Shown: one piece after another, positions 1-64,000 of the stretch | Numbering within the stretch: the stretch's first letter is position 1 | How the letters are laid out: the number at the start of each line of letters is the position of its first letter | From: Pseudomonadales bacterium | GTDB lineage: Bacteria > Patescibacteriota > Microgenomatia > UBA1400 > PJMF01 | Reading direction: 5' to 3' | Length of the DNA stretch: 64,000 bases | NCBI GenBank assembly: GCA_020632255.1 | Contig: JACKFX010000001.1 | Location: forward strand, 58,734-122,733 | Notes under the pieces: model-generated | The model's database searches: none | Told to the model about the DNA's origin: nothing | The model's input: only the letters and a program-made list of their open reading frames with translations | Translations under genes and position numbers: made by a program

Positions 1-6754: not shown

Positions 6755-7804
6755 ATGTTATCCTATAATTATATGGACAGACTGCCTAAATTACTACTTG
6801 TTTTGTTGTTTTTTATGGCCATTTTCCTTGGACCAGTGGTTAGTTCCGTTTCAGCAAAAACATCGATTCCGGCTGGAATCCATATTCTCACTCCAGAAGA
6901 AATCACCCAAGCTGCAGCTCTTACAGACGTACGAGAGAGTGAAACGTGGCGGTATGTTACTATTCCGTTTACATTGGAGGATGCGAGTGATCCAGAAAAA
7001 TGGCAGCAATTTTTTGATACTGCTCGTGAATTACACATTATTCCTCTTGTTCGTTTAACTACTCGATTTGAAAACAATGTTTGGACAGTTCCCTCAAAAA
7101 AAGAGGTTGTCGATCTGATTTCGGTTCTCTCTTCATTGGAGTGGCCGACTGATCAACGACATATTATTGTTTTTAATGAGGTTAACCATGCCAAAGAATG
7201 GGGTGGAACAATTAATCCTGAAGAATATGCCGATGTATTTGCTTTCACCGCCCAATGGGCACACACAGAAGGTAAGGGATATATTGTGTTGCCAGCGGCA
7301 TTAGATTTAGCAGCACCAAATGGTGGAACCACGATGGAAGCGTTTTCCTTTTTGAACAGAATGTATACTGCAGATCCCGAGGTATTTAGTCATGCCGATG
7401 CATGGAATTCGCATTCATATCCAAATCCTGGTTTTTCTTCTTCACCTACTCGTGTTGGTCAAAATTCGATGCGAGGTTTTAAGGTCGAACTCGAATGGCT
7501 CAAAGAAAAAACTGATCGTGATTTCTTGGTGTATATTACTGAGACTGGTTGGGAAGTTACTCCTTATTTGTCTCGTTGGATGCCTAATTATTACGACTAT
7601 GCTGTGCAGCATATCTGGAGTGATCCCTCAGTTGTAGCGGTGACACCATTTATTTTACAAGGATCCCCTGGTCCTTTTGAGGATTTTAGCTTTTTAGATC
7701 CAGAGGGAAAACCAACCCAACAGTATATTTCATATCGTAGTGCACTTTCAAAACAATTTTCTGAATCAGACTTAATTTCTGCAAAAATTGATGTAATTGA
7801 GTAA
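6755..7804 (+). CDS. secreted glycoside hydrolase (TIM-barrel, GH5-like NEVNH…ITETGW acid/nucleophile motifs)
   Basis: Signal peptide. NEVN (acid/base Glu) and ETG (nucleophile Glu) spacing is typical of clan GH-A. Confidence 0.45.
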   Translation: MLSYNYMDRLPKLLLVLLFFMAIFLGPVVSSVSAKTSIPAGIHILTPEEITQAAALTDVRESETWRYVTIPFTLEDASDPEKWQQFFDTARELHIIPLVRLTTRFENNVWTVPSKKEVVDLISVLSSLEWPTDQRHIIVFNEVNHAKEWGGTINPEEYADVFAFTAQWAHTEGKGYIVLPAALDLAAPNGGTTMEAFSFLNRMYTADPEVFSHADAWNSHSYPNPGFSSSPTRVGQNSMRGFKVELEWLKEKTDRDFLVYITETGWEVTPYLSRWMPNYYDYAVQHIWSDPSVVAVTPFILQGSPGPFEDFSFLDPEGKPTQQYISYRSALSKQFSESDLISAKIDVIE

Positions 7805-7833
7805 TTTTTTTCTGTTGAGTCATTGACAGAAGT

Positions 7834-8676
7834 GTGAAAAAATCATATAGTTGCGCTACCATGGGAAAACAACGTCTTACTATCACGCTTTCTGAATCAA
7901 TTTTGAAAAAAGTAGATAAGTATATTGATGGTGTTCAGATTCGAAATCGTTCACATGCAATCGAGAGTTTGCTCGAAAATAGTTTTTCTCCTTCTATAGA
8001 CACTGCAGTGATTTTGGCAGGGGGTCGCAAAGCGACTCACATTCCAGCCCTTAAAAAAATTGGCGAGCGTACGGTTTTGGCGATTACCTTTGAGAAATTA
8101 CGCGACTGTGGTATAGATCGTATCATTATCTGTGCAGGGACTGTTACTTCCTCGATCAAAAAAGAGTTTGGCGATGGGAGTGCGCTCGGTATCACTCTTC
8201 TCTACTCTCATGAGCCTGAAGAAATGGGTACTGCTGGTGCCTTGAAGTTAGCAGAGAACCTTCTGAGTGAAGATCCCTTTTTAGTGATTCATGCTGATGT
8301 TCTGAGCGATCTTAACTTGGCTAGCTTGATAGAATTTCACCAGCAAGAGAACACAGCCGCAACTATTGCGGTAAAGCCTGCTATGGGTACGAAAGAGTTG
8401 GGACACGTGTTTTTGAGCGGTAATAAAATTCAGGCTTTCTTAGATTCGAGTGAACAGCGAGGTATCAGTATTATCAATACCGGCATGTATGTTTTGGAGC
8501 CAAGTGTTCTAGGAAGCATTAAGAAAAACTCAAAATTATATTTAGAAAAAGACATCTTTCCCAATTTGGCAAAGCAGGGTGATCTTAGTGCCTTTGTATT
8601 TCAGGGTAATTGGTTTGATGTGACTAAAGATGAGCCATTTCAAGAGGCATCTGACGTCTGGGATTCTGATGATTAA
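7834..8676 (+). CDS. ribbon-helix-helix domain fused to a sugar-phosphate nucleotidyltransferase (NTP_transferase)
   Basis: N-terminus KQRLTITLSESILKKVDKYI… is RHH/CopG-like. AVILAGGRKATHIP…GTAGAL is the G-x-G-T-R nucleotidyltransferase signature. Confidence 0.55.
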   Translation: MKKSYSCATMGKQRLTITLSESILKKVDKYIDGVQIRNRSHAIESLLENSFSPSIDTAVILAGGRKATHIPALKKIGERTVLAITFEKLRDCGIDRIIICAGTVTSSIKKEFGDGSALGITLLYSHEPEEMGTAGALKLAENLLSEDPFLVIHADVLSDLNLASLIEFHQQENTAATIAVKPAMGTKELGHVFLSGNKIQAFLDSSEQRGISIINTGMYVLEPSVLGSIKKNSKLYLEKDIFPNLAKQGDLSAFVFQGNWFDVTKDEPFQEASDVWDSDD

Positions 8677-8785
8677 TTGTTTTCTTTTTTTCCGCATTGA
8701 TTGATTTGCCAAAGCATAGAAGTATGGTATACTGCCTCAATTTATATGTAAGATCTATGTATTTGTAGGTCTTAGAAAGGTAGAT

Positions 8786-8983
8786 GTGCCAATAGGAGGA
8801 AAAGAACGACTTCATGCCCAACGGCTTGACATGTACGGGCGATTGTGTACAGAGTGGCTAATTAAGAAAGTCACAGATGATAGAGCTGAGGCAGCAGCAA
8901 AAGCAGCAGCAGAAGCAGCAGAAGCAGCACAAGCAGCACAAGCAGCACAAACAGACAAAGACCAAGGTGAATCACAGAGATAA
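8786..8983 (+). CDS. possible small protein with an Ala/Glu/Gln low-complexity tail (GTG start); doubtful
   Basis: The ORF rides on a gcagca/gaagca simple-sequence tract (8883-8945). A possible promoter TTGCCA…TATACT lies at ~8714-8745. Confidence 0.15.
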   Translation: MPIGGKERLHAQRLDMYGRLCTEWLIKKVTDDRAEAAAKAAAEAAEAAQAAQAAQTDKDQGESQR

Positions 8984-9055
8984 GACCCCAAAGGTAGGCG
9001 CGTTTTTTGTCATTAAGCGATTTAGGACTAGCCACTTTTTACTTCTTGTCAAATA

Positions 9056-9084
9056 AAAAAACCCTATCAGGGTTTTTTTATTTG
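9056..9084. terminator. hairpin aaaaaaaccctatcagggttttttt downstream of tRNA-Gly
   Basis: Perfect stem ccct/aggg with a short loop between A- and T-runs. Bidirectional. Confidence 0.5.
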
Positions 9085-9157
9085 AGCGGGAAACGGGGCT
9101 CGAACCCGCGACCTTCTCCTTGGCAAGGAGACACTCTAGCCACTGAGCTATTCCCGC
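9085..9157 (-). tRNA. tRNA-Gly(GCC)
   Basis: Reverse complement folds as a cloverleaf: acceptor GCGGGAA/TTCCCGC, anticodon loop TTGCCAA, T-loop TTCGAGC, discriminator U. Confidence 0.85.
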
Positions 9158-9603
9158 AGATGTGACGATCTGATTATACAACGCGAAGCAAGATGTGTGA
9201 ATAAGAATATCGAGCTATTTCTCTGAGAAGGTTTTTTTAATTAAGTCGGACTTCTATATGATGCTTGGTCTTATCAAGCATGACAAATATACGTATTGCC
9301 TCTATTGATTATATTTAATCTGATTAAGTTGCTATCGATGAGAGGGTGCGCGCAGATAATTCAATCGGTGACAGAATTTCTTCGCAGACCCTTTATTTAA
9401 TGGATTGCGAGGGGTATGATTGCTGTATGTACAATTTTGGTATAACGTCTAATGATAAAAATAGAGTTTTAGGCAATGTTGCCGAAAAAAGTAGTAAGTT
9501 TCTTTTTAAGTGGTTTGGAATTGGTCTGGTTGGATTTATTAATTTTGTTAAATTACTTCTTTCTTCTGCTTTAGGGAAATAATTTTTTGTTCTTTTTTTA
9601 AAA

Positions 9604-9630
9604 AAAAGCCCGTGCCGTAGCACGGGCTTT
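9604..9630. terminator. bidirectional hairpin aaaaagcccgtgc-cgta-gcacgggcttt
   Basis: 9-bp GC-rich stem between A- and T-runs, at the 3' end of the lipoprotein gene. Confidence 0.5.
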
Positions 9631-9633
9631 GCC

Positions 9634-9936
9634 CTATTGGGGTTGGGGCCAGCACTGAGTGCTGATCCCCGTTCCCCTCATCTGCATACTTACCTCTCGT
9701 ATGCAGTTAAACTTTTGGCCGTTGGTCGTCGTAATCACGATCTCCATGGTGAAGACCGTGGCACACATCAGCGAACCCTCGCATATTTGTGTGCTCGTAA
9801 TGTTCATCGTCTCTACTACCAGCCCCCCGTCGCCCACTGCGACTGGGGGGGGAGTTGGGACTGAGGATGGCCCTCCGGCACATCCTGATATAACAAACAA
9901 AATAAAAAACAAAACAATCACCAATATGTTTCTCAT
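9634..9936 (-). CDS. small Cys-rich lipoprotein (lipobox VISGC)
   Basis: Signal peptide plus lipobox, Pro-rich linker, six cysteines. Confidence 0.45.
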   Translation of the reverse strand: MRNILVIVLFFILFVISGCAGGPSSVPTPPPVAVGDGGLVVETMNITSTQICEGSLMCATVFTMEIVITTTNGQKFNCIREVSMQMRGTGISTQCWPQPQ

Positions 9937-9962
9937 GTTCTTCTCCCTCCTGCTTTGAATTT

Positions 9963-9980
9963 ACGTCTATAAAGACGTAG
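9963..9980. promoter_or_regulatory. 18-bp near-perfect palindrome TACGTCTATAAAGACGTA upstream of the lipoprotein gene
   Basis: 8 of 9 positions self-complementary. Lies 27-44 nt upstream of the start codon at 9936. Confidence 0.3.
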
Positions 9981-10855
9981 AGCAGGAGTTAGCAACCAAT
10001 ACAAATTGATATTAGTTTGTAACTCCTGCCCTAAAACAAGAGAGAGAGGTTAAAATTTGCGATTACCCGAATTAATGAGCAATTACATACTGATGAGACG
10101 CAAGGTAGCAGTTTGTATGTAGGGGGTCATATTATATCATTATATATGTAAATATGTAAATATTATAAGTCATAAATGATGATGAATGTCGATTGGAGTA
10201 AGCACACAGAGTTAGAACTCTAGTATCCAAATGATTCTATGGGTTTTGCTATTACCTTAGTATACGAGTGAATGTATGAAAAACTCATTGTTACTCGTAG
10301 TGCTCAGGCTGTTAAGTTGCGTGTTAAAAGAGGAAACAACTCATACATCTTTTGTGTTTGTAGTACGGGAACAGATATTGATGAAGGATCTATGGCATCG
10401 GTTGTATTTGATTACAAAGAACACTAGTTTAGCTTTGTATGACGTGCCTTCTTCAGAGGGTAACAAAATAACTAAATCGGAAAGATTGCATGCCATCAAT
10501 GCATCTGTTTAAGGAGGAGTGTTTTTCAAGCAGTTGTTCATGTATTAAGTCTAGTCAAACACAACTGGCTCAGTGAGTACGGGATATCAGAGAGATTAGA
10601 GAGAAATATCATACTCACGGCCTTGTGATGGATGTGAGAATCTATTGCGCAATGAAACGTTTGTCATTTACCACACAATCAAACAACTCATCAGTTGTCA
10701 TTTTACTTGTGTTGAGCAAATAGTTGTTATTGTTGGGATTATTTTTGAGTTGATTTAGTTGCGTTCCCGATCTTTTCTGTACTCATAGGTAAAAAATCAG
10801 GACTTATTACAATGGAGAAATGTATTATCACGTTGAGGAAAGTTAAGTGATAGTG

Positions 10856-10928
10856 TGCCAAGCTGAGGAGTCGAACCTCAATCTCATGTTTTTCAGACAT
10901 GCGCCGTGACCACCTTGGCTAGCTTGGC
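10856..10928 (-). tRNA. tRNA-Phe(GAA)
   Basis: Acceptor GCCAAGC/GCTTGGC, anticodon stem catgt/acatg with loop CTGAAAA, T-arm GAGGTTCGACTCCTC. Confidence 0.8.
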
Positions 10929-10948
10929 TTAAGCATAACGAGCGAGTG

Positions 10949-11021
10949 TGGAATGTAAGGGACTCGAACCCCTGACCCTTCGGATGTAAGCCGAATGCTC
11001 TACCAACTGAGCTAACATTCC
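10949..11021 (-). tRNA. tRNA-Val(TAC)
   Basis: Acceptor GGAATGT/ACATTCC, D-arm GCTCAGTTGGTAGAGC, anticodon loop CTTACAT, T-arm AGGGGTTCGAGTCCCTT. Confidence 0.85.
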
Positions 11022-11055
11022 ACTTGTTGTTTTATGGTTTCAACCACAAACACTG

Positions 11056-11136
11056 TGCCCAGGAGAGGACTTGAACCTCCACACCTTTCGGCATACGCAC
11101 CTCAAGCGTACGTGTATACCATTTCACCACCTGGGC
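11056..11136 (-). tRNA. tRNA-Leu(GAG)
   Basis: Acceptor GCCCAGG/CCTGGGC, anticodon loop CTTGAGG, long variable arm, T-arm GGAGGTTCAAGTCCTCTC. Confidence 0.85.
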
Positions 11137-11283
11137 ATGTAATGTGTATGAGTCACAGCTAACGCGACTCAAGGCATACATTATAAAATATAATCCCTCT
11201 TTGGGGAAGTAGTATCTGGTGGGCATCTTCTCAAGATATGCTCATCATTAGTTCACTTCCTTATTGGAACTATGCAAACTCTG

Positions 11284-11367
11284 TGCCAGAGAAGGGAGTC
11301 GAACCCTTACGCCCGTAATGAACACTAGTTCCTGAAACTAGCCTGTCTACCATTCCAGCACTCTGGC
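11284..11367 (-). tRNA. tRNA-Leu(CAG)
   Basis: Acceptor GCCAGAG/CTCTGGC, anticodon stem ctagt/actag with loop TTCAGGA, long variable arm. Confidence 0.85.
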
Positions 11368-11449
11368 AATTTGTTTCGTAGCGACATGACAACAGAGGTT
11401 ATTGTACCGTGTTTTGAGGTTTTTTTCAGAAGAAAGACTAAAATATTGT

Positions 11450-12142
11450 TTATGTTTTGACTGAGTGTTTAAATTTTTGGAAAAAGGCTTCGATAATGAT
11501 GTCTCTGGCTTGATCAAAGTGACAGTATGTTGTGTTGATGGTCAAGTCGTACGAGTTGACTTTCTTGGGGTCTTTTTTAAAGTATTGTTTGACAAACTCG
11601 TTGCGTTCTTTTTCTACTTTGGCTATGATTTCCCTTGCTTTGGCCATGTTATGACCTTCGTAGTCGATAGCTCTCTGGACACGGATGTTGTACGGTGCAG
11701 TAATATTGACATGAAGTCCTTTAGCGAATGGGGTGATGAAGTTAGCTCCTCTTCCCAAAATGACGCATTTGCCTTTATAGGCATATGCCAGTACAACTTT
11801 GATGAGTTCGGTGATGTAGGCAGAATCATCAATGTATTCTGCATTCAAAACTGAATGAACCACATCCTCGATTTTTGTACGATGTTTCTCGTCGATCGCT
11901 TTGATGATGGCTTTGCGTTTTTTTGTAGATCGTGCGATTTCATCAATGATTTGTTCGTCTACAAACTCAAAGCCTAGCTTTTCCGCAATTGCTTCTGCAA
12001 TTGGGGCTCCCCCACTGCCGGGCTCACGAGCAATGGTGATAAAGGGGCGAGTGAAAGAATTTTCAGCTTGAACGGTAATGTCTTCTTTCAAGTTGAAAAA
12101 CGTTAAAGCTTTGTTGATCAGGGGATAGTATCGTGTATACAT
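11450..12142 (-). CDS. cytidylate kinase-like family protein (P-loop-like ITIAREPGSGG)
   Basis: N-terminal ITIAREPGSGG and the overall length match the cytidylate kinase-like family (Cytidylate_kin2). Confidence 0.5.
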   Translation of the reverse strand: MYTRYYPLINKALTFFNLKEDITVQAENSFTRPFITIAREPGSGGAPIAEAIAEKLGFEFVDEQIIDEIARSTKKRKAIIKAIDEKHRTKIEDVVHSVLNAEYIDDSAYITELIKVVLAYAYKGKCVILGRGANFITPFAKGLHVNITAPYNIRVQRAIDYEGHNMAKAREIIAKVEKERNEFVKQYFKKDPKKVNSYDLTINTTYCHFDQARDIIIEAFFQKFKHSVKT

Positions 12143-12262
12143 ACCCTATATTATACCGTCATATGGACTCTTTGTCTAGTTTTAGCTCGGGGCTTTTTTG
12201 AGAGTTGTGTGGAGTGGTATAATATAATTTGCGAATAAAAACTCGCCTCTTTATTTTGCCAT

Positions 12263-12336
12263 GCACCAGTAGCTCAGCTGGATAGAGCACCGGTCTTCGG
12301 AACCGGGTGTCGGGGGTTCGAATCCCTCCTGGTGCA
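12263..12336 (+). tRNA. tRNA-Arg(TCG)
   Basis: Acceptor GCACCAG/CTGGTGC, D-arm GCTCAGCTGGATAGAGC, anticodon loop CTTCGGA, T-arm GGGGGTTCGAATCCCTC. Confidence 0.85.
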
Positions 12337-12596
12337 CAGATTTTCTTATTTAGAATTACGCCGTTATCGCTTTTTTTTCTTTCCAAACAGGTCAGCGATT
12401 GCTCCTGTTGGGATTTCTGTAATCACAAAAGAAATAATCATGGTGAATTCAAGTAATCCGAAGCCCGCACAGTCAGTAAACCTCAGATAGAAGAGTGCCC
12501 AAATTGCTATCCAAAACCATGCATGATCGAGTGTAGTCAATAGGTATACGATTGGAATATTTTTTTGAAAGGTTTGATGCCTTTGTGTGCACTGCT

Positions 12597-13502
12597 CTAT
12601 TCTACTTCATTTGTTGTGCTCTGCCCCACTTTTCTTGCGACAGTATTGAAGCCAGTATCGAATAGATTCCAGATACTTGAAGCAATGATCGCGGCTAGGA
12701 TTGGTGTGGTAATCACAGTTGCTCCGGGAATGGAGAGGGCGCTGATGAGCGCTGAAAGTTCGAGGGTGTATTTGGGAACTCTTGCAATAAGTCCTGCGAG
12801 TAGTGGTGTAATTCCTAGTGCCAACAATGTTGAGTAGGGATTAAAGACAATGGATGATCCATCTTTGAGTCGTTTGTATTCTGAGTATGCAGCAAGTAAA
12901 GCCGTCCCACTATAGAGAACAAGGATTGCTGTGGTAAATGCTGGTAAATTAGCTGTCGCGGCCGCTGCAATGATACTGATGCGCATTGATTCATAGATCA
13001 GAAACATAGTTGGTAATGCCACTAGGCTGTAGGTAACTGCATGTTTAAACTCAGTTGGTACCCAGTTCGTACCGTGTTTTTTGCTGGTGTTAATGACTTC
13101 AGAAGCTGATTTTTTGGTTAAACTTATTTTGTGCAAAAATGCAGTGCCTTTGGTTTTCATTGCTTCCCAGACTGATTTTGATCCTTGCTCTTCTAGCGCT
13201 GCTTGGATGCCATCCATTGACATTGATTGGATATATCTGATGGCCTGCTGAATGAATGGTTCGAGCTCACCAAAATCGTTTGCAACTTCTTCGTTTTGGA
13301 GGCGATATGAGATTTCTTCATAGAGGGCTTCATTGTTATCTGCCACAAAGGTGGCAATTTCTGCATTCAGACTAGAATGAGTTTCGAGAAACGCATCAAG
13401 TTTGGAAAGACTGTGAGCAAGTTCAAAAAGTGAGGGTTTCTGTTGCTCAGACAAGTGATTCATATGTGTTTTTATCTTGGTCAAAAATATTTGAGATATC
13501 AT
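12597..13502 (-). CDS. membrane protein, unknown function (soluble N-domain, C-terminal TM helices)
   Basis: Hydrophobic C-terminal half. Confidence 0.45.
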   Translation of the reverse strand: MISQIFLTKIKTHMNHLSEQQKPSLFELAHSLSKLDAFLETHSSLNAEIATFVADNNEALYEEISYRLQNEEVANDFGELEPFIQQAIRYIQSMSMDGIQAALEEQGSKSVWEAMKTKGTAFLHKISLTKKSASEVINTSKKHGTNWVPTEFKHAVTYSLVALPTMFLIYESMRISIIAAAATANLPAFTTAILVLYSGTALLAAYSEYKRLKDGSSIVFNPYSTLLALGITPLLAGLIARVPKYTLELSALISALSIPGATVITTPILAAIIASSIWNLFDTGFNTVARKVGQSTTNEVE

Positions 13503-13820
13503 ACTGCATCTTTTTTAAATGTGCCAGTGGAATGGGAATGCGCGCCGCCAGGCGGCGCGCATACATCAATTACATCAATCCATGAGCTAAGGCTTGAAAT
13601 GCCTGAAAATATTCAAAAGTCTTTCCTTCTGCTATACCCATAATTACATGTTTATTATCTGAGTTCACAAAAGCTGTTTGAGAGTGTACGATTTGCGATC
13701 TTCCATTTAAAGCAGGATGTTTTTTGGTCTGTTAACAACAGTATCAAACCCTTTGATATCAAGATGTTTGGTTCTTCATATATATTTGCTATACTGACTG
13801 GGTAGTAACAAAAAAAGAAA

Positions 13821-14348
13821 GTGTGTATGACAGCATTATTACCTCGAGTTCACATGGTTGGCGACGAAGAAGCTAAGGGTAAGGTCCTAGAGTTATTTGA
13901 GGCTATGAAAGCAAGCAAAGGCGCTGTGCCAAAGTGGATGCGTGTCATGGCAAACTGTGACGACATTTTATTGGGTTTTTTTGGATTGTTTAAAGCCACT
14001 ATGGATGACGCTCCGCTTGAAAGCAAAATGAAGTGGAAGCTTGCGTATTATGTTTCTGAACTGAACAAATGTGAGTTTTGCGTAAGTGTTTCTGAAATGC
14101 AGCTCAAGCAGTTAGGTATGCAGCCAGAAGAAATGGGGAATCTGAAGGCAGCTGCAACAGGGCGTGAAGCATTGGCCTTTGAGTATGTTGAAGCCGTGAA
14201 CGATCATGCCTACAAAATGGAACCAGAATTGTTAGAGCGTGTCAAAGCCGAGTTCTCTGACGAAGAATTGGTAGAGCTGACCAGTGTCGTTGGACTTTTC
14301 AGTTTTATTAACCGATTTAATGACGCTCTTGGCGTTCTGCCAGAGTAA
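13821..14348 (+). CDS. carboxymuconolactone decarboxylase / AhpD-like family protein
   Basis: CEFCVSVSE and the helical repeat pattern are typical of the CMD/AhpD fold. Confidence 0.5.
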   Translation: MCMTALLPRVHMVGDEEAKGKVLELFEAMKASKGAVPKWMRVMANCDDILLGFFGLFKATMDDAPLESKMKWKLAYYVSELNKCEFCVSVSEMQLKQLGMQPEEMGNLKAAATGREALAFEYVEAVNDHAYKMEPELLERVKAEFSDEELVELTSVVGLFSFINRFNDALGVLPE

Positions 14349-14375
14349 TAAGAGTTTTTTCAGGTAACAAAAAAG

Positions 14376-14400
14376 GGCCAGGCTTTCAGCCTGGCCCTAA
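14376..14400. terminator. hairpin gggccaggct-ttc-agcctggccc
   Basis: 10-bp perfect GC-rich stem after the CMD gene. Confidence 0.5.
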
Positions 14401-14401
14401 C

Positions 14402-14638
14402 AATATTGCCATAGCTAACAGCGCCAAATTGAATAAATCCAACAATCTTTCCTCCTAATTCAGCTACAACAATTTCTTCTGTCCTAATTGCTTGTGAAAA
14501 ATAATCTTCATCTCTTGTTTTTAATGCTTTAGTCAAGTCTTCTGGTGACATTTCATCGCCAAAAGTTTGGGTATATGTTTCTTGGGCTAATATTGCTATT
14601 TGATTTATATCGTTTTCATTAGCATTTCGTATTATCAT
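14402..14638 (-). pseudogene. GNAT acetyltransferase N-terminal fragment (truncated before motif A)
   Basis: The 92-aa ORF has a GNAT-like N-terminus but no Q/RxxGxG/A motif. Its last codons run into the terminator hairpin. Confidence 0.3.
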
Positions 14639-14676
14639 GAGATGAATTATAGCTTTTACGTTATACTTTAGCTAAT

Positions 14677-15111
14677 ATGAATATCATTTTTAGAAAAGCA
14701 CTAACAGCAGAAGACATTAGCGGTTGTAAATTAGTAGATACAAAAATGGGTTTTACTACTAATGACAAGGTATTTGCTAAATCAATTGAAGATGGAAGAC
14801 TGCTTGTTGCTAAATTGGACAATCAAATAATTGGATATATTCGTTATGGTTATCTTTGGGACAATGAAGTTGCTGTACTACAAATGATTCGTGTTTTACC
14901 AGAAGAGCGAGGAAAAGGGGTTGGCAGAGAGTTAGTTCAATCAGTAGAAGAAGTACTTAAAAAACTTGGTGTTAGACAACTGCTAAGCTCTACTGATGAA
15001 AGCAATGACAATTCATATAAGTTTCACAAATCATTAGGTTTTAAAGAATGTGGTGAACTAGATATTAATGAAGACCAGTTGAAAGAAGTATTTTTTTCAA
15101 AAAAAATTTAG
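14677..15111 (+). CDS. GNAT family N-acetyltransferase
   Basis: IRVLPEERGKGVGRELV motif A. Confidence 0.65.
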   Translation: MNIIFRKALTAEDISGCKLVDTKMGFTTNDKVFAKSIEDGRLLVAKLDNQIIGYIRYGYLWDNEVAVLQMIRVLPEERGKGVGRELVQSVEEVLKKLGVRQLLSSTDESNDNSYKFHKSLGFKECGELDINEDQLKEVFFSKKI

Positions 15112-15118
15112 CTTTATA

Positions 15119-15391
15119 TATCAATAAAAGTTATCTTGTAGGTCAACTGAAACTTCTCGGACTTTGCCCTGCGAGGCTTTCGGCAGCGAACCAAGAATTA
15201 GACTCCAATAGCTAACTCATTTAATAAAAAAACCAGCCTGAGGCTGGATTTTTTGTATGTGGGGAAAGAACTCTGACACGGAACTCCCCTATTCCTTAAG
15301 TATGAACTTGGTTTTTTCTTATTACAACTTAGACATGATGCTGTTGAGGTGGAAAAATAGGTGGGTTGGCTAGAACTGTTATAATGAAACT
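15119..15391 (+). repeat. cassette-boundary unit K0 (diverged tRNA-Lys 3' copy ggtcaactgaaact + module B + terminator + promoter segment)
   Basis: Shares ttatcttgt.ggtcaactg, module B, a terminator hairpin and the acacggaactcccct…gtatgaac…ggtgga…ctgttataat segment with K1/K2 and with Pro-array unit P5. Confidence 0.6.
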
Positions 15392-15769
15392 ATGAAAAAT
15401 ATTACAACTGAACTAATGGTAGATAATATGGCCAAATCTATAAATTTTTATAGAGATATTTTGGGGTTTACTATTATTATTTCTGAACCTAAAGAAACCC
15501 CATTTTTTGTCATTTTACAAAATGGTTCTGTAGAGCTAATGCTTTACCATAGAAATCAATTTTCGCAGGAAATTCCAAAGTTCAAAGATATGTCAGTTGG
15601 GGGATCTATTGCTTTGTATATAGGTGTTGAGGAAGTAGAGGAACTTTATAAGAGTCTAAGTGGTAAAGTAAAAATTATCCAAGAACTACATACTACAGAC
15701 TATGGTTCTGTGGAATTTTCTTGTGAAGATAACTCTGGATATGTCTTAATGTTTAATGAAAGAAATTAA
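15392..15769 (+). CDS. VOC/glyoxalase/bleomycin-resistance family protein
   Basis: Length and the LMVDNMAKSINFYRDILGF N-terminus fit the VOC fold. Starts 6 nt after the TATAAT box (leaderless). Confidence 0.55.
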   Translation: MKNITTELMVDNMAKSINFYRDILGFTIIISEPKETPFFVILQNGSVELMLYHRNQFSQEIPKFKDMSVGGSIALYIGVEEVEELYKSLSGKVKIIQELHTTDYGSVEFSCEDNSGYVLMFNERN

Positions 15770-15771
15770 TT

Positions 15772-16266
15772 ATGAAAATAAATATTACAGTGGGTTTTCC
15801 TGAATCTAGATGGGAAGATTACAAAAAAATTAGAATACAAGCTCTCCAAGATGTTCCTCAAGCATTTCTAGATGATATTGACCACGCAGAAAGTGAGCCA
15901 GAATCATTTTGGGTTGAAAGAGCTAAAAAAGTTACCTTTGCTGAAATTGATGAAAAAGTTGTAGGTATTGTTGGATTTTACCAAGAGCAGAAAGTAAAAC
16001 AAAAACATATTGCTAATGTTGTGGGTGTTTATGTATTGCCAGAATACCGTGGAATGAAAATTGGTTATCAGTTGCTTGTTAAAGTACTAGAAGAAATTAA
16101 GAAGAATGAGGAAATCAAGGTAATAAATTTGGGTGTAGTGGATACTCAGAAGGCTGCCATGAAATTGTATAAATCATTTGGATTTATTGAAGTTGGAAAA
16201 ATTAGATACGCAGTAAATGTTAATGGACAATATTTTGACGAGTATTTAATGCAAATGTATTTGTAG
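15772..16266 (+). CDS. GNAT family N-acetyltransferase
   Basis: VLPEYRGMKIGYQLLVKVLEE motif A. Confidence 0.65.
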   Translation: MKINITVGFPESRWEDYKKIRIQALQDVPQAFLDDIDHAESEPESFWVERAKKVTFAEIDEKVVGIVGFYQEQKVKQKHIANVVGVYVLPEYRGMKIGYQLLVKVLEEIKKNEEIKVINLGVVDTQKAAMKLYKSFGFIEVGKIRYAVNVNGQYFDEYLMQMYL

Positions 16267-16283
16267 AATATATTGATAAATCA

Positions 16284-16586
16284 ATGTAATTTATCTTGTG
16301 GGTCAACTGGGACTGCTCGCTTGCTGTGCAAGCTGTGCGATGCTTGTACTGTTTGTGGCTATACAATTACTACTCGCATGGCGAACCAAGGGTTTGATTC
16401 CAACAATTATCCCAGCATATAAAAAAACTAGCATGATGCTAGTTTTTTTATATGTGTGACACGAACTCTGATACGGAACTCCCCTCTTTCTCAAGTATGA
16501 ACCTAGTTTTTTCTTATTATGATTTGGATATTAGGTTGTTGCGGTGGAAGAATCGGTGGGTCAGATAGTGCTGTTATAATCTAGTT
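16284..16586 (+). repeat. cassette-boundary unit K1 (exact 16-nt tRNA-Lys 3' copy tgggtcaactgggact + module A + terminator + extended -10 promoter)
   Basis: About 99% identical to K2 over ~270 bp. Terminator aaaaaaactagcatgatgctagttttttt. TGtTATAAT at 16572-16580, 6 nt before the ATG at 16587. Confidence 0.7.
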
Positions 16587-17363
16587 ATGCAAGAAAAGGT
16601 TCAAATTAAAAACAAAAAAGGATTACTACTTTCAGCAGTAATAGAAAGACCTGATGATACAGGCAAGTATCCTACAGTTCTCTTTTTACACGGTTTTAAG
16701 GGATATAAAGAGGAAGCTACTTACACTGACTTAGCTCAGAGATTTCTTGAGCATGGCATAGCAAGTGTTTGTTTTGATGCTTCAGGATTTGGAGACAGTG
16801 AAGGCACGTTAGAAGACGACTACCGATTTTCTAATTATATTGATGACACAGAAGCTGTATTTACTTGGTTATTAAAACAAGACTTTGCGGATACAAACAA
16901 ACTCGGTGTTGTTGGACAAAGTATGGGAGGAGCTCAAACAATTCTTTTTGCTTCAAATCACCCTGAGTTAAAAATAGCTATTTCTATATCTCCACCAGAT
17001 AAAATAGGCACAGATGATGCTTTGGGTGCTGTTAAAGATCAATGGAAAAATATGGGATATCTTCAAGAGATGAGTTCCAGGTATGGTAAAGAAATAAAAA
17101 TTCCTTATGTATATCTTGAGGACGCAATGCAATATGACTTTGCTAAGTTGGCAGCAAATGTCCAGTGCCCTCTCGTAGTGGTTCTTGGTGAAAAAGATGA
17201 TATTGTTTTGCCAACTCAAACTGAGCGTGTTTTCAATGCTGCAAAGGAACCTAAAATTCTTTTACGTTTTGAGAACATGGATCACTTTTATAAGCGAGAT
17301 AAGAAAGTTTTGAATGAAGTTGGTAGAAAAATAACAAATATAATTGTTGAATATTTACATTGA
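16587..17363 (+). CDS. alpha/beta hydrolase (GQSMGG nucleophile elbow)
   Basis: HGFKGYKEE, the GxSxG motif GQSMGG, and a C-terminal His region. Confidence 0.6.
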   Translation: MQEKVQIKNKKGLLLSAVIERPDDTGKYPTVLFLHGFKGYKEEATYTDLAQRFLEHGIASVCFDASGFGDSEGTLEDDYRFSNYIDDTEAVFTWLLKQDFADTNKLGVVGQSMGGAQTILFASNHPELKIAISISPPDKIGTDDALGAVKDQWKNMGYLQEMSSRYGKEIKIPYVYLEDAMQYDFAKLAANVQCPLVVVLGEKDDIVLPTQTERVFNAAKEPKILLRFENMDHFYKRDKKVLNEVGRKITNIIVEYLH

Positions 17364-17373
17364 TATATCAATT

Positions 17374-17646
17374 AAAGTCGTCTTGTGGGTCAACTGGGAC
17401 TGCTCGCTTGCTGTGCAAGCTGTGCGATGCTTGTACTGTTTGTGGCTATACAATTACTACTCGCATGGCGAACCAAGGGTTTGATTCCAACAATTATCCC
17501 AGCATATAAAAAAACTAGCATGATGCTAGTTTTTTTATATGTGTGACACGAACTCTGATACGGAACTCCCCTCTTTCTCAAGTATGAACCTAGTTTTTTC
17601 TTTTTATGATTTGGATATTAGGTTGTTGCGGTGGAGGAATCGGTGG
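17374..17646 (+). repeat. cassette-boundary unit K2
   Basis: Near-identical to K1 (exact tRNA-Lys 3' copy at 17386-17401, module A, terminator, promoter segment). Confidence 0.7.
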
Positions 17647-18549
17647 TTAAACTGATTTCTTTTTATTTCTTGAAGCAATTTGAGCTCCTATTATTGCTAA
17701 AGTTCCACCAATTATAAATGGAATTGTAATTCTTTCACCCAAAATTAATGCTGCTAAGCCTATCCCAGTAATTGGCTGTAAATAAGTAAAGAGAGATGCT
17801 GTTATAGCTGAACCATGTTTCAAAGCATATTGATACGATAAATAGAAAATACCCGTACCGACTAAACCAATATACACACCACTTAAAATATGTATTGAGC
17901 TATACCCCGTTGGAAATCCGAAAGTCATGAATTCATACCCTACAAAAGGTAAGCTAATTAAGAAAGTAACTAGACTAAAATAAAAGGTTAACGCTATTGG
18001 AGAAACACTCCAAGATTTTTGTTTTTCTTTACTGATTAGTCCATAAGATAAGAAAGCTAATGAAGCTAGAAAAATAAGCAAGTTGCCAAATACAGACATA
18101 GAGCCAAATCCTTTATCTAATAAAGGCAAAAGAACAATTATTCCCACTCCAAAAAGACCAATTATTATGCCCACTAACTTTTGGCTATCAATCTTATGTT
18201 TTTTTATGAACATAACATAAATAGCTGTCATAGCTGGCACACCTGCATAAATTAATGGAGAGAATGATGCCTGTGTAAATTGAAGAGCAATAAATAATAA
18301 AATGGGGTTAAGAGATCCAATTATTGATACTGGTAGCAGATCTTTGAATTTTTGAATACTAAATTCTTTGGATTTGATTACCAACGGCAATAAAACTATT
18401 GATGCAAAAAAGAATCTAAGTGCTACAACTGTGAAAGGTTTGAAAAAAGATAGAGCAAATTTAGCTGCAACAGGTACTGAACCACCTGTAATTGCTGCAA
18501 TTATTATGAAAATTAGTGAAGACGAAAAGATTTTTGAATTTTTGTTCAT
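17647..18549 (-). CDS. EamA/DMT family transporter (10 TM)
   Basis: Two repeated 5-TM halves with the G-rich EamA signature. Confidence 0.55.
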   Translation of the reverse strand: MNKNSKIFSSSLIFIIIAAITGGSVPVAAKFALSFFKPFTVVALRFFFASIVLLPLVIKSKEFSIQKFKDLLPVSIIGSLNPILLFIALQFTQASFSPLIYAGVPAMTAIYVMFIKKHKIDSQKLVGIIIGLFGVGIIVLLPLLDKGFGSMSVFGNLLIFLASLAFLSYGLISKEKQKSWSVSPIALTFYFSLVTFLISLPFVGYEFMTFGFPTGYSSIHILSGVYIGLVGTGIFYLSYQYALKHGSAITASLFTYLQPITGIGLAALILGERITIPFIIGGTLAIIGAQIASRNKKKSV

Positions 18550-18618
18550 GAGAATATTCTACCATCTATGATATAAATTATAACTTGATAAGCTAATTGA
18601 GGAAATAAGACTATAAAT

Positions 18619-18791
18619 CAATCTAAGTTTTCTTGTGGGTCAACTGGGACTGCTCGCTTGCTGTGCAAGCTGTGCGATGCTTGTACTGTTTGTGGCTATA
18701 CAATTACTACTCGCATGGCGAACCAAGGGTTTGATTCCAACAATTATCCCAGCATATAAAAAAACTAGCATGATGCTAGTTTTTTTATATG
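18619..18791 (+). repeat. cassette-boundary unit K3, directly abutting tRNA-Lys
   Basis: Exact tRNA-Lys 3' copy at 18636-18651, module A and terminator. The promoter segment is replaced by the tRNA itself. Confidence 0.7.
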
Positions 18792-18865
18792 TGGGTCAAC
18801 TGGGACTCGAACCCAGGACACCCTGCTTAAGAGGCAGGTGCTCTAACCGACTGAGCTATTGACCC
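18792..18865 (-). tRNA. tRNA-Lys(CTT)
   Basis: Acceptor GGGTCAA/TTGACCC, D-arm GCTCAGTCGGTTAGAGC, anticodon loop CTCTTAA, T-arm CTGGGTTCGAGTCCCAG. Confidence 0.85.
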
Positions 18866-18937
18866 TTTTAACATCACGTATTATACACCTGGTAAAACCA
18901 AAAAGCTACAACTTGCTGATGGCAGATGGAAGAGTTG

Positions 18938-19549
18938 CTATGGTAGTTTAAAACCCTCTGGAATTTCGATACCCTCCATTTGAGTTTTCATCTCATTGAG
19001 GGCATCTTTCGTTTTTTCTTCCATGTCAATAAAGTTCACATCTGCAGGAGGTGTGAAAATGTCATCGCTAAAGTTAGCTGGCTCACAGTTTATAGTGACA
19101 TCTTGCTCTTCGTAGCTGGCTAGTTCCTCTTCATTTTCGAAGTTGGGAATCTCGTAAGGTTCTGTATTTTCACTCATTTCTGCAAGTTCTTCTTCTGATG
19201 GAATGCGGTGTTTAATACCTTCTGTTGCGCCTTCTTCCCAGATATAGGTATACTCGCCATCAGCTATAACATTACCCTTCCCATTTCCCTCTGAGATATT
19301 TTGTCCAGATATGTTGGCTTTTTCACCTTTTACTCTGTACTCAACGACGTTACCATCGGAATCGGTCATAGTACAGAACATTGGTTTTCCTGCCTGCATA
19401 CCTGCAGAGAGTTCTTGTGTTTCTGTGATCATTTCTTGTTCTGATTGGGAAGTTGTGTTTGTATCACTGCTGTTTGGTAGACAAGCAGATAACAGTACTC
19501 CAGCACTGAAAATCATTCCAAAAGTACTAATCGTTTTCGAGAATGACAT
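18938..19549 (-). CDS. secreted acidic lipoprotein (lipobox LSAC), unknown function
   Basis: The most likely start is the internal Met (MSFSKTISTFGMIFSAGVLLSAC). Highly acidic, Glu-rich mature part. Confidence 0.45.
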   Translation of the reverse strand: MSFSKTISTFGMIFSAGVLLSACLPNSSDTNTTSQSEQEMITETQELSAGMQAGKPMFCTMTDSDGNVVEYRVKGEKANISGQNISEGNGKGNVIADGEYTYIWEEGATEGIKHRIPSEEELAEMSENTEPYEIPNFENEEELASYEEQDVTINCEPANFSDDIFTPPADVNFIDMEEKTKDALNEMKTQMEGIEIPEGFKLP

Positions 19550-19632
19550 ATGAGTTTCCCCTTTTTTACTAGAAAGTATTATATTGTGGGCAGTATAGCA
19601 AGGAACGTTCTCTTTGGGTAGCAATGCTCAAC

Positions 19633-20373
19633 CTAACGACACTGGGTGGTACTTTTTTCTCCATTGCAGCAAAAGGGTTTGGGATCCATTTTTCGGTATT
19701 TTTCCCAATACTCTTCATACCAGTACTTGCTGTGGACTGCGTATCTGCCGAGCTCAGGTGAGTAACAACCACAAGGTACGTTTTCAAGGATGTTTCCATT
19801 TGGGCAGACGCCGGCAACTTGTTCCCAGCATGATTTTTGAACTTCTCTGAGTTGAGCAGTTCTGGATGCTTCATCTTCTCCAATCAGCGAGAGTCTCTCA
19901 ACTCTCGAGGTAGTGATGTCCTCAACCTGGACATAGTCACAAACCTGAACCTGGCACTTTTCAGGTTCACTAATGAGATTACAAATTGCAAATGGGGTGT
20001 CAAAAGAGACGTCATCAAGTCGTTGATGTTGTGCAGCAGTCACGGCAGCGAAAGTATAACACTCACTTGGGGCATTAAGTAAAATGCATTTTGCGATATT
20101 CGAGGTTAATGGTGCACCTTTTTGTGCAAGTGTCAGTTGCAACATCACGACAGGAGAAAGCAAAAGTGCTATCCAGAGAATTAGGAAAGTTAGTACAGGA
20201 TGATACTTACGTTTGGAGCGCTTAATAAATGGAATTGCAATCACGGCAAGTCCGGCAGTGAGGGCACATAAAAAAATGAACAGTGCTAGCATAGTGCCGT
20301 ATTCAGTCACCAAGATTCTTGGTAGAGATGTACACACCCATGGTTGTTCTTGGCAGATAGAATACTCGAGCAT
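19633..20373 (-). CDS. membrane protein with a Cys-rich extracellular domain, unknown function
   Basis: Two TM helices, then about 10 cysteines. Confidence 0.4.
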   Translation of the reverse strand: MLEYSICQEQPWVCTSLPRILVTEYGTMLALFIFLCALTAGLAVIAIPFIKRSKRKYHPVLTFLILWIALLLSPVVMLQLTLAQKGAPLTSNIAKCILLNAPSECYTFAAVTAAQHQRLDDVSFDTPFAICNLISEPEKCQVQVCDYVQVEDITTSRVERLSLIGEDEASRTAQLREVQKSCWEQVAGVCPNGNILENVPCGCYSPELGRYAVHSKYWYEEYWEKYRKMDPKPFCCNGEKSTTQCR

Positions 20374-20411
20374 ACATCTAGTATAGACGAAGCTTCAAAA
20401 AAACACCATCT

Positions 20412-21620
20412 TTGCGGGTGTATGACTTTTTCCTGGAGTGGTACTATGCGTGTATGCAAAAAGTTCGTGAATATTTGAAGCAAATTTTGTTTTTTATTCA
20501 TCAGCACGTGCTTATTCTTGGGTTAGCCGGCATAGGAGTTGTGGTTACCGCCCTTTTGACGTTTTCGTTTTTCAAGTTTTCTTCTGTGTTTGTTAGTGCC
20601 CCTGTTCCACAGGTAGTTGAAGTTCCAGAATTCAGTCCATCTCCTACCCCACCACCAGACCCACTACGACCGTATTCAGTGCTGTTGCTTGGATATGGTG
20701 GAGGCACTCACGAAGGTGGTAGTCTGACCGATACGATGTTGTTAGTGTATGTTGTTCCTCGTGAGCAACGAGCAACCCTTTTCTCTATCCCTCGTGATTT
20801 GTGGGTGGAGTTGCCTACTAGTGAAGCAGAAAAAAAGTGGTCTAAAATTAATGCGGCCTTTGCAATTGGAAATGATGATAGCAAGTATCCCGATAAACCT
20901 GAACAGTTTTCTGGCATGGGTGGCGGAGGACGTATGGCAAAGGCTGTTGTTTCTGAAATTTTAGGTATTGAGGTTGATTACTTTGCAGCTATTAATTTTG
21001 CAGGTTTTGTTTCTGCATATGATTCTTTGGGAGATATTTCTGTGTATGTGCCAGTGACTTTTGATGATGAGTTTTATCCAATTGAAGGTTTAGAAAATGA
21101 AACCTGTGATAAATCGGAAGAAGATATTACAGCACTCACTGCCACGATGAGTGGGTACAAGTTGGAACAAGAATTTACCTGCCGGTATGAAAAATTGCAT
21201 TTTGATGCTGGTCTGCAAGTGATGGACGGTGAAACGGCATTGAAGTTTGTGCGCTCACGACACTCCGAGCAACATGGTGGAGATTTTGGTCGATCACAAC
21301 GACAGCAAGCGTTGTTAGCGGCTGTCAAAAATAAGTTGTTTACCCCAGCGGGATTATTGCAGCTCATTCCAACGGCTTTGCGGATGACAAACTATGTGCA
21401 AACTGACGTCACCCCAGAAAAAATTAAAGAGATTATTACTACCCATGAGGGTTTGAGTGAGTATGAACTATCGACTGTGAGACTTACAGATGATAAGGGT
21501 GATGATATTCTTAAGCAAACATATAGTGCGGATGGCCAGTACATTTTGGTGCCAACTTCGGGACAGGGAGATTGGACGAGTGTGAGGGAGTTTTTTATAC
21601 AGGAAGTAACTAAGCAATAG
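20412..21620 (+). CDS. LytR-CpsA-Psr (LCP) family cell-envelope phosphotransferase
   Basis: N-terminal TM anchor. LLLGYGGGTHEGGSLTDTMLLVYV…SIPRDLWVELP matches the LCP core. Confidence 0.6.
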   Translation: MRVYDFFLEWYYACMQKVREYLKQILFFIHQHVLILGLAGIGVVVTALLTFSFFKFSSVFVSAPVPQVVEVPEFSPSPTPPPDPLRPYSVLLLGYGGGTHEGGSLTDTMLLVYVVPREQRATLFSIPRDLWVELPTSEAEKKWSKINAAFAIGNDDSKYPDKPEQFSGMGGGGRMAKAVVSEILGIEVDYFAAINFAGFVSAYDSLGDISVYVPVTFDDEFYPIEGLENETCDKSEEDITALTATMSGYKLEQEFTCRYEKLHFDAGLQVMDGETALKFVRSRHSEQHGGDFGRSQRQQALLAAVKNKLFTPAGLLQLIPTALRMTNYVQTDVTPEKIKEIITTHEGLSEYELSTVRLTDDKGDDILKQTYSADGQYILVPTSGQGDWTSVREFFIQEVTKQ

Positions 21621-21630
21621 GTGAATTGAT

Positions 21631-22758
21631 ATGAATGAAAAAAACCATCATCTTTCAGAGTTATTAGGAATCGTTCAGAAAGAAAAGCCAACCAAGAGAA
21701 ATAATTACGATGTAGTTAGTATCCCCGAGTTTTTTACTCAGTTTCAAGCGGAGGCTCTTAATGCTGAAAGGAGGGTATGGCTAGAGACGATGTACGCGCT
21801 ACCATCCCATTTTACAGATTTGTTAGCTCACACTTTGATTGAATCAGCAAAAAATGACTTAGACGTTCGATTGTATACAGATGGCATTCAACGAGTACAC
21901 TATCTAGCTGGTGTAGTTGCCTCAAAGTTATTTGGTTCAAAAACAGAACGGGATTATCAACATGCTGCTGCACTGAATATGCAACAATCTTTTGATGCTT
22001 CGGGCGTGCAATATATTGAAACGAGGGAGTTTACAAAAAAAAACTGGTTAATCTTCTCATTACTTCGAAATCATTTTAAGCTTGCAGTTGTAGATAACAC
22101 TTTGTGGCTTGGAGGTCTTAATGCTGGAAAAGAATCTGATTACAATAGAATTGATTACATGATGAGATTTGATTCAAAAGAACTTGTTGATTTTATTGTT
22201 GAAGTTGTAAATTCACAATCAGAGCTCACAACAGATATCTCAAAACAGATTGGAGCTGAGACAGTTTTAGTTGATCGCGGATTTCCAGGAGAGTCTGTTA
22301 TTTATGATACCTTGTTGAAGCAATTAGCAGATATTAATAATCCAAAAACGACGAAAGTTACACTCTTGTCTCCGTGGGTTCCTGATGGGAAATTATTAGA
22401 TATGTTGGCACAGCTACAAGCTCAGGGTGCTGAGGTGAAGGTTCTGACGAGTTATCATCCCCTATCACTTTCACCAGTGGGTATTTATGCTCTTGTGAAA
22501 AACTATAATAGATTACTTATGAAACTCAAACGTAAAAAATTACAATTACTTGAAACTCCTCTTGAGGTACATGGAAAAATGGTTCTTATTGAGGAAGCCG
22601 AAAGATCTGTTGGAACAATAACTACTCATAACTATGTTTCTCAAGGTATAAAAATGGGAACCACAGAAATAGGAATATCATCAGTAGATCCTGATTTTTG
22701 TTCTTCATGTAAAGATTATTTACAAAAAGTTGAGTCTGTTTCTGAAATGAGTACCTGA
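21631..22758 (+). CDS. phospholipase D-like (two HKD motifs) family protein
   Basis: HFKLAVVDNTLWLGGLNAG (HxKx4D…GGxN) and HGKMVLIEE…GTITTHN (HxKx4E…GTxN). Confidence 0.5.
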   Translation: MNEKNHHLSELLGIVQKEKPTKRNNYDVVSIPEFFTQFQAEALNAERRVWLETMYALPSHFTDLLAHTLIESAKNDLDVRLYTDGIQRVHYLAGVVASKLFGSKTERDYQHAAALNMQQSFDASGVQYIETREFTKKNWLIFSLLRNHFKLAVVDNTLWLGGLNAGKESDYNRIDYMMRFDSKELVDFIVEVVNSQSELTTDISKQIGAETVLVDRGFPGESVIYDTLLKQLADINNPKTTKVTLLSPWVPDGKLLDMLAQLQAQGAEVKVLTSYHPLSLSPVGIYALVKNYNRLLMKLKRKKLQLLETPLEVHGKMVLIEEAERSVGTITTHNYVSQGIKMGTTEIGISSVDPDFCSSCKDYLQKVESVSEMST

Positions 22759-23111
22759 AAATAATGATGAGTTCTCAGTGCATATGGGTAAATTGTTCAT
22801 GAGGTGCAACCTTTGCATAATTGATCCATGCTGACGAGTGTCATTGATTCTATAACTTCAGAATATGCAGTTGGGTCGATAGAAGAAATGGTAGAAGCTG
22901 CATTTTGGAATGTATACATTAGCGGCAGAGAAGAAAACATTCCAATGCTGCCTATGTTGACTTATATCTAATCCGAATTACAATACATGTAATTTGTCTG
23001 CTTCCGCAATGTAACGGCTGGCCGTTACATGACGTGCAATTTTGCTTGCGGTTGCAGAAGAAACTGTTTTTTAACAGAACCCACTTCACAAGAGGTGGGT
23101 AAGGAGACACA

Positions 23112-23486
23112 GTGGGAAAAATCTTGTTCGCAATTTTAGCGATAATAGTTGTGGTTTATTTTGTGGTAAAGCTCTTTTTCGGAGCTTATCCACCGTTAAT
23201 TCCTAGAATTGAAACTAGGTTTACTACAGAAAATCAGGTGGTAGTAGAATTTATAAGACCACCTGAAAGAAATGAAACCAGAAGCATTAGTCTTGTTTCT
23301 GGTTTAGTTTTTGCACATACGATTGAATTTGTGAATGGTGATGAAATGGTAATAGTGTTACCCCCCTCAGTGGGTTGTGAAAATGTAACCCTAGAGGCTA
23401 AAGCATCAAAGCGTGTGCCTATAGGGGGGTACGTCTACAACTCTCAGAGGAGTACCCAAGTAGTCGTTAACATTTGTGCTCCTTGA
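23112..23486 (+). CDS. small membrane-anchored protein, unknown
   Basis: N-terminal TM helix. Flanked by GC-rich hairpins (22975-22995 and 23489-23530). Confidence 0.35.
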   Translation: MGKILFAILAIIVVVYFVVKLFFGAYPPLIPRIETRFTTENQVVVEFIRPPERNETRSISLVSGLVFAHTIEFVNGDEMVIVLPPSVGCENVTLEAKASKRVPIGGYVYNSQRSTQVVVNICAP

Positions 23487-24312
23487 GAAGTTTTTTGCCC
23501 CCCCCTTGGAATGCATACCTATCCGGGGGGGCATACATATACATCATGGTTTGTTGTGAACATCCTAATTCGTTGCCCCCTCAGTCTTAGTGGCCAAAAT
23601 GCATGAGTACTGTGCTAGCTGTTATTTGTTACTAGATTATCTGAAGCGAGGGCTATGTTTTGATGAGTGAGTTGAAATATACCTGGCTTTGTCCTTTGGA
23701 TTATGCGCTGGAATACTTTCAGAACCCCATTCATATTTCTTATGGGTTTTTTAGTTAAGCGGTTTTGAACGTAGCATTTATAGTAGAATTTGTAGATATT
23801 TTCGCTTCTGTGATTCCACCCGGACTCACTTTCCCATAAATATATCAAAAGTTTGGGAGAAAAAGAAAAAGTGTACAAGTTGCACCCATTATCTCATGTG
23901 TGTAGCAGGTTAGAAGTTATTATGTAACCAATGCATATTATTGAGATGCTAACCAATTTAAGAATTCAGTTGCATTACTTGCGTTCGCTCTATTCATATA
24001 TTCATCTGGAATTTGAATAGTTTCACGAACTCCCCCAACTATATGACCTTCAACTGGCAAACCAGGGTCATTTTTTGATTCGTATGTAATTCTACTCGGA
24101 TCAATTGACAGTCTTTCTCCCAAACCAGTAGACAAAAGACTCATAATGCTGTCATAAGTTTTCTTCATATTTAGTTTTTATAAGTATCTTTAATAATGCA
24201 AATAGTATAGCACCTTTCAATTCTTTTTGTATTTTTTGGGTTCTACAGTTTTTTCACTCATCCCAATTTCAACACACTTCTAATCTGGAGTTCTGACTTT
24301 GCGGAGGTGGTG

Positions 24313-24330
24313 CTGTTGGACTGTGTTGAA
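24313..24330 (+). repeat. boundary motif, diverged copy (ctgttggactgtgttgaa)
   Basis: Immediately downstream of the HD-domain gene stop codon. Confidence 0.5.
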
Positions 24331-24335
24331 ATTAG

Positions 24336-24908
24336 TTATTTAACAAATACTTCTTTTAAAGCTTCATATCTATATCGAACATCTTCTCTTACATCGTCAA
24401 AGAAAATCTTTTTGTGAAAATCTCTATCTAATTTTTCGGTAACCCATTCTAAAAATTCATCATATGTTTTATTTTCAGGAATGTGCAACCAAGTAAATTG
24501 AACATAAAAATCAGTTGTAAGATGTGCTAAAGCATCAGCAGTTGCCATAACTTTTCCTTCAAGTGATTCAGGTAAGTGTCCATTTCTACAAGAATGAGGT
24601 TTAATTACTTCATTGAGGATTCTAGATATCTCTATTTCAGAGTAGTCAGCCTCTTTAAGAACTTCAGTTGCTTTTTGCATTGATATTTCCTCATGTGCTT
24701 CAGCATGTCGATATATAAAAGCATCTCCAAAATCGTGGAGCAGAGCACCTGCAACCGCTAAATCTTCGTTCGCTCCATGTATTTTAGCTAACTCTTCAGT
24801 CCTCGCTACAACAATAGGAACATGATTTTTCCACACCCATTGCCCAAACGGTTCTATACAATCTAAATATGCTCTTTCTACTAATTCATAGACCTTTTTA
24901 TGCTTCAT
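24336..24908 (-). CDS. HD-domain phosphohydrolase
   Basis: H…HD…D motif (ALLHDFGD). Confidence 0.6.
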   Translation of the reverse strand: MKHKKVYELVERAYLDCIEPFGQWVWKNHVPIVVARTEELAKIHGANEDLAVAGALLHDFGDAFIYRHAEAHEEISMQKATEVLKEADYSEIEISRILNEVIKPHSCRNGHLPESLEGKVMATADALAHLTTDFYVQFTWLHIPENKTYDEFLEWVTEKLDRDFHKKIFFDDVREDVRYRYEALKEVFVK

Positions 24909-25218
24909 TACTTATTCTTTCTTCTAAAGAGTTCATTGTTTGACCAAATTCTTTTTCTAAATCAATATTGTACTGATCCGCAAGAATAATAATTGACCAC
25001 AAGCAATCTGATAACTCATGTTTCAACTTTTCATCTACATCATCTATCTCACGTACTCCACTTTTAGCTTGGATTAGTTTAGATAAATCACCAACATCCC
25101 CTACAAAACCACTCATCAATTCTTGTGGAGTCCATTCTCTTCCATATTTTTCTTTTTCAAGTTGAAAATATTTTTGTCTAACTGCTAAAGCTTTTTGAAT
25201 TATTTGCTGAAATGTCAT
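24898..25218 (-). CDS. MazG-like nucleotide pyrophosphohydrolase
   Basis: ELMSGFVGDVGDL…ELSDCLWSIIILADQYNIDLE matches the MazG/EEXXE helical core. Overlaps the HD gene by 11 nt (operon). Confidence 0.5.
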   Translation of the reverse strand: MTFQQIIQKALAVRQKYFQLEKEKYGREWTPQELMSGFVGDVGDLSKLIQAKSGVREIDDVDEKLKHELSDCLWSIIILADQYNIDLEKEFGQTMNSLEERISNEA

Positions 25219-25324
25219 AGATTAGCTTGAGTTTTTACTCTTGGGAAAATCATATCAGTCGAGATGCCATTTAGTAAGCATGAGTTATAGTAATTGACAG
25301 TGTAGCTCTTAAAGTGGATGATTC

Positions 25325-26446
25325 TTAGGTTTGAGACTGACTAACCTCTAAAAGAATTGCCTTAATGGATTTGTTAAATTCTCTGATTAACCTTTTCGAT
25401 TTTTTCCTAAATTCTGGCTGTACATTCGATTTTCTTCGAATCGAATGCAACATCTTGTTGTAGGGAATTGATGCTGGATTATCATCAATTTGCCAAGTGC
25501 CTTGTATGAAATGACTTAGGACATATCGTTGATCATTGGTAGTATTTTGTATGGAGTATTCGGAAAGTAACTCTTCCCATGCGGTCATATGACTTTGCCA
25601 AGCGTCTGCCAATTTATGTTCAATAGCATCCCTTAATTCAACTGACTTTTGCACTGCCTTTATCGCAGTGCAAGCATTCATTTCGTATATGCATTTTCTG
25701 ATGTAATCATTAAACCCAGATGGATTTTGAGGATTAAATTGAACAATTGGAAAGCTCCTCCATTCAACTGCTAATTTTTGGTCCTCTGTTTCATGCAAAG
25801 GAGTTATTTTACTTTCTGATCGGTTGGAAAAATATGGAAAGTGTATCTGTGTGTTTCCGTCTTTCAATGGTGTGAATCGACGATGAATTTCACAGCAATC
25901 AGTTGAAGGTGCTGAAGTGGCACTATTAATGATGCCACTTGCTTCAAGAATTGCTCGAGCATCCATAACTTCTGTATGCTCTGGTGAAAGTTTAATTCCT
26001 CCATATGTTTCATGAGCTACGGTTTCACCTTCAAATGCACTATTTCTAATTGCAAATAGTAGAGAGCGAAGAAGAGTGATATTACTGTCTGCCGGATATG
26101 TGACCCCTTCTCTAATTTGATACATATGTTCATTTGGAACAAATGTATCATTAAATGTTGTTACATCAGCTTGTTTTCCAGCTAAAGTTTGAGCTTGCAA
26201 TAGGATATTTAAACGAGTACGACTTCCAGATAAACGTGCATCTCTATAAGCTTTATACATTGCTGGATCAGTGTATTCTATTTCCAAGCCGAATGTTGGA
26301 GTATATGGATTACTTCTTAAGTTGAGTTCTTGGTTCTTTTTTCTTATACGTACAAGAAAATCGTAGATTGCTTCGACTTCTTGATAAAATTTGGCACTTG
26401 AAACATAAGCCTTCTCATCACCCTTTCTATACAACCACCCATGCAA
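25325..26446 (-). CDS. hypothetical protein (373 aa)
   Basis: Long ORF with no recognisable motifs. Confidence 0.45.
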   Translation of the reverse strand: MHGWLYRKGDEKAYVSSAKFYQEVEAIYDFLVRIRKKNQELNLRSNPYTPTFGLEIEYTDPAMYKAYRDARLSGSRTRLNILLQAQTLAGKQADVTTFNDTFVPNEHMYQIREGVTYPADSNITLLRSLLFAIRNSAFEGETVAHETYGGIKLSPEHTEVMDARAILEASGIINSATSAPSTDCCEIHRRFTPLKDGNTQIHFPYFSNRSESKITPLHETEDQKLAVEWRSFPIVQFNPQNPSGFNDYIRKCIYEMNACTAIKAVQKSVELRDAIEHKLADAWQSHMTAWEELLSEYSIQNTTNDQRYVLSHFIQGTWQIDDNPASIPYNKMLHSIRRKSNVQPEFRKKSKRLIREFNKSIKAILLEVSQSQT

Positions 26447-26502
26447 AGTAGACTCTACTTTATGGTGTACTAATAAAAAATGAAAGGCAACGATATCTTG
26501 AG

Positions 26503-26784
26503 TTAGTAGATTTTTTCTAATGGAGATAGAGATTCTAAATCAATGTGACATTGTTCTAAAGCTCGAAGAAAAGCAGTATGATCTATTACGAAGTCGGTAT
26601 CAGGTCTGTTTATCATGCGCGCATTTCGATGTTTGGAAAGAGGGTGTTGATGACTTGCTTGGTTTGTATAGATTTTAACGATATCGATAGCATCTTGATC
26701 GATGAGGGGGATTTCCATCTTCTCTCGCCTCGTTAAAAATGCTGCATAAATTTCTTTTACTTGTTCTTTGTCTAAAAAAATCAT
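26503..26784 (-). CDS. hypothetical protein (93 aa)
   Basis: ORF only. Confidence 0.35.
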   Translation of the reverse strand: MIFLDKEQVKEIYAAFLTRREKMEIPLIDQDAIDIVKIYTNQASHQHPLSKHRNARMINRPDTDFVIDHTAFLRALEQCHIDLESLSPLEKIY

Positions 26785-26917
26785 GTAGTAATCCCGATAT
26801 ATGTATTAATCATTGAGTAATTACTCTCATTGTACATGAAATGTTGATTTTTTTGAAAGAATTGCCATAACATTGCTCACTAGCAGGTATGTTTTATTCG
26901 GTGACTTTTTTTTATGT

Positions 26918-26943
26918 ATGACACTGTTGGACTATGTTGGAAC
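26918..26943 (+). repeat. boundary motif copy (atgacaCTGTTGGACTATGTTGGAAC)
   Basis: Exact core ctgttggactatgttggaac. Confidence 0.6.
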
Positions 26944-27229
26944 TTCACTCTTTGAATATTCAGGTGAAAACCAAAATCTAAGTTCTGTCTTTGAAGAACA
27001 AAAAAATCTGGAACACCAGTGTCATCTATGTTTACAGAATTATTGAGATAAATATTTGAATAACCAAAAGATACTTTTTTCTTTTTAATAAGGAAGCCAT
27101 CTTCTGACTCAAAGTTGCATTAGAAGTATTCTTTACTTCTGAATTACAAGCACATTAAAATATATATTTAGGTCTAGACCCCAACCTTTTCCTTTGTTTT
27201 TTCTTGAGTAATCTGTAATAATACTATTT

Positions 27230-28516
27230 ATGATTGGTAATAATGGAGAAACTACTAGTACAGGTATAAAGGAAAGAAAAACTGAAATTCAGGATGATCT
27301 TTTGAAAGAACCGACCGACCCCGTTGTCTACTTTAGGAGCATGTTTGAGGATGAGCTTAACATTGAGCGTCAAAATGTAAAGGAAATGATATTGGCTGCG
27401 GACTCGATTGATAAAAAAATAAACCTCTTACGATCATGGCGAAAAAGATATGCGAATATTTCGCAGGTTACTGAAAATGTTGAAGATGATCCTACAATTT
27501 TAAATTTTTCCTTGTCACAGTACTCTGAATATATTCCATTTTATGAAGTCATTGAAAAAAAATATCCTTGGATTTCAGCTTTAGAAAAACAAGATAGGAT
27601 TCACCTAATGGATAGGCTGATAGAATCATTTTTAGCGAGTGGGAAGTTTTCAGAAAATTTTTTATCACAAATTCCTCTCCTTTTCAAAAAGTATAAATCA
27701 CTTAAAAGGAGATTAGATGTAATTGATGCAAACCCCAGTTTAGGTGATTCTGAGGCGAGAAAATTAAAAGCTCTAGCTAGATATGAAGAATTTTCGTATG
27801 GAGGAAGAAGTGTTTTTGATATAGCAAGATCTAATTATGATGCGGTAAATCTTTTATTAAATAGTGGAATTTTACAAAGATCTGAATTGGGAAGATTATT
27901 GTTAAATCGCATACCAAATCTTGAAATGTATGCTAGTCATTTTAGTAACCGTTGGGGGTATAAATATATTTTAAAAACAGGAGAGCTAACTTGTGCTGCA
28001 GAACTACAAGAAAACCCAAATATCCCTTTTAAAAAGTTTACTTGGGTGAGTGATGCTGCTTTGAGGAATGATAGTATGTGCTTTTTTTGTCTCGGAAGCC
28101 ATGATTCACGTGACTACGGATCCAGAAATGACTCTAGAAATGGCACACCATTTTATTTGGATATTGGCAATAACCCAGGCTTGTTAAATGGAGCTTTAGT
28201 TAGAGTTCACATAACTCAATTTGATAGTAATGAGAATATTTTACCAACTGAAGCGGAGCAAATGAGTTTAGATTCAGAACTATATCCAGCAACAAATTAC
28301 AAAGAAATATTAATCTTTCAGTTATACAGAAAGTTTATTGGGAATGAAGACATGACTTCTTATGAAGAGTTAATTTTCAGGTTGAAAAATGATAATGATG
28401 AAGAGTTGTTACGTTACATAGATGACAACCAAGATGATTTGGGTGTATATCTAGAAATAATTGTTCCATCGCATGTAAAATTGTGGGATTTGATTGTTGG
28501 CAGTCCAGTGAAATGA
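27230..28516 (+). CDS. hypothetical protein (428 aa)
   Basis: Long ORF with no recognisable motifs. Confidence 0.45.
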   Translation: MIGNNGETTSTGIKERKTEIQDDLLKEPTDPVVYFRSMFEDELNIERQNVKEMILAADSIDKKINLLRSWRKRYANISQVTENVEDDPTILNFSLSQYSEYIPFYEVIEKKYPWISALEKQDRIHLMDRLIESFLASGKFSENFLSQIPLLFKKYKSLKRRLDVIDANPSLGDSEARKLKALARYEEFSYGGRSVFDIARSNYDAVNLLLNSGILQRSELGRLLLNRIPNLEMYASHFSNRWGYKYILKTGELTCAAELQENPNIPFKKFTWVSDAALRNDSMCFFCLGSHDSRDYGSRNDSRNGTPFYLDIGNNPGLLNGALVRVHITQFDSNENILPTEAEQMSLDSELYPATNYKEILIFQLYRKFIGNEDMTSYEELIFRLKNDNDEELLRYIDDNQDDLGVYLEIIVPSHVKLWDLIVGSPVK

Positions 28517-28533
28517 TTTATTCCTCATTTGTG

Positions 28534-28548
28534 TGATGCCCGAGTTGG
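28534..28548 (+). repeat. copy of the tRNA-Gln 3' end (tgatgcccgaGttgg, 1 mismatch)
   Basis: Matches the reverse complement of the tRNA-Gln 3' terminus at 32498-32512. Confidence 0.6.
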
Positions 28549-28742
28549 TCCTCAGCCTTTGCTCTGGACATTTCCTCGCAGAAGTTCAATCAGATTCGCG
28601 ATTCGCTACTATTTACATCTAATTAAGGAAGTCACATGCACTAAGCAGGAAGTTCGCAGGTGCTCACTTCTTGCTGGCGCGACGGGTTCAAATCAATACT
28701 GACAGCCACAAAAAAAGATAGCATGCTGCTATCTTTTTTCAT

Positions 28743-28770
28743 GGATGGATCTATTGGACTATGTTGGAAC
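28743..28770 (+). repeat. boundary motif copy (ggatggatctattggactatgttggaac), preceded by terminator hairpin 28713-28740
   Basis: Core matches 18/20. Hairpin aaaaaaagatagcatgctgctatctttttt is upstream. Confidence 0.6.
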
Positions 28771-28789
28771 CATTCTACTGATGTAATTG

Positions 28790-29161
28790 TCACTCTGTTT
28801 TAGCGAGAAGTGTATATCTATTGTGTCCATCCTCATCAAACTTTTTTGCTTTTGTTTGTGCAACCAATTTTTCCCAAACAATTTGTGCTTCAGGTGAAAG
28901 ATTTGTGCCAGAGTACAATGGAAACCCATACTTCTGTAGAGCGACTTGGTTCATTAGGTATAGTCTCCTCGTGGCAAGATTTCTTTTTATATGGTTTGCG
29001 TCAGTCCATGTCCAGTCGACAAAAGGCTTGTTTCGAAAATATTTTTGAGTTTCTGGGTTATTTGAATTTACATTGAATCGTAATGTCGAACATCCAATAA
29101 TATTGTCATTTTCTATGTCAACAAAGTATGTTAGCTCATCTTCATCTCCAGTGTCATACAT
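28790..29161 (-). CDS. hypothetical protein (123 aa)
   Basis: ORF only. Confidence 0.4.
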   Translation of the reverse strand: MYDTGDEDELTYFVDIENDNIIGCSTLRFNVNSNNPETQKYFRNKPFVDWTWTDANHIKRNLATRRLYLMNQVALQKYGFPLYSGTNLSPEAQIVWEKLVAQTKAKKFDEDGHNRYTLLAKTE

Positions 29162-29414
29162 TTTTATTTGTCTAGCTAAATATGTCTCTGTTCCGTCTGG
29201 ATGATGGTATAACTGGAACTCTTCAAAGTTGCCAGTTTTATAATCATCTGGATGTACTAGTGAAGCACTTTTTTTTCGAAGTGTTGCATTACATGCTGAG
29301 GAACATCTGCAGGTGTGATCTGTATAGGTACAAAAGATCTGGATTCTAAAATGTACCTTGGTGCTTCAGTCATGTTCAAAGTATATAGTAAGATATATAG
29401 TTCTATCAACAAGT

Positions 29415-29440
29415 GATTGCTCTGTTGGACTATGTTGGAA
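29415..29440 (+). repeat. boundary motif copy (gattgctctgttggactatgttggaa)
   Basis: Exact core. Confidence 0.6.
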
Positions 29441-29467
29441 GTAATCTTTCAGCTTTTCAGAAGTCTT

Positions 29468-29938
29468 TCACTCAGGAATTTTCATTTCCATAGTTGTGAA
29501 CTTAATTCCATTTACTTCTTTTTCATCTGAAACACTTTTAAAACCCAATGCTTCATAGGCTGTAACTGAATTTGGTGAAGAGTGAACGGTAATCATCTTT
29601 ACGGAAGAATTGTTTTGCTTAATTAATTTTATTGCTTGTACAAGTAATTGTCGTCCAATTCCTCGCTTTTGGTGTTGGGGATCTACGAAAAGCATTGAAA
29701 GATGATTATTTGATCTTATTTCAATAATACCCACTAATTTTTTGTCAATTTCTGCTTTCAATATCCAATGATCTTTTTGCAGTTGTTCTTCAATTGCTTT
29801 AGGAGTTATATATTTATAAAATTCTTCATTCCCTTGGTCAGAATAAAAATTTGCAACAGAACTATCAAAAACCATTTTTATAAATTGCGATAATTTAGTT
29901 GATTCAGATAAAACTGCCTTCGATATTTTCATATACAA
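29468..29938 (-). CDS. GNAT family N-acetyltransferase
   Basis: QHQKRGIGRQLLVQAI motif A. Confidence 0.65.
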   Translation of the reverse strand: MYMKISKAVLSESTKLSQFIKMVFDSSVANFYSDQGNEEFYKYITPKAIEEQLQKDHWILKAEIDKKLVGIIEIRSNNHLSMLFVDPQHQKRGIGRQLLVQAIKLIKQNNSSVKMITVHSSPNSVTAYEALGFKSVSDEKEVNGIKFTTMEMKIPE

Positions 29939-30042
29939 AAATTATATCAGGTTAGAACTTAATCCAGAAGAGAATTTGAGGTGTACTAATGAGGTATAAA
30001 ACCACGAGAAGAATTAGATTGATATATAAAGCTATATTTTCA

Positions 30043-30071
30043 GGGATGGCACTGTTGGACTATGTTGGAAC
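30043..30071 (+). repeat. boundary motif copy (gggatggcactgttggactatgttggaac)
   Basis: Exact 28-mer consensus. Confidence 0.6.
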
Positions 30072-30113
30072 TAATTTAATGTTTAATACAAATTCAAGTG
30101 ATATACTTCAGAT

Positions 30114-30842
30114 ATGTCAAAAATCATACTCAAAAAATATGGAAGTGGGAACACAGTTCTTGTAGCATTTCCTGGCTGGACACACCCAATTGAAAATGAA
30201 AAAGAATTTCTCAATTTATTAAGTAAAAAGTATACTGTTTACTCAGTCTGTTTACCTGGGTATGTTAAAAATAAAAACTCAAATAAATTTAATGATTTTA
30301 AAAACCTTGTTAGTGACATAGATAAAGAAATTAAAAAGATTAAAAGTAAAAACATTGTGTATATTGGTTTTTCAATGGGATGTAGACTAATTATGGAATT
30401 AGAAAACAAATATCCAAATAAATATAAAAAAATATTTGTTGGTACTCCTGTTCACAACTATAGAATACCACTATGGGCAAATTTGCTATTACTTAATTCA
30501 AATATTATTAATATTTTAAGAAAATCAAAATCATTCAAACTATTTATTGTTAACAAAGCTCTTAAAAATATATTAAATGATAATAAAGCAGTATTTAATA
30601 AAAATAGGAATGTCACTCTAACTGGTGCATTTGATTCTTTAATTGGCTTAATAAAAAGCGACAATACTTTCATAAAATATAAAAAAACAACTAATTTTAT
30701 TTATGGAAATAATGACAAATACTTATATGAAGCAAAAAAATATAATTTAAAAAGTTTATATATCATTGAAAACGCAGACCACAACTGTGTAAGAAATCAT
30801 GAGGAAGAGGTTGTAAGAATAATTGATAGGCTTGTTAATTAA
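30114..30842 (+). CDS. alpha/beta hydrolase-like protein, strongly AT-rich (GFSMGC nucleophile elbow)
   Basis: GxSxG motif and C-terminal DH. Composition is markedly lower-GC than the surroundings. A diverged 5' fragment of a homolog lies at 49288-49383. Confidence 0.5.
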   Translation: MSKIILKKYGSGNTVLVAFPGWTHPIENEKEFLNLLSKKYTVYSVCLPGYVKNKNSNKFNDFKNLVSDIDKEIKKIKSKNIVYIGFSMGCRLIMELENKYPNKYKKIFVGTPVHNYRIPLWANLLLLNSNIINILRKSKSFKLFIVNKALKNILNDNKAVFNKNRNVTLTGAFDSLIGLIKSDNTFIKYKKTTNFIYGNNDKYLYEAKKYNLKSLYIIENADHNCVRNHEEEVVRIIDRLVN

Positions 30843-30887
30843 AAATAATAGTTTAATTAAGATATGATATATAAAGCTATATTTCAT

Positions 30888-30905
30888 TGATGCCCGACTT
30901 GGATT
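30888..30905 (+). repeat. exact 18-nt copy of the tRNA-Gln 3' end (tgatgcccgacttggatt) followed by a conserved module
   Basis: Identical to 32498-32515. Followed by ...ggctcgcgcaggtgcgctcgtgagcccgtcgcgaac. Confidence 0.65.
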
Positions 30906-31056
30906 CACGATTCGCTGCTATTTGTATCTACTGTAGGAAGCTCATATGCACTAGGGTGGCTCGCGCAGGTGCGCTCGTGAGCCCGTCGCGAACGATTTCA
31001 AATAAAATTCTGGAACATATACAAAAAAAACAAGCGGATGCTTGTTTCTTTTGTAT

Positions 31057-31083
31057 GATGGCTCTGTTAGACTATGTTGGAAC
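31057..31083 (+). repeat. boundary motif copy (gatggctctgttagactatgttggaac), overlaps the last 3 codons of the LMW-PTP gene, preceded by terminator 31026-31050
   Basis: Core 19/20. Confidence 0.6.
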
Positions 31084-31500
31084 TTCTCTACCTGCAATCT
31101 CTGATAACAATAGTTCTATTTCATCTCTAACTTGTCTGACACCATCCATGGAACTTTCATATGGATCAGGAACCCCTTTATAAAGTATGTTCAAGCCACT
31201 TGAAACAATAAAGTCAGGTAAAATGCTTGGATCACAGAGAACAATTATTGTAGTTATATCCCGAAGCATTTCTTGAACTAAAACTTTTATTTTTTGCTCA
31301 GAAATATCGATGCCTTTTTCAAACATTGCTTGAATAATATCTTCTCTTGGATGAAAATTATATTTTTCCCTATAGTCATTAATCCCAGCACTTTTTGCAG
31401 AATCTTCACCAAACCAATGTTTCCAAAAACCTTCTGCCATTTGGCTTCGACCAACGTTGCCCTCACAAACAAAAAGAACTTGTTCATTTTCAATTTTCAT
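31072..31500 (-). CDS. low-molecular-weight protein-tyrosine phosphatase / ArsC-like (CX5R P-loop VLFVCEGNVGRSQMAEG)
   Basis: C-E-G-N-V-G-R-S P-loop signature. Confidence 0.6.
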   Translation of the reverse strand: MKIENEQVLFVCEGNVGRSQMAEGFWKHWFGEDSAKSAGINDYREKYNFHPREDIIQAMFEKGIDISEQKIKVLVQEMLRDITTIIVLCDPSILPDFIVSSGLNILYKGVPDPYESSMDGVRQVRDEIELLLSEIAGREVPT

Positions 31501-31580
31501 AGGGATATTGTATCAGAGAAAATCAGACGAGGAGTTCTAACCGTACTAACGAGGTCAAAATTTTCTTGAGGGAAAAACGT

Positions 31581-31608
31581 GGATGGCACTGTTGGACTAT
31601 GTTGGAAC
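31581..31608 (+). repeat. boundary motif copy (ggatggcactgttggactatgttggaac)
   Basis: Exact 28-mer consensus. Confidence 0.6.
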
Positions 31609-31725
31609 TGGGCTTAGAAAAAACGGAGCTATTTATTAGCAAGATTTCTTATATGCATTCATAGAATGAACTAGAACTTATTTCTTAAAAATTACGACAA
31701 TTCTATCAAAATATCTTTCAAAAGC

Positions 31726-32313
31726 TTATTTTATTTCATGTCCGTTGATTTCAACTGAATTATTGCCAAGGCGTATGTCATAGTTCTTTGCAATTCCAAC
31801 GATACCTCGTATTGCTTGGTCAGGACCGCCGACTTTGATTTCACCAGCCCAAGGGAGCTCTTTTTCTAGCTTTTCATTTACATTGACTAGCTTGTATTTA
31901 CCATCTCTCCAAATGTATATTTTTGTTCTGCCTCCTTCAGCAATCTTTTCAAATGCGTTGTACACTGAATTGGCATTAAATTGTTCGATAAAACGATGAT
32001 AGTCTTTTTCAGTAGTATTTATTATTTCTTCAAGATCTGAGTCTAACAGTTGTTCTACTTGAGACAAAAAACCCATTTCAGTTGGATCTAGCAGACTGGT
32101 TCCCCTGATAAACTCATTAAAAAAATTGGCTTTTTGTTCTCCTAAAAGTCGAGATATGCGTTTGTATTGTGTGGTGACACGTTGTGCATACGAGCGTGCA
32201 TTTTCGTTTGAGTGGGGTGTAGATTCAATCATAGCTAAAGTATACAGTATTTTTCTAAGTTGGAATATCTTTTTTAAGTAATTGAGCCTGTAACCATGGA
32301 ATCCAGTGAGCAT
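31726..32313 (-). CDS. hypothetical protein (195 aa; real start may be internal Met)
   Basis: ORF only. Confidence 0.4.
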   Translation of the reverse strand: MLTGFHGYRLNYLKKIFQLRKILYTLAMIESTPHSNENARSYAQRVTTQYKRISRLLGEQKANFFNEFIRGTSLLDPTEMGFLSQVEQLLDSDLEEIINTTEKDYHRFIEQFNANSVYNAFEKIAEGGRTKIYIWRDGKYKLVNVNEKLEKELPWAGEIKVGGPDQAIRGIVGIAKNYDIRLGNNSVEINGHEIK

Positions 32314-32390
32314 TGCTCATACTTGGCATGGAGGGATCATAATACTCTTCCTCACTTTGTCCGCCGTGAAGAATGATTGCGTTTTTCATA
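32256..32390 (-). pseudogene. possible N-terminal fragment of an RBBP9/YdeN-type serine hydrolase (MKNAIILHGGQSEEEYYDPSMPSMSNAHWIPWLQAQLLKKD)
   Basis: 44-codon ORF in a different frame from the 195-aa ORF. ILHGG…HWIPWL matches the N-terminus of the Ser_hydrolase family, then terminates. Confidence 0.3.
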
Positions 32391-32499
32391 TGTAAATTAT
32401 ATCAGGTTAGAACTGTCGCTCGAAGGGAAATTAAGGTGTACTAATGTGGTAGAAAGCATAAAGAGATTTAGATTGATATATAAAGATATATTTTAAGTG

Positions 32500-32570
32500 A
32501 TGCCCGACTTGGATTCGAACCAAGATTGACGGCTTCAAAGGCCGCTGTCCTGCCATTAGACGATCGGGCA
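32500..32570 (-). tRNA. tRNA-Gln(TTG)
   Basis: U1:A72 acceptor TGCCCGA/TCGGGCA, anticodon stem gcggc/gccgt with loop CTTTGAA, T-arm CTTGGTTCGAATCCAAG. Confidence 0.85.
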
Positions 32571-32690
32571 TTGGGTGACATTTGTCACAGGCAGATATTG
32601 TAACAAATTTTTTATGTTTGCTCAATCGGATTTTCTCTGGAAATATAGTGTGTCTAGTCAATAAATCTCAGCTGTGTATACTTAAGAAGT

Positions 32691-33203
32691 ATGAAATTAA
32701 AACAAACTCACCTTATTAAGCCTGCAGTTTTTGGTGCTACAGATGGTATTATCACCACTTTTGCTGTAGTTGCTAGTGTAGCTGGGGCAGGTCTCTCTCC
32801 TTCGATCGTACTTATCATGGGGATTGCAAATATGTTGGGTGATGGCGTAAGCATGGGACTTGGTGATTTTTTGGGTGAACGCTCAGAGAAATTAGCGATG
32901 AAAAAAAGTACCGACAGAGTTTGGGAAACTGGTGTAGTTACCTTTATAGCGTTTGTTCTTGCTGGTGGATTTCCGTTAATTCCCTACGTTCTTCAAGCTT
33001 TAGGATGGAACTTTGCAACTAATCATCAGTTCATGCTTTCATTGGTTTCAACCCTCTGCACCCTCTTTTTTGTAGGATCACTTCGCACAATAATTATTCC
33101 TCGCGCATGGTGGAAAAACGGTTTTGAGATGCTTTTTGTTGGTACAGCAGCAGCAAGTGCAGCCTATTTGTTTGGTTTTTTGGTAGAGAAGCTTGTCATG
33201 TAG
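32691..33203 (+). CDS. VIT1/CCC1 family protein (short form)
   Basis: GATDGIITTFAVVASVAGAG signature and multiple TM helices. Confidence 0.5.
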   Translation: MKLKQTHLIKPAVFGATDGIITTFAVVASVAGAGLSPSIVLIMGIANMLGDGVSMGLGDFLGERSEKLAMKKSTDRVWETGVVTFIAFVLAGGFPLIPYVLQALGWNFATNHQFMLSLVSTLCTLFFVGSLRTIIIPRAWWKNGFEMLFVGTAAASAAYLFGFLVEKLVM

Positions 33204-33204
33204 T

Positions 33205-34752
33205 TTACTTGTTCTTCAAATCAAGCTCACGGTTAATAGTTCCCATGACTTGTGGACCGTTAAACACCATGCCAGTAATCATTTGAAGTAAGTCTGCCCC
33301 GGCATCAAGTTTTGCTTGTGCAGTAGCGGTGTCAAAAATGCCTCCACAGCCAATGATAGTAAAGCGATCATAGAAGTTATCTCGAGTTAGTTTGATCAAA
33401 GCATTTGAGCGTGCAAAAGTTGGTCGGCCACTGAGGTTTCCTTTACGCGACTTCCAAACTTTTCTGTCTTCTGGTGTAACAGCAGGATTATTCTTATCCT
33501 TTGTCAGGTTCCCAAAAATGACACCTTGCACATTGTGTTCATCAGCAACCGCTAGCAATTGTAGGGTTTCTTTTTCAGACTGATCAATTGGCATCTTGAT
33601 GTACAAAGGTTTACTCAGTTGGAGTGAATCGGTGACAGTCAGTAGTTGTTCTAATCGTGCTGATGAAGTAAAAGGTTCACCCCCAAAGGTGTTTGGACAG
33701 CTAATGTTTAATTCATAGTAGCTATGGTTAACGTGAGATTTTTCAAACACTAAAAAACCTTTGACGATATCCATAATTTGTTCTTGGTCGCTGTCAAAGT
33801 GAGCGTTAGTTGAAGCAATACTAATACCCACAGGAACGGTGAATTGAACACCTGTAAGTCTGCGAGCAACTTCTTTAGCCCCCAATGTTTTGAGCCCTTT
33901 GTTTACAATCAGAGCCTTTGAGTTGGGTAAACGACCCAAACGGGGTTTAGGGTTACCCTCATATGGTTGGTAGGTAACAGTACCAATTGTGTGCCACCCA
34001 AAACCGACGGGTCCTAAAATGCGTGCCATTTCGCCGTTATAGTCGAAGCCAGCACACAGGCCCATCTTATTTGGGAACAGAATTCCATCCTTCACAACTG
34101 CAGTTGTAGCTGAGTTGTAAGAAAAAACGATTGATGTTAACCAACGTGTGATAGCAAAACTTCCGAGTAATTTTCCAAAAAAAGTAAATTGATTATGGAC
34201 AGCTTCTGGGTCAACTAAAAAAAGAATTCTTTTTAGAATATTTTGATATAAAAATCCAATAGTTTTTTGACTCACAGCTTTTAGCAAGGAATGGGGACTA
34301 TTCTGAGTCATTCTAAAGTATTTCCAAGAAACGAAAAAAAGTGTTGCGCTTGTTACTGCTGAAATCAGGCAATACAAACACCAACCCTTAATGAGAACGG
34401 CCATGATAAAGACTAAATACATGGAGAACAAGAGTCCGAATGAAGTGATCAAGGTGTAGAGCTGTTGTGTAGAGGTATATGCTCGCAGTTTTTTTGGCAT
34501 CCATTTGGAGACATCAATTTCGAGCAGCAGTAAACTACCTAAAATAAGTAGTGTCGCATAATACAATAATCCTAATATTGAGACAGGTATTGGTCCAATA
34601 TGTGAGTACTTACTCAGTAGCACTGCTCCACAATCAAAGCCTGTTCCACAGGGTGGAATGATTCCCTGCATTTCCTCGAAGGTAATGTATCCTGCATCAG
34701 TAAGTCCAATGAGTGGAAGTGCAACATGCAGAAGAAGGAGAAAGAGTTTCAT
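33205..34752 (-). CDS. fusion protein: N-terminal VKOR (vitamin K epoxide reductase)-like membrane domain + C-terminal class-2 dihydroorotate dehydrogenase
   Basis: N-terminal 170 aa: loop Cys pair PPCGTGFDCG (Cx5C), SKYSHIGPIPVSILGLLYY, and a TM CXXC (GWCLYCL). C-terminal: GLCAGFDYNGE, NISCPNT, IIGCGGIFDTATAQAKLDAGADLLQMITGMVFNGPQV (PyrD). Confidence 0.6.
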   Translation of the reverse strand: MKLFLLLLHVALPLIGLTDAGYITFEEMQGIIPPCGTGFDCGAVLLSKYSHIGPIPVSILGLLYYATLLILGSLLLLEIDVSKWMPKKLRAYTSTQQLYTLITSFGLLFSMYLVFIMAVLIKGWCLYCLISAVTSATLFFVSWKYFRMTQNSPHSLLKAVSQKTIGFLYQNILKRILFLVDPEAVHNQFTFFGKLLGSFAITRWLTSIVFSYNSATTAVVKDGILFPNKMGLCAGFDYNGEMARILGPVGFGWHTIGTVTYQPYEGNPKPRLGRLPNSKALIVNKGLKTLGAKEVARRLTGVQFTVPVGISIASTNAHFDSDQEQIMDIVKGFLVFEKSHVNHSYYELNISCPNTFGGEPFTSSARLEQLLTVTDSLQLSKPLYIKMPIDQSEKETLQLLAVADEHNVQGVIFGNLTKDKNNPAVTPEDRKVWKSRKGNLSGRPTFARSNALIKLTRDNFYDRFTIIGCGGIFDTATAQAKLDAGADLLQMITGMVFNGPQVMGTINRELDLKNK

Positions 34753-34782
34753 GAGGTCATTCTACACGCTCTCGACGTGTTT

Positions 34783-35532
34783 TCAAGATTGCTTTTGGTA
34801 TTTTAGAGGTGTGACAATGTAGTAAGAATTGACACTTTCTTCTTTGCCATCGGCGCGGTAGGTGCTTATTTGTGAGAGGTTGGTTGCGTGCAAAAGCTTG
34901 GCAACTTCTCCGGGGGTGAAGTAATGACAGTACCGAATCGCCAAGGGACCTCTTTGCCAGTCTAAAAAGTAATCTTCATCTTCGAGTTCGTGTGTTCGGA
35001 TGTTAATTTCATGTGGATTGATTGTTTTTTTCCTAAGTCTCTCAAACTCCATAAATTGCCAAGTTGTGAAAACCAAAGTTCCGCTTTCTGTTAACAGTGA
35101 TGAAGCAGCTTTTATAAGTTGAGCACGTAGTTCGAAACTCGGAATGTGATGCATAACGCCGAAAATAGCAATCAGATTAAACTTTTGATCGGTCGGTACA
35201 AGAGGTGAACCACTTAAAAAGTTAGAAACGATATCGTTTTTTAAAAAGTCTCCTGAAGGATTTGCTGTTTTGGCTGCATCGAGTAACTGCTGGTTACTAT
35301 CAATACCGGTGTAGTTTGCTAAATTATGAAAATGCTCTGTGGCAAACGATCCAAATCTGCCGTTGCCACACCCAATATCTAGAACTGATGAAATTTTTTC
35401 TGCATCAATATGCTCAAGCAGCTTAATCCACCCTGGCCAGTAGTGGTTTCGACTGTTATCAAAGTCTGAAGCTACAGTTGTGTAAAATTCTGAGTTGAGT
35501 TTATTAAGTTGTGCGATGGTACTTTTTTGCAT
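34783..35532 (-). CDS. class I SAM-dependent methyltransferase
   Basis: VLDIGCGNGRF motif I. Confidence 0.6.
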   Translation of the reverse strand: MQKSTIAQLNKLNSEFYTTVASDFDNSRNHYWPGWIKLLEHIDAEKISSVLDIGCGNGRFGSFATEHFHNLANYTGIDSNQQLLDAAKTANPSGDFLKNDIVSNFLSGSPLVPTDQKFNLIAIFGVMHHIPSFELRAQLIKAASSLLTESGTLVFTTWQFMEFERLRKKTINPHEINIRTHELEDEDYFLDWQRGPLAIRYCHYFTPGEVAKLLHATNLSQISTYRADGKEESVNSYYIVTPLKYQKQS

Positions 35533-35590
35533 GATGTTTACACATTAATTTGCGTTGTAAGGTATACTATACCAGACAGAAATTAAAATT

Positions 35591-37441
35591 ATGTATCAGT
35601 TCAACCCAGAAGACTATTCAGATCAATTGGTACCCCTGCTCAAAAAGCTCGAAACGTACAAAACGCTAAGCCCCAAAGAGTTGGCGCGATTGGTAAAGAA
35701 ACACACCAAAACAAATGGTGATGTGTTGTCGAAGGACGAAATTATCCGTGGGTATCGACACTTTGCTGGGACACATGGACTAGCTCCATTTTCTGAAAGA
35801 GTTGTGAAGTTGGTAGCGATGAAGCCGATTCGCACTCAATCTGGTGTTTCGCCGGTTACCGTGCTTACAAAGCCGTTCCCCTGCCCTGGTCAGTGCATTT
35901 TTTGTCCCAATGATGTGAGGATGCCGAAGAGTTATTTGGCGGATGAGCCCGGCGCGCAGCGTGCCGAGCGAAATTGGTTCGATCCCTACCTTCAGACATA
36001 CAACCGTCTGCAAGCTCTCCACAACATTGGGCACACAGTTTCAAAAACAGAAATCATTGTCTTGGGAGGCACATGGTCTTTTTATCCTGAAGCGTATCAG
36101 ATTTGGTTCATCAAAGAATGTTTTCGGGCGCTCAATGATTTCGGAACACATGATGGTCGCGATCAGGTTTTGAGATGGTACGAAAATATGTCCACAGAGC
36201 TCAAGAAAAAAAATATCCAAAGAACTTCGGAACCAGAAACAAACAAGCGATCACTTGCTGATCACCAAATCGATGGTGAAGCCATGAAGAAAACATACAA
36301 CCGTGTTATCTCTGAACAGTACACTGCTCCAGAAAAATTGGGTGGCTTTGATGGTTACCAAACTGCAACATGGGAAGAGTTGGAAGCTGCTCAAAAAGAA
36401 AATGAAACTGCTGCTGTTCGCTGTGTGGGGTTGGTTATTGAAACTCGACCTGACAATATTTCAGAAGCAGAAGTCATCAGGGTTCGGAGACTTGGATGTA
36501 CCAAGACACAAATCGGAGTACAGTCTTTGCAAGACGAAGTGCTTGATAAAAACAAGCGAGGTCACAACGTAGCCGCTACTCGTAAAGCATTCAAATTACT
36601 GCGCCAAGCAGGTTTTAAAGTACATGCGCACTGGATGGCAAACTTGTATGGATCTGATGTTGAAAAGGACAAGCAGGATTTTGAAGGCTTATTTTCAGAT
36701 CCTGATTTTCATCCTGATGAGCTTAAAGTGTATCCTTGCAGTTTGATTGGCAGTGCAGAACTCATGCAGTACTACAAAGCTGGCAAGTGGCACCCCTACT
36801 CTCGTGAAGAATTAGCTGAAGTGTTGGCTCATGTTTTTAAGGCGACTCCAGAATATTGTCGTCTTACTCGTGTGATTCGAGATATTCCTTCAACCGACAT
36901 TGTTGAAGGCAATAAACTTACTAACTTCCGACAAATTGTTGAAAAGAAACTCAAAGATGAGGGTGTGGTTGTTACAGATATTCGTGCTCGAGAAATTAAA
37001 AATGGCACGTTTGATCCTAAAGATATTGAGTTCAAAGTGATTCAGTACGAAACTTCTGTGAGTACAGAATATTTCTTGCAATATGTGGTTCCCGAAAAAA
37101 AAGTGCGTTTTGTCCAGAAACGTCAGCAACATACAGACGATATTATTTTAGGCTTTTTACGACTTTCAATTCCCAAAGAGAAAAATTTTATTGAAGAACT
37201 CACAGATGCGGCGATTGTTCGTGAAGTCCATGTGTATGGAAGTGTGGTGGCAGTTGGTAAAGATAGCAGTAGTAAGCCTCAGCACTTGGGTTTGGGTAAA
37301 AAATTATTAGATGAAGCTACCAGAATTTCGACACAGAATGGTTTTAAAAAGTTAGCGGTTATTTCTGGAATTGGAACTCGAGAGTACTACCGTATGCGTG
37401 GATTCAAAGACGGAAACCTTTATCAAGTGAAAGATATGTAG
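35591..37441 (+). CDS. ELP3-family radical SAM / GNAT protein (tRNA wobble-uridine modification, Elongator subunit 3 homolog)
   Basis: Radical-SAM cluster FPCPGQCIFCPND, an ELP3-type central domain and a C-terminal GNAT (HLGLGKKLLDEA). Confidence 0.7.
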   Translation: MYQFNPEDYSDQLVPLLKKLETYKTLSPKELARLVKKHTKTNGDVLSKDEIIRGYRHFAGTHGLAPFSERVVKLVAMKPIRTQSGVSPVTVLTKPFPCPGQCIFCPNDVRMPKSYLADEPGAQRAERNWFDPYLQTYNRLQALHNIGHTVSKTEIIVLGGTWSFYPEAYQIWFIKECFRALNDFGTHDGRDQVLRWYENMSTELKKKNIQRTSEPETNKRSLADHQIDGEAMKKTYNRVISEQYTAPEKLGGFDGYQTATWEELEAAQKENETAAVRCVGLVIETRPDNISEAEVIRVRRLGCTKTQIGVQSLQDEVLDKNKRGHNVAATRKAFKLLRQAGFKVHAHWMANLYGSDVEKDKQDFEGLFSDPDFHPDELKVYPCSLIGSAELMQYYKAGKWHPYSREELAEVLAHVFKATPEYCRLTRVIRDIPSTDIVEGNKLTNFRQIVEKKLKDEGVVVTDIRAREIKNGTFDPKDIEFKVIQYETSVSTEYFLQYVVPEKKVRFVQKRQQHTDDIILGFLRLSIPKEKNFIEELTDAAIVREVHVYGSVVAVGKDSSSKPQHLGLGKKLLDEATRISTQNGFKKLAVISGIGTREYYRMRGFKDGNLYQVKDM

Positions 37442-37449
37442 TTGAGTGA

Positions 37450-37779
37450 CTACTCGTCCATACCAAAACGGTCACGGGTGAAGTTAATTTTGCGTTGCAT
37501 GACTTCTTTGACGTCGATATCAAGCTCAATACCAAGCAGAATTAATGAGCCAAGAACATCGGCAAATTCATCTTCAACATTTTCTTTGCTGAATTTTTCA
37601 ATTTTTGTGTTTCTTTGCAGGTTCATTGATGTCAAGATTTCATCAGAAAGTTCACCAAGTTCTTCCATGATTTTCATTGTGCGTGCAAAGGTGCGTTGCT
37701 CATGATTTTTTAGGGGCCAGCGAGTGTTTAAGAAACTGCTGATTTCTGCATATTGTTTTACGAGTGAGTCTATAGTCAT
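37450..37779 (-). CDS. MazG-like NTP pyrophosphohydrolase domain protein
   Basis: IMEELGELSDEIL…EFADVLGSLILLGIELDIDV EEXX(E/D) helical pair. Confidence 0.45.
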   Translation of the reverse strand: MTIDSLVKQYAEISSFLNTRWPLKNHEQRTFARTMKIMEELGELSDEILTSMNLQRNTKIEKFSKENVEDEFADVLGSLILLGIELDIDVKEVMQRKINFTRDRFGMDE

Positions 37780-39191
37780 GCCTGTATTTTATCACTATCT
37801 GAGGAGATACTGAGAGCAATCTCTCTCTGTTTTTTTTGAAACCCAATCCCGAGACCTGGGATGTATTGTAATTGGTGTGGTTGAATCACTGAAAGGATTC
37901 GGGCAGAAACGGGTGGAAGTGGTGTATGAAGTTTTGATGAAATTGCTTGCAAACTTCGTAGAACATCACTGTTAATAGCTCTATCTAAACGTTTTTGCAG
38001 TTTTTGTTTTGGGATACACGAACTACAGTTGTAACAATGGTGGGTTTTTGTAGTGAAGTAGTGTGCGAGCTGTTGCGTTTTACAGTTTTTTGTTAGCAGT
38101 ATTGATTGCATTATTTGCGCATTTCGCTCTGTGTAAGCTTTTTTTTGTGCAGAGGCATTTTTTGTAACAAAAGAAAGCCGGTTTGAAAGATCTTTTTCTG
38201 AATAAAATGTGTAACACCACGATTGTTTTTGGTCTCTCCCTGCTCTGCCGATTTCTTGTGAGTAGTCTTCAACTGAGATAGGAGTATCAAAATGAACTAC
38301 AAATCGCACATCGGGTTTATCTACACCCATACCAAATGCATTGGTAGCAACTACGATGTTGCATGATCCTGCGATAAAAGCATCTTGTACACTTTTTCTT
38401 TCTTCTGGGGCTAGTCCGCCGTGGTAGAAAGAGACTGATCGGTCAGGAAAAAGTCGGGATAGCACGAGTGCGACATACTCGCATTGTTTTCGTGTTGCCG
38501 CATAAATAATACCATCTTGGTTTGAGTGAATCTTGAGAATTTCAAACACGAATAGTAGCTTGATGACCTGAGTCGGTGTGTTCATGATTTGAAGTGATAA
38601 GTTTTTTCGTACTGCGGCTTGAGTGAAGACTGCTGGGTCCTGGAGAGTAAGATGCCCAGTGATATCTTTAAGGATCCGAGTTGTTGCTGTTGCCGTTACT
38701 GCGAGTATTGGTGGACGGTTTTTGGTAAAATAAGAAATAATTTTGGTGTAGCTAGGCCTAAAGTCATTTCCCCAAATACTTATACAGTGGGCTTCGTCTA
38801 TCACGAGGAGTGAAAGAGTAAGAGATTCAAGAGGGATAGTGGCTAACCTTTCAGGTGAAAGATACAAGAGTTTTAATTCATTATTTTGGGCAGCTTTGAG
38901 CCGCTGGTTTTGTTCCTCTGTTGAGAGTGAGCTATTAATGAACGTCGCTGCGATATTTCTTTTTTGTAGTGCTTGCACTTGATCTTGCATGAGAGAAATA
39001 AGCGGTGAGATGACAATTGTTAAACCTGGAAGTGAAAGAGCTGGAACTTGAAAGCAAAGTGACTTCCCTCCCCCCGTTGGTAAGATTGCAACGGTATCTC
39101 TTTTTGAGAGAATGGAATCAATTATTTCTCTCTGCCCTTCACGAAAAGAAGAGTACCCCCAATATTTTTGCAGAATAGTTTTTGGTTCCAT
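37776..39191 (-). CDS. recQ: RecQ-family ATP-dependent DNA helicase (471 aa, short form)
   Basis: FREGQREIIDSIL, Walker A PTGGGKSLCFQ, DEAH (VIDEAHCIS) and C-terminal zinc cysteines CYNCSSC. Confidence 0.8.
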   Translation of the reverse strand: MEPKTILQKYWGYSSFREGQREIIDSILSKRDTVAILPTGGGKSLCFQVPALSLPGLTIVISPLISLMQDQVQALQKRNIAATFINSSLSTEEQNQRLKAAQNNELKLLYLSPERLATIPLESLTLSLLVIDEAHCISIWGNDFRPSYTKIISYFTKNRPPILAVTATATTRILKDITGHLTLQDPAVFTQAAVRKNLSLQIMNTPTQVIKLLFVFEILKIHSNQDGIIYAATRKQCEYVALVLSRLFPDRSVSFYHGGLAPEERKSVQDAFIAGSCNIVVATNAFGMGVDKPDVRFVVHFDTPISVEDYSQEIGRAGRDQKQSWCYTFYSEKDLSNRLSFVTKNASAQKKAYTERNAQIMQSILLTKNCKTQQLAHYFTTKTHHCYNCSSCIPKQKLQKRLDRAINSDVLRSLQAISSKLHTPLPPVSARILSVIQPHQLQYIPGLGIGFQKKQREIALSISSDSDKIQA

Positions 39192-39226
39192 GGAGAACAG
39201 TATAAAAAAGAAATCTGACGCGAAAC

Positions 39227-39793
39227 TTACATGAGTTCAGTGTGGCGAAAGCAATTTGTAGTGTGATCATTGACCATCCCCACAGCCTGCATGAATGCAT
39301 ACATGATTGTTGGCCCAACAAAATTACAGCCACGTTTTTTGAGGTCTTTGCTGAGGGCAACAGAAACACTGGTTTGAGCTGGAATGAGACAGAGTTTTTT
39401 GAACTCATTTTTAATTGGCGCATTTTCAACAAAACTCCAAAGATAGGCATCAAAACTGCCAATTTCTTTTTGAATAGCTAAGACGGCTTGGGCATTTTTT
39501 CGTGTGGAGTAGACTTTAAGTTTGTTTTTTACAATGCCAGAGTCTATAAGTAGTGCATCTAGTTCTGTATCGGACATCTTGGCAACTTTTGAAATCTCAA
39601 AATGGTGAAAGGCTTGTTGGTAGGCTGATCGTTTTTTGAGAATTGTTTCCCATGAGAGTCCAGCCTGAGCTCCTTCCAAAATCAAAAACTCAAAGAGTTT
39701 TTGGTCATCATGAACAGGAACACCCCACTCTTCGTCATGGTAGGTAACATACTTTGGATTGTCGAGATTTACCCAACCACAGCGTTGTTTCAT
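39227..39793 (-). CDS. tag: DNA-3-methyladenine glycosylase I
   Basis: CGWVNLDNPKYVTYHDEEWGVPVHDD and the overall Tag fold signature. Confidence 0.75.
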   Translation of the reverse strand: MKQRCGWVNLDNPKYVTYHDEEWGVPVHDDQKLFEFLILEGAQAGLSWETILKKRSAYQQAFHHFEISKVAKMSDTELDALLIDSGIVKNKLKVYSTRKNAQAVLAIQKEIGSFDAYLWSFVENAPIKNEFKKLCLIPAQTSVSVALSKDLKKRGCNFVGPTIMYAFMQAVGMVNDHTTNCFRHTELM

Positions 39794-40995
39794 TATTTGA
39801 GGTATTTTTTCTTTTTTAATTTGTCAGGCAAGAGTGACTTTTTTGCGTCAGGATACATTTCGTAGCCTTTGCCGTAGCCTTGTTGTTTCATCAGGTCAGT
39901 GGGAGCGTTTCGAAGCTCGAGTGGAATAGGTAGGTTCCCGTGTCGTTCGACATCTCTGAGAGCATCGAAATAGGCATCATGGGCACTGCGGTCTTTTTTG
40001 CATTTAGCTAGGTAAGCAACCCCATGTGCCAAATTAATTTGAGCCTCGGGATAGCCAATTTTGCTGACAGCGTCAAAGACGGCGTTGGCAACCACAAGTG
40101 CGGTAGGTGCAGCAAGACCGATGTCTTCACTGGCAAAGATGACCATCCGTCGAGCAATGAATTTTGGATCCTCACCTGCGCTGACCATGCGCGCCAAGTA
40201 ATACAGCGCAGCGTCTGTATTACTGGCGCGCATACTCTTTATAAAAGCACTAATGGTATCATAGTGTTCTTCTCCTTTTTTGTCGTAGTTAAGGTGTGAA
40301 GACTGCAGTGATTCTTTGAGGGTTTTGGTGGTGATTTCTTCGTAAATGGTGTGGGTTTGATCCAGTAAATTGAGGAGTTTTCGGGCGTCTCCATTGCTGA
40401 AGCGAATCAGCCAGTCTTTGGCTTCATCATCCAGTGAAAGTTTAAGGTGTTTTTCTGCGATGGTAAGTAATTTCTGTAAGTCATCTGCAGTGTGTTGTTT
40501 AAGGACAAAGACTTTACAGCGTGAGAGCAACGCAGAGTTGACTTCAAAGCTTGGATTCTCGGTAGTCGCACCGATTAGAATGAGGTCTCCACTTTCAACA
40601 AATGGTAGTAAGTAATCTTGCTGAGCTTTGTTGAAACGATGGATTTCATCCAAGAAAAGAATTGGAGCCTCATATGATTGTCCCAACTGTTTTTGACTTT
40701 CACTTTGCTGCACAATCTTGCGAATATCATCTTTCTTGGCAGACACAGCACTGAGTTCATAAATATCTCGGTTATGAGTGTGGGCAATAATGCGAGCTAA
40801 AGTGGTTTTGCCAACTCCTGGTGGTCCCCAAAAGATCATGGAAAAAATGTGACCCTTCTCAATGGCTATACGGAGCGGTTTGCCTTCATCAACGAGATGA
40901 GATTGGCCAATATATGTATCAAGTGAATCTGGACGAAGGGTAATTGCGAGATTGGGCATAACCCTAATGTAACCCAAAGATTGGGAGTGAATCAA
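39793..40995 (-). CDS. rarA: replication-associated recombination protein A (RarA/MgsA AAA+ ATPase)
   Basis: GPPGVGKTTLARIIA Walker A, LFLDEIHRFNKAQQD, ATTENPSFEVNSALLSR. Confidence 0.8.
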   Translation of the reverse strand: MIHSQSLGYIRVMPNLAITLRPDSLDTYIGQSHLVDEGKPLRIAIEKGHIFSMIFWGPPGVGKTTLARIIAHTHNRDIYELSAVSAKKDDIRKIVQQSESQKQLGQSYEAPILFLDEIHRFNKAQQDYLLPFVESGDLILIGATTENPSFEVNSALLSRCKVFVLKQHTADDLQKLLTIAEKHLKLSLDDEAKDWLIRFSNGDARKLLNLLDQTHTIYEEITTKTLKESLQSSHLNYDKKGEEHYDTISAFIKSMRASNTDAALYYLARMVSAGEDPKFIARRMVIFASEDIGLAAPTALVVANAVFDAVSKIGYPEAQINLAHGVAYLAKCKKDRSAHDAYFDALRDVERHGNLPIPLELRNAPTDLMKQQGYGKGYEMYPDAKKSLLPDKLKKKKYLK

Positions 40996-41012
40996 GAGGC
41001 AACTTTTGGGTT

Positions 41013-41990
41013 TTATTGGTTCAAGATCTTGATGAAATGGTCTTTGATTTTTTCGGTTACTTCAATTTCAACCCCACCTACTCCAGGCTGGCCATAATAG
41101 ACAAAGCTTCCAAGCGGTGCAGATAAAACAGCAGGAATGGCTAAGAGATCTTCTTCTCCATCTACCTGAATGTGACCATCTTTTTGATCGGTACAGAATT
41201 GGGATATTACTCTTGAGGCTTCCGATGAAATAGAGCCAGCAGGATTTGAAACGTTAGCAGAAACAGAAAGTGCATTAATAATATTTGAGTGATACGTTTC
41301 TCTTTCACAAATGCCGTCAAAAATACCCAGGTTATATTCCCATTCAAATGAGTTAAAGCGTTCGAGGGTTGAGTCGCCAACAACTATTTTATAGCTCGGT
41401 CTTGAATCAGGTTGGTTGACAATTTTTCCTTGCAGCTTAGAGAGTGCTTTTCGTTGTGGTTCAGAAAGAGTGATTGTATTTGCGAGTGCTGCGCTGTACA
41501 CAAATCCGCCTCGAGAAATCTCTCCAGCTCTGATTCGATCTGAATGAATTGGCTGACCATCTTCTGCTGGTACCATATTCACAATATGGACTGGAAGTGA
41601 TTTGAGTCCGAGTTGTTCACGCACCACGTTAATTTTATCTGCACCCGCAGCAGTTTCAGTCGTTACAAAGAGCGCATCTTGTTTGATATCTGGATCTATG
41701 GTTGGCCCATAGATGTCGTGAAGTTCAACGAGTTCAATAGAGTATCCTTGTTTTTTACAGTAATTACCCACACTTCGAAATCTAACCTTAAGCGGTTCAA
41801 TACTGAAGCGATACTTTTTGTTATGAAGCAATTTTTTTGAGCTTACCCCGATGATAAGTCGCTGGCCCATGTTGGCAGCGGCATCAATGAAGGCCTTGTG
41901 GCCATCATGGAAATGGTCAAATGTGCCACCTAAAACAACGGTAATGTATTTTTTTCGATTTTTCATAGTCTGCTGAAGTTTCAACACCAC
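41013..41990 (-). CDS. fusion of archaeal-type phosphopantetheine adenylyltransferase (cytidylyltransferase-like GGTFDHFHDGH) with a DUF359 GTP-dependent dephospho-CoA kinase-like domain
   Basis: N-terminus VVLGGTFDHFHDGHKAF. C-terminus VVGDSTLERF…GIFDG…VDGEEDLLAIPAVLSAPLGSFVYYGQPGVG matches the DUF359 hallmarks (GEEDL, YGQP). Confidence 0.55.
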   Translation of the reverse strand: MVLKLQQTMKNRKKYITVVLGGTFDHFHDGHKAFIDAAANMGQRLIIGVSSKKLLHNKKYRFSIEPLKVRFRSVGNYCKKQGYSIELVELHDIYGPTIDPDIKQDALFVTTETAAGADKINVVREQLGLKSLPVHIVNMVPAEDGQPIHSDRIRAGEISRGGFVYSAALANTITLSEPQRKALSKLQGKIVNQPDSRPSYKIVVGDSTLERFNSFEWEYNLGIFDGICERETYHSNIINALSVSANVSNPAGSISSEASRVISQFCTDQKDGHIQVDGEEDLLAIPAVLSAPLGSFVYYGQPGVGGVEIEVTEKIKDHFIKILNQ

Positions 41991-42111
41991 ATATTATACC
42001 TCGAAAAGGCATAAAAAAAACTCCCGGGGGTGGGAGTGGAAAAAGGGGGGGCCGCAGTCTATTAAGACTTTGGCCCCGATCAGATTAGATCGTTTTACCC
42101 TTTTTGTAATT

Positions 42112-42420
42112 CTAGCTGATGTCATTCAAGACTGCGGCATTTTCGGCCAGCTCAGCTTTCGCAGCTTCCACTTCAGCCTCAGCTTCTTTCAGCTCGGCTT
42201 TCAGTGCTGTGACGCGGGCTTCTGCTTTTTCCAAACGGCCGGTAGCGGCTTCAACAGCCGCCTGTACGGCGCTACGGATGTCTTCGATGGTCTTGTCGGT
42301 GGCGGTTGCAACCACAGATAACATCGATTTGATCTGGCGGTTGAATTTCGTCGTCAGACGATTTTCCAGTTCTGCCATTTCGTTTTCATGCGTTTCGCGT
42401 TTAATCCAGGGAAAGTTCAT
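42112..42420 (-). CDS. coiled-coil protein in a GC-rich islet, unknown
   Basis: A/E/K heptad-rich sequence. Local GC is about 52% against ~38% for the surroundings. Confidence 0.35.
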   Translation of the reverse strand: MNFPWIKRETHENEMAELENRLTTKFNRQIKSMLSVVATATDKTIEDIRSAVQAAVEAATGRLEKAEARVTALKAELKEAEAEVEAAKAELAENAAVLNDIS

Positions 42421-42644
42421 TTGCTTGCTCCTATAGGAAAAAATTGGTCCGTACGGGACAGGGTTAAAACAATCTGTTAAAGGTTGTGTTGCCGCTTTTC
42501 AGGGCCGAGAGCCTATTAAGGTCAGCCATAAGCGGACAACAATAGCAATTAATGTCAATAGTTAAAACTATTATGATATAATTACCCATCTTTAACAATC
42601 CCACTAGGTCAAGTCTTTACCTTGACACCCACAGGAGAGTTTGT

Positions 42645-43010
42645 ATGGGTTACGGATACGGAATAAACGATTCAGAACCGCATGCCACAGATCACGATCA
42701 GCTTTTTCGAGCGTTCATGATGTGGGCATCACACCACCAGGCCTTTCTTGGTGAAGATGGTGTTCAAGTGACATATGCTGATCTGGGCTATGAGCTACAA
42801 AGTCCAGACGATGTATTTCAGCTCAAGTCACGTTCAAGTGCGAGTAAACTGAGTATGGCTGTCTATTTACAGTCACGCTTTGTGGCCGATACGGTATTTT
42901 TGGTTGTGCCAGCAAGTCATCATGGCACGATCCAGAGGAAGTTGGGAATTACGTTTCACTATCGCCGGGGACCGATTATCATGGTCCTTCGAAAGAAAAA
43001 AGAGCGGTAG
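42645..43010 (+). CDS. hypothetical protein in the GC-rich islet
   Basis: ORF only. Confidence 0.3.
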   Translation: MGYGYGINDSEPHATDHDQLFRAFMMWASHHQAFLGEDGVQVTYADLGYELQSPDDVFQLKSRSSASKLSMAVYLQSRFVADTVFLVVPASHHGTIQRKLGITFHYRRGPIIMVLRKKKER

Positions 43011-43028
43011 TGAGATGAAGAAAGTGTA

Positions 43029-43058
43029 TTGGCCCGGACTTTCAGTCCGGGCCATTAT
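43029..43058. terminator. hairpin ggcccggact-ttc-agtccgggcc
   Basis: 10-bp perfect stem between convergent genes. Confidence 0.5.
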
Positions 43059-43885
43059 TGTTTAATCCGATAACCATCGGGAGTGTTTTCAATGAGCTCT
43101 TCTGCTAATAAATCTCCAAGCACTTTCTCAAAGTACTTCTTCTCACCTTTAATTTCTTGTTTCAACTCAACTTCAGTCAGGAGTGGGTGTTGTGTCAGGT
43201 ATCGAATGATCTCTCCCCTCACCTGTCGCGGTGAGCCTTCAAATCGGGATTGTTTGGTGTGATGTTTACTATTTCGACTGGGATTTGGAAAGATTTTTTT
43301 CAGGTGGCTGCCATAGTCCATCAAGGCAGCGTACCACTCTCGTGGGTTATTGGTATAAATAGTTGCTTCAATGAGAGGTAGTAGCTCAGCATCTTCAACA
43401 TTGGTCCGTTTAGGAAAAAAATGATAAATATAGATGGAGCGAATATTTGTTTCAATCACAACTTCTGGATTATTAAAGGCAAAAGTACTGATTGCAGTGG
43501 CAGTGTATGGACCAATACCAGGCAGTTTTTGCAGCTCATCAGCAGTACTCGGAAAGGTGTCTTCAAGTTCAGTATGCACTTTTTGAGCAGTTTGCCATAA
43601 AAACTTGGCACGACGGTTATATCCCAACCCCTGCCATAAGGATAAAACTTCAGCGAGAGATGCTTGGGCCAAAACTTTAGTAGAGGGAAACGTTTCAAGA
43701 AATGCCAGGTATTTAGTGATGACGCGTTCAACTTGAGTTTGTTGAAGCATGAGTTCGGAGACAAGAATCTTATAGGGATCGGTGGTGTTTCTCCACGGCA
43801 GTTCATAGCGGCCGTGTTTTGAGTACCACCACAAGATGAATTGCTGGAAGTTGGCTACATCAGTTTTTTTCACTTTTCCAAGCAT
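43055..43885 (-). CDS. MutY-like HhH-GPD adenine DNA glycosylase, no Fe-S cluster cysteines visible
   Basis: WWYSKHGRYELPWR N-terminus, LPGIGPYTA HhH-GPD loop. The C-terminal region lacks the Cx6Cx2Cx5C motif. Confidence 0.55.
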   Translation of the reverse strand: MLGKVKKTDVANFQQFILWWYSKHGRYELPWRNTTDPYKILVSELMLQQTQVERVITKYLAFLETFPSTKVLAQASLAEVLSLWQGLGYNRRAKFLWQTAQKVHTELEDTFPSTADELQKLPGIGPYTATAISTFAFNNPEVVIETNIRSIYIYHFFPKRTNVEDAELLPLIEATIYTNNPREWYAALMDYGSHLKKIFPNPSRNSKHHTKQSRFEGSPRQVRGEIIRYLTQHPLLTEVELKQEIKGEKKYFEKVLGDLLAEELIENTPDGYRIKQ

Positions 43886-44498
43886 AACACAGAGACGTAC
43901 TGTGTTTTAGATATATCTCTTAGCTTTAATCTCACTCTTGCATAAATAGTGCATGTGTCTAAGCAATATTTTTTGTAATTCACCTTCAAAACATATGTGT
44001 GCAGAAGCGATTTATTTCGGAAAAACTATGTGATGTTGTGAGTATTTTCAGCTACGAAATGTCTGTGGAAAGTTGTGTCTTCTTGTCTGGATTTTAAAAA
44101 AACTTGTTGTAGCCAGTGAGGAAAACTGAAAGCGACGTTTAGTTAAGACCTATGTTGTGCATCCGAGTGCGTGTAGCTAATACATTTCGATTGTTCTTTT
44201 TAAAACAATTATTAGTCGAGTATATGTACACAGTTGGGATGATATGTTTTCAATAACTTCTAGCTTTTTTTAATAGTCGACGCTTTTGTTGCACGGCTTT
44301 TTACCAAGAACGGCAGTGTGTAAATAAGCTCTTTATTGCTAAAGAGCTTATTAACCTTCACACATTGGGGCGAACCAGATAAGAATACTCCAATTACGTA
44401 GATCAAGTTTTTTTTGAAATATGCTATAATTAGCTCATATTTACTAAATTATCATTTTGTGCGCAATCACATACAAAATAATTTAAGAAAGGATAGCT

Positions 44499-44942
44499 AT
44501 GAGTTTGAAATATCTTATAGAAAGTGAACTGCCCATTATTAGTAAGGTCCCTGAGGATCAGCCCAATCTTGATAAAGCCATTCAAAATCCAGACAGTCCC
44601 GAAGTAAATGTGTTTTGGTTTGTTCACAGACTCAACTCCCTTTTTATGGCTTTGGCCAATTCTAATTTTTCTCCAGAACAGATTCAATTTGATAGTTTAG
44701 CTCGGTGTATCAGTGGTGAAGACAGTTTTGAAAATCTTAGTTTGTTTACTGATGATCCAAAGAACTATGACGGTAGTAGCCAGCCTACAGATGAATTTCT
44801 TAAAGAAAATCAACAAAATATTCAAGATGTTATCGCTGGTATCGAAGAGTTTAGTATTACAGTAACAGATTCTGGTTTATTGGCGAATCAATTGAAAAAT
44901 CAATACGATGATAGATTTTTTCAGTTGCGGGTTTTTGAATAA
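44499..44942 (+). CDS. hypothetical acidic protein (147 aa) in the segment inserted between the mutY 5'-end duplicates
   Basis: ORF only. Confidence 0.4.
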   Translation: MSLKYLIESELPIISKVPEDQPNLDKAIQNPDSPEVNVFWFVHRLNSLFMALANSNFSPEQIQFDSLARCISGEDSFENLSLFTDDPKNYDGSSQPTDEFLKENQQNIQDVIAGIEEFSITVTDSGLLANQLKNQYDDRFFQLRVFE

Positions 44943-45214
44943 GTACTTTTATTTCTTGTAACTTAACTTGCATACTTAAATCGTTATTGATTTTTGAGTG
45001 GACTATGACTTTGGTTGGCGTCTAGCTGCGCTCTTCTTTTGTCACAGATTTTTTTAATCAAAAAGAATACTCGCATATTTTATTTCGTTTGTGCTCAAGC
45101 TTGATTACATTTTCTATGGAGAGATTTTCCTAATATCTACTCATTGGTCTTAGGGCATTTGCGTGAGAAACAATTACTATGTTGATAGAATTGTTTTAAA
45201 TATCAGATAGTATC

Positions 45215-45523
45215 TCAAATCACTGCAATTATTCCTACAAATACTACTGATCGTCTTGAAGAATCTCTTTGTACGCTCTCTAATTTGAATGAACTCATTA
45301 TCGTCACTAGCTCTGTTTCCATCTTAAGTACCAATTGACCTGTGAATAATTTGGGTACAACTCTCTCAACTTGAGTCTGTTGGAGCATTAGCTCAGAAAC
45401 TAACACTTTGTAAGGATCTGTAGTCTTTCGCCATGGAAGTTCATATCGACCATGTTTTGAGTACCACCACAGGATAAAACGCTGGAAGTTATTACTATCG
45501 GTATTTTTCACTTTTCCAAGCAT
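45215..45523 (-). pseudogene. diverged duplicate of the first ~60 codons of the mutY-like gene
   Basis: MLGKVKNTDSNNFQRFILWWYSKHGRYELPWRKTTDPYKVLVSELMLQQTQVERV is about 85% identical to the N-terminus of 43055-43885, then diverges into nonsense. Confidence 0.5.
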
Positions 45524-45579
45524 AGCGCAGGATACTCTGATGAGTTGCTCGTAACACTAAAACGAGTTTATCACCACGC

Positions 45580-45897
45580 CTAAAATAAGCACTTACTCAA
45601 ATCAACTTTATTTTTTTTGAAGATGACGCCCTCAGCCCGAAGTTTTTGTTCTTGTACTTTGGCTCCACCAAAGGCGTACCCTGGAGCCAGTCTGCCATCA
45701 CTAAAAACAACTCGATGACAAGGAAACTGTGAGCTGTCAGGGTTTTGGTGTAAAATTTTACCAACTAACCGGGGAGTGGATAAAAACAGGTCTCTGGCAA
45801 TTTGGCCATAGGTTGTGACTTTTCCCTTGGGAATGGTTGTTAGATACTCAAAGACGTCGGGCGCAAACTTTTTGAGTGCAGATGGTTCATTTTGCAT
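45580..45897 (-). CDS. methylated-DNA–protein-cysteine methyltransferase (MGMT/Ogt C-terminal domain only)
   Basis: PCHRVV active-site motif and TYGQIA. Start taken at the internal Met (MQNEPSAL). Confidence 0.6.
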   Translation of the reverse strand: MQNEPSALKKFAPDVFEYLTTIPKGKVTTYGQIARDLFLSTPRLVGKILHQNPDSSQFPCHRVVFSDGRLAPGYAFGGAKVQEQKLRAEGVIFKKNKVDLSKCLF

Positions 45898-46981
45898 GAG
45901 ATTTGTTTGTAAGGTTCGTATGTAAATATAGTAGGTGTACAAAAATACCAAGGATTAGAAACAGCTCTGTTAGCTCCTCCCAAGATTTGAAGCGCCATGG
46001 GCCATGAATTTTTCTAAGCCATAAGTATAACAGGATGAAACTAAAGTTAAAAAAGAGATGGGCACCCGGAATTACAATTTTTTTCCAAGTCTGAATACTT
46101 TTGATCTTTGGTACGAGATCTTTTAGGAGCCACTCAACTACCCAAAGAAATGCTCCGTATACTCCAATCGCGGTGTAGCCAACATAGACAAATGGCCAAA
46201 ATGTTTCTGAGTTATGAATGTTGATCTCATCTTGATGATTTTGATCAGCGATGTGATCGGGTGTTTCAATGTTGAAAATACGTTGACCCCATGAAATTTC
46301 TTCAAGAGCAACCAATGTGAGCGCAACACCAACTGCAATGCAGCCAAGTTTATAGACTAGCTGGTGGTATTTATTTGCAAAAAGTTTCTTTCTGCTTAGG
46401 TTGAACGAGATTAACCCACTGACAAAAAACAGAAGAGCTGTTGCCATTTCAACAAGGCCATCCTCAACGATAAGATCTGAGTACTCAAATGGATGCATCA
46501 AATAATAGAGCCCAAAAGTGACAATAGACAATAGCGTTCCAGTTGCAAAAAGAGTTTGCCAATTATTTTTAAGAAATGATGGTGGAAGGTGAAGTAGACC
46601 AAACAATAATCCAGGAAAACTAAGTAATAGAATTGCTTCAAAATTGATTTTATAGATTTCTAAAAAGTAGTTTAGAAAAAGTCTCCCCTCCTCTAATAGC
46701 AGTACGATTACTGTGAGCAGAATACTCGTTGGGAGCAAAATAAATAGATTTCCAAATGAGAATTCTTGGGAGAAGCGGTGTTCTCTTTTGGTAGCGAAAA
46801 AGAGTGCTGCATGCAAGCCAAATAAGGCAAGTATTACTAATTTTGCAGACAGTCCGGTGTTGTTTAGAATGCTATCGTGGTAGGTCAAAAACTCAACTAA
46901 GACTACGAGAAGAGAAGCTACATACAAAACCTTCAGAAGTGTTTTTGCTGCAACTTTGTTTAAGGGTTTCTGTTGGAACAT
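45887..46981 (-). CDS. polytopic membrane protein, unknown
   Basis: About 10 predicted TM helices. Confidence 0.45.
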   Translation of the reverse strand: MFQQKPLNKVAAKTLLKVLYVASLLVVLVEFLTYHDSILNNTGLSAKLVILALFGLHAALFFATKREHRFSQEFSFGNLFILLPTSILLTVIVLLLEEGRLFLNYFLEIYKINFEAILLLSFPGLLFGLLHLPPSFLKNNWQTLFATGTLLSIVTFGLYYLMHPFEYSDLIVEDGLVEMATALLFFVSGLISFNLSRKKLFANKYHQLVYKLGCIAVGVALTLVALEEISWGQRIFNIETPDHIADQNHQDEINIHNSETFWPFVYVGYTAIGVYGAFLWVVEWLLKDLVPKIKSIQTWKKIVIPGAHLFFNFSFILLYLWLRKIHGPWRFKSWEELTELFLILGIFVHLLYLHTNLTNKSHAK

Positions 46982-47110
46982 GGTATGGATTCTAAACAGT
47001 AACTAGTATGTGGGCATTGTATATGATTTTGAGTTATTCGTCTAAAGAAATCTACTCTTATAGAATTTCAGCTGAAGTTTTTACTTAGTTTTGTTATAGT
47101 AACACCAGTT

Positions 47111-48328
47111 TTGCAGCAACAGAAGGAGGCACGAATGATATCACTTTCGGAAGAAACAATTGAATTACATAAGAAGCATGGAGGAAAACTTGGTGTCACT
47201 GCTAAGGTTTCACTTTCCAACTCACACGATCTTTCTTTGGCATACACACCTGGCGTTAGTGCTGTTTCAAAAGCTATTGCGCAAGATAAGAGTTTAGCTC
47301 GAAAACTAACCATAAATGGTCACACTGTGGCAATAATTTCTGATGGTTCGGCTGTGCTTGGATTAGGAAACATTGGCCCAGAAGCAGCCCTTCCGGTCAT
47401 GGAGGGTAAAGCTCTGTTGATCAAAGAGTTTGCAGGTCTCGATGCATTTCCACTGGTTATAAATACTCAAAAGCCAGAAGAAATTATCCAATTTGTCCGA
47501 CAGGTTGCCCCATCTTTCTCGGCAGTAAATCTTGAAGATATCGGAGCTCCAAACTGCTTTCTGATTGAAGAAGCTCTTCAAGACTTGGGCATTCCAGTTT
47601 TCCATGATGACCAGCACGGGACCGCTGTTGCGGTGACAGCAGCTTTAACAAATGCTACTAAGGTGATTGAAAAGCCATATGAACAACTTCGTGTTGGCAT
47701 TGTGGGTGCGGGAGCCGCGGGCCTAGCTGTTTCTAAAATGTTGCTGGCAGCTGATTGTAAAGATGAGCACTGTAATATTATCAAAGGACTTCCTCATGTT
47801 GCAGATGTGATTGTTTTTGATAGCAGCGGCGCACTCTATGCGGGCCGTGATGGCATGAATGTCTACAAACAAGCCATTGCTGGTATCAGCAATCATGAAA
47901 GACGTAGCGGCAAACCAGAAGAGGCCCTAAAAGATTTCGATGTCGTCATAGGGCTTTCGGGCCCTGGTACGATTACTGCCGAAGCAATCGGCGTGATGGC
48001 AGATAGACCTGTGGTGTTTGCCATGGCAAATCCAGACCCAGAAATTATGCCAGATGATGCTCTCGCGGCTGGTGCCTATGTGGTGGCGACAGGACGCAGT
48101 GACTTTCCGAACCAAATTAATAACATCCTGGCTTTTCCAGCTGTTTTTAAAATTGCACATGAATTTGGTTTAAAGACAATTACAACTGAGGTTAAAATTG
48201 CATTGGTGCGTGCGCTAGCATCCTTGCTGCCGAATCCGACCAGAGAAGAAATTGTGGTCTCCCCTTTTTACCCGAATTTGGTTGAGACGTTGGTTGAAAA
48301 GGTGGGAAAAGAGTTGGGGTTAAAATAG
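47111..48328 (+). CDS. NAD(P)-dependent malic enzyme (short form)
   Basis: LSLAYTPGV, malic enzyme NAD-binding motif VGAGAAGLAVSKML, FAMANPDPEI. Confidence 0.75.
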   Translation: MQQQKEARMISLSEETIELHKKHGGKLGVTAKVSLSNSHDLSLAYTPGVSAVSKAIAQDKSLARKLTINGHTVAIISDGSAVLGLGNIGPEAALPVMEGKALLIKEFAGLDAFPLVINTQKPEEIIQFVRQVAPSFSAVNLEDIGAPNCFLIEEALQDLGIPVFHDDQHGTAVAVTAALTNATKVIEKPYEQLRVGIVGAGAAGLAVSKMLLAADCKDEHCNIIKGLPHVADVIVFDSSGALYAGRDGMNVYKQAIAGISNHERRSGKPEEALKDFDVVIGLSGPGTITAEAIGVMADRPVVFAMANPDPEIMPDDALAAGAYVVATGRSDFPNQINNILAFPAVFKIAHEFGLKTITTEVKIALVRALASLLPNPTREEIVVSPFYPNLVETLVEKVGKELGLK

Positions 48329-48387
48329 TGATAGTATCTCTTTATAGTAAGTTCTTTGTAAGATATAAAATATAAGGTTAAAAATGT

Positions 48388-49242
48388 ATGCCAAGTGAGC
48401 AACATGAAGTTCCCCTAATAAATAATGCAGTAGAAACAAATGAGACAATATATAAACCAAGGGTTTTGAAACTTTCCGAGATGGCACTCTCAATTTCTGA
48501 TGATAAGGGAAATCACTATGTTAGTGAAGCAGGTAATTCACAATATGCACCCCAGGAAATATTTTCTGTCGAGCAGACAGCAGATGGTGAGTTGGTAGTT
48601 TTAGTCGAAGGGAAACGTGACAGAAATTCATTTCCAACTTGGGAGTTAACAAGTCAAGATGTTGTAAAATTAGGGAGTTTTTTGGGACATGTGCCTGTTT
48701 CTGATTTTTTTGCTAGTTGGGAACCTGGTTTACACGATGACCGGGAGTTAGTCTGGGAGTTCAGCCAAAAGGAAGAAGAAGTACGGAGACGTCTTTCATA
48801 TGTTTCAGTTTTAGCCAGGGCAGCTGGTACCACAAACATTCCTCAAGATTTTGATAGGGCTGTATGGGCCTTAACTGCGCAGGCAGACAAAAAGCTCTAT
48901 TCACCAAACGATTTACTTGAATCCTATACAGAGATTATTTTAGACAAGATTGCTTCAAATGAGGGTGCCGACCCAGCACTGGTACAACGAGTTAGAGAAA
49001 GTATCAATGCCTTAGGTCTTTTTACAAATAAGGAAGAAGAGTTTATTGTTCAGTATTTTTATTTGTACGCTTCACTACAAAAAGTTGATTTCGAAGATAT
49101 TTATGCAATAGTTGAGTCGCTCAGATATTTCCCATTTGTAGAAACACTTCTGAAAAAATTTAATGATCATCCTGACTCAAGTTTTGGTGATAATTTGTTA
49201 GGAGCGTTAAGTAGGTTTTCAAATGAATTTTACGAAGAGTAA
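48388..49242 (+). CDS. hypothetical protein (284 aa)
   Basis: ORF only. Confidence 0.45.
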   Translation: MPSEQHEVPLINNAVETNETIYKPRVLKLSEMALSISDDKGNHYVSEAGNSQYAPQEIFSVEQTADGELVVLVEGKRDRNSFPTWELTSQDVVKLGSFLGHVPVSDFFASWEPGLHDDRELVWEFSQKEEEVRRRLSYVSVLARAAGTTNIPQDFDRAVWALTAQADKKLYSPNDLLESYTEIILDKIASNEGADPALVQRVRESINALGLFTNKEEEFIVQYFYLYASLQKVDFEDIYAIVESLRYFPFVETLLKKFNDHPDSSFGDNLLGALSRFSNEFYEE

Positions 49243-49287
49243 TTCAGCTTTGGTGCGCATATGTCTTATGTCAGACTCAAAAAATAG

Positions 49288-49383
49288 GCAAACGGAAAGA
49301 CAATACTAGTTGCATTTCCAGGTTGGACCCATCCAATTGAGAACGAAAGTGCATTTCTTACATTGTTAAGTGAAAAATACTTA
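49288..49383 (+). pseudogene. 5' fragment of an alpha/beta hydrolase homologous to the cassette gene 30114-30842
   Basis: Translates …TILVAFPGWTHPIENESAFLTLLSEKYLV*, against the cassette gene's TVLVAFPGWTHPIENEKEFLNLLSKKYTV. There is an in-frame stop just upstream. Confidence 0.4.
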
Positions 49384-49986
49384 GTTTAAATTTAAAAGTG
49401 TTCTCAATTGAAAAACTGAGTCACGAGGATTTTCTTCATCAAACAAAAAAGTTTGCCAGCCAATTTTTTTAGCACCTTCAATAAAATTATTATTGTCATC
49501 TATGAATAAAATTTCTTCAGGATTTGTTTTTGCTTTTTCTGTGGCAATTTGGTATATTTCTATCTCTGGTTTTACAAATCCTATATCACAAGAGTGAGTA
49601 TGAGCATCCCAATTAATATCAGGCAGAATTTTCATTTCTAGTATTTTAGAATAAACTCCTTTGTAAATATTTGTTAGTATGCCAATTTTATATTTGGATA
49701 CACAGGAAAGCATTAATTCTTGAGTTTCTTTAATAGGTTCAAAATTGCTGACCCAATATTCAGCGAAGTCTTTTAACTTTTCATCAGAAAATGTAAGTTC
49801 ATTCTTATAAATTTCCCAGAGTTCTTGAGCTGAAATTTCCCCTCTACAAACCGTACCATCATATCTCTTATAAACATTTTCCAAATCTTGATATTGGATT
49901 GAATATTTTTTAGCTAATTCTTTTAATCCACCATGAAAGTGAAATGCAACTCCTCCCAAATCAAAATATACAAATTTTATTTTCAT
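49381..49986 (-). CDS. HAD-like hydrolase
   Basis: VYFDLGGV motif I-like and IDDNNNFIEGAKKIG motif IV-like. Start taken at MKIKFVYF. Confidence 0.4.
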   Translation of the reverse strand: MKIKFVYFDLGGVAFHFHGGLKELAKKYSIQYQDLENVYKRYDGTVCRGEISAQELWEIYKNELTFSDEKLKDFAEYWVSNFEPIKETQELMLSCVSKYKIGILTNIYKGVYSKILEMKILPDINWDAHTHSCDIGFVKPEIEIYQIATEKAKTNPEEILFIDDNNNFIEGAKKIGWQTFLFDEENPRDSVFQLRTLLNLN

Positions 49987-50079
49987 TTCAAAATAGTATA
50001 ACATATAGAAAAAAGACCTATAAATAAGTCTTTAATCACAGTGCCGACAACGTTGTACCAAATTAAAACCTTCTATGAA

Positions 50080-50961
50080 TTAAATACTCATAAAAATAAG
50101 GCCTACAACACTTATTAGTGAAGCAATAATTTTTATTTTCCAGTTATCAGTTTCTTTTAAGAAAATGAAACCTAATATAACGGTTAGGATTACAGATAGT
50201 TGTCCAACAGAAACAATTAAGGAAATTGAATTAGATAGAACAATTGCTTTATAGTACAAAATTGCTGCAATTCCCCAAATCATGCTCATGATAAAAAGTT
50301 GTTTGATGATGGCTCTATTTTTTTTGATAATTTTTATTTTTTTTATCTCGGTTGGTTTGACTAGAATAGCCAGTAATCCAGGAAGAATGAACAGTATTGC
50401 GAGAGTTGGTGAAAGCGCAAGTGTTTGGTAGATGCCTTTATCGTTTACTAAGGCTAATCCAGACAATAAAACCGAAAGAAAAGCAATTCCTTCGCCCCTT
50501 GAGAAATGAGATAGCTTTGTTTCTTTGTCGTGTACTACAGCAAATACACTGACTAAAATTAAAAGAGTTCCAAATAATTGTTGTTGGGTGAAAGTCTCCC
50601 CCAACAACAATAATGCTAAAACAATTGAGACTAGCGGAGAAAGTGTTTCAATAATTGAGTACTTCGAAGCAGTGATGCTGTTGAGTGCCTTAAATGAAGT
50701 AAATGTTGCGGAAAACCATAGAATAGCACCAATAAAAATTTTCAAGGTCATCTGTGGTGTTATTGTTGTAAAGTATCCAATATATTCATTGCCAAATCCT
50801 AATACTATTGAGAAGAAAATTACTGCTATTCCTCCTGCTATTTGGAAAAGAACGGTATACATATAGTTTAAGTTATCGTCATCAGCAGAAATTTTTTTAC
50901 GAATTATCGATGCTGCAGAGTATAAAAAAACTGAAGCAAGAGTTAAATATATCGGAGTCAT
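50080..50961 (-). CDS. EamA/DMT family transporter
   Basis: 10 TM helices in a two-fold repeat. Confidence 0.5.
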   Translation of the reverse strand: MTPIYLTLASVFLYSAASIIRKKISADDDNLNYMYTVLFQIAGGIAVIFFSIVLGFGNEYIGYFTTITPQMTLKIFIGAILWFSATFTSFKALNSITASKYSIIETLSPLVSIVLALLLLGETFTQQQLFGTLLILVSVFAVVHDKETKLSHFSRGEGIAFLSVLLSGLALVNDKGIYQTLALSPTLAILFILPGLLAILVKPTEIKKIKIIKKNRAIIKQLFIMSMIWGIAAILYYKAIVLSNSISLIVSVGQLSVILTVILGFIFLKETDNWKIKIIASLISVVGLIFMSI

Positions 50962-51346
50962 GCCTGAATTATATCAGACATTTTTAGGTTCTAGAGTTCA
51001 AGGTTCTGTGAAAAGAATCTCTCAAGGAGAGAGTTTTGTAGACAACGTTGTGTCAAATTAGAACCTTTCATCAACAAAAACTGTTAGATAATACTCATAC
51101 ATTGCTTCAATAGATCTAGGGATTGTCCTAGTTATTTGATATTCTGAAAAGTGTTGAGCATTCATTTTTATAGTTACTGATTCTGAAAGTTTACTAGCAA
51201 GACATGTTGTTATATCTTGTCCAATGCGCTCTGTATGAGAGTAAATACTGCGTGTAGATAATCTAGGGCCCACAATACGTGTTGACATCCCCTTATCAAC
51301 TGGCATATTATGAGATAATTAATATATTCAATTAGAAATTATATGT

Positions 51347-52984
51347 ATGAAGATACAAACATATGTTTGGGTGCTGTGCCTACTATATATTTTTTTGAGT
51401 TTTCCTACATTTGCATTTGCTGCTCCGGCCGATCTCGATTCAACATTTAACAGTTCTTCTGGAATCGATGGCCAAATTGTGCATACTGCAGTAGATTCAA
51501 GCGATCATATTATTATTTATGGATATTTTTCCACATACGATTCATTGAATTTTTCAGGTTTAGCCAGAATTGATAAAGATGGTCTGATTGATCCTTCCTT
51601 TGATCCAGGTACGAGCGCAAATGGAACTGTCGAAGCTCTTGCTGTTCAGTCTGATCGAAAAGTAATTATTGCTGGAGATTTTGACTCATTTGATGGTGAC
51701 TCAATTATTGACATTGCTCGCTTAAATGCAGATGGTAGTTTGGATTCAAGTTTTGATCCTGGGCTGAGTTCAAATGGCATTATTTATGATGTTGTGGTAT
51801 TACAGTCAGGAAAGATACTTGTCGCGGGGCAATTTTCATCATTTAATAGCATTTCTGCAAATAACATAGTTTTACTCAATCAAGATGGAAGCGTAGATAC
51901 AGCTTTTGATGTTGCAACTGGGCCTAACGAAAGTGTGAAGGCACTGCTCGAACAACCAGATGGGAAAATTGTGATTGGTGGAAATTTTACTACATTTAAT
52001 GCTCAGTCTAGACAATATCTTGCCCGAATCGAGTCCGATGGTTCACTCGATACAAGTTTTATTGTTGGTAGTAGCATTGAATTTCCAGTATATTCACTTG
52101 CTTTGCAGTCCACCAACAACATTATCTTTGTTGGACTTTTTTATAATGATTCTGGTGTAGAAGATATTCAAATCGGTAGATTATTAGCTGATACCGGTAC
52201 GCTTGATTCTTCATTTAATCCAGGTGGGGTTGCCACAGATCCAGGATATTGGAGCAATACGGTTTCTATAGAAGCTCTCAAGGTTTTAGATACAGATCAA
52301 ATTCTAATTGGAGGACAGTTTCGAGAATATAATTTGGTTACTCGAAACGGAATTGCACGATTGCAAGCCGATGGAACACTAGATACTGTTTTTGATCCCG
52401 GCACAGGTGTTGATTATGCTGTCAAATCAATTTCCTTGCTTTCAAACAACCAAATTATTATTGCTGGTAATTACTACACGTATAACGATAGTGCTTCTGT
52501 AAGCATATCTAAGCTTGAGGGAGATCCTCTAGTTGAGCAAGGTTCTGATGAGGAGATTGAGGTTTCAAGTGGTAATAATTCTAGTTCTGGGTTCACTAGC
52601 TCAATTTCGAATGTTAATACACCAAGTTGCAGTGATTCTACTCCTGTAGGAGTCCCAGATTTATTTCAAGTTGATGTTGCTTCGGATCGTGCCATACTTT
52701 ATTTTTCACCTGTAAATACTCCTGCTCCCAATTATTTAGTTTCATATAGTCAGTACGATAATGCATTTCAACATAGTGTCTTTACAAATCAGGGATACTC
52801 CTCTGGAGCTCTTGTATTTACCATTGATGAATTACAGCCTAATACGACGTATTTTATGAAAGTACGGGGACAGAATGGATGTGCTCCCGGGCATTGGGGC
52901 AATCAGGTAAAAATTACTACTGCTAAAAAGGGTGTAGCTTATTATCGCCCCGTGTATGCCTTTTCGCCTATTCGATTGTTCTAG
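51347..52984 (+). CDS. secreted beta-propeller-like repeat protein (reiterated DG(S/T)LD(S/T)SF(D/N)PG motifs) with a C-terminal FN3-like domain
   Basis: Signal peptide. At least 8 repeats of DGSLDSSFDPG-like units spaced ~45-60 aa apart (delta-60-type repeats). Confidence 0.45.
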   Translation: MKIQTYVWVLCLLYIFLSFPTFAFAAPADLDSTFNSSSGIDGQIVHTAVDSSDHIIIYGYFSTYDSLNFSGLARIDKDGLIDPSFDPGTSANGTVEALAVQSDRKVIIAGDFDSFDGDSIIDIARLNADGSLDSSFDPGLSSNGIIYDVVVLQSGKILVAGQFSSFNSISANNIVLLNQDGSVDTAFDVATGPNESVKALLEQPDGKIVIGGNFTTFNAQSRQYLARIESDGSLDTSFIVGSSIEFPVYSLALQSTNNIIFVGLFYNDSGVEDIQIGRLLADTGTLDSSFNPGGVATDPGYWSNTVSIEALKVLDTDQILIGGQFREYNLVTRNGIARLQADGTLDTVFDPGTGVDYAVKSISLLSNNQIIIAGNYYTYNDSASVSISKLEGDPLVEQGSDEEIEVSSGNNSSSGFTSSISNVNTPSCSDSTPVGVPDLFQVDVASDRAILYFSPVNTPAPNYLVSYSQYDNAFQHSVFTNQGYSSGALVFTIDELQPNTTYFMKVRGQNGCAPGHWGNQVKITTAKKGVAYYRPVYAFSPIRLF

Positions 52985-53386
52985 AATATTTTGGTATCAC
53001 TGTTAGGTTGCTGCGTAGCTTGCATAACAAATACTTTAGTATCTCTAAGTATTCTACTATTTGTTATGTGTGTAGTTATCAACTTCAATTACCATTACTT
53101 TTTCTAAAGTATTTTTATTAGCTAAAACAAATCCAATTAATTTTTTTATTGTTGTATTAAATAATTGGTATTCTCTGATATATTTCATATAAATAGTCAA
53201 CAATTTGCTAGTACGAAGGGAAAATGATGCAAAAAGAGTTTTCAATTGCTGATTGGGAAGTAGTTTATAACGAAGATAAATATAGAACTTTAGTTGCAAG
53301 TGGTGTAATGGGTCATTTTTTTTAAATGTGTAGATCAATTGGTTATAGGTTTGCAAGAAAGAGTTTAGATCATTTTGCTCAAAAAT

Positions 53387-54343
53387 TTAATCTGGTGCTT
53401 TTAAAATAGCAACGCATGCATCATCATATTTTGAATGTTGTGATAAGGTTGACATTATGTTTTGAGCTCTCTGAATAAGAGCTTTTGCTAGCATTCTTAA
53501 ATTACTTCTTTTGGAAGATCTGTCATAGCTCTTTTGATACTCTTCCGTTATCGCTACAGGTAATCCTGATGGGGATATATTATCAGGAATACCGTCAGAC
53601 ATTGCAAAATAAATATCGCCTGCTTGCAGTGGTATAACTAAAATATCTATATCTTTTGGAGCGTTAAGACTACCAACGGATTTGTAAATTTGATTTCTAT
53701 GGGGATGTTGATGAGCTTCCTGAATTGTAATTACGCCTGCGGCAAGAAGAGCTCCAACTAAGCTATGGTCTTTGGTTAATTGTATAAGGACTGCAGTTTC
53801 AGGATTATACTTATATATTCTACTGTCACCCACATGAGCAACTACCAAAAATCTATTTTTACCATCGGGACTGGCACAGACAATTCCTGCGCTGACAGTG
53901 GTATCAAGTTCGTCATTACCAGTTTCAGTCTGAAGGGATTTTATTTGATTTCTTGCTTTGAAGATGGCGTTTTTTAATTCTACGATTGCTTGGCTAATTG
54001 TTGGAGTTTTCTCAAATTTATCTAAACCCATTAGTTGAATTAGAACGAATTGAGCTGCTCTTGCAGAGTCCTTTCCACCCGAACCGACGCCGTCCATTGC
54101 TGCAATAATTCCACTTTTACCTCCAGCAATTTGTTTTGCTAAAGCTCTATCAGCAGAATAATCTGGGTGGCGAGGATTAGCCGCAACAGTTGAAGCTACC
54201 TCAATATTAGTTGAAGCTAACTCAATATTAGTTGATGCTACCTCATTATTAGTTGATGCTACCTCATTATCAATTGAAGCTACCTCAGTTTGGGGAGGTA
54301 CTAAATCTTTAGGTTGTATAAATCTGCTATCATCTTCAGACAC
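53387..54343 (-). CDS. PP2C-family Ser/Thr phosphatase with an N-terminal (E/D)(V/L)ASTN(I/N) heptad tandem repeat
   Basis: AAMDGVGSGG, VGDSRIY, LTKDHS, SDGI PP2C motifs. Five 21-bp tandem repeats at the 5' end. Confidence 0.65.
   Translation of the reverse strand: MSEDDSRFIQPKDLVPPQTEVASIDNEVASTNNEVASTNIELASTNIEVASTVAANPRHPDYSADRALAKQIAGGKSGIIAAMDGVGSGGKDSARAAQFVLIQLMGLDKFEKTPTISQAIVELKNAIFKARNQIKSLQTETGNDELDTTVSAGIVCASPDGKNRFLVVAHVGDSRIYKYNPETAVLIQLTKDHSLVGALLAAGVITIQEAHQHPHRNQIYKSVGSLNAPKDIDILVIPLQAGDIYFAMSDGIPDNISPSGLPVAITEEYQKSYDRSSKRSNLRMLAKALIQRAQNIMSTLSQHSKYDDACVAILKAPD
54189..54293 (-). repeat. 5 × 21-bp in-frame tandem repeat inside the PP2C gene 5' region
   Basis: Units read gttgaagctacctcaatatta / gttgaagctaactcaatatta / gttgatgctacctcattatta / gttgatgctacctcattatca / attgaagctacctcagtttgg. 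Confidence 0.7.
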
Positions 54344-54577
54344 GCCTTAATGATATTAAATCATTAATTAATTGTCTATAGCCGTAATTTCTTTTTCACA
54401 GGTAATTTTGTTTGAATTTGTAACTTTATAAGGTTTATAACTGAATTAGTTTTTGTATTCTGATGGTTGGAAAATTTAGAGAATTAAGAAAATATATGTC
54501 ATCTTTAACTACGTAAGATTTACTGGGATTATTTAATAAGTACAAAAATGGCCCACTAATAGCTCTTTAATTGCAGT

Positions 54578-54730
54578 GTCTGGCAAACAGGACTGCTCGC
54601 TTGCTCTGCTAGCTGTGCGGTGCTCATACTGAATGAAAAAAAAGTTATTTTTCATCCGCATGGTTAACTAAAGTTTCACACCAAAGCTTCATCAACACAC
54701 AAAAAACCCACCCAAAAGGTGGATATTATC
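54578..54730 (+). repeat. Pro-array unit P0 (diverged att gtctggcaaacaggact + module A-like + terminator-like)
   Basis: Shares ggactgctcgcttgct…gctgtgcg…catggttaacta and caaagcttcatcaacacacaaaaaacccacc with P4/P5. Confidence 0.55.
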
Positions 54731-54847
54731 TTCATGTTTAAATCATAGCAGGATAGATTCATTTCTACTACTTGTTTACTTCTCATTTAGAAATTGAAAA
54801 GTGAAAAGTAAAAACCCCTTAGATTCTAAGGGGTTTTATATGTAACA

Positions 54848-55132
54848 TTACTTTTTGCTGTTCCTTCTTGCAAGGATGAACAATCCCGCAGGGATTATCC
54901 ATCTGGCAAGACTGAACATTATTAGGGCAACCACTGCCCCACTTATCAAGAAGGAAACAATCGCGTTAGCGATGTATCCTCCGAATACGATCCATGCGCT
55001 TGTTTTGCAAGCACATAAGGAAATGAAAATGGGCAACACACTCCAATTTGCTACCGTCGAAACAGTAGCTATAGTTGCCCAAAGGATTATGGTGAGTACC
55101 ACCCACGTTTTTTTCTGAAGCTTGGTGATCAT
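54848..55132 (-). CDS. small membrane protein (3 TM)
   Basis: Hydrophobic ORF. Confidence 0.35.
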   Translation of the reverse strand: MITKLQKKTWVVLTIILWATIATVSTVANWSVLPIFISLCACKTSAWIVFGGYIANAIVSFLISGAVVALIMFSLARWIIPAGLFILARRNSKK

Positions 55133-55618
55133 CTTGCACTTACTCCTTTGATTTGAAAGTATATGTTAATGTTCATTTTCAAGACACAGATACATGTATC
55201 TGTGTAATGATAATGTTATTGTATACCACAAAAGTTAGTACGCAAGTTCTTATTGCTCTATAGTAATAAATTAAAAGTAGACATAATTTTTTTCAAATAA
55301 TTACACAGAAAATTATTTTTTCGACAGTATTTTATACAAGATATTTGTGGTCTGTACCACTTTTGGCATTTGATCTTATTGTAAACTAAACATGACTAAG
55401 TATTTTTATTTCGGCTATTATTATAAATAATATGAATAAAATAAATAACTACTTCTTATGCAGATGAAAGAAAAAGCCCGTGGGATGATTTAGAGCCTGA
55501 AAAAGATGCCTTCATGAAATAGCAAGGTTGTTCATTTATCAAATGCATTCCAGAATTTTCAAGTGTCTGGAAGGGAGTTAGAATATACAAATTGCGTGAA
55601 TTTAGTGCTGATCCTTAG

Positions 55619-56365
55619 TCAATCAGGTTCATTTGCCACCATCCTAATTTCTACTAAGTCAGACTCAGACAATAAATGTCCTACCTTAGCCATTTTCTCG
55701 ATAATTGCTTCAATGTTTTTTCTATCCTCATTATTTAGATTTCCTCTAACTTTTCTGCCATATAATGCAGCAGTATTGAGCATACATCTTACTAATGAGT
55801 GAGGTGATTCTTCATCTTGGTTTTTTGGTGATAAATCAATAAAAGTAAAACCAAGTGCTTCATCATAAAAAATATTGTCTGGCTTTGATGGATCAATGCT
55901 TAAGCCATTGTTAAAAAGAATTTGAATATCAGAAACTAATTTTCGAAAATGTTCTTCTGGGACAGATGCAATTAATTTAATCTTTTTACTCCAAGTTTCA
56001 TAATTATCATGACCGTTATGTATCTCTTGGCCTACTGCTCTCTCCATTATAGAAGCAGCTTTTCCATCAGGCATAAATCCAACTTTTACAATTTTGGGAG
56101 TGTTTACACCTTCAGGAACTTGATCTAAAGCCAACTTGAGCTCAGTTATCATTGGCATATTCCCTTCCCAAGTAGACCTGAATACACGGATTACTAAATC
56201 AGGATAACCTTTTATTTCGTAAACATTGCAATTACCACCTCTGCCAATCAATTGTCCTAAAGTAAGAGAGCAAAATTCTGGAATCTTTTTATCTTCGACC
56301 CCAACATTTTTGTTCTCGCACAGTGATCTATTTTCAGTTTCTATCATAGAATGATAATAGCACAT
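55619..56365 (-). CDS. protein-kinase-like fold protein (Gly-rich loop LIGRGGNCNVYEI, catalytic-loop-like IDPSKPDNIFYD)
   Basis: Motifs resemble ePK/APH-like kinases. The annotated N-terminal 25 aa run through repeat unit P1, so the start is taken at the internal Met. Confidence 0.45.
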   Translation of the reverse strand: MCYYHSMIETENRSLCENKNVGVEDKKIPEFCSLTLGQLIGRGGNCNVYEIKGYPDLVIRVFRSTWEGNMPMITELKLALDQVPEGVNTPKIVKVGFMPDGKAASIMERAVGQEIHNGHDNYETWSKKIKLIASVPEEHFRKLVSDIQILFNNGLSIDPSKPDNIFYDEALGFTFIDLSPKNQDEESPHSLVRCMLNTAALYGRKVRGNLNNEDRKNIEAIIEKMAKVGHLLSESDLVEIRMVANEPD

Positions 56366-56404
56366 AATAATTAGAAATCTGACAAAAGTCTGATTTTTAA
56401 TTAT

Positions 56405-56550
56405 GTCGGGGAGACAGGATTTCTCGCTAGCTTCGTTCACTTCAGATGCTCGTACTGCATAAGGCTAACGCAATTTGTAACTTGCATAGCGAACCAAAGA
56501 CTCAGCACTTTGCTTACTCCAATAAATGAAAAATAGCAGCCTGTTCAATT
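56405..56550 (+). repeat. Pro-array unit P1 (att gtcggggagacaggat + diverged module ending gcatagcgaaccaaag)
   Basis: Sequence similarity to P3/P4. Confidence 0.55.
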
Positions 56551-56758
56551 TGTCATTAAAAATGGCACACGATCTGGTGACTTGGAGTCATTTTTAAATG
56601 GCAACAACAGCAAGCCTAGCGAAAAAAAACTAAAAATATTCTAAAAAAAATTCTGTATTGCAATTTTAGTATAACAAAAACTATAAATGAAACCATTTTG
56701 ATGTAATTCAAAATGTAGTGTGTCGACAACCTTGTACCAAATTAGAACCTATTTCAAA

Positions 56759-57580
56759 TTATGCAGTATCAATCATAACTGCCATTTTCATTTTTAAAAA
56801 TTCGCTAAAGATAACATTGACACCTGTCTCATATTTATACCACTCACCCGGACTTAGTTCTTTTGATTTAGGATCTGAATTAACACAAATTATATCTACT
56901 TCATTAGTATATTTTTTAAGATGAACCCATGCCCTTCTTTGAGCAAACCAGGAAACCATTGTCGCGATATTTTTATATTCTATATTTAATGTATCTAATA
57001 AATTCAGTCCTGAACGAACATTATCTGCAATAGTAATTGATTCTGATTCAATAATAATTTTTTCTTTGGGCACACCCAATTTAATAGCTTCTTCTCTAAA
57101 AACTTTTGCTTCAGATTCAGATTTTTCTTGTGAATCGTATCTTGATCCTCCAGTGATTAGTATTTTGTTTACGTTGTTTTTTTTGTAAATAGTATTAACT
57201 GCTTTTTGTATTCTTCCTATGTCTTTACTGCCAAATACAAAGAGAATATCTATATCTTTTGGAATAGAATGTTCTTCGCTTAAGTAGTTTTCAATATCCA
57301 CTAAAATAGAAATTAATTTTGTATCTTTATTTTTTATGGCGGAAATTGTTTTTAGTGCCACTTGCTCTCTTAATTCATTCCCTTGTGCAATTAAATCTTG
57401 CCAATGTTTTTGATTTTCAAAAAAGTCAATATTAATATTGATTGCCTTCATCCAAGAGATAAATAGATCGAATCTAGGAAAATGGTCATAGGTAGAAATA
57501 GTTCGCTTTGCTTCAATCTCTAGAGCCTCTTCAAGAACATGACTATTTGGTAGATGGCTAAAGTGCTTTCTAGATTGCAT
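56759..57580 (-). CDS. DUF218/YdcF-like family protein
   Basis: ILITGGSRYDSQEKSESEAKVFREEAIKLGVPKEKIIIESESITIADN pattern. Confidence 0.5.
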   Translation of the reverse strand: MQSRKHFSHLPNSHVLEEALEIEAKRTISTYDHFPRFDLFISWMKAININIDFFENQKHWQDLIAQGNELREQVALKTISAIKNKDTKLISILVDIENYLSEEHSIPKDIDILFVFGSKDIGRIQKAVNTIYKKNNVNKILITGGSRYDSQEKSESEAKVFREEAIKLGVPKEKIIIESESITIADNVRSGLNLLDTLNIEYKNIATMVSWFAQRRAWVHLKKYTNEVDIICVNSDPKSKELSPGEWYKYETGVNVIFSEFLKMKMAVMIDTA

Positions 57581-57643
57581 TAATCTGATTATAGCAGCAA
57601 TGGAGAAGTTGAATATTTACTAAACTTGAATTAACTAGTATGT

Positions 57644-57687
57644 GTCGGAGTTGTGGAACGGTTTAATGACTCAGTTCTAGATCAAGA
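57644..57687 (+). repeat. unit P2' (gtcggagttgtggaacggtttaatgactcagttctagatcaaga); second copy at 58243-58286
   Basis: Two ~85%-identical copies, each containing the hairpin ggaacggtttaat.actcagttcc. Confidence 0.5.
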
Positions 57688-57715
57688 GTCTGATACTATT
57701 TGATTAAAATTAGGG

Positions 57716-58015
57716 TTAACAACCTGCATACTCAACCATAAATGTTTCTTCATCAGAATCCAAATCTCGTAAAGCTTGTTCAATCTTTTTTTGAGCTGCA
57801 AGTAATTGTGGTTTTTTACTAAAGTTTGGTTGATTCGCTATTTTTGCCCACTCCAAACGTAGTTGCCTGCGTTTGTTAGTGATTGCTTGTGTAATGTATT
57901 GATATTGTAGATGACGGTCTAGTTCTTGCCATTCTTTATATTGGCTTAAATAATCAATTTGGTATTTTCCAAGTTCAATTGATTCTTTAAATGAAATAAT
58001 TCTATTGTTAGTCAT
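57716..58015 (-). CDS. hypothetical protein (99 aa)
   Basis: ORF only. Confidence 0.35.
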   Translation of the reverse strand: MTNNRIISFKESIELGKYQIDYLSQYKEWQELDRHLQYQYITQAITNKRRQLRLEWAKIANQPNFSKKPQLLAAQKKIEQALRDLDSDEETFMVEYAGC

Positions 58016-58083
58016 GGAGTAGATTATATCAGAGAAAAGTTAATGAAATTGTTTGCTTTTACACTAATAATTGATATAGAACT

Positions 58084-58292
58084 GTCGGGGAAACAGGACT
58101 CTTCCCTCGCTCCGCTCAGTCCAGGGTGCTCAGATCTTTTTATGGAATAGTTATTTTATTTCGCACAGCGAACCAAAGCTTCATTCTATGGTTCACCCAA
58201 TAAACCAAAAAAACAGACTAAAAAGTCTGTTTCTCTGTTTTGTCGGAATTATGGAACGGTTTAATAACTCAGTTCCAGATCAAGAAACCTAT
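58084..58292 (+). repeat. Pro-array unit P3 (exact att gtcggggaaacaggact + module + terminator aaaaaaacagactaaaaagtctgttt + P2'-like element)
   Basis: Exact 17-nt tRNA-Pro 3' copy at 58084-58100. Confidence 0.6.
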
Positions 58293-58409
58293 AGAACTGG
58301 GATTATTTGATATACTTAGATATCTTAAACAAGAAAAACAGTACGAAAACGGAACTTAAGTATAATTTTTGAGAATAGAAACGACTACTCTACTCAGCAT
58401 ACTAGCCAA

Positions 58410-58967
58410 TTACCACAACTCATCACCAAAGAATAGTGGGCTACTTAAAAATTCATTTTTGTATTTTTGAGCTTTATCTGACACAAACTGCATAGCTACT
58501 CTTGATTTTGTTACTTTAGGATTAGACGCATCTCCTTCTAATACAGGAATATCATTAAAAATCCATCCACATTTTTGGTAAAAGGAACTATTTTCATCTT
58601 CACAGCTATAGAGAACAATATCTCTATCTACTTGTTGATCAATGTATTTCATTCCTTCTTGAACTATTTGAGTGCCAAATCCTCGCTTTCTGAATGATGG
58701 ATAGGTTAAGACACCTGTTAAACCATACAACGTAAACTCAGTACCTAAGTGTTTCATTACTCTTGAAACAACCTGAACATGTGAGATAAGCAGATTTCCA
58801 TGAGTTAAGAGTATTGAAATTGGATTATCTTCTGGTGTTGTGATCCAGTCGCGGTAGAGGTTCTCGTTCTCGAATCCTTCTGACCAAACAATCCGCTGAA
58901 AGGAAAGTATTTGGTAGAGCCATTTCTCAGGAAGATCGTTTTGTTTGTATATGAGTAGATCGGTCAT
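58410..58967 (-). CDS. GNAT family N-acetyltransferase
   Basis: FRKRGFGTQIVQEGMKYI motif A. Confidence 0.6.
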   Translation of the reverse strand: MTDLLIYKQNDLPEKWLYQILSFQRIVWSEGFENENLYRDWITTPEDNPISILLTHGNLLISHVQVVSRVMKHLGTEFTLYGLTGVLTYPSFRKRGFGTQIVQEGMKYIDQQVDRDIVLYSCEDENSSFYQKCGWIFNDIPVLEGDASNPKVTKSRVAMQFVSDKAQKYKNEFLSSPLFFGDELW

Positions 58968-58994
58968 GTTTCAATTATATCAGTAGAGGAATTA

Positions 58995-59333
58995 TTATGG
59001 AGTTAGTAACAGTGCCCAGGCAATCATACTTAAAATCCATACAAGCATTAAAAGGATATACTTATCTTGTTTGATAAAAGTTTTTCTTTTCCAATTTCGT
59101 ATGTGTATATATGGAATGAGAAGTTGGAAAAAAATGGCATTTATCCATCCCCAATGGTATATATAGATAAGCCATTCCGGTAAGGTTAATGTATCCTCAA
59201 CAATGTTTCCAATAGTATCCAGTGGAGTTGTAATTCCAAGCACATCTTGTGTTATATCTTTTATGAAATGAAAAAGTAGCACTACTGAAAGTAGAGAAAC
59301 AAACATTTTCCAGAGTGGGAAGATTTTTTGCAT
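58995..59333 (-). CDS. small membrane protein (3 TM)
   Basis: Hydrophobic ORF. Confidence 0.35.
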   Translation of the reverse strand: MQKIFPLWKMFVSLLSVVLLFHFIKDITQDVLGITTPLDTIGNIVEDTLTLPEWLIYIYHWGWINAIFFQLLIPYIHIRNWKRKTFIKQDKYILLMLVWILSMIAWALLLTP

Positions 59334-59397
59334 ATACCTCTTGAGTATAGCAGAGAGACAAGAAGTGTGTTTACTTTAGAAATAATTGTTGGTACAT

Positions 59398-59557
59398 GTC
59401 GGGGAAACAGGACTGCTCGCTTGCTTTGCAAGCTGCGCGATGCTCGTACTTGATGAGGTTGACACGATTTATAACTCGCATGGCGAACCATAGGTCTAGC
59501 CCATTGCTTGCCCCAATAAACCAAAAAAACAGACTAAAGAGTCTGTTTTTCTGCTTT
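59398..59557 (+). repeat. Pro-array unit P4 (exact att + module A: gctcgcttgctttgcaagctgcgcgatgctcgtact…actcgcatggcgaaccatagg + terminator)
   Basis: Module A is about 90% identical to module A of the tRNA-Lys array units. Confidence 0.65.
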
Positions 59558-59678
59558 GTCGGGGAAACAGGACTTCTCGGGCTGCGCCCTGCGAGGCCTT
59601 CGGCAGCGAACCAAAGCTTGACTCCAAAGCTTCATCAACACACAAAAAAACCCACCTAAAGGTGGGTTTTTTTATGTG
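59558..59678 (+). repeat. Pro-array unit P5 (exact att + module B: tctcgggctgcgccctgcgaggccttcggcagcgaaccaaag + terminator), abuts tRNA-Pro
   Basis: Module B matches module B of Lys-array unit K0 (15146-15210). Confidence 0.65.
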
Positions 59679-59752
59679 TCGGGGAAACAGGACTCGAACC
59701 TGCGACCTCACGGTCCCAAACCGCGCACTCTAGCCATCTGAGCTATTCCCCG
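59679..59752 (-). tRNA. tRNA-Pro(TGG)
   Basis: Acceptor CGGGGAA/TTCCCCG, anticodon stem cgcgg/ccgtg with loop TTTGGGA, T-arm GCAGGTTCGAGTCCTGT. Confidence 0.85.
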
Positions 59753-59815
59753 ATATTTTTAAGAACAATCTTGAATTATACCCCATCTTTATGATTATTT
59801 CGATATGAATTCCGG

Positions 59816-59983
59816 TTATAATTTTTGTTTCTCTTCTTTTTTCTCAGCTAAGTTTTTAAGTGGTCTGATAGGCAGAAGAGCGATTTTGAGCCAAAGAGCT
59901 TCAGATTTTTCCTGTGCAGATCTATTTCTTCTCCACTTATTTAGTTCTTCTTGAGTGATTTTTTCAGGTTGTTTCTCTGTCAT
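59816..59983 (-). CDS. small hypothetical protein (55 aa from the internal Met MTEKQPE); doubtful
   Basis: The annotated longer ORF overlaps tRNA-Leu(TAA), so only the part downstream of the tRNA is plausible. Confidence 0.25.
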   Translation of the reverse strand: MTEKQPEKITQEELNKWRRNRSAQEKSEALWLKIALLPIRPLKNLAEKKEEKQKL

Positions 59984-59987
59984 GTTG

Positions 59988-60072
59988 TGCCGCGGGTGGG
60001 AATCGAACCCACACGATATTGCTACCACGAGATTTTAAGTCTCGCGCGTCTACCAATTCCGCCACCGCGGCC
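59988..60072 (-). tRNA. tRNA-Leu(TAA)
   Basis: Acceptor GCCGCGG/CCGCGGC, D-arm GCGGAATTGGTAGACGC, anticodon loop CTTAAAA, long variable arm, T-arm GTGGGTTCGATTCCCAC. Confidence 0.85.
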
Positions 60073-60154
60073 CGTTCTATCTATTTGAACAATGAAATTA
60101 TATCACTAGAATAGTCTTACTTGAACTACGAGGAAATGGGGTTAAAATACAACA

Positions 60155-63100
60155 ATGATCAAAGAGTCGCTTAGACTGCATCCTTCGGAAGCGGATACTC
60201 GTTTTAATCCTAGCCAAGCAGAAGTACATCCATATACAGTTGGTGAGGTGTCAGGCAGCATTCAGATTAATAACAAAGGTAGCATCTTAGATGGAATGGA
60301 ACTGCCAATCTATAATGAAAGGCCTTGGTTTAGTCCTAATGAACCCTCGGCACTTCTATCGGCAATGCAAGATCCGGTACGCCGGCTAGTATTACTTGTT
60401 GAAGATGTCACAAATCAATCATTTACTCAAGGTAACCAAACATATCGGGGCGAAGGTCGAAAAGCACTTATTCATCGTATTCTTGTGAGTGTTACAGATT
60501 CAGAGGAGTATGCCAGATTAATTGATGGTATAGCCAGCCGTAGTAGTGGTATTTCTCAGGCAGTTATTAGTGCCACCATTCAGTTGTTAAGTAATACAAA
60601 TTATTTAGAAGCTGTCATAGGTTCTGTAGTTGATGGATCGACTAACTCAACAAGTCATCGTCGGAGTAGAAATTTTGAAGCGGCAATGCGCGCGGCCAGC
60701 TGGCAGGTACAACAGGAACGGGATCCAGGATTTAATAACCAGACACTCGAGGGGCACTACTCCGTTCAAACCGTCCTCGATTCTAAAATGATGGCAGATC
60801 TGGCAATGGATTTTTGGAAGAAACAACAGGAAAATCTATTGGCACAAGCTGAGAGTACCCCATTTGGTGCATCTGCCGAACAAGAACTCACCCTTTTTGA
60901 AGCTACTGGAAATAAAGCTTGGGAAATGAGCGATGAATCATTACATGGTAGCGAAACAACTCAGCGCTTTGAATTAGATTTCAGAGCTGCGGTGGTTGGG
61001 GTAACTATTTTAAATAAAATTGCATTAATTCGAGAAGCCACTGATTTTCTTAATTCAAGCGGTTGGGATCACACAACAACGCCAAATCAGGTGCGGCAAA
61101 ATGTATCCAGAACTCAGGCTCAATTTCAACAAGAACTGAGTGGCTCTGACCCAAATAGGGCTTTTCTTCGTCTACAAGAGGTATTTAGACTTGATCCGAG
61201 TGATCCAGCGGTACTCACATTCCTATTTACAGAATTTGGATTGGCATCAACCCAGATTTCTGAACTTACTCAAACACAAGAGGGTCGAAAAGATTTGGAG
61301 AAAATTATCAAACGAGCACGAGCAATAGTTACTCATGGTTTTACTAGAGATGAAAATCACCACTTTTCGGAGATTTCATTTGATAGTAAACCCAGACATT
61401 TTATTATTCTGGTGCATGGCTCACCATACAAAATTGAGTATTACAATTCGCAAGGTTTTGTTTCTCAAGAGGAGATTTTACGAATAGTTCGAGAGCTTGA
61501 GTATAGACATTCAACTCAAAGTACTGATCCCCAGGCTCTACAGCAGAGACAGACAGTCGCCGGTATTTGGACATCATTAAGTTATAATCCAAAAAAAAAT
61601 ATCATTTTATCAGATCCAGTATCTCTTGGAGCATTTATTAGAAAGTATCTCAAATCAGAATATAAGAATTCTTCTGATGTCGTGAGTCAAATAGCCTATT
61701 CTATTCGAGCATTAGCCACGGCAGATTTCTCTGTATCCATTGGTGCAAATGAAGTTCCTGCTTTTGGAAAAGATGATTTGGGTGGGGAGATGACTCCACT
61801 CGTATTTGGTGGTCACCACATTGATGTTTCCGAAATTTCCGGTAGTTTACAAATTAATTCTCAGTTTGACCATGGAATCCTGGACGGTCGCGAAGCTCAG
61901 GAAACAAACGCTGAATTAGTATTTAGATTACATCAAATCATGCTCGCTCCAGAAAGTGTGTTATCTAGCGCAACCAACGCATCTGGCGCATCTTTTGTTG
62001 AGAGGTTGTGTCTTGGTGAAAAAAATGGTGAGATGTTCTTTTCTGACTTAAAAATTCCTGGAAACACTAATGAGCATTGCGATACCTTACCCGATTTACC
62101 TGCGGCACTTGTGAATTCGCCCAAATCATTGACCGAAGAGCTTGGTAGAAGTCTTACTGAAACAGTAAGAAACGAACTTGAAGATCGATTGCAGGCCTTA
62201 GAGAAAATGACGCTTAAAGAGCTTTTTGAAGAGACTGGCAGTCTGATCGATGAGTGTATTGATACCGCTGTTGCCGTACAGACCAAAAACATTGCTCCGA
62301 GAGCGTGGGAGGAGCATTTACTTCAGAATCCGGATATCACTAAAAAAAGTCCAAAAGCGATTCAGGCTATTAAAAATGTGTTTTATGATGATTTAGAAGC
62401 ACATTTGTATCAGGCCGTGTGCGCATTTCTGAGTGGTGATCATGAGTTGATGGCCGAAATCTCAAATCATCTGAATTTAGTGGGGTATGATTTTTCAGTT
62501 CCCGTTGGGTTGTATGGAGGGACTGATCTTTCTCAATTATCTGCTGTAGAATATTCTTTGCTTACTTCCGAACTGAATTCGTTAGCAACTAAGACTAGTA
62601 AATATGACCTCCTCTCACAGTATGAACAAATATCTACGTTTGTTCAAAAACTGAAACAAAGATTAGTTGTTATCGAAAAACAAAGACAAGAAGCCACTAA
62701 TATCGTTGGATACCTAGATGCGATGTCATATCTTTCTCCAATCTATGACGAGACCTACGCACGACTCAGTTCAAATGAAGAAAACGATTTAGAACAATTA
62801 ATTTTGGATACCGAATGTGCACTCAAGCAAATTTCTACAGTGCTGATTCACTGTATGTATGACGTCGATTTTCTTGGTAGATTTTCAGTAAATCCATTTC
62901 CTATTCCAGAATCTAACCCACTATTGACCGAAATTTACAATCTACAATTACATAAAATCAGTTCGGTCACGGCGATACATTGGGCCCAAATTATGTCTGA
63001 CATGGTACGGATCAGACTTGGTGATTCGAGGCCAGCCTTATATCAATTGCCCACTTCTCTAAATATCGCAGAAATCGGTGGTAAAGGGAGAATTGATTTT

Positions 63101-64000: not shown

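Follow-up and report, generated by a model that had tools for sequence, protein, structure and literature searches.

The window (the whole stretch of DNA analyzed, 64 kb from an uncultured CPR, or Patescibacteria, bacterium) contains three or four gene cassettes of ~1 kb behind tRNA-Lys(CTT), in units of 1.1–1.25 kb with one or two genes each (Table 1). The units are separated by a repeated core, c, which corresponds to the last 16 nt of tRNA-Lys plus CA (16–18 bases). The reverse complement of those last 16 nt, TGGGTCAACTGGGACT, covers positions 58–60 of the T-loop, the 3′ strand of the T-stem, the 3′ strand of the acceptor stem, and the discriminator. As the initial annotation had noticed, it recurs exactly at 16299, 17386, and 18636, besides 18792 within tRNA-Lys itself; the diverged copy placed there at 15141 does exist (with 3 mismatches) but occupies 15139–15154. 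Such matches to the tRNA-Lys end number five, against 0.27 expected, and five were reached in none of 100 shuffles.

Table 1. Features of the tRNA-Lys array and of the other tRNA loci in the window
Feature	Position	Strand	Basis
Island at tRNA-Leu (tRNA 1-76, cut by the window edge)	1-5775	+	repeats, recombinase search
Rest of the variable interval between tRNA-Arg and the recognizable cassettes	12400-15138		Pfam, synteny comparison
K0, oldest unit: decayed c 15139-15154 (3 mismatches), short module 15155-15195, terminator 15226-15254, psi segment	15139-15364	-	repeat comparison, terminator scan
Cargo 1: VOC/glyoxalase 15392-15769 and GNAT 15772-16266; TGTTATAAT-N6-ATG promoter at 15377	15377-16266	+	Pfam
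K1 block: c 16299-16314, M 16315-16392, terminator 16421-16449, psi 16455-16559	16299-16559	-	sequence comparison
Cargo 2: alpha/beta hydrolase 16587-17363; own extended -10 promoter 16572-16589 (TGTTATAAT, 6 nt, ATG)	16572-17363	+	Pfam; promoter pattern
K2 block: c 17386-17401, M 17402-17479, terminator 17508-17536, psi 17542-17646, no promoter	17386-17646	-	sequence comparison
Cargo 3: EamA-family transporter, 300 aa	17647-18549	-	Pfam EamA, 1.4e-37
AT-rich P′ stretch between EamA cargo and c	18606-18635		sequence
K3, cargo-less, adjoins the tRNA: exact c 18636-18651, M 18652-18729, terminator 18758-18786	18636-18790	-	157/157 nt identical to K1, K2
tRNA-Lys(CTT), array anchor	18791-18865	-	ARAGORN; Rfam tRNA model, 74.2 bits
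Sister array at tRNA-Gln(TTG), tRNA 32499-32570	24313-32570	-	repeat and tRNA-end comparison
Sister array at tRNA-Pro(TGG), tRNA 59678-59752	54577-59752	-	repeat and tRNA-end comparison

Directly after each exact copy comes a module of 78 nt, M, and then an A-run/hairpin/T-run terminator. Across copy, module, and terminator, K1, K2, and K3 are identical (157/157 nt). In K1 and K2 the terminator is followed by a segment of ~105 nt (to 16559 and 17646, respectively), and the two blocks match at 259/261 nt (99.2%, up to 16559), in agreement with the ~99% given at first. The same module had been described after every copy, which is right for K1–K3, but K0 has a shorter variant, 91% identical to one at tRNA-Pro, and a psi segment 76% identical to that of K1. 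The bidirectional terminator described for the units is indeed present and strong; a simple terminator scan picks up only the hairpin of K0, those of K1–K3 coming from the RNA fold. On the opposite side of the tRNA-end copy, ~30 nt are only 73%–77% alike among K1–K3. This cargo side of each copy holds TCTTG plus an AT-rich (A)TTGATATAT(CAAT) stretch, part of the conserved block, and inside each unit there is a second, degenerate tRNA-end-like site (psi). The orientation of the block is fixed relative to the tRNA, and we did not observe M outside tRNA arrays in the sequence examined, which supports tRNA-anchored units, as had been proposed, over a generic repeat.

The perfect repeats of 157–261 nt cannot be ordered with short reads, and every independent short-read contig breaks there; for this reason none of them shows a circular junction, an empty site, or a strain-level difference in cassette number. 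A second assembly (L001) backs the contiguity of VOC–GNAT, K1, and the hydrolase only; the order hydrolase, EamA, tRNA comes from one assembly. The EamA cassette occurs as a single-cassette unitig from at least nine samples, with breaks in the flanking repeats every time.

Pfam agrees with the cargo as first annotated (VOC plus GNAT, alpha/beta hydrolase, EamA), and the ORFs of the tRNA-Lys array include no recombinase (Pfam/ORF check); the units are, as stated there, integrase-less and bounded by copies of the tRNA 3′ end. The cargo can be in either orientation relative to the block. The arrangement TGTTATAAT plus 6 nt plus ATG is found at 15377 and 16572, and all five TGNTATAAT-N6-ATG sites of the window begin cargo genes within arrays (0.08 expected). 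A promoter 6 nt before the ATG implies a leaderless mRNA. A segment ending in a promoter had been attributed to every unit; the promoter is there at 15377 and 16572, but K2 and K3 have none, and in K3 the ~105-nt segment is missing as well. Nor is the promoter the module's own, as had been thought: since the homology of the hydrolase to a Pacebacteria copy begins ~22 nt upstream of the ATG, sequence comparison assigns it to the cargo gene. Farther from the tRNA, the interval 12400–15138 holds a 301-aa membrane protein, a CMD-like protein, a GNAT fragment (14360–14638), and a GNAT (14677–15111); no homologues of its genes are present in the syntenic interval of L021.

The cassette layout is not confined to tRNA-Lys but spans several tRNA loci in the 64-kb window. 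At tRNA-Pro, copies of the tRNA end are exact at 59557, 59397, and 58083 and have 2 mismatches each at 56404 and 54577, and each is joined to a long or short module of the tRNA-Lys family. Two cargo-less units stand in tandem there (59397–59676), and the cargo includes GNAT, DUF218, and small membrane proteins. tRNA-Lys and tRNA-Pro each have long as well as short variants of M, and the c joined to them corresponds to the tRNA of the locus. Between units of the Pro array M differs by 15%–35% while their c is exact, as expected if every c had earlier served as the functional tRNA end and each M had come in with its own cassette. At tRNA-Gln, an exact copy (30889) and a decayed one (28535) are found; the module differs from that of Lys, with an equal layout. 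A 20-mer psi site, CTGTTGGACTATGTTGGAAC, is present in seven copies between the single-gene cassettes of this array and its tail, GCCATCA, follows GGGCATCA. The 20-mer is also conserved in L023 and L025, two other CPR organisms. Downstream of tRNA-Gln(CTG) in L025, the tail is TGATCA and follows the end of that tRNA, GGGATCA.

The island at tRNA-Leu is edged by a perfect 64-nt direct repeat (166–229 and 5712–5775) ending in the tRNA-Leu 3′ end, and four 167-nt repeats lie between its cassettes. It carries the only tyrosine recombinase of the window (237–1049, minus strand), of the Xer-related "Cand" type; no recombinase is present among the ORFs of the Lys, Gln, or Pro arrays. In all four arrays, identity to the tRNA starts in or just after the T-loop and ends at the tRNA end, a footprint classically left by tyrosine integrases that target tRNAs with crossover in the T-loop. 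Going outward from the tRNA, the copies have 0, 0, 0, and 3 mismatches at Lys, 0, 0, 0, 2, and 2 at Pro, and 0 and 3 at Gln; at tRNA-Lys, this supports the polarity expected for successive insertion at the tRNA.

The initial annotation had proposed to compare relatives at the array, and between species the region does vary: the flanking core genes are kept (62%–75% amino acid identity) without the same cargo, VOC alone being common. The tRNA-Pro island is ~13.7 kb here vs. ~1.6 kb in L004, and in L017 and L023 the genes between LCP and tRNA-Gln are unrelated to those found here. The VOC homologue at the same locus in L021 has 68% amino acid identity (vs. 62%–64% for the neighboring core gene); these values suggest vertical inheritance of the VOC cassette, which would make some of the array, at least, old and static. 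Homologues of the hydrolase (72% amino acid identity) abut tRNA 3′ ends in two other CPR lineages, at tRNA-Leu(CAA) in a Pacebacteria genome and at tRNA-Lys(CTT) in GCA_054919695.1. One of the two shares the TGTTATAAT-N6-ATG start, and neither shares a flanking block.

Given that tRNA-Gln and tRNA-Pro show the layout too and that tRNA-Leu anchors a related island, the tRNA-Lys array looks like a case of tRNA-based, integron-like gene collecting. We lean, with somewhat better than even confidence, toward small self-promoted cassettes put in at tRNA 3′ ends by site-specific recombination, with a recombinase acting in trans. The locus would then be an accretion array of very small integrative cassettes. 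Each unit reads, toward the tRNA, c (an exact tRNA copy that starts at T-loop position 58 and ends with the discriminator, plus CA), P′ (~30 nt, AT-rich), cargo, psi (the ~105-nt segment, with an end similar to a degenerate tRNA 3′ end), terminator, M (~80 nt, conserved in sequence), and the next c. Cassettes may enter and leave by conservative recombination with crossover in the segment from the tRNA T-loop to the 3′ end, while M, psi, and P′ would be double-stranded DNA arms bound by the recombinase, probably encoded elsewhere, and by accessory proteins. As the short tRNA-matched segment would give the homology, the attachment site may be modular; and if the tRNA itself or any c or psi in the array can serve as target, integron-like stacking and reshuffling would follow. 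The identical blocks of K1–K3 may be due to very recent events or to gene conversion of one tandem copy by another.

Several points go against this reading. No recombinase was identified for these sites, and the arrays do not contain the putative binding site that adjoins the only tyrosine recombinase of the window. The single-assembly order of hydrolase, EamA, and tRNA and the apparently static VOC cassette also count against it. The unit next to tRNA-Lys is cargo-less (terminator–M–c), and so are the two in tandem at tRNA-Pro. Plain successive integration does not predict such units, which call for crossover at a second site (psi) or for later deletions; the simple model, with units bounded by displaced tRNA ends, leaves both the cargo-less unit and psi unexplained.

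The perfect blocks could also be portable homology of 160–260 nt, on which RecA would act after DNA uptake; cassettes would be swapped, duplicated, or deleted and blocks converted, with no dedicated recombinase now and with the tRNA-end copies as relics of old integration. Unequal crossing-over easily yields terminator–M–c units, no recombinase gene lies in the array, and the block identity stops sharply where homology stops; for perfect blocks of 157–261 nt beside P′ at 73%–77%, gene conversion or homologous recombination is at least as good an explanation as a series of independent insertions. Such swapping does not explain an exact c beside M diverged by up to 35% in the Pro array, one module family joined to the ends of different tRNAs, psi tails that track the local tRNA end in different organisms, or hydrolase homologues at tRNA ends with no common flanking block, and we consider it unlikely. 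Slightly less probable still is that the units are decayed full-size integrative elements (prophages, tycheposon-like islands, or ICEs/IMEs), att-flanked CIME-type remnants stacked at the tRNA with integrase and backbone gone. Tandem accretion and partial-tRNA remnants are well documented (10.1101/2020.12.28.424599; for the CIME definition, PMC5704250), and the decayed distal copies of c, the GNAT fragment, and the recombinase still present at tRNA-Leu would suit such decay. Against it, the three arrays hold no fragments of integrase, replication, or structural genes; the units are uniform (~1 kb), with intact ORFs and their own promoters and terminators; an identical block in three units argues against slow independent decay; and a promoter-plus-hydrolase unit of equal size abuts tRNA ends in other lineages.

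We give very little credence to the block as a functional RNA or expression "insulator" (terminator plus promoter) spread as a MITE-like non-autonomous repeat, with a tRNA-like end for RNA processing. The strong bidirectional terminator (z of −6.3 for the stretch containing it, and the scan of K0), promoters following the block in K0 and K1, and the fixed orientation relative to the tRNA suit it. However, M–c without the terminator folds no better than shuffled sequence (z from −1.7 to +1.1 in nine copies; consensus of −6.45 kcal/mol, a weak fold), the block has no Rfam match even at E ≤ 10, the promoter is the cargo's, the cargo lies in either orientation, and copies are absent outside tRNA arrays in the sequence examined. 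Module M is neither a folded attC-like site nor an RNA gene. A canonical integron or CALIN served by the recombinase at 237–1049 as an IntI-like enzyme is the least probable of these readings. That recombinase does score on the integron-integrase model and stands in the same window beside its own cassette array, but the score is under the IntI cut-off (216 vs. 265 bits), with a match in two stretches. The Lys blocks have no R″/R′ core pair and no attC hairpin fold, cassettes at these tRNAs carry promoters, and the arrays lack the putative lox-like binding site that neighbors the recombinase gene.

The initial likening of the units to tycheposons and their satellites is only partly supported. 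In Prochlorococcus islands, tycheposons insert at tRNA 3′ ends, partial tRNA copies are the sole separators, newcomers push older elements outward, the cargo genes are accessory and adaptive, and the streamlined genome is without classic mobile elements; they are defined as carrying an integrase, with replication or PICI-like modules, at several kilobases and one or two per genome (10.1101/2020.12.28.424599). The Lys units share the position at the tRNA 3′ end, the separation by partial tRNA copies, the accessory cargo in a streamlined genome lacking classic mobile elements, and, on the preferred reading, the outward displacement of older units. In contrast, they measure ~1 kb, hold one or two genes, and lack both integrase and backbone genes; a conserved non-coding block of ~260–330 nt, from a module family not bound to one tRNA, is part of each, and three arrays plus one integrase-bearing island stand within 64 kb. 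Partial-tRNA repeats are the only tycheposon hallmark that they show, and the host is a CPR bacterium, not a cyanobacterium. "Satellite" implies a helper, and the search for one gave no IMG/VR match. The CIMEs of Firmicutes, some of which sit at tRNA-Lys in Streptococcus agalactiae, derive from ICEs or IMEs by decay; they are many kilobases long and are mobilized in cis when an incoming ICE forms an accretion with them (PMC5704250). The cassettes resemble them in being att-flanked, without integration or transfer genes, in tandem at the 3′ end of the target gene, and dependent on a recombinase probably from elsewhere, but here neither ICE/IME nor decay intermediates are seen and the single-gene cassettes are uniform and carry promoters.

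As in integrons and CALINs, one-gene cassettes are stacked in order between a conserved, putative recombination element, older and more decayed units lie farther from the insertion point, and the content varies among relatives. Unlike in those systems, there is no adjacent intI or attI, the tRNA 3′ end being in the place of attI, the sites are long (>250 nt) and conserved in sequence instead of folded attC hairpins, and the cassettes have their own promoter and terminator, whereas integron cassettes depend on Pc. The array is neither a tycheposon nor an integron by the features that define them. Xer-dependent IMEX at dif and the pdif modules of Acinetobacter plasmids are small and recombinase-less, are moved in trans by the host tyrosine recombinase, and can form tandem arrays. 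The cassettes differ from these in having no flanking dif-like 28-bp sites, in their tRNA-end target, and in that their arrays are free of the candidate site next to the window's recombinase gene; like them, they are small recombinase-less cargo modules in tandem, with an Xer-related recombinase encoded in the window.

The tRNA-Lys(CTT) gene heads a tandem series of units, K0 (outermost) to K3 (next to the tRNA), bounded by copies of the tRNA 3′ end (c); the initial annotation had described the series correctly, with four amendments. The repeated core is indeed exact over 16 nt, but the repeat reaches slightly past the 16-mer, and the units are flanked by exact 16–18-nt copies of the tRNA end. 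The outermost unit, taken there for a diverged copy, does carry a decayed tRNA end, but its module is a different, shorter variant. A promoter had been assigned to every unit; promoters do start the VOC and hydrolase genes, but K2 is without one. Similarly, cargo was said to be present throughout, but K3 is cargo-less and consists of terminator, module, and copy. The cargo elsewhere in the array comprises VOC with GNAT, an alpha/beta hydrolase, and an EamA transporter, and all six ORFs belong to these four families. Matches to the 16-nt end number five in the window (vs. 0.27 expected by chance).

In an alignment of the four junctions, every exact copy of the tRNA-Lys end is followed on the plus strand by a conserved 78-nt module (M) and then by a terminator made of an A-run, a hairpin, and a T-run. 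Beyond the terminator, in K1 and K2 only, there is a segment of ∼105 nt (psi) whose end resembles a degenerate tRNA 3′ end. The copy, module, and terminator are identical at 157/157 nt in K1, K2, and K3, and K1 and K2 match at 259/261 nt. Toward the cargo, each copy adjoins an AT-rich stretch of ∼30 nt (P′), with TTGATATATCAA-like palindromes and TCTTG at its end, which is only 73%–77% alike between units. The mismatches in c rise outward from the tRNA, both in the Lys array (0, 0, 0, 3) and in that of tRNA-Pro (0, 0, 0, 2, 2).

Features of the tRNA-anchored arrays and islands (window coordinates unless a locus is named)
Feature	Position	Strand	Remarks
tRNA-Lys(CTT)	18791-18865	minus	heads the Lys array
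tRNA-Lys end copies	16299, 17386, 18636; 15139		reverse complement of last 16 nt; first three exact, 15139 with three mismatches
tRNA-Pro(TGG) end copies	59557, 59397, 58083; 56404, 54577		first three exact, last two with 2 mismatches each
tRNA-Gln(TTG) end copies	30889; 28535		exact; decayed
psi-Gln 20-mer CTGTTGGACTATGTTGGAAC	24313-31607 (seven copies)	single orientation	tRNA-Gln array; separates single-gene cassettes
TGNTATAAT-N6-ATG	15377, 16572, 32387(-), 50959(-), 58965(-)		all start cargo genes in tRNA arrays/islands
tRNA then terminator-M-c			junction; Lys and Pro in window, Pro in L004, Gln in L017
tRNA then P′			junction; Gln, window
c then terminator	59557		junction; two cargo-less units in tandem
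psi then P′	30052		junction
tRNA-Leu island	1-5775		tRNA cut at window edge; perfect 64-nt repeat 166-229 and 5712-5775
Tyrosine recombinase, 270 aa	237-1049	minus	sole one in window, within tRNA-Leu island
lox-like sequence ATAACTTCGTATAACATACAAAT	1100-1135		upstream of recombinase gene; first 13 nt = loxP arm
167-nt repeats, tRNA-Leu island	1141, 2039, 3133, 4134		separate cassettes

The VOC and hydrolase genes of the Lys array start with TGTTATAAT followed by 6 nt and the ATG. The arrangement TGNTATAAT-N6-ATG occurs five times in the window (vs. 0.08 expected), twice in the Lys array and never outside arrays or islands; it is also present in two comparison loci from other assemblies (L025 and L036). 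Since all five sites are at cargo starts, the cassettes carry their own promoter, and the spacing suggests that their genes give leaderless mRNAs. Just 42 relatives of the hydrolase are detectable, every one of them in CPR. A copy in a Pacebacteria genome (72% identical), in the same orientation, is separated by 23 nt from the tRNA-Leu(CAA) 3′ end, with a matching TGTTATAAT-N6-ATG start and DNA homology from ∼22 nt upstream of the ATG. Another copy (GCA_054919695.1, also 72% identical), preceded by a gene of GNAT-like sequence, overlaps the 3′ end of tRNA-Lys(CTT).

A search with the 3′ ends of all tRNAs of the window reveals the same phenomenon at three further tRNAs, those for Pro, Gln, and Leu, and arrays and islands anchored on tRNAs together make up roughly a third to two fifths of the 64 kb. 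The tRNA-Pro copies are fused to modules of the Lys family, with a long form (65%–85% identical) and a short form (91% identical to that of K0). In the Pro array, c is exact despite differences of up to 35% in M, as expected if c is a former working tRNA end and M is borne by the cassette. The initial annotation had raised the objection that the units could be a generic repeat present at many non-tRNA sites; with nhmmer profiles, M is found in the tRNA arrays only, always in the tRNA orientation, throughout the window and every locus retrieved for comparison. In the Gln array, the module is different and the layout unchanged. The psi-Gln 20-mer is exactly conserved in other CPR organisms (L023, at 5360 and 6028; L025, at 1583 and 2360), and its tail of 5–8 nt tracks the 3′ end of the local tRNA-Gln. 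In L025, an unrelated and more AT-rich contig, it occurs twice downstream of tRNA-Gln(CTG), with a tail matching the end of that tRNA, among a methyltransferase/NUDIX pair, a toxin–antitoxin-like pair, and further genes. The exact pattern of the 20-mer is found at four loci, with L025 the informative one and two being short contigs without a tRNA; a match in L028, inside a gene, is probably due to chance.

Read toward the tRNA, the junctions follow a common grammar (Table). Three sequences can act as the left half-site: the 3′ end of the tRNA itself, an exact c with M before it, and the degenerate, tRNA-end-like end of psi; the right half-site is either P′ with cargo or a terminator-M-c unit. 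Identity with the tRNA extends, in each of the four arrays, from the T-loop, or just past it, to the discriminator and one or two bases more. For Lys and Pro, the block includes AGT of the T-loop, the 3′ strand of the T-stem, the 3′ strand of the acceptor stem, and the discriminator; for Gln, it begins at GAAT of the T-loop and, for Leu, at the 3′ strand of the T-stem. Such a block, from T-loop to tRNA 3′ end, characterizes the T-loop class of attachment sites. Integrases whose crossover lies within the T-loop leave this footprint.

The variable island at tRNA-Pro (∼46000–59677) is far larger than the portion with recognizable tRNA-end copies. The additional DNA contains a malic-enzyme-like gene, HAD, EamA, a DUF5122 beta-propeller protein, and PP2C, with further repeats at 50041, 51036, and 56720 ending in GTCGACAC, which resembles the tRNA-Pro end.

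The window's recombinase gene lies in the tRNA-Leu island, where the 64-nt bounding repeat terminates in the tRNA-Leu 3′ end, and is divergent from cassettes coding for an ADP-ribosyltransferase, an HNH endonuclease, and unknowns. The protein matches the integron-integrase and XerA models, below the cut-off of both, and may be a member of the Xer-related "Cand" subgroup (PMC8138268). It is unusually conserved, with 5471 matches at E ≤ 1e-40 and 75%–83% amino acid identity among the top 120 matches, whereas the neighboring LCP protein falls to 45%–50%; the source names include many CPR lineages (Moranbacteria, Portnoybacteria, Gracilibacteria, Shapirobacteria). With phmmer, the recombinase matches only itself among all ORFs of the window. 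Pfam and PHROGs detect no recombinase in the Lys, Gln, and Pro arrays, whose ORFs are unrelated or unknown in function. In two comparison loci, the homologous gene adjoins defense genes: in L029 (8001–8888) it again faces a tRNA (Ser) at its 3′ end, and restriction-modification and OLD-type genes run divergently from it, and in L030 (8001–8813) it is next to restriction-modification and NACHT genes. The lox-like sequence upstream of the gene has a counterpart, TTTG(T/C)ATATTATACGAAAT, in both (L029, ∼8000–8025; L030, ∼7930–7955), and this conserved sequence may be the recombinase's own, putative, site. A link between the enzyme and the arrays through this lox/dif-like site (1100–1116) was considered but finds no support, since the putative site is not repeated within them. 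The island's 167-nt repeats were likewise tried as canonical attC sites: GTTAGGC and GCCTAAC are found 75 nt apart, yet no pairing into a single hairpin is predicted. Directly downstream from the L030 recombinase gene, a 150-nt tandem repeat (8869–9188, 95% identical, at least two copies to the contig end) recalls the tandem cargo-less units at tRNA-Pro; ARAGORN finds no tRNA.

Among relatives, the core genes flanking the arrays (LCP, a 246-aa membrane protein, VIT1, and a 518-aa protein) are kept in L017, L021, L023, and L004, with 62%–73% amino acid identity for LCP. In the matching intervals, the VOC gene is the sole cargo homolog (68% in L021). Invariance of the array across relatives, which the initial annotation had held would refute its reading, is thus not what is found: the core genes are kept, and the cargo differs apart from VOC. 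In L021, there are no repeats from tRNA-Arg to tRNA-Lys and a psi relic is kept; an ORF adjoining tRNA-Lys there, considered as a fragment of a large serine recombinase, has no Pfam or PHROGs support. L023 has a copy of the tRNA-Lys end, then a gap of 100 N, and then the tRNA. At tRNA-Pro of L004, a terminator, a long M, and c are followed by a cassette with an APH-like kinase and a decayed module; the nearest core gene in common (45583–45954) is 13.7 kb from tRNA-Pro in the window vs. 1.6 kb in L004. In L017, tRNA-Gln is followed by terminator-M-c and then by unrelated cargo.

Identical proteins are present in the MAG GCA_020429005.1, as well as in numerous contigs from Logan, ENA, and NCBI. 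In one source the organism is called Candidatus Woesebacteria, and its closest other genome is labeled "uncultured Patescibacteria group bacterium"; a MAG protein set for the organism bears the label "Pseudomonadales bacterium," in conflict with the assignment of the relatives to Woesebacteria/Patescibacteria. The independent short-read contigs (L001–L016, L031–L035) all terminate in tRNA-Lys or in repeated blocks, and lone cassettes assemble as isolated unitigs of ∼1.0–1.15 kb. Because these contigs run up to tRNA-Lys or to the blocks, they confirm the cassettes and the junctions between cassette and block. Contiguity is backed by a second assembly (L001) over VOC-GNAT, K1, and the hydrolase only, and strain-level look-ups with the flanking and cargo proteins returned contigs that all end in the tRNA or in repeats. 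These repeats interrupt each of the short-read assemblies examined, so that arrays of this kind are predicted to be systematically missing from, or fragmented in, CPR MAGs, and to be fragmented or lost in most of them.

The best-supported reading is that of an accretion array of small integrative cassettes, with tRNA 3′ ends and their copies as attachment sites and a recombinase acting in trans. The sites would be modular, with a conserved arm (M, psi, or P′) and a short tRNA-matched segment. Exchange of more than one kind is indicated by the presence of psi sites and of units without cargo. The competing explanations still carry appreciable weight. The alternative that the exchange is purely homology-driven appears rather unlikely to us; gene conversion may nonetheless account for the perfect identity of the K1–K3 blocks to the same extent as recent insertion. 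That the repeated block is an RNA or an insulator repeat, which its built-in terminator might recall, is very improbable. M has no Rfam match, either at the gathering thresholds or at E ≤ 10, and M-c folds with z-scores of −1.7 to +1.1 against shuffles in nine copies; the strong score of a longer stretch is traced to the terminator, and the consensus fold of the aligned modules is weak. Neither does M look like a pseudo-tRNA made from the 5′ half of the cognate tRNA, the alignment not being above shuffles (z ≤ 1.2) and only the generic T-arm motif CTTGGTTCG standing out. With no Rfam match, no fold more stable than that of shuffles, and no significant resemblance of its 5′ part to the 5′ half of the cognate tRNA, M is therefore conserved at the sequence level, and we take it for a putative double-stranded-DNA binding region, not for an RNA gene or a hairpin of the attC type. 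CGAG motifs are common to all module types at ∼10 times background, and are not independent enough to build on.

Comparison with known systems bears on the other two alternatives. The initial annotation had likened the array to tycheposon islands and integrons; as a likeness in the way of working, which extends to a stack of CIMEs (cis-mobilizable elements), this stands, but the defining tests of tycheposons and integrons fail. Like tycheposons, the Lys units are inserted at a tRNA and flanked by full and partial tRNA sequences, but they have no integrase of their own (tyrosine or large serine recombinase), and the Lys, Gln, and Pro arrays contain none of the replication, packaging, or regulatory genes (primase/helicase, excisionase, PICI-like). 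A phage or satellite origin finds no support in IMG/VR (0 matches for the long module, the short module, and the psi-Gln site), and the exact pattern of the long module is found in one other genome only (L004) and nowhere in JGI metagenomes. A canonical integron is the least credible alternative, and a very improbable one. At the head of the Lys array there is a tRNA gene instead of intI beside attI, and the only tyrosine recombinase is ∼14 kb away, at another tRNA, and below the IntI cut-off. Instead of attC sites (imperfect palindromes with R″/R′ and bulged hairpins), there is M-c, which as ssDNA folds no better than shuffles, and the Lys blocks contain no RYYYAAC/GTTRRRY pair. Finally, the cargo is on both strands and self-promoted, unlike integron cassettes, most of which have no promoter and are read from Pc. 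The arrays could also be remnants of larger elements, which we hold to be unlikely. The Lys units do fit the bare definition of a CIME (att sites on both sides and no recombination genes; review PMC5704250), but a CIME is a decayed ICE or IME mobilized in cis by accretion with an incoming ICE, and no ICE or IME genes or pseudogenes are seen in the 64 kb or the related loci. In IMEX/pdif modules, the flanks are dif-like and bound by the host Xer; the lox/dif-like sequence here, only a putative site of the enzyme, does not recur among the cassettes.

Beyond the accretion of integrative cassettes, a bolder proposal, possible but held only tentatively, is that CPR/Patescibacteria possess a previously undescribed integron-like capture system; we found no description of the arrangement in the literature searched for integrons or cassette arrays in this group. 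The 3′ ends of several tRNA genes would be the platform, and the mobile units would be single-gene cassettes with their own (leaderless) promoters. Each site would join a conserved, putatively protein-binding arm (M or psi) to a short segment that matches the tRNA in use. One chromosomal recombinase would work in trans on all arrays, and it may be the 270-aa Xer-related, "Cand"-type enzyme adjoining tRNA genes and cassette or defense arrays. CPR genomes are of ∼1 Mb and usually called poor in mobile elements. The cargo (acetyltransferases, VOC, hydrolases, transporters, phosphatases) is typical of niche adaptation and detoxification. If mobile, the cassettes would offer genes a compact route through a major, uncultured branch of the bacteria. 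They would also be a natural example, relevant to integrase engineering, of attachment sites for which exchanging a short tRNA-matched stretch suffices to change the target.

Two other features of the window may be mentioned. The tRNA cluster at 9084–12337 (Gly, Phe, Val, Leu, Leu, Arg, with Lys nearby) is common to distant relatives (L021, L041); within it, cassettes occur on the 3′ side of tRNA-Lys only, with no end copies for the other tRNAs. A 182-nt direct repeat (43711–43892 and 45349–45530) is 76% identical, and its second copy looks like a duplicated piece of the HhH-GPD glycosylase gene (43058–43906).

Follow-up and report, generated by a model that had tools for sequence, protein, structure and literature searches.

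Integrons, including chromosomal integrons with highly similar repeats, hold gene cassettes in arrays separated by attC sites. Cis-mobilizable elements (CIMEs) and accretion arrays arise from integrative elements (e.g., ICESt1 and ICESt3 of Streptococcus thermophilus), and attP sites of the lambda type consist of P and P' arms carrying integrase arm-type, IHF, and Xis sites. The genomes of Patescibacteria are tiny, and the ways in which accessory genes enter and leave them are not well understood; literature searches for tRNA-anchored cassette arrays in this group or in the candidate phyla radiation returned nothing relevant. In Prochlorococcus, the tycheposon model describes tRNA-proximal genomic islands built by serial integration, which lie beside specific tRNA genes including tRNA-Pro(tgg), contain partial tRNA copies between insertions, and have the newest insertion next to the tRNA and degenerate copies distally (bioRxiv 10.1101/2020.12.28.424599).

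The window considered here (the whole 64,000-nucleotide stretch analysed, from a Woesebacteria genome) contains at least four tRNA genes that each seed an array of very small self-contained cassettes. At the cassette junctions of two of these islands, a conserved non-coding block of ~105 bases, module A, lies beside a 17-base copy of a tRNA 3' end (c17). With confidence a little better than even, module A is regarded here as the conserved non-coding arm of a composite site-specific recombination site (module A, c17, and a promoter-bearing flank) that bounds integrase-less mini-cassettes. The arrays share with tycheposon islands a tRNA-Pro(tgg) anchor, partial tRNA copies, and older degenerate copies at the distal end. 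However, the units of the window span only 0.5-2 kb and one or two genes with no integrase, replication, or packaging genes (no tycheposon-type helicase/primase module was seen among the window ORFs scanned), most junctions add the ~105-nt module and a terminator, and the host belongs to the Woesebacteria (Patescibacteria). As in CIMEs, the units are non-autonomous, att-flanked, lacking their own recombinase, stacked in tandem at one attachment site, and presumably moved in trans; CIMEs, by contrast, derive from conjugative elements, as remnants on the kilobase scale located at a protein gene, whereas the window units are minute, self-contained expression cassettes beside several tRNA genes. 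The lambda attP site offers a parallel in its short crossover core with ~30-110 bp of conserved, element-borne, cargo-independent non-coding sequence on both sides, but the recombinase in the window is a 270-aa protein with no separate arm-binding domain, and no repeated arm-type motif was established in module A. Integrons are similar in having single-gene cassettes split by ~60-140-nt repeats with palindromic stems, in that many cassettes lack a recombinase, and in a predominance of accessory cargo; they differ in that no intI/attI/Pc platform lies next to the arrays at tRNA-Lys and tRNA-Pro (Lys and Pro arrays hereafter), the core is a tRNA 3' end rather than GTTRRRY, and the window cassettes have their own promoters and terminators.

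The junction anatomy of the Lys array is as follows (window coordinates).

15137-15256: distal Lys junction, with a degenerate c17 (13/17) at 15137-15153, a short module A at 15154-15224, and a terminator stem at 15233-15247
16269-16296: X flank of the Lys junctions, on the side of c17 opposite module A, with a conserved ATTGATAAATCAAT-type palindrome and TCTTG (from the repeat family and alignments)
16297-16313: c17 of the first Lys junction, TGTGGGTCAACTGGGAC, a 17/17 copy, the reverse complement of the tRNA-Lys 3' end
16314-16419, written on the plus strand, antisense to the tRNA: long module A of the first Lys junction (covariance model 91 bits, E 9e-27)
~16316-16339: stem P1 within this module
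~16341-16382: stem P2 within this module
16381-16389: invariant GCGAACCAA within this module
16421-16452: hairpin lying between an A run and a T run (aaaaaaactagcatgatgctagttttttt), from the sequence
16453-16586, plus strand: partial core (TATATGTG), then module B (TGACACGAACTCTGATACGGAACTCCCC...GGTGGAAGAATCGGTGG...TATAAT), up to the start of the cassette gene
17384-17506: second Lys junction, with c17 at 17384-17400 and a long module A at 17401-17506, whose model score equals that of the first
18634-18789: tRNA-proximal Lys unit, with c17 at 18634-18650, module A at 18651-18756, and a terminator hairpin at 18758-18789, abutting the real tRNA
18791-18865, minus strand: tRNA-Lys(ctt), the anchor of the array

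The c17 sequences are copies of the 3' end of either tRNA-Lys(ctt) or tRNA-Pro(tgg), starting from the last two T-loop bases; tRNA alignment shows that the Lys copy comprises these 2 nt of the T loop, the 3' strands of the T stem and the acceptor stem, the discriminator, and 2 further nt. The tRNA-identical block begins at the 3' edge of the T loop in four tRNA types (Lys, Pro, Leu, and Gln (L008)), and, as expected of attachment sites, the inserted DNA lies between direct repeats that match the tRNA 3' end exactly, and the intact tRNA stands on one side. Matches to the tRNA number 17/17 at the tRNA-proximal junctions and 13-14 at the distal ones, a gradient that fits growth of the array at its tRNA end followed by decay with age. 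The hairpin at 16421-16452, whose sequence also follows the real tRNA-Lys, can be read as a putative bidirectional terminator, though it falls below the criteria of the terminator scan. The same elements recur in the Pro array.

54577-54727: distal Pro junction 1 (Pro1), with a degenerate c17 (13/17) at 54577-54593, a module A with a long head and a T1-type tail at 54594-54700, and a terminator
56405-56526: Pro junction 2 (Pro2), with a degenerate c17 at 56405-56420 and a long module A at 56421-56526
57643-57687: lone B-type junction, with the partial core TGTCGG and a Pro-type module B but neither module A nor terminator
58083-58285: Pro junction 3 (Pro3), with c17 at 58083-58099, a divergent long module A at 58100-58205, and T2 at 58206-58237
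58241-58285: end of Pro junction 3, with the partial core TGTCGG and a Pro-type module B
59334-59396, minus strand: X' flank of Pro junction 4, with the promoter-like site TAAACA-N18-TATACT
59397-59553: Pro junction 4 (Pro4), with c17 (TGTCGGGGAAACAGGAC) at 59397-59413, a long module A at 59414-59520, and terminator T2 at 59522-59553
59557-59676: tRNA-proximal Pro unit, with c17 at 59557-59573, a short module A at 59574-59643, and hairpin T1 at ~59645-59676, abutting tRNA-Pro
59678-59752, minus strand: tRNA-Pro(tgg), the anchor of the second array

The promoter-like site in the X' flank of Pro4 points into the cargo, in the tRNA sense. Hairpin T1 is terminator-like by sequence and absent from the list of the terminator scan. 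Each cassette is made up of its own promoter (a promoter-like site), one or two accessory genes (GNAT acetyltransferases, glyoxalase, hydrolases, an EamA transporter), and a terminator.

A covariance model built from the module copies recovers nine in the window, seven long (~105 nt) and two short (~70 nt; 15154-15224 and 59574-59643). All nine directly follow a c17 copy in a single orientation relative to the tRNA, and a terminator hairpin comes after most of them. This orientation is fixed whatever the direction of the cargo genes, which lie on the plus strand in the Lys array, where module A sits in their 3' UTR, and on the minus strand in the Pro array. The repetition is far beyond chance: the core 20-mer of the repeats occurs 5 times (0.00 expected), GCGAACCAW 8 times (0.53 expected), always within modules, and the gapped module pattern 5 times (0 expected). 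The sequence-only reading had quoted 16312-16420 correctly, including the hairpin gcttgc-tgt-gcaagc (16319-16333) and gcatggcgaaccaagggtttgattcc (16376-16401), but its picture of a module shared by all arrays at about 90% across three loci proved too broad. The model detects no copy at E<=1 in the tRNA-Leu island (1-5775) or the tRNA-Gln array (26.9-32.6 kb), where the junction sequences are unrelated to module A. The three long Lys copies are 100% identical (equal model scores and the same sequence by eye); identity over the module is 51-69% between Lys and Pro copies and 58-72% among the distinct Pro variants, and distinct variants overall share 51-72%; Lys2 and Pro4 are close only over the first ~43 nt. 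The conserved blocks are c17, the start of module A, GATGCTCGTA, and CGCAyrGCGAACCAwAG, while 25-30 nt inside stem P2 vary freely.

Near-identity within the Lys array would also be expected if a block of ~290 nt (X, c17, A, terminator, partial core, and B) were merely passive homology with no sequence-specific role, similar through gene conversion or recent duplication and at most a portable stretch by which homologous recombination could swap cassettes after DNA uptake. The whole inter-cassette block, and not module A alone, is 97% identical between two Lys junctions, the three tRNA-proximal Lys modules score equally, and the heads and tails of modules form mosaics (in Pro1 a long-type head is joined to a short-type tail and terminator). 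This explanation is nevertheless considered unlikely. Conservation is patchy, with invariant motifs beside freely varying stretches, across genomes in which a flanking protein is only 40-51% identical; the distal c17 of those genomes remains 17/17 as module A diverges; and reassortment falls exactly at c17, which points to a site-specific joint.

Three other Patescibacteria genomes (L015, L019, and L018) have the same order of c17 copy, module A, terminator, and tRNA-Pro, and conserved, cargo-independent sequence on the element side of the core is found outside the window, as in attachment sites. The neighbouring large protein is 51% identical in L019 and 40% in L018, their modules are 56-84% identical to those of the window, and each of the two has a distal c17 that matches at 17/17. 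The Pro4 unit of the window and the L018 unit share 94% identity over the 33 X-side nt adjoining c17 but only 56% over module A, and their cargo proteins are unrelated (E 9.8); the L018 module is instead 84% identical to that of Pro3. Since the flanks of c17 reassort between genomes in this way, c17 behaves as a recombination joint. At the orthologous tRNA-Lys locus of a further relative, L012, cargo genes lie between tRNA-Arg and tRNA-Lys with neither a c17 copy nor module A, and the Lys array bearing module A is thus lineage-restricted. Gapped pattern scans recovered one real relative (L015); two Bacteroidota contigs (L013 and L014) and two high-GC coding matches (L016 and L017) were rejected as chance matches. 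An exact pattern for the long head of the module had no match in viral, genome, or metagenome collections, that for the short variant none in the viral collection, and blastn gave no match between the module and known phage or plasmid attP sites. A circular-looking Logan contig (L002), considered as a possible excised circle, was rejected as an assembly effect; such a circle is the expected output of a de Bruijn assembler for a unit between near-identical repeats and is no evidence of excision.

Module A is neither a tRNA half nor a known RNA, and the first proposal for it, a degenerate tRNA 3' half or an ncRNA, is not supported. None of the 4227 models of Rfam 15, searched on both strands of short stretches at a permissive E<=10, placed tRNA, tmRNA, or any other family on a module copy; the sole sub-threshold matches were chance ones to terminator hairpins. 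ARAGORN found only the ten true tRNAs of the window. Of the stretch in which module plus att had been likened to a T arm and acceptor end, only c17 is tRNA-identical, and it lies outside the module: the match to the resident tRNA stops at the 17-mer (copy TGTGGGTCAACTGGGAC|TGCTCG versus tRNA |TCGAAC), and beyond it only the generic motif GGTTCG recurs, 75-90 nt away. A decayed remnant, in which module A and c17 were a pseudo-tRNA, or else the 3' half of a tRNA with an interruption in its T loop, and had no function today, would account for the tRNA sequence of c17, for a GGTTCG in the right orientation upstream of it, and for the loose likeness of the Pro4 tail (GGGGCAAGCAATGGGCTAGA) to the 5' acceptor and D arm of tRNA-Pro. 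It is highly improbable, however, given that the tRNA covariance model has no match at E<=10, that the D-arm-like stretch is absent as a conserved feature in L015, L019, and Pro2, that the putative T stem is unpaired in the Pro copies, that one type of module serves two different tRNAs, and that conservation over distant genomes argues against a functionless relic. The equivalent module of the tRNA-Leu island, likened to the variable arm of tRNA-Leu, likewise receives no support from the tRNA model.

The idea of a structured element fared better in part. RNAalifold pairs define two stems (P1 and P2, 12 pairs) in which 94-96% of cells are paired as compared with 79-81% in shuffles, a level reached by 0/500 shuffles, while slid controls are 8-47% paired; these values come from only 8 related sequences and a structure derived from the same alignment. 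Six of the 12 pairs are changed on both sides. The signal has no strand preference, with G-U pairs favouring opposite strands in the two stems, and the double changes trace to perhaps 2-4 independent lineages. Minimum free energies of ten module copies are no better than those of dinucleotide shuffles in 19/20 strand/copy tests (z -0.64 to +0.90 on the plus strand and -1.5 to +0.4 on the minus strand, except -3.3 for the minus strand of Lys2), and the predicted structures differ among copies. No consistent promoter for the module was found on either strand, promoter-like sites being no commoner than in shuffles. The explanation that module A encodes or forms a structured RNA, whether a small RNA or a cis-acting UTR element on either strand (e.g., a 3' UTR element before the terminator in the Lys array), is considered quite unlikely. 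The compensated stems, the apparently bidirectional terminator hairpin after module A in the Lys array, and the location in the 3' UTR of plus-strand Lys cargo genes are what such an RNA would predict; set against them, besides the Rfam, folding, promoter, and G-U results, is that in the tRNA sense module A follows the tRNA terminator, that in antisense the tandem Pro units leave no room for a promoter, and that the relation of the module to the cargo genes flips between arrays. A coding role was also rejected: the open frame that crosses Lys2 (49 codons, Cys-rich) is not the one that crosses Pro4 (87 aa) and L015 (74 aa), Pro3 has stops, and the changes between Pro4 and L015 are mostly non-synonymous (~14 versus 5).

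Alternatively, the stems may matter to recombination as folded single-stranded DNA, as in attC sites, with the hairpins of module A looping out so as to bring TTGGTTCGC next to the ...AGTCC... of c17 and form a T-arm-like recombinase site. In this arrangement TTGGTTCG(C) joined to (A)GTCC... of c17 would mimic the GGTTCGAGTCC of the tRNA gene. That the stems are kept by pairing and not by sequence, and that the tRNA-Leu module also places two hairpins by its core (z -1.9 and -2.5), would agree with such a site. The stems are short (4-6 bp), however, and of 10 copies only Pro4 shows significant complementarity of the module tail to c17 (p 0.012), with Lys2 marginal (p 0.066). No attC-type R/L boxes (RYYYAAC...GTTRRRY) pairing end to end bound module A, each cassette carries a promoter of its own, and no integrase of the integron type was seen. 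An attC-like site is accordingly very unlikely. From five sequences RNAalifold predicted an acceptor-like stem closing the module tail onto c17; this stem vanished with eight sequences, failed the duplex-versus-shuffle comparison in 8/10 copies, and was discarded.

The favoured reading, in which module A is an arm of a composite recombination site, agrees with the earlier preference for integrase arm sites over decay and draws on the fixed orientation, the block conservation, the tRNA-Pro position in three genomes, and the reassortment of c17 flanks. Most junctions, in the tRNA sense, read terminator, A', c17, and X', with A' filling the side where the tRNA body would be and X', a short conserved flank, bearing the cargo promoter in the Pro array. 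Sites of this kind bound the 0.5-2 kb integrase-less mini-cassettes that have accumulated beside tRNA-Lys and tRNA-Pro. A tyrosine recombinase would cut within c17, and module A would provide recognition on the element side, through a recombinase half-site by c17 (the conserved CGAGNA beside GTCC) and/or sites for accessory or bending proteins, for which both of the small palindromic stems are candidates, as is the invariant TTGGTTCGC, a sequence resembling the T-arm motif GGTTCG.

A candidate for the enzyme lies in the tRNA-Leu island.

234-1046, minus strand: tyrosine recombinase of 270 aa, the sole one found among the window ORFs scanned

This protein has SAM-like and catalytic domains only. 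Its element is flanked by a pair of 64-nt module-plus-core copies that are 100% identical, so that a module stands beside the core at both att-type ends, and this module, too, has two hairpins next to the core that fold better than shuffles. Homologues are numerous (>7,500 matches, 73-83% identity, ~270 aa), and in other Patescibacteria they adjoin tRNA-Ser and tmRNA genes and border variable restriction-modification or defence cargo. None of the 50 ORFs scanned in and around the Lys and Pro arrays is a recombinase gene, and action in trans is therefore assumed, probably by this 270-aa family. Some observations sit less comfortably with module A as a recombination arm. Lambda-type systems need long arms on account of a separate arm-binding domain; because the 270-aa enzyme lacks one, an arm of ~100 nt is not obviously required, and compensatory changes in stems would not normally be expected of a duplex site that only binds protein. 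The cargo genes of L012 beside tRNA-Lys do without c17 and module A, and neither an excision product nor an empty site was observed. Additionally, the tRNA-adjacent unit always opens with a terminator and module A, never with an X flank, an arrangement not predicted by simple serial integration at the c17 of the tRNA. An alternative grammar, in which the crossover falls in the last 4-6 nt and each element begins with terminator, A', and c17, so that module A would be internal to it, fits equally well.

A broader proposal, which is doubtful, is that Patescibacteria possess a tRNA-anchored, integron-like system of gene capture. In such a system the hyper-conserved 270-aa recombinase (73-83% identity across classes) would work in trans on many different tRNA and tmRNA genes, in each case at the edge of the T loop, and would know its integrase-less mini-cassettes by a folded junction module, with module A in the role of attC. 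Each mini-cassette would consist of its own promoter, gene, and terminator, and the hairpins of module A would bring the T-arm-like GGTTCG half-site next to the tRNA-derived core. The window provides a conserved junction grammar, defined for two arrays (Lys and Pro), and links its arrays to a recombinase family unusually conserved across Patescibacteria. If module A is needed for cassette movement, these parts would constitute a small defined recombination system, and the covariance model would serve as a handle for locating arrays in fragmented metagenome bins; if it is not needed, the module would simply be an end sequence conserved within a family of miniature integrative elements. Arrays of this kind currently break assemblies in metagenome bins.

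The window carries ten tRNA genes and one truncated tRNA-Leu at its start, and four of its tRNAs seed arrays of short accessory-gene cassettes, with cargo that includes GNAT acetyltransferases, a glyoxalase/bleomycin-resistance protein, alpha/beta hydrolases, an EamA transporter, DUF218, an ADP-ribosyltransferase, and an HNH nuclease. The source genome is Candidatus Woesebacteria (Patescibacteria). Contigs of NCBI assembly GCA_020429005.1, with Woesebacteria as their source name, encode proteins identical to those of window ORFs. The array settings are as follows:
1-5775, tRNA-Leu island
18791-18865, tRNA-Lys(ctt), array at about 14.7-18.8 kb
32499-32570, tRNA-Gln(ttg), array at about 26.9-32.5 kb
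59678-59752, tRNA-Pro(tgg), array at about 54.5-59.7 kb
For this organism and a relative, contigs from short reads break off within tRNA-Lys or in the repeated block at the junctions (ends of contigs L004, L006, L007, L008, and L009; end of L001), and a single cassette is assembled as a circle-like contig (L002). These cassette arrays fragment metagenome assemblies, and bins will under-represent them.

The module quoted in a sequence-only reading of the window, here called module A, is present at 16312-16420. It is immediately preceded by c17, a 17-nt copy of the reverse complement of the tRNA-Lys 3' end that, by alignment with the tRNA, spans the last two T-loop bases, the T-stem 3' strand, the 3' acceptor strand, the discriminator, and two further bases; every copy in the Pro array is preceded by the equivalent 17-mer of tRNA-Pro. 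A covariance model trained on the full set of variants detects nine copies and no others within the window (seven long, ~105 nt, and two short, ~70 nt, in which GCCTTCGGC stands in place of the long second hairpin), and the chance expectation of the diagnostic motifs is approximately zero. The module had been described as shared by all arrays and conserved at about 90% across three loci; instead, it occurs only in the Lys and Pro arrays, with different junction sequences in the Leu and Gln islands, and distinct variants are 51-72% identical in the window and up to 84% identical with relatives. Only the three proximal Lys copies are the same, with identical covariance-model scores. Reading frames through c17 and module A are regarded as spurious, as the frames vary between copies and substitutions are mostly non-synonymous:
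16273-16422, + strand, 49-codon Cys-rich frame through a Lys copy
59396-59659, + strand, 87 codons, through Pro4, a long copy of the Pro array
L015 (another Patescibacteria genome) 5430-5654, 74 codons, through its copy

Read on the + strand (antisense to the tRNA), a full junction consists of an X flank, c17, module A, a terminator hairpin, a partial core of 4-9 nt, module B, and cargo. The X flank carries a ATTGATATATCAAT-type palindrome in the Lys array and, in the tRNA sense of the Pro array, a promoter-like site (TAAACA-N18-TATACT or TATAAT) directed into the cargo. The Pro-array terminators are better in tRNA sense. Because the real tRNA is followed by the same hairpin, the junction hairpin is read here as the terminator of the tRNA, brought in with the inserted DNA. 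The unit adjacent to the tRNA is invariably tRNA, terminator, module A, c17 (Lys; Pro in four genomes), and the same order holds at tRNA-Leu with its own module and at tRNA-Gln of the relative L008 with yet another. Core copies are perfect close to the tRNA and degenerate distally. Partial units also occur (e.g., a partial core and module B without module A at 57643-57687, and two tandem terminator-A-c17 units without cargo at 59397-59676). The 3' part of the Lys-type module B (GTTGCGGTGGAAGAATCGGTGG; 16536-16575, 17623-17646, and 15341-15380) is similar to the D arm and 5' acceptor strand of class II tRNAs, differing from tRNA-Leu(taa) at 60050-60066 in 3 of 17 positions, and a comparable stretch is kept in a relative that lacks module A (L012, 6280-6310).

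Exact-word scans for module A in other sequence collections returned nothing, and relatives were found through a gapped pattern and synteny-guided retrieval. The succession c17 copy, module A, terminator, tRNA-Pro recurs in the same order and orientation in three other Patescibacteria genomes: L018, L019, and L015, a MAG named 'uncultured Patescibacteria group bacterium' that carries a second, decayed copy. The possibility, raised with the sequence-only reading, that related genomes would lack the module does not hold for tRNA-Pro, because module A is found in L015, L019, and L018. The large protein adjoining tRNA-Pro/tRNA-Leu(taa) is 51% (L019) and 40% (L018) identical to that of the window, module A in these two genomes shares 56-84% identity with the copies of the window, and both have 17/17 matches in the distal c17; conservation along the module is patchy and non-uniform. 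Module A is a real, repeated block conserved beyond its own genome, and is linked to a recombination joint that originates from the 3' end of the tRNA. The tRNA-Lys locus of L012 contains cargo genes but neither a c17 copy nor module A; the Lys array probably obtained its module recently from the Pro type, and the closest copy to Lys2 (from the Lys array) is Pro4, at 69%.

Over the 33 nt that adjoin c17 on its X side, the Pro4 unit of the window and the unit of L018 are 94% identical, against 56% in module A, and the L018 module instead matches the window copy Pro3 (84%); left and right flanks therefore assort independently at c17. Such assortment would be expected of a site-specific recombination point. 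The cargo proteins of the Pro4 and L018 units are unrelated. At its distal end, the single unit inserted in L018 shows module B, partial core TGTCGG, the Pro-array terminator type T2, and then a core gene, resembling an attR together with the native tRNA terminator. The arrays are compatible with two grammars: the crossover could fall anywhere within c17, with module A as the arm adjoining the core, or in the last 4-6 nt, with every element starting terminator-A'-c17. Under either, module A would be part of the mobile unit's conserved end region. At L008 9040-9245, where the LytR-family protein is 73% identical, the order before tRNA-Gln is a copy of that tRNA's 3' end, then an unrelated ~165-nt module, then a terminator; the architecture of core copy, module, terminator, and tRNA is therefore general, and the module sequence tRNA-specific. 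The reading somewhat favored here is that module A is the conserved arm of an attachment-type site in a family of miniature integrase-less cassettes. The array arrangement resembles tycheposon-type island growth, the accretion of cis-mobilizable elements, and (loosely) integron arrays, yet differs from each, and a literature search found no description of such an arrangement in Patescibacteria.

A different view of the module, as a degenerate tRNA half or known RNA, is not borne out: Rfam searches in permissive mode on short stretches gave no match to any module on either strand, including the tRNA-Leu island module, and tRNA identity stops exactly at the c17 edge. Inside module A, the sole tRNA-like feature is the motif that is best conserved, GCGAACCAA (TTGGTTCGC in tRNA sense), which contains the universal T-arm hexamer GGTTCG and lies 75-90 nt from c17; a T stem between the bases flanking this motif and c17 is not formed in the Pro copies. 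Module A is neither a tRNA half nor any described RNA. A direct test did not support an acceptor-like pairing of the module tail with c17.

The broader proposal of a structured element fails by thermodynamics and has partial support by comparison. Folding z-scores are near zero for 10 copies on both strands (sole exception Lys2 in tRNA sense, z -3.3), and minimum-energy folds vary from copy to copy. Given eight long copies (L015, L018, and L019 together with five variants from the window), RNAalifold retains, whichever strand is used, two short covarying stems:
P1, a small hairpin immediately after c17
P2, (A/G)TGC...GCA(T/C) plus two inner pairs, around a variable 25-30-nt loop
Cells in these stems are 94-96% paired, compared with 79-81% in column shuffles (0 of 500 reach the observed value) and 8-47% in slid controls. 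Two-sided changes occur in 6 of the 12 pairs, with the structure derived from the same few, related sequences; the double changes come mostly from the Pro3/L018 lineage and Pro1, and G-U pairs favor tRNA sense in P1 and antisense in P2. Because the sequences are few and related, the lineages few, and the G-U preference split, DNA hairpins or palindromic protein sites are equally compatible with the signal. A structured role for module A, as RNA or folded DNA, is possible on the thin evidence of these two stems.

Among 50 window ORFs scanned against Pfam, the sole recombinase is a 270-aa tyrosine recombinase (234-1046, - strand; SAM-like N-terminal and catalytic domains) in the tRNA-Leu island, its gene lying directly after the island's 'module plus core', two identical 64-nt copies of which (repeat family D11) bound the Leu element. 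The best 120 of more than 7,500 homologs are 72-83% identical, almost all 270-271 aa, and come from several Patescibacteria classes, with Moranbacteria, Portnoybacteria, Gracilibacteria, and Shapirobacteria among the source names; the recombinase is far more conserved than housekeeping neighbors (40-73%). Sampled homologs (loci L021-L024) adjoin tRNA-Ser(gct) or tmRNA, with restriction-modification or defense genes beside them at two of three loci examined. Since the tRNA-identical block begins at the T-loop 3' edge in all four tRNA types examined, it is plausible that one recombinase family recognizes the generic T-loop region and acts in trans on several arrays. Right after the homolog in L021, the contig end (6840-7188) consists of tandem ~190-nt non-coding units that combine repeated AGGTTCT motifs with a stretch like a tRNA 5' half (GTGGTGTAGTTAAGCGGATAGAACA), and no tRNA was called in them.

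In the tRNA-Leu island, a ~167-nt repeat, distinct from module A, lies 5' of each of four cassette genes downstream of the recombinase gene:
1141-1307, first copy, left half only
2039-2205, second copy
3133-3299, third copy
4134-4300, fourth copy
Three copies are 92-100% identical. Unlike module A, the repeat folds far below its shuffles (-52.5 versus -33.4 kcal/mol, z -5.2) into a three-way junction, and is the better candidate for a structured element. Its inverted pair GTTAGGC...GCCTAAC fits the integron R-box consensus GTTRRRY/RYYYAAC in opposite order; it has no match in Rfam and no copy in the other loci or viral contigs.

The six tRNA-Gln array junctions (26909-31618) read terminator, GATGGCACTGTTGGA, CTATGTTGGAAC. 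Most copies of their core-like 15-mer differ from the 3' end (GATGCCCGACTTGGA) of the resident tRNA-Gln (32499-32570) at the same four positions, which suggests that these cassettes came from a host with another tRNA-Gln allele. A ~120-nt stretch 3' of tRNA-Gln has a second copy at 29939-30059 (repeat families D13 and D15). Outside the arrays, tandem repeats occur immediately 5' of tRNA-Gly (8891-8959; 9/12/18-nt, AGCAGCAAA-type) and within a PP2C-like gene at 53387-54343 (54188-54287; 4.8 copies of a 21-nt unit, 91% matches).

Follow-up and report, generated by a model that had tools for sequence, protein, structure and literature searches.

The streptococcal CIMEs are integrase-less, att-bounded units that lie in tandem with elements of the same site, their integrase being supplied by another element; they are decayed ICE or IME remnants with true attL/attR copies and an autonomous partner. 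The pdif modules of Acinetobacter plasmids, and IMEX, are small recombinase-less modules with short conserved sites, served by a host tyrosine recombinase. The pdif and dif sites are 28 bp long with inverted XerC/XerD arms, a dif-like site comprising two inverted arms of ~11 bp and a spacer of 6–8 bp, and each pdif site points the opposite way to the one before it. In the tycheposon islands of Prochlorococcus, successive integrations at one tRNA 3′ end displace older units outward (bioRxiv 10.1101/2020.12.28.424599), and clusters of attC sites without an integrase are known as CALINs (IntegronFinder, PMC4889954).

The array described here, from an uncultured, ultra-small bacterium of Pacebacteria-like (CPR) type, lies beside tRNA-Gln in a 64-kb window, by which we mean the whole stretch of DNA analysed, and comprises nine units of 0.5–2.6 kb bounded by short sites (Table 1). 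Since the differences between close strains are gains and losses of entire cassettes precisely at such sites, the array is an integron-like gene-capture hotspot without a recombinase of its own. Its attB-like anchor is the 3′ terminus of tRNA-Gln (+ strand TGATGCCCGACTTGGATTCGAACC).

Table 1. Features of the tRNA-Gln array, in window coordinates
Feature	Coordinates	Strand	Content or basis
Junction site 1	24305-24332	+	Farthest from tRNA, most degenerate copy: GGTGGTGCTGTTGGACTGTGTTGAAA
Distal four-gene unit	24336-26784	-	HD 24336-24908, MazG 24898-25218, 373 aa 25325-26446, 93 aa 26503-26784
Junction site 2	26916-26943	+	Motif match
428 aa cassette gene	27230-28516	+	No family match; opposite orientation
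Second gene-less unit, more diverged	28534-28742	+	tRNA-Gln 3′ fragment, ~45-nt insert, module, terminator
Junction site 3	28743-28770	+	Motif match; preceded by module and terminator
123 aa cassette gene, unknown	28790-29161	-	ORF call, Pfam
Junction site 4	29414-29441	+	GTGATTGCT plus motif
GNAT acetyltransferase cassette gene	29468-29932	-	Pfam
Conserved segment of GNAT cassette	29939-30043	+	Followed by motif, where 32394-32498 has tRNA
Junction site 5	30044-30071	+	Perfect 28-mer
Alpha/beta hydrolase cassette gene	30114-30842	+	Pfam; 28% GC; opposite orientation; own extended -10
Gene-less unit	30888-31055	+	tRNA-Gln 3′ fragment, ~105-nt module, bidirectional terminator 31028-31047
Junction site 6	31056-31083	+	After module and terminator; overlaps LMW-PTP gene stop codon
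LMW phosphotyrosine phosphatase/ArsC-like cassette gene	31072-31500	-	Pfam LMWPc
Junction site 7	31581-31608	+	Perfect 28-mer
tRNA-proximal unit	31726-32389	-	195-aa unknown ORF 31726-32313, 44-codon ORF 32258-32389
Conserved ~105-nt segment abutting tRNA	32394-32498	+	Homologous to 29939-30043
tRNA-Gln(ttg)	32499-32570	-	ARAGORN; Rfam 62 bits

The junction site and the units it bounds

The original prediction, made from the sequence alone, had seen seven same-orientation copies of a motif, one in each intergenic spacer, and a scan of the window for CTGTTGGACTATGTTGGAA with up to 2–3 mismatches bears this out. Seven copies were found, all on the + strand (match starts 24313, 26924, 28751, 29422, 30052, 31064 and 31589, the matching 28-mers beginning as listed in Table 1) and all between 24.3 and 31.6 kb, with one copy per spacer. 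Every copy is intergenic, that at 31056 overlapping the LMW-PTP stop codon, and the orientation of the seven is constant whichever way the neighbouring genes point. Outside the array the 64 kb hold no copy, and shuffled sequence gives 0.02. The single strand and this absence speak against a dispersed REP/MITE-like repeat; within the 64 kb the motif keeps to cassette boundaries rather than recurring as a generic repeat elsewhere.

CTGTTGGACTATGTTGGAA is the core of a site of ~29 nt, TGATGGCA-CTGTTGGACTATGTKGGAAC-T, with unconserved flanks: in an alignment of 24 distinct copies (8 sources), ~29 nt stand out at 1.5–2 bits of information against ~0.3 outside, with an abrupt edge on either side. 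The consensus, TGATGGCACTGTTGGACTATGTTGGAAC, is built of direct repeats (TGTTGGA twice) with no dyad, and the arrangement TGTTGGA-N3-TGTTGGA has a 10-bp period. Its first five nucleotides match the local tRNA terminus, reading TGATG in the window and in the related loci L018 and L012; the sites of L002 begin TGATC, and the tRNA-Gln(ctg) of L002 ends in TGATCCC. As had been noted at the outset, none of the window's tRNAs ends in the motif. A search of 185,579 species genomes, in line with the earlier proposal to look for the motif elsewhere, found an exact 19-mer of it in a single stretch of one other genome, which is again a tRNA-Gln array.

Two junctions carry copies of the tRNA end, as predicted: an exact 18-mer at 30888–30906, identical to tRNA-Gln through the T-loop, and a weaker copy at 28534–28548. 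Each opens a gene-less unit whose module is a genuine homologous element in both; the structure ascribed to the module is putative at best, its folding being no better than that of shuffles and its covariation weak (3 sequences). Where the window has the motif (31056) after module and terminator, the relative L006 has the true tRNA-Gln. This unit of fragment, module and terminator, of a T-loop type, would represent another family of elements that uses this tRNA. Terminator hairpins, thought to precede the motif often, do so in only two of seven cases (28705–28740 and 31028–31047).

The count of at least nine single-gene cassettes holds as to the number of units, but one contains four genes and two contain none. 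In the four-gene unit (24313–26915) the internal junctions have decayed, with a segment remnant at 26459–26485, and the 373 aa and 93 aa proteins have no function assigned by Pfam. Eight of the ten genes lie on the − strand. Pfam matches (HD, MazG, GNAT, alpha/beta hydrolase and LMWPc, with four cargo proteins unmatched) agree with the cargo first described, namely HD plus MazG, GNAT, alpha/beta hydrolase, LMW-PTP/ArsC and several unknowns.

The conserved segment noticed in the original prediction is likewise real, with identities of 82% and 77% (29939–30043, 32394–32498) and partial copies at 30865–30884, 26459–26485 and 31501–31580. The first of the two full copies runs into the motif at 30044, the second into the tRNA 3′ end at 32499, so that motif and tRNA end hold equivalent positions. 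On its − strand, the copy at 32394–32498 bears a predicted extended −10 (TGATATAAT) some 4–8 nt ahead of the neighbouring ORF's ATG, and also includes GATTGATATATAAAG; the 44-codon ORF, probably a truncated Ser_hydrolase-like N-terminus, starts just downstream of this promoter. The pattern TGnTAnnnT stands 4–12 nt upstream of the ATG of each of the GNAT, hydrolase and LMW-PTP genes, and at that spacing in 14 of the window's 59 ORFs. Judged by these putative promoters, the array cassettes are self-promoted.

A promoter in every unit, together with the direct repeat and its 10-bp period, invites the idea that the motif is a transcription-factor site which precedes the next − strand promoter and co-regulates the accessory genes; in L002 and L004 the site indeed lies 35–50 nt upstream of an extended −10. 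We consider this improbable, as the distance from site to promoter ranges from ~40 to >140 nt, the site is not turned round beside the inverted genes (27230 and 30114, both +), and two copies come after the terminators of gene-less units. Nor would co-regulation explain why the site is equivalent to the tRNA end, why its pentamer co-varies, or the strain breakpoints described below.

Still less credible is a role at the RNA level, in which the site would form the − strand 3′ end of the cassette transcript (GUUCCAACAUAGUCCAACAGUGCCAUCA) and mimic tRNA-Gln for processing or stability. The position of the site just downstream of − strand stop codons, its overlap with the stop at 31072 and its likeness to the tRNA T-loop and acceptor 3′ strand would all fit. 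However, the TCCAAC halves are direct repeats and therefore make no T-arm hairpin, and segment plus motif, folded as single-stranded DNA, give no folding signal (z = +1.07 for one strand, +1.18 for the other). The site is moreover 5′ and antisense to both + strand genes, and two copies come after gene-less modules.

Variation among strains and lineages

The 29-nt site adjoins tRNA-Gln in all four cases of known context (window, L001/L018, L002 and L012), and between lineages its flanks are otherwise unalignable. The tRNA-Gln next to the array is intact in the window, L012 and L002; in L018 the contig end truncates it. On a syntenic backbone (LytR...tRNA-Gln-VIT1-VKOR/DHODH) cassette content is variable: L006 has no motif cassette, L012 one (APH), the window at least seven and L018 at least nine, with ~15 of 16 L018 genes co-oriented. 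The GNAT cassette recurs in the L001/L018 array at 85% nucleotide identity with different neighbours. Within the window, arrays at tRNA-Lys and tRNA-Pro show the same two kinds of junction.

Cassette content at tRNA-Gln was compared, as had been suggested: in two nearly identical strains adjacent cassettes have been exchanged, and the breakpoints fall at the site. The match between strain L031 and the window, at 99.8% identity, ends at the G of GTGATTGCT (29413), after which another cassette follows; that of strain L030, at 97.7%, ends just past the motif (30071), where two different cassettes take over. The proposal that the motif is the att core of a second element family gains accordingly, in that it replaces the tRNA end, its pentamer co-varies, it bounds cassettes at tRNA-Gln in other lineages and swaps break there; since no recombinase was identified, the att core stays putative.

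In L030 the middle of the segment is replaced as well, so that gene conversion or homologous recombination between the repeats at the junctions plays a part too. Might it suffice? On this view no recombinase is dedicated to the array. The repeats at its junctions (the 29-nt site and at most ~105 nt of segment) could act as portable homology, cassettes would be gained, lost and reshuffled through RecA-dependent recombination with DNA acquired from relatives, and duplication of the DNA that follows the tRNA would spread the repeats. Segments are 75–85% identical over ~100–140 nt within and between arrays, the joint replacement of mid-segment and neighbouring cassette between L030 and the window is gene-conversion-like, and no recombinase was found in cis. 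We nonetheless think this account unlikely. In L002, L003 and L004 the segment is absent or unrelated, and the only common stretch is the site of ~21–29 nt, which is too short for efficient homologous recombination and yet conserved base for base. The conservation profile is sharp-edged, the pentamer follows the local tRNA terminus, and neither the fixed orientation of one site per cassette nor the tRNA-Gln location in four lineages would be explained.

Recombinase search and accretion at the tRNA end

No recombinase gene was found between 17.6 and 35.5 kb of the window, in or beside five arrays totalling ~35 kb (window, 15 kb of L018, L002, L003 and L004), or in the L012 cassette. The sole tyrosine recombinase of the window (234–1046) lies 23 kb from the array in a separate island, which has structured repeats of its own with ACWTCGTAT, a sequence absent from the Gln junctions. 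Its best NCBIfam match is the integron integrase model; it scores 218 bits against TIGR02249 (cut-off 265), in a match split into two stretches, and 215 bits against NF040815 (cut-off 220). Neither circular cassettes nor empty sites were seen, and viral contigs, phages and plasmids held no autonomous element bearing the motif. Cumulative GC skew climbs monotonically through the window, which is thus not the terminus.

That match, the small and mostly co-oriented cassettes and the integron-like cargo (GNAT, toxin-antitoxin, hydrolases, unknowns) raise the prospect of a true integron or CALIN served by this IntI/XerA-like enzyme. The idea is largely refuted and in our view highly improbable: the site neither folds nor carries the RYYYAAC...GTTRRRY pair, promoters lie within the cassettes, and the recombinase falls below both curated cut-offs and belongs to another island, whose repeats the Gln junctions lack.

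The reading we favour, and hold to be rather probable, is that the array consists of integrase-less cassettes accreted at the tRNA-Gln 3′ terminus through site-specific recombination by a tyrosine recombinase acting in trans. On the + strand, the mobile unit would run from the 29-nt site through 1–4 genes to the promoter-bearing segment, and in a circular cassette the ends would be joined as segment-TGATG-motif, an attP-like site. A tyrosine-type recombinase encoded elsewhere would exchange strands inside a block of ~5 nt, TGAT(G/C), that is common to the cassette site and the very end of the tRNA gene (positions 71–73 plus CA), so that the tRNA would be left intact and the newest cassette would adjoin it. 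The 20-nt core (TGTTGGA-N3-TGTTGGAAC), which resembles the TTGGA-TTCGAAC T-arm of the tRNA, may be the core-type binding site of the enzyme. The unit of fragment, module and terminator would use a longer identity block, of 19 nt, with its crossover in the T-loop. Among the points that weigh against accretion by such an enzyme are the lack of a recombinase gene at the five arrays, the symmetry of the site, direct rather than inverted and in this unlike most simple cores of tyrosine recombinases, and the far side of the proposed crossover, which carries no conserved sequence.

More tentatively, and with doubts about the scheme as a whole, we suggest that Pacebacteria-like CPR bacteria may have independently evolved an analogue of the integron. 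The 3′ termini of tRNAs (Gln, with parallel Lys and Pro arrays) would be its capture sites, the ~29-nt pseudo-tRNA site its cassette site, and its cassettes complete leaderless transcription units. One recombinase encoded elsewhere would serve several tRNA-anchored arrays in trans, possibly a CPR-wide, highly conserved 270-aa IntI/XerA-like enzyme or else an unknown one. Such an analogue, if real, would be a dedicated accessory-gene exchange platform for reduced genomes.

Comparison with described systems

Like pdif modules and IMEX, the array consists of small recombinase-less gene modules between short conserved sites; unlike them, its site is a direct repeat, in one orientation, tied to a tRNA and not at a GC-skew switch. 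With CIMEs it shares integrase-less units in tandem, bounded by att-type sites at a tRNA, whereas it has no visible partner and its units look like a dedicated minimal-cassette family.

Sedentary chromosomal integrons and CALINs (PMC4889954) resemble the array in their small, mostly single-ORF, co-oriented cassettes split by a repeated recombination site, in content that differs by strain, in new cassettes presumably entering at one fixed end, and in kinds of cargo (GNATs, toxin-antitoxin genes, hydrolases and many unknowns). The likeness to integron cassettes that had been proposed is functional only. The Gln array has no adjacent IntI, the tyrosine recombinase that bears an IntI-specific insertion, and is anchored on a tRNA 3′ end rather than on attI. 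Its site is a sequence-conserved duplex type of ~29 nt, and inspection by eye showed no inverse core of the attC kind, whereas attC is a structure-conserved hairpin, an imperfect palindrome folded from one strand with an R''/R' pair. Its cassettes bear their own predicted leaderless-type promoters, whereas integron cassettes are mostly promoterless and read from a common Pc.

The tycheposon islands (bioRxiv 10.1101/2020.12.28.424599) and the Dehalococcoides ssrA islands (PMC3146451) share with the array a position at the 3′ end of a tRNA or tmRNA gene that stays intact, partial tRNA copies between units, adaptive cargo and a concentration of strain variation. Theirs are kilobase units, at least some with a tyrosine recombinase and replication or hallmark genes, and as att repeats they have stretches of tRNA some tens of nucleotides long; the Gln units span 0.5–2.6 kb with no recombinase in five arrays. 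Measured against these islands, two of the nine Gln junctions carry repeats of a tRNA 3′ segment (28534, 30888), and the other seven are a pseudo-site that has five nucleotides (TGATG) in common with the tRNA and resembles its T-arm.

The junction site and its relation to the tRNA-Gln terminus

First, the junction site that recurs through the tRNA-Gln array is compact and sharply bounded. A search for the 19-mer CTGTTGGACTATGTTGGAA with up to 2–3 mismatches returned seven copies in the 64-kb window (0.02 in shuffled sequence), all on the + strand within 24313–31607, so that the seven same-orientation copies of the original prediction, one per spacer, stand. Every copy lies within a spacer between ORFs, with the one at 31056 overlapping the stop codon of the phosphatase gene. 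The sites mark off nine units, the minimum first proposed, but not nine single-gene cassettes: one unit holds four genes, its internal junctions having decayed, and two hold none. The predicted cargo was recovered by Pfam (HD, MazG, GNAT, alpha/beta hydrolase and LMW-PTP, the last as LMWPc) together with unknowns, four cassette proteins having no match in Pfam, NCBIfam, PADLOC or PHROGs. Homologues of the GNAT gene, P0126 and P0127, are located outside any array, so this cargo is not bound to the site. Downstream of the motif at 26916, a 29-nt remnant with 76% identity to the start of the 123-aa cassette gene suggests that this cassette was once present there as well and has decayed.

In an alignment of 24 distinct site copies from eight sources, information content climbs from ~0.3 to 1.5–2 bits over exactly TGATGGCA-CTGTTGGACTATGTKGGAAC-T and drops straight back on either side, and because of these edges the profile reads as that of a protein recognition site rather than of a duplicated region. 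Site orientation is constant throughout regardless of gene direction, which argues for a role at the DNA level. Could the motif instead be the 3′ end of another tRNA or of a tmRNA? Its 20-nt core does resemble a tRNA T-arm (TTGGA...TTSGAAC) with five extra bases, but cannot form one because its halves are direct repeats; the reverse complement likewise has direct, not inverted, TCCAAC halves. None of the window's 10 tRNA 3′ ends corresponds to the motif, as had been stated from the outset, ARAGORN and Rfam place nothing there, and the proposed check against other genomes, run as a scan of species genomes, gave no tRNA matches. An attC-like folded site was ruled out by a folding test, and Rfam found no known RNA family in the module and junctions at gathering thresholds or at E-values up to 5.

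The motif is instead a substitute for the tRNA end at internal junctions, because both the conserved ~105-nt segment and the gene-less module unit precede either the motif or the true tRNA-Gln. The segment is real, with two full copies and partial copies at other positions; it reads ...GATTGATATATAAAG.TATATTTT.AG and continues as GGATGGCACTGTTGGA... at 30044 and as TGATGCCCGACTTGGA..., the tRNA-Gln 3′ end, at 32499. Likewise, the tRNA fragment, module and terminator are followed by TGATGGCTCTGTTAGACTATGTTGGAAC at 31056 in the window and by the true tRNA-Gln in the syntenic relative L006. The first five site bases are also the terminus of the local tRNA-Gln, with identity ending at the sixth: the pentamer is TGATG in the window, in the site-bearing contig L018 and in the syntenic relative L012, where the tRNA ends ...TGATGCC, and TGATC in the metagenomic sequence L002, where tRNA-Gln(ctg) ends ...TGATCCC. 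So short a block of identity would be expected as the remnant of a tyrosine recombinase overlap region.

The cassettes appear to be complete transcription units, because extended −10 promoters come with them. Read on the − strand, the segment terminates in such an element (TGATATAAT or TGATACAAT) 7–8 nt ahead of the cassette gene ATG, and the + strand hydrolase has its own (TGATATACT). As 14 of the 59 window ORFs share a TGnTAnnnT extended −10 placed 4–12 nt upstream of the start codon, the arrangement looks like a general leaderless-type promoter of this genome, which would imply that leaderless or near-leaderless mRNAs are widespread in it. Genes are co-oriented with the tRNA in 8 of 10 cases in the window, ~15 of 16 in L018 and throughout L002. 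Terminator hairpins, predicted to precede the motifs often, do so at only two.

Features of the window discussed in the text
Feature	Position	Strand	Remark
Integron-like island	1-5776		separate from the Gln array
Tyrosine recombinase	234-1046	-	270 aa; sole one in the window; IntI/XerA-like
tRNA-Lys(ctt) array	16298-18865		near-identical units at 16298, 17385, 18635
Hydrolase, tRNA-Lys array	16587-17363		cassette
EamA transporter, tRNA-Lys array	17647-18549		cassette
Four-gene unit, Gln array	24313-26915		
Remnant of cassette gene start	27006-27034		29 nt
Start region of 123-aa cassette gene	29138-29166		
Gene-less module unit, Gln array	28534-28742		
Gene-less module unit, Gln array	30888-31055		
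Conserved segment	29939-30043		~105 nt
Conserved segment	32394-32498		~105 nt
Extended -10 example	29933-29950		
Extended -10 example	30095-30113		
Extended -10 example	31501-31520		
tRNA-Gln(ttg)	32499-32570	-	
HhH-GPD gene	43055-43885		MutY/EndoIII-like
102-aa ORF	45215-45523		truncated duplicate
tRNA-Pro(tgg) array	58084-59752		three different module units at 58084, 59398, 59558
GNAT, tRNA-Pro array	58410-58967		cassette
Membrane protein, tRNA-Pro array	58995-59333		cassette

Occurrence in other lineages and variation among strains

Second, the same site recurs in other lineages. Among 185,579 species genomes a single stretch contains the exact 19-mer: contig CAZKVV010000006.1 (L001/L018), which begins within tRNA-Gln. 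Over 8.6 kb this contig has segment plus site at least nine more times, with one or two genes between successive copies. Of three metagenomic sequences, L002 (30% GC, tRNA-Gln(ctg)) has two sites and L003 and L004 have one apiece; all three keep a perfect 21-nt core amid unrelated surroundings. A further hit, in the 315-kb contig L005 (47% GC), falls within a coding sequence and was set aside as fortuitous. In each of the four lineages whose context is known, the array adjoins tRNA-Gln in the same relative orientation. The backbone LytR ... tRNA-Gln – VIT1 – VKOR/DHODH – methyltransferase – radical SAM is kept in L006 and L012, yet the interval before tRNA-Gln differs between these two and the window: L012 carries just one cassette (site, APH gene and ~85-nt segment), and L006 a module unit only, without a motif cassette.

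Homologues of the neighbouring VIT1 gene identify the source organism as a Pacebacteria-like member of the CPR/Patescibacteria. MAGs holding the window's recombinase (as a 100% identical protein) and the L001 array bear the label Pseudomonadales; these labels are probably taxonomic errors, since gene content, synteny and homologues point to Pacebacteria/Microgenomates (CPR).

Among closely related strains, the order VIT1 – tRNA-Gln – 195 aa – phosphatase – hydrolase – GNAT – 123 aa recurs in contigs from at least seven sequencing runs, and two contigs depart from it; metagenomes with variant strains include SRR28385526, ERZ27309268 and SRR14234114. The first, L031, is 99.8% identical to window 29413–30765 and breaks exactly at the G of GTGATTGCT opening the site at 29414, left of which it has a different cassette with a canonical segment. 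The second, L030, is 97.7% identical to 28754–30073 and breaks directly after the site at 30044–30071, the hydrolase cassette being replaced by a 167-aa gene and a LOG/lysine-decarboxylase-like gene with another site copy between them. The GNAT cassette is also found in L018, at 85% nucleotide identity, among different neighbours. Because the breakpoints of both contigs fall at the site and the GNAT cassette recurs in other company, the cassette is the unit of variation, which starts and stops at the site. This locus is also why assemblies of these genomes break here, with many contigs ending in the array.

The main rival explanation is homologous exchange between the junction repeats, which is likely a contributor. 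Since in L030 the middle of a segment was replaced too, gene conversion between these repeats probably acts beside any site-specific reaction. Site-specific accretion of self-promoted cassettes at the tRNA-Gln 3′ terminus by a recombinase supplied in trans is the best explanation in our judgment, and we hold it with somewhat better than even confidence.

Module units and candidate recombinases

Third, the gene-less units appear to belong to a family of their own. The two in the Gln array share homology with one another and with the unit adjoining tRNA-Gln in L006; each opens with the tRNA 3′ end, copied as far as the T-loop (19-nt identity block), and closes with a bidirectional terminator. 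Both predicted copies of that end exist, the one at 30888 exact over 18–19 nt, with its module at 30907–31020, and the one at 28534 imperfect. Units of the same build occur at two more tRNAs in the window. At tRNA-Lys, an 18-nt tRNA 3′ fragment is joined to a ~120-nt module and a bidirectional terminator, and beyond each of the first two units lie a conserved pseudo-site segment of 105 nt (TGTG-ACACGAACTCTGATACGGAAC...) and a cassette. The tRNA-Pro units open with the tRNA-Pro 3′ 18-mer; of their modules, the one at 59398 shows homology to that of tRNA-Lys. Read in tRNA sense, all units comprise a terminator, ~30–45 nt ending GGTTCG (CGTTCG, CGTTCA or CGTCG in the Gln modules), a GC-rich insert of 20–75 nt and the tRNA fragment from the T-loop. 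At tRNA-Lys and tRNA-Pro a unit is followed by either the tRNA or a pseudo-site, which shares 4–6 nt with the tRNA terminus, contains GGAAC and parallels the Gln motif.

In our reading the modules are gene-less, att-derived representatives of an element family that targets the T-loop, and the motif cassettes would form a second family, recombining at the very 3′ terminus of the tRNA. The earlier suggestion that the motif may be the att core of a second element family thus has evidence behind it. The predicted structuring of the modules fared less well: folding energies give it no support (MFE z-scores of −0.4 to +1.1, unremarkable), and covariation among three sequences is weak. A hairpin whose conserved loop (CACCTG) is carried on different stems in two versions among the three sequences is suggestive of an RNA role.

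Which enzyme might act on the Gln site? Pfam detects no recombinase in the array, in its flanks (17.6–35.5 kb) or in the arrays of L018, L002, L003, L004 and L012, and neither viral contigs nor phage and plasmid BLAST yielded an autonomous element carrying the motif. The window's sole tyrosine recombinase best matches integron-integrase and XerA/IntI models, both under their cut-offs. It is not supported as the catalyst, as it belongs to another island whose repeats carry motifs of their own: ACATCGTAT, present twice per island repeat, is absent from the Gln junctions.

That island is bounded by a cut tRNA-Leu(tag) 3′ end (64–78) and copies of it at 216–230 and 5762–5776, and its ends share a perfect 64-nt repeat (166–229 = 5712–5775). 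After the recombinase gene come four ORFs on the + strand, encoding an ADP-ribosyltransferase, an HNH protein and two unknowns, and each has ahead of it a ~167-nt repeat with an invariant 89-nt core (containing GTTAGGC...GCCTAAC) and strong folding (z −5 to −7). Just upstream of the recombinase gene, at 1100–1112, is an exact 13-nt loxP arm (ATAACTTCGTATA, then ACATACAA), and the related ATTACTTCGTATC is found in both 64-nt repeats (195–207 and 5741–5753, − strand); with ACATCGTAT, these are probably the recombinase's binding sites. Its family numbers 6199 proteins at E ≤1e-40, the best 120 of which (P0133–P0252) are 72–100% identical and come from MAGs whose labels include Moranbacteria, Portnoybacteria, Gracilibacteria and Shapirobacteria. 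Homologues also lie beside a class-II tRNA with small-gene arrays. Such conservation is far above expectation for vertical descent, so horizontal transfer has probably carried the element across the CPR.

Autonomous tRNA-targeting elements do exist in the clade, as L012 has a classical 359-aa integrase beside tRNA-Lys (5000–5373), and such elements could supply integrases in trans. The same L012 interval has a second T-arm-like sequence (GGGTATCGAACCCAGG) right beside the tRNA 3′ end and additional tRNA-like stretches that ARAGORN does not call. Elsewhere in the window, the first ~55 residues of the 102-aa ORF are nearly identical to the N-terminus of the HhH-GPD gene product, encoded ~1.3 kb away, and the ORF is probably a pseudogene fragment.

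Significance and comparison with known systems

Finally, because genomes in the CPR/Patescibacteria are tiny and few mobile elements have been recognised in them, the exchange of accessory genes there is poorly understood. The locus described here is a compact, sharply bounded capture site, with a ~29-nt site conserved base-for-base in several lineages and co-occurring strains that differ at the level of cassettes. If the mechanism is confirmed, integron-like cassette economies would be possible on tRNA-end integration without a linked integrase, the 29-nt site would offer a simple handle with which to inventory the flexible genes of these organisms across metagenomes, and the recombinase/site pair, with its short and asymmetric target, may serve as a tool.

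The searchable literature on integrons and integrative elements in Patescibacteria/CPR yielded no account of such arrays. The interpretation first offered for the array holds in its substance, though some details needed correction, and its analogy to integron cassettes survives in function only: the array behaves like a sedentary chromosomal integron, but differs in each structural respect tested (no adjacent IntI, no attC hairpin, cassettes that are not promoterless). From dif the site differs in having direct rather than inverted symmetry and no GC-skew switch. With tycheposon islands, the ssrA islands of Dehalococcoides and CIME accretion, the array has in common the principle that units accumulate in tandem at a tRNA or tmRNA gene; it differs from them in that its units are minimal, none carrying an integrase, and in that most of its junctions are a dedicated pseudo-site rather than a tRNA fragment.

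Follow-up and report, generated by a model that had tools for sequence, protein, structure and literature searches.

Why should members of the Patescibacteria (CPR), reported to have neither a respiratory (electron transport) chain nor quinone synthesis (PMC5113843; PMC8407418), yet keep two quinone-type enzymes that are either fused or encoded by adjoining genes? The locus raising this question lies in a 64-kb window (the whole stretch of DNA that we analysed), for which the first-pass annotation had proposed a single-gene chimera of a VKOR and a dihydroorotate dehydrogenase (DHODH) possibly as an adaptation of a host with a reduced respiratory chain. Such a host agrees with the reports on the group, and the chimera is borne out. 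The fusion is encoded by one uninterrupted ORF of 515 aa with an ATG start and no internal stop (Table 1), and the HMM searches proposed along with the claim place both Pfam domains on it above their cut-offs: PF07884 (VKOR) at aa 9-143, with 79.3 bits (cut-off 27.5) over profile positions 3-134 of 134, and PF01180 (DHO_dh) at aa 223-511, with 142.9 bits (cut-off 27). When the databases were searched for the same architecture, both domains were present in 118 of the 120 best relatives; the fusion is encoded at 52 of the 80 best loci from species-representative genomes, and at least 456 relatives of the DHODH half, fused or not, were confirmed. All relatives with informative names belong to the CPR (Candidatus Woesebacteria, Pacebacteria, Patescibacteria), and the number of CPR species in which the fusion is conserved runs into the dozens at least and probably into the hundreds. 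The word "novel" applied to it earlier is justified for the literature, where our search (of incomplete coverage) found no paper describing a VKOR-DHODH fusion, but not for the public databases. There the architecture is common under the automatic names "dihydroorotate dehydrogenase (quinone)" or "hypothetical", plain labels that give no hint of the VKOR half or of the unusual active site.

The trivial explanation would be a frameshift, mis-assembly or read-through that joins two separate genes, and some relatives do indeed have separate VKOR and DHODH genes. However, the ORF is continuous in the window, and the junction is just as unbroken in 118 protein clusters drawn from NCBI, JGI, ENA and Logan assemblies and in the genomes of 52 species, each an independent case; some of the contigs exceed 1 Mb. 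Closed or nearly closed genomes with the fusion include BOKR01000001.1 (1.17 Mb) and OY969569.1 (0.995 Mb), while BOKX01000001.1 has the split module. Four junction residues (Y169, F178, E183 and H186) are invariant in 67 relatives, the junction is modelled at pLDDT >90, and the AlphaFold model of the whole two-domain protein has a pTM of 0.88. Since the same continuous junction recurs across so many independent assemblies we rejected an artefactual origin, whose probability we consider negligible. As far as its predicted function goes, the ORF is a genuine bifunctional membrane redox enzyme. We have very high confidence in the fusion architecture taken together with the genetic coupling of the two modules across the CPR.

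Table 1. Features of the VKOR-DHODH fusion gene and its immediate upstream region (positions in the window).
Feature	Position	Strand	Remarks
Whole ORF, VKOR-DHODH fusion protein	33205..34752	(-)	Stop codon 33205-33207; full-length two-domain relatives exist
VKOR domain, aa 1-150, four TM helices	34303..34752	(-)	PF07884 79 bits, profile, Foldseek, DSSP helices
Loop Cys pair C35-x5-C41 (CGTGFDC), predicted shuttle cysteines, outer face	34630..34650	(-)	Invariant in 67 relatives
CLYC (C125-C128), predicted active-site CxxC, outer end of TM4	34369..34380	(-)	Invariant; aligns with CMYC of Synechococcus VKOR
Basic linker and DHODH N-terminal helical domain, aa 151-222	34087..34302	(-)	Aligns to E. 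coli PyrD residues 2-55
His186, equivalent of E. coli His19	34195..34197	(-)	Kept in 79/79 CPR sequences
DHODH FMN-binding barrel, aa 223-515	33208..34086	(-)	PF01180 143 bits; Foldseek against class-2 structures
NISCPNT catalytic-base motif, aa 349-355, Cys352	33688..33708	(-)	Cys in 79/79 CPR sequences
Tyr238, in place of the "GFDK" lysine (E. coli Lys66)	34039..34041	(-)	Tyr in 79/79 CPR sequences
VNKGLK, remodelled substrate loop (canonical INRMGFN)	33889..33906	(-)	Lys285 and Lys288 basic, clade-invariant
Class-I SAM methyltransferase, directly upstream, 30-nt gap	34783..35532	(-)	Context
Promoter-like TTGAAA-16-TAGAAT, ends 6 nt before ATG	34759..34786	(-)	Number of such sites in the region not above shuffled expectation

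The N-terminal VKOR hallmarks pointed out in the first-pass annotation (the Cx5C loop pair, the CXXC and about four TM helices) are confirmed by HMM, profile, fold and motif positions. Four long helices lie within aa 2-149 of the AlphaFold model (assigned by DSSP), the VKOR family profile finds Synechococcus VKOR in the PDB at E = 3.6e-10, and aa 1-165 modelled alone (AF2) reach a pLDDT of 89.9. A Foldseek comparison of the N-terminal domain model with the PDB gave VKOR structures only as its top 14 matches (probability 1.00), the next match having E > 1. The predicted topology, which puts loop 1 and the turn with the CxxC on the outside and the N-terminus, loop 2 and the C-terminal end in the cytoplasm (positive-inside charges: +2.2 for loop 2, +4.3 after TM4, -0.7 for loop 1), is the same as that of Synechococcus VKOR (3KP9/4NV2), with which the domain has in register the four-helix core, the loop Cys pair (aligned with Cys50/Cys56), the conserved Ser and the TM4 CxxC. 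This loop pair occurs in 59 of 59 VKOR domains from the loci, and C35, C41, S47, C125 and C128 are invariant in these 59 sequences as well as in the 67 relatives, at identities down to ~40%. The nearest relatives of the domain are ordinary standalone VKORs of ~150 aa. Given the invariance of the four cysteines and Ser47, a fold that matches VKOR structures only, and this kinship with standalone enzymes, the VKOR half is by its sequence catalytically intact, and more than a mere anchor. Its company is unusual: the known VKOR-thioredoxin fusions (Synechococcus VKOR, plant LTO1) have a fifth helix and an extracytoplasmic thioredoxin-like domain, whereas the CPR fusion has neither, but only four transmembrane helices and, as C-terminal partner, a predicted cytoplasmic flavoenzyme. 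The VKORs of M. tuberculosis and Actinomyces oris work with MdbA/DsbA partners; unlike these, the fusion has no linked DsbA/MdbA-like gene, and none was found near any locus examined.

The remainder of the protein (aa 151-515) is a complete class-2-type DHODH, including the N-terminal quinone-tunnel helices. Class-2 enzymes (E. coli PyrD 1F76, M. tuberculosis 8OFW, human 1D3G) are the closest in sequence and have the full fold in common with it: class-2 structures are matched at E = 1e-39 to 1e-31 and class-1 structures only at E = 8e-6 to 1e-3, the class-1 NCBIfam models score ~40 bits against cut-offs of 270-300, and a Foldseek superposition of the C-terminal part gives TM-scores of 0.87-0.89 (normalised to the target) against class-2 DHODHs of full length. 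The stretch aa 151-222, with helices at 155-177, 182-198 and 200-209 in the AlphaFold model, is the counterpart of the class-2 quinone tunnel, a two-helix domain that the fusion shares with class 2 together with the tunnel His and Arg (His19 and Arg102 in E. coli numbering, both conserved in 79/79 CPR sequences). This retained tunnel domain and the class-2 fold support quinone use by the DHODH half. The barrel retains Arg274, Asn349, Asn354, Lys386 and Asn415, and the FMN-binding Lys217 and pyrimidine-binding Asn172, Asn177 and Asn246 of class 2 are common to both. Membrane attachment differs: class-2 enzymes have an amphipathic or single transmembrane helix, the fusion a whole four-helix VKOR.

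The C-terminus had been described earlier as a complete PyrD, which holds for the fold; the NISCPNT motif, however, is not the ordinary PyrD motif, which in class 2 reads NISSPNT. Cys352 occupies the position of the catalytic Ser (E. coli Ser175, human Ser215) and is a class-1-type residue (class-1 motif NLSCPN), although overall kinship and the absence of an N-terminal quinone domain are not shared with the class-1 (1A/1B) enzymes. Further replacements relative to class 2 are Tyr for Lys66 (Lys in both E. coli and M. tuberculosis), Ser for Asn139, Leu for Thr247 (E. coli numbering), and a substrate loop altered from INRMGFNN to VNKG(F/L)(K/R)N in 79/79 CPR sequences. It is from the Lys66-to-Tyr exchange and the remodelled loop that we judge the active site to be changed. 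The fusion also falls below every NCBIfam class-2 equivalog cut-off (TIGR01036/PRK05286 test: 256 vs 448, 243.9 vs 267, and 198.3 vs 200), while an unfused CPR relative (L078) passes two of those models (282 vs 267 and 233 vs 200). Judged on these sequence features, the DHODH half is a CPR-wide subfamily and not a canonical class-2 enzyme. A Cys at the catalytic-base position also marks the respiration-independent class-II DHODs that work in anaerobic fungi (SjUra9, DbUra9 and ArUra9; Bouwknegt et al. 2021, PMC8520639). These resemble the CPR enzyme in combining a class-II scaffold with the base Cys in a non-respiring setting, but they are eukaryotic, of independent origin and without VKOR.

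The functional link between the halves that had been suspected from the fusion is supported by the gene neighbourhoods, although we infer its nature and direction. Where the two are unfused, VKOR and the CPR-type DHODH are adjoining genes in either order, often accompanied by a flavodoxin, an L-LDH and a Crp-family regulator. They form a two-gene operon with an ATGA overlap in L023, have the reverse order with a ribosome-binding site in L076 and L093, are separated by a tRNA-Gly in L045, constitute a divergent pair in L042, and belong to VKOR-flavodoxin-DHODH operons in L024 and L085. When searched from the VKOR side, five of seven further standalone VKORs had a CPR-type DHODH adjacent or nearby, and none of the seven had a thioredoxin/DsbA-like neighbour. 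The VKOR and DHODH modules are thus genetically coupled across CPR lineages, fused or adjacent. Elsewhere each occurs by itself: VKOR stands alone at the same locus in the syntenic relative L090, which implies a DHODH-independent role in at least one lineage, and at 22 of 80 loci a Cys-type DHODH has no VKOR within 10 kb.

The invariant Cys352 and the changed active site speak in favour of another idea: that this DHODH does not use quinone at all but passes its electrons to a soluble acceptor (free flavin, the operon flavodoxin, or fumarate), VKOR being functionally independent, either as a tether or as a neighbour under common regulation. The acceptor of ArUra9 is free FMN/FAD rather than decylubiquinone, adaptation of DbUra9 selected fumarase mutations (PMC8520639), and in L024, L027, L081 and L085 a flavodoxin gene sits either between those for VKOR and DHODH or directly behind VKOR-LDH. 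Yet ArUra9 has lost the N-terminal quinone domain, which the CPR clade keeps with its two tunnel residues, and the flavodoxin is limited to one sublineage and absent near the fused genes. In the fusion, moreover, the DHODH is joined to a quinone enzyme, and the recurrent linkage to VKOR would be left unexplained; we hold a soluble acceptor to be improbable.

The wider surroundings consist mostly of local synteny. Recurrent neighbours are a methyltransferase, Elp3, RecQ, MgsA and VIT1, besides the Crp-family regulator, and the class-I SAM methyltransferase is found at position -1 in 18 of the 19 cases (loci or window) that carry it and at -2 in the other. Its identification as a quinone methyltransferase is not supported (UbiG 31 bits, cut-off 103). 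Likewise, the "LDH/MDH" next to VKOR is an L-LDH by TIGR01771 rather than a malate dehydrogenase feeding fumarate, and the Crp-family regulator is without the conserved cysteines of an Fe-S FNR-type O2 sensor. Clustering of 1309 neighbouring genes from 80 loci gave no conserved pyr or Dsb/thioredoxin neighbours; BLAST probes for PyrB/E/F, TrxA and DsbA found none in the window or in these 1309 genes, a weak negative of low sensitivity because the E. coli query sequences were only approximate. A WCPxC protein occurs near the module at two loci only, 1.9 and 9 kb away. Apart from the fusion, the 64-kb window holds 43 ORFs of 150 aa or more; in the 40 of them that were scanned, no genes for quinone biosynthesis, oxidases or the pyr pathway were found. 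The promoter-like site listed in Table 1 could possibly give rise to a leaderless transcript.

How, then, might the two enzymes work together? We tentatively prefer, at a chance somewhat short of even, the reading in which both domains share a scavenged quinone and VKOR serves as the electron outlet for DHODH, operating in the quinol-to-disulfide direction. Dihydroorotate (DHO) would be oxidised to orotate at the FMN of the cytoplasmic DHODH, whose electrons would reduce a membrane quinone at the inner-leaflet tunnel. Because CPR reportedly do not synthesise quinones, this one is probably scavenged. The quinol would cross to the outer-leaflet VKOR site and be re-oxidised there by the CxxC disulfide, and the loop cysteines would hand the electrons to an extracytoplasmic thiol/disulfide acceptor. 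By acting as a quinol:disulfide oxidoreductase, VKOR would free the turnover of a quinone-type DHODH from the need for a respiratory chain, and the fusion would hold both sites around one scarce quinone. The first-pass annotation had asked whether the VKOR quinone pocket faces the FMN site of DHODH; this is not simply possible, as the predicted topology sets the VKOR quinone/CxxC site on the outer side of the membrane but the quinone tunnel of DHODH on the inner side, so that the quinone would have to cross the bilayer.

Redox potentials fix the direction of one half: with orotate/DHO at about -250 mV and menaquinone at about -74 mV, DHODH can only be a quinone reducer. Fused enzymes usually catalyse consecutive and not competing steps, and the two-gene operons and the adjacency of separate genes in both orders argue for a coupling beyond anchoring. 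To our knowledge, physiological electron flow from quinol to disulfide has been demonstrated for no member of the VKOR or DsbB families, and the reduction of a DsbA-like disulfide (about -120 mV) by menaquinol is somewhat unfavourable and would call for a quinone pool kept very largely reduced. The loci examined yielded no extracytoplasmic acceptor, and no thioredoxin-like gene is conserved near them. The solitary VKOR of L090 and the 22 loci with DHODH only also count against VKOR as an outlet. In its strictest form, the outlet reading would make the protein a self-contained transmembrane conduit within a single polypeptide, leading from DHO through one captive scavenged quinone and a reverse VKOR to extracytoplasmic disulfides, which we consider rather unlikely.

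A close rival, a serious possibility if on balance a doubtful one, is that the domains act in parallel as two quinone reductases on one shared scavenged quinone, VKOR oxidising exported MdbA/DsbA-type proteins and DHODH oxidising DHO. Re-oxidation of the quinol would fall to something else, be it autoxidation by O2, another enzyme or, in some lineages, an oxidase of the bo3 type; the fusion would serve to anchor the protein in the membrane and to keep both activities together, in place and in regulation, around a cofactor in short supply. The catalytic machinery of each domain is of the canonical kind, an N-terminal membrane anchor is known from eukaryotic class-2 DHODHs too, and the loci with only one of the two indicate that each can work without the other nearby. 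Méheust et al. 2019 linked CPR VKORs to MdbA-like oxidoreductases in 88 of 750 genomes (PMC6744442), which implies the classical oxidative direction and speaks against the outlet. An O2-related setting is hinted at in L089, where the module has on its flanks two oxidative-stress genes, for a PrxQ-like peroxiredoxin and an FMN reductase, as well as a Crp-family regulator, and ubiquinol oxidase operons exist in some soil CPR (PMC8407418). However, there is no obvious gain in fusing two enzymes that compete for oxidised quinone, the conserved adjacency of the unfused genes again suggests more than anchoring, neither the window nor the ~1.3 Mb covered by related loci revealed an enzyme that oxidises quinol, and most such organisms are inferred to be anaerobic fermenters (PMC8407418; PMC5113843).

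The electrons might also be thought to flow the other way, from the thiols of exported proteins through VKOR, quinol and FMN to fumarate (or orotate), the DHODH-like domain being the terminal sink of VKOR. Proteins could then be folded oxidatively under anaerobic conditions in cells that have no respiratory chain, and both the fusion and an autonomous need for VKOR would be accounted for; the base-position Cys is, furthermore, the residue that class-1A enzymes use in fumarate reduction (PMC8520639). The FMN bound to DHODs nevertheless lies at about -240 to -330 mV (PMC8520639), which puts its reduction by menaquinol (about -74 mV) far uphill, and a quinol cannot pass electrons to orotate (about -250 mV) either. 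Neither a fumarase nor another fumarate-forming gene is linked, the linked dehydrogenase being the L-LDH. We judged such a sink to be thermodynamically implausible and give it very little credence.

Two known systems bear a partial likeness to the module. DsbD/CcdA would, under the outlet reading only, likewise move cytoplasmic reducing equivalents to extracytoplasmic cysteines, but it does so with an unrelated fold and chemistry (a thioredoxin-fed cysteine cascade without quinone or flavin), and the fusion is not a member of that family. In giant viruses VKOR is adjacent or fused to a vitamin-K epoxidase-desaturase (PMC13486548). As in the CPR module, its neighbour is an enzyme that shares the quinone/quinol, and it serves something other than DsbA re-oxidation. 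There, however, VKOR feeds quinol to a quinol consumer, whereas the CPR partner is a quinone reducer, and the domains and hosts differ.

The fusion suggests how cells without a respiratory chain might shed electrons from quinone enzymes. It touches on pyrimidine synthesis and on extracellular disulfide formation or reduction without respiration, on the dependence of CPR on host quinones, and on the role of the rare class-2 DHODHs with Cys for Ser (and Tyr for Lys). The protein offers a compact, expressible system in which reverse VKOR activity can be tested. If the conduit from DHO to extracytoplasmic disulfides were true, it would mean a new physiological direction for VKOR/DsbB-type enzymes, a quinone-type DHODH driven without a respiratory chain, and CPR that depend on a host-derived quinone.

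The VKOR-DHODH fusion gene (see table) is a single 515-aa ORF that starts with ATG and has no internal stop. Pfam places VKOR (PF07884) at residues 9-143 (79.3 bits, cut-off 27.5; the whole 134-position profile is spanned) and DHO_dh (PF01180) at residues 223-511 (142.9 bits, cut-off 27), and the motifs quoted in the first-pass annotation all lie where it had put them. Modelled with AlphaFold2 from 67 relatives, the protein folds with very high confidence (mean pLDDT 93, pTM 0.88): four long helices (residues 2-149) lead through three helices to a beta/alpha barrel. Target-normalised TM-scores of 0.87-0.89 relate its C-terminal 350 residues to the full-length class-2 DHODHs of H. pylori, M. 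tuberculosis, E. coli and human. Because DHODH matches filled the fold-search list of the whole protein, residues 1-165 were modelled separately (pLDDT 89.9): the top 14 PDB matches were all VKOR structures (Synechococcus VKOR, human VKORC1, Takifugu VKOR-like) with probability 1.00, the next having an E-value >1. The N-terminal profile also matches Synechococcus VKOR sequences (E = 3.6e-10), and the two cysteine pairs align. By every test of sequence and of fold the N-terminal half is a VKOR, as the annotation had proposed. All four cysteines are kept in 59 of 59 VKOR domains examined, and in a set of 1.84 billion cluster representatives the sequences closest to the fused domain are ordinary VKORs of 140-170 aa (40-50% identity); judged by these comparisons, it is not degenerate.

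The architecture is that of a family and not an accident. In a search of 5.8 billion proteins, both Pfam domains were present in 118 of the 120 best relatives (51-78% identity, full length), which stem from NCBI, JGI, ENA and Logan assemblies, some on contigs >1 Mb; those named among the 120 are Candidatus Pacebacteria, Woesebacteria or "Patescibacteria group". An annotated partial protein from a Candidatus Woesebacteria genome is 100% identical to the fusion. At least 456 relatives were confirmed in GTDB representatives (one genome per species). The best 80 of these loci, examined with HMMs made from the family, encode the fusion in 52 cases, separate nearby VKOR and DHODH genes in 6, and an unfused DHODH of 355-412 aa with no VKOR within 10 kb in 22 (Levybacteria, Magasanikbacteria, Nomurabacteria and others). 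Of the two outcomes that the annotation named as refuting it, a failed VKOR assignment does not apply, and a frameshift artefact is excluded by the uninterrupted ORF and the family-wide conservation of both domains. [quoted passage not shown] Many MAG records from third parties, named "uncultured Pseudomonadales bacterium" or "uncultured Gammaproteobacteria bacterium" (e.g. L001, L002, L005, L028-L031) hold this CPR-specific gene in CPR-like neighbourhoods; since their contents match CPR we do not trust these labels, which look unreliable.

The six split loci are genuine gene pairs, not errors. In the Woesebacteria pair, a tRNA-Gly(TCC) occupies the site matching the fusion's domain junction. 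Because choosing loci by DHODH is biased, we also searched from the VKOR side, with a standalone VKOR as query, and examined the surroundings of seven more VKORs, all distinct: a CPR-type DHODH (class-2-like, with Cys at the catalytic-base position) was adjacent or within ~1 kb in five, and a thioredoxin- or DsbA-like neighbour was found in none of the seven. VKOR and DHODH are tightly coupled genetically.

Features of the window and of related loci (L, loci retrieved for comparison; P, standalone VKORs from the VKOR-side search)
Feature	Locus	Position (strand)	Description
Fusion gene	window	33205-34752 (-)	VKOR-DHODH
CGTGFDC	window	C35-x5-C41 (-)	loop Cys pair of VKOR domain
CLYC	window	C125-C128 (-)	CxxC of VKOR domain
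NISCPNT	window	aa 349-355 (-)	DHODH half
Promoter-like site	window	34759-34786 (-)	TTGAAA-16-TAGAAT, 10/12 matches; ends 6 nt before fusion ATG
VIT1-family transporter	window		convergent, 1 nt from fusion stop
Generic SAM methyltransferase	window		30 nt upstream of fusion, same strand
Elp3 homologue (bacterial)	window	35591-37441 (+)	radical-SAM + GNAT tRNA-modification enzyme; TIGR01211 489 bits, cut-off 350
RecQ, Tag, MgsA	window		further neighbours
tRNA	window	1-76	cut by window start
Tyrosine-recombinase/phage-type integrase	window	234-1046 (-)	
ADP-ribosyltransferase exoenzyme-domain protein	window	1326-1892 (+)	
Six tRNA genes	window	9085-12336	in 3.3 kb; tight run of four, 10856-11367 (-)
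Cytidylate-kinase-like gene	window	11450-12142	surrounded by the six-tRNA region
76-aa ORF	window	32431-32661 (-)	overlaps tRNA 32500-32570 (-)
DUF5122 beta-propeller repeats	window	51347-52984 (+)	545 aa, 196 bits
Gene pair	L023		VKOR stop/DHODH start overlap, ATGA
Gene pair	L076		reversed, DHODH then VKOR; AAGGA ribosome-binding site
Gene pair	L045	10382-10456	tRNA-Gly(TCC) between VKOR and DHODH; Woesebacteria
Gene pair	L042		divergent transcription
Gene pair, module	L024	7434-11095	VKOR, L-LDH, flavodoxin, DHODH; single overlapping operon
Gene pair, module	L027	9968-13719	DHODH, Crp-family regulator, VKOR-LDH-flavodoxin unit
Module	L085	4321-7979	
Module	L081	4110-7861	
VKOR context	P0275		DHODH, Crp, VKOR-LDH-flavodoxin
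VKOR context	P0273		Crp, VKOR-flavodoxin-DHODH
VKOR context	P0280		Crp, VKOR-DHODH, ends overlap
VKOR context	P0133		DHODH-VKOR
VKOR context	P0270		operon of L024 type
VKOR context	P0276		divergent DHO_dh-superfamily gene of other type nearby
VKOR context	P0165		3.5-kb contig, no DHODH on it
Crp/Fnr-family regulator	L024, L027, L042, L056, L064, L069, L074, L076, L077 (cluster 10); L081-L089		
PrxQ-like + FMN_red-family	L089	4199-5307	PrxQ-like slightly under cut-off
DHO_dh-superfamily protein	L087	3527-4591	divergent, 354 aa, near standalone VKOR
DsbD_2 + cupredoxin fusion	L087; L085	2054-3202; 1-233	CcdA-like transmembrane thiol transporter
VKOR alone	L090 (also L091)	5001-5522	173 aa, no DHODH domain or remnant

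By fold and by kinship the C-terminal half resembles class 2, yet by alignment it appears to be a distinct CPR subfamily and no plain member of the class. The E. coli motif NISSPNT, with the catalytic base Ser175, aligns with NISCPNT of the fusion (PDB alignment). When 79 CPR sequences, fused and unfused, were aligned with their counterparts from E. coli and M. tuberculosis (E. coli numbering unless a fusion residue is named), all 79 had Ser175 replaced by Cys, Lys66 by Tyr (GFDK to GFDY; Tyr238 in the fusion), Asn139 by Ser and Thr247 by Leu, and the loop L-I-N-R-M-G-F-N-N by L-(L/I)-V-N-K-G-(F/L)-(K/R)-N, a change that adds two invariant basic residues. Kept in all 79 are the quinone-tunnel His19 and Arg102 (His186 and Arg274 in the fusion), Asn172, Asn177, Asn246, and the FMN-binding Lys217. 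Because of the fixed active-site and loop differences, the fusion scores under the curated cut-offs of all its best NCBI models, each a "quinone-dependent DHODH" (256/448, 243.9/267, 198.3/200); an unfused Levybacteria relative narrowly clears two of these. Three defining features of class 2 fail (Ser base, GFDK lysine, curated equivalog scores), and we therefore place the half in a CPR subfamily of its own among class-2-type DHODHs: the "complete PyrD" of the annotation holds for the full class-2-type fold, but the enzyme is not a standard class-2 one.

That a Cys at this position matters follows from experimental precedent in fungi (PMC8520639). Fungal class-II DHODs normally have Ser there; Bouwknegt et al. 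found Cys in few of the surveyed Ura9 orthologues (three tested and anaerobically active, plus 3 of 331 others), all from anaerobic or micro-oxic species (PMC8520639). The tested enzymes sustain pyrimidine synthesis without respiration, an ability that SjUra9 loses with C265S, and ArUra9 passes electrons to free flavins, not quinone (PMC8520639). Since these enzymes work without respiration, the CPR clade looks, by analogy, like a bacterial counterpart of the "respiration-independent class-2 DHODH", although it retains the quinone domain.

Segment net charges across 67 family members (N-terminus, +0.8; loop 1 with Cys35/Cys41, -0.7; loop 2, +2.2; the 28 residues after TM4, +4.3) predict, by the positive-inside rule, that both VKOR cysteine pairs are at the outer surface and that the DHODH domain is in the cytoplasm, in agreement with solved VKORs. 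In the latter, quinone lies beside the CxxC close to the outer leaflet; the quinone tunnel of class-2 DHODHs opens at the cytoplasmic leaflet. On the predicted topology and these structures the two sites do not face each other, and quinone would therefore need to cross the bilayer between them. What emerges is a redox-competent VKOR, predicted outside, and a flavin DHODH with an intact quinone tunnel inside.

Electron transport chains and quinone biosynthesis are reported to be absent from CPR genomes, whose nucleotide pathways are mostly incomplete (PMC5113843; PMC8407418); published work links CPR VKORs to disulfide oxidases of the MdbA kind (PMC6744442). Both enzymes reduce quinone in their textbook directions, so the quinol must find an oxidant. 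Orotate/dihydroorotate (DHO) lies at about -250 mV and menaquinone at about -74 mV (standard values, not computed). For DHOD-bound FMN, -240 to -330 mV is quoted in PMC8520639. Given these potentials, no direction but quinone reduction is open to the DHODH; a sink running from quinol through FMN to fumarate is thermodynamically unattractive, and we consider it most improbable. Fused enzymes usually catalyse consecutive steps, and VKOR is the only other quinone enzyme linked consistently to the CPR-type DHODH; on both grounds we favour, tentatively, VKOR as the outlet. In the electron flow that we infer, DHO would reduce the FMN of the DHODH half, FMN a scavenged quinone, and VKOR would re-oxidise the quinol, delivering the electrons to extracytoplasmic disulfides. 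This loop has weak points: to our knowledge no VKOR runs from quinol to disulfide, the step from menaquinol is slightly uphill unless the quinone pool is highly reduced, and no acceptor protein was found.

A further weak point is the standalone VKOR of L090, whose gene neighbourhood is syntenic with that of the window (MgsA, RecQ, MazG-like, Elp3, methyltransferase, VKOR gene, VIT1). It is 46% identical to the window's VKOR domain, the flanking genes 55-72%, and represents either natural domain loss or a pre-fusion state; standing without DHODH, it indicates that VKOR has a role of its own in at least one lineage.

In one CPR sublineage a module recurs whose genes vary in order and often overlap at their ends: a divergent Crp-family regulator, VKOR, a short flavodoxin, an L-lactate dehydrogenase and the Cys-type DHODH. 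The dehydrogenases of L024 and L042, the two that were scored, both exceed the TIGR01771 cut-off. The flavodoxins suggest that this DHODH might use flavodoxin, free flavin or fumarate instead of quinone, which is unlikely given the conserved quinone domain. In the loci tabulated for it, a regulator of the Crp/Fnr family (cNMP_binding + HTH_Crp_2) is encoded no more than ~3 kb from the CPR-type DHODH, and mostly right beside it, whether the latter is fused, split or unfused; lacking conserved cysteines, these regulators are not Fe-S sensors of the FNR type. One module (L089) adjoins PrxQ-like peroxidase and FMN_red-family genes, a hint of an oxidative-stress context. Such genes and the regulator fit an O2-related setting, in which both halves would run forward on a shared, scarce quinone recycled by O2 or an unknown oxidase, the fusion serving anchoring and co-regulation; the missing cysteines weaken the O2 hint, and we hold this reading, the main rival of the VKOR-outlet loop, to be credible but slightly less probable. 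Elsewhere, the DHO_dh-superfamily protein of L087 falls under all NCBIfam cut-offs (best 69 bits to the class-1-type model PRK07259; PreA 57; CPR-DHODH profile 23), and a DsbD_2-cupredoxin protein a few kb from the VKOR module has a copper-handling cluster at its side (HMA-domain and P-type ATPase genes).

In the window itself, none of VIT1, methyltransferase, Elp3, RecQ, Tag and MgsA has an evident functional link to the fusion. Elp3 is divergent from the methyltransferase/fusion pair and lies two genes upstream (three in one locus) on the opposite strand in 16 loci; that these neighbours recur in 10-19 loci is a matter of synteny between closely related genomes. No pyrimidine, quinone-biosynthesis, oxidase or Dsb genes occur among the 40 ORFs scanned out of the 43 in the window that reach 150 aa, the fusion not counted, and Rfam finds only tRNAs. 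The promoter-like site before the fusion is the region's best, though such sites are no more numerous there than by chance; no Shine-Dalgarno motif precedes the ATG, and the gene may be transcribed leaderless. Positions 1-1892 are possibly an integrated mobile element with a toxin-like gene, the tRNA-overlapping 76-aa ORF is almost certainly not a gene, and many other large ORFs (e.g. 25325-26446, 27230-28516, 45887-46981) have no Pfam match.

Both domains belong to known superfamilies. Known VKOR fusions, as in Synechococcus and plant LTO1, have thioredoxin/DsbA-like partners, whereas here the partner is DHODH. Giant-virus VKOR-epoxidase-desaturase modules are a recent addition, from a survey that does not mention DHODH (PMC13486548). 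Our full-text literature search found no published account of the VKOR-DHODH architecture, so "apparently novel" stands in that sense, although the proteins are plainly in public databases under automatic names. The fusion is solid and widespread and its active-site switch unexpected; together they make the question of how respiration-less bacteria run quinone enzymes directly testable.
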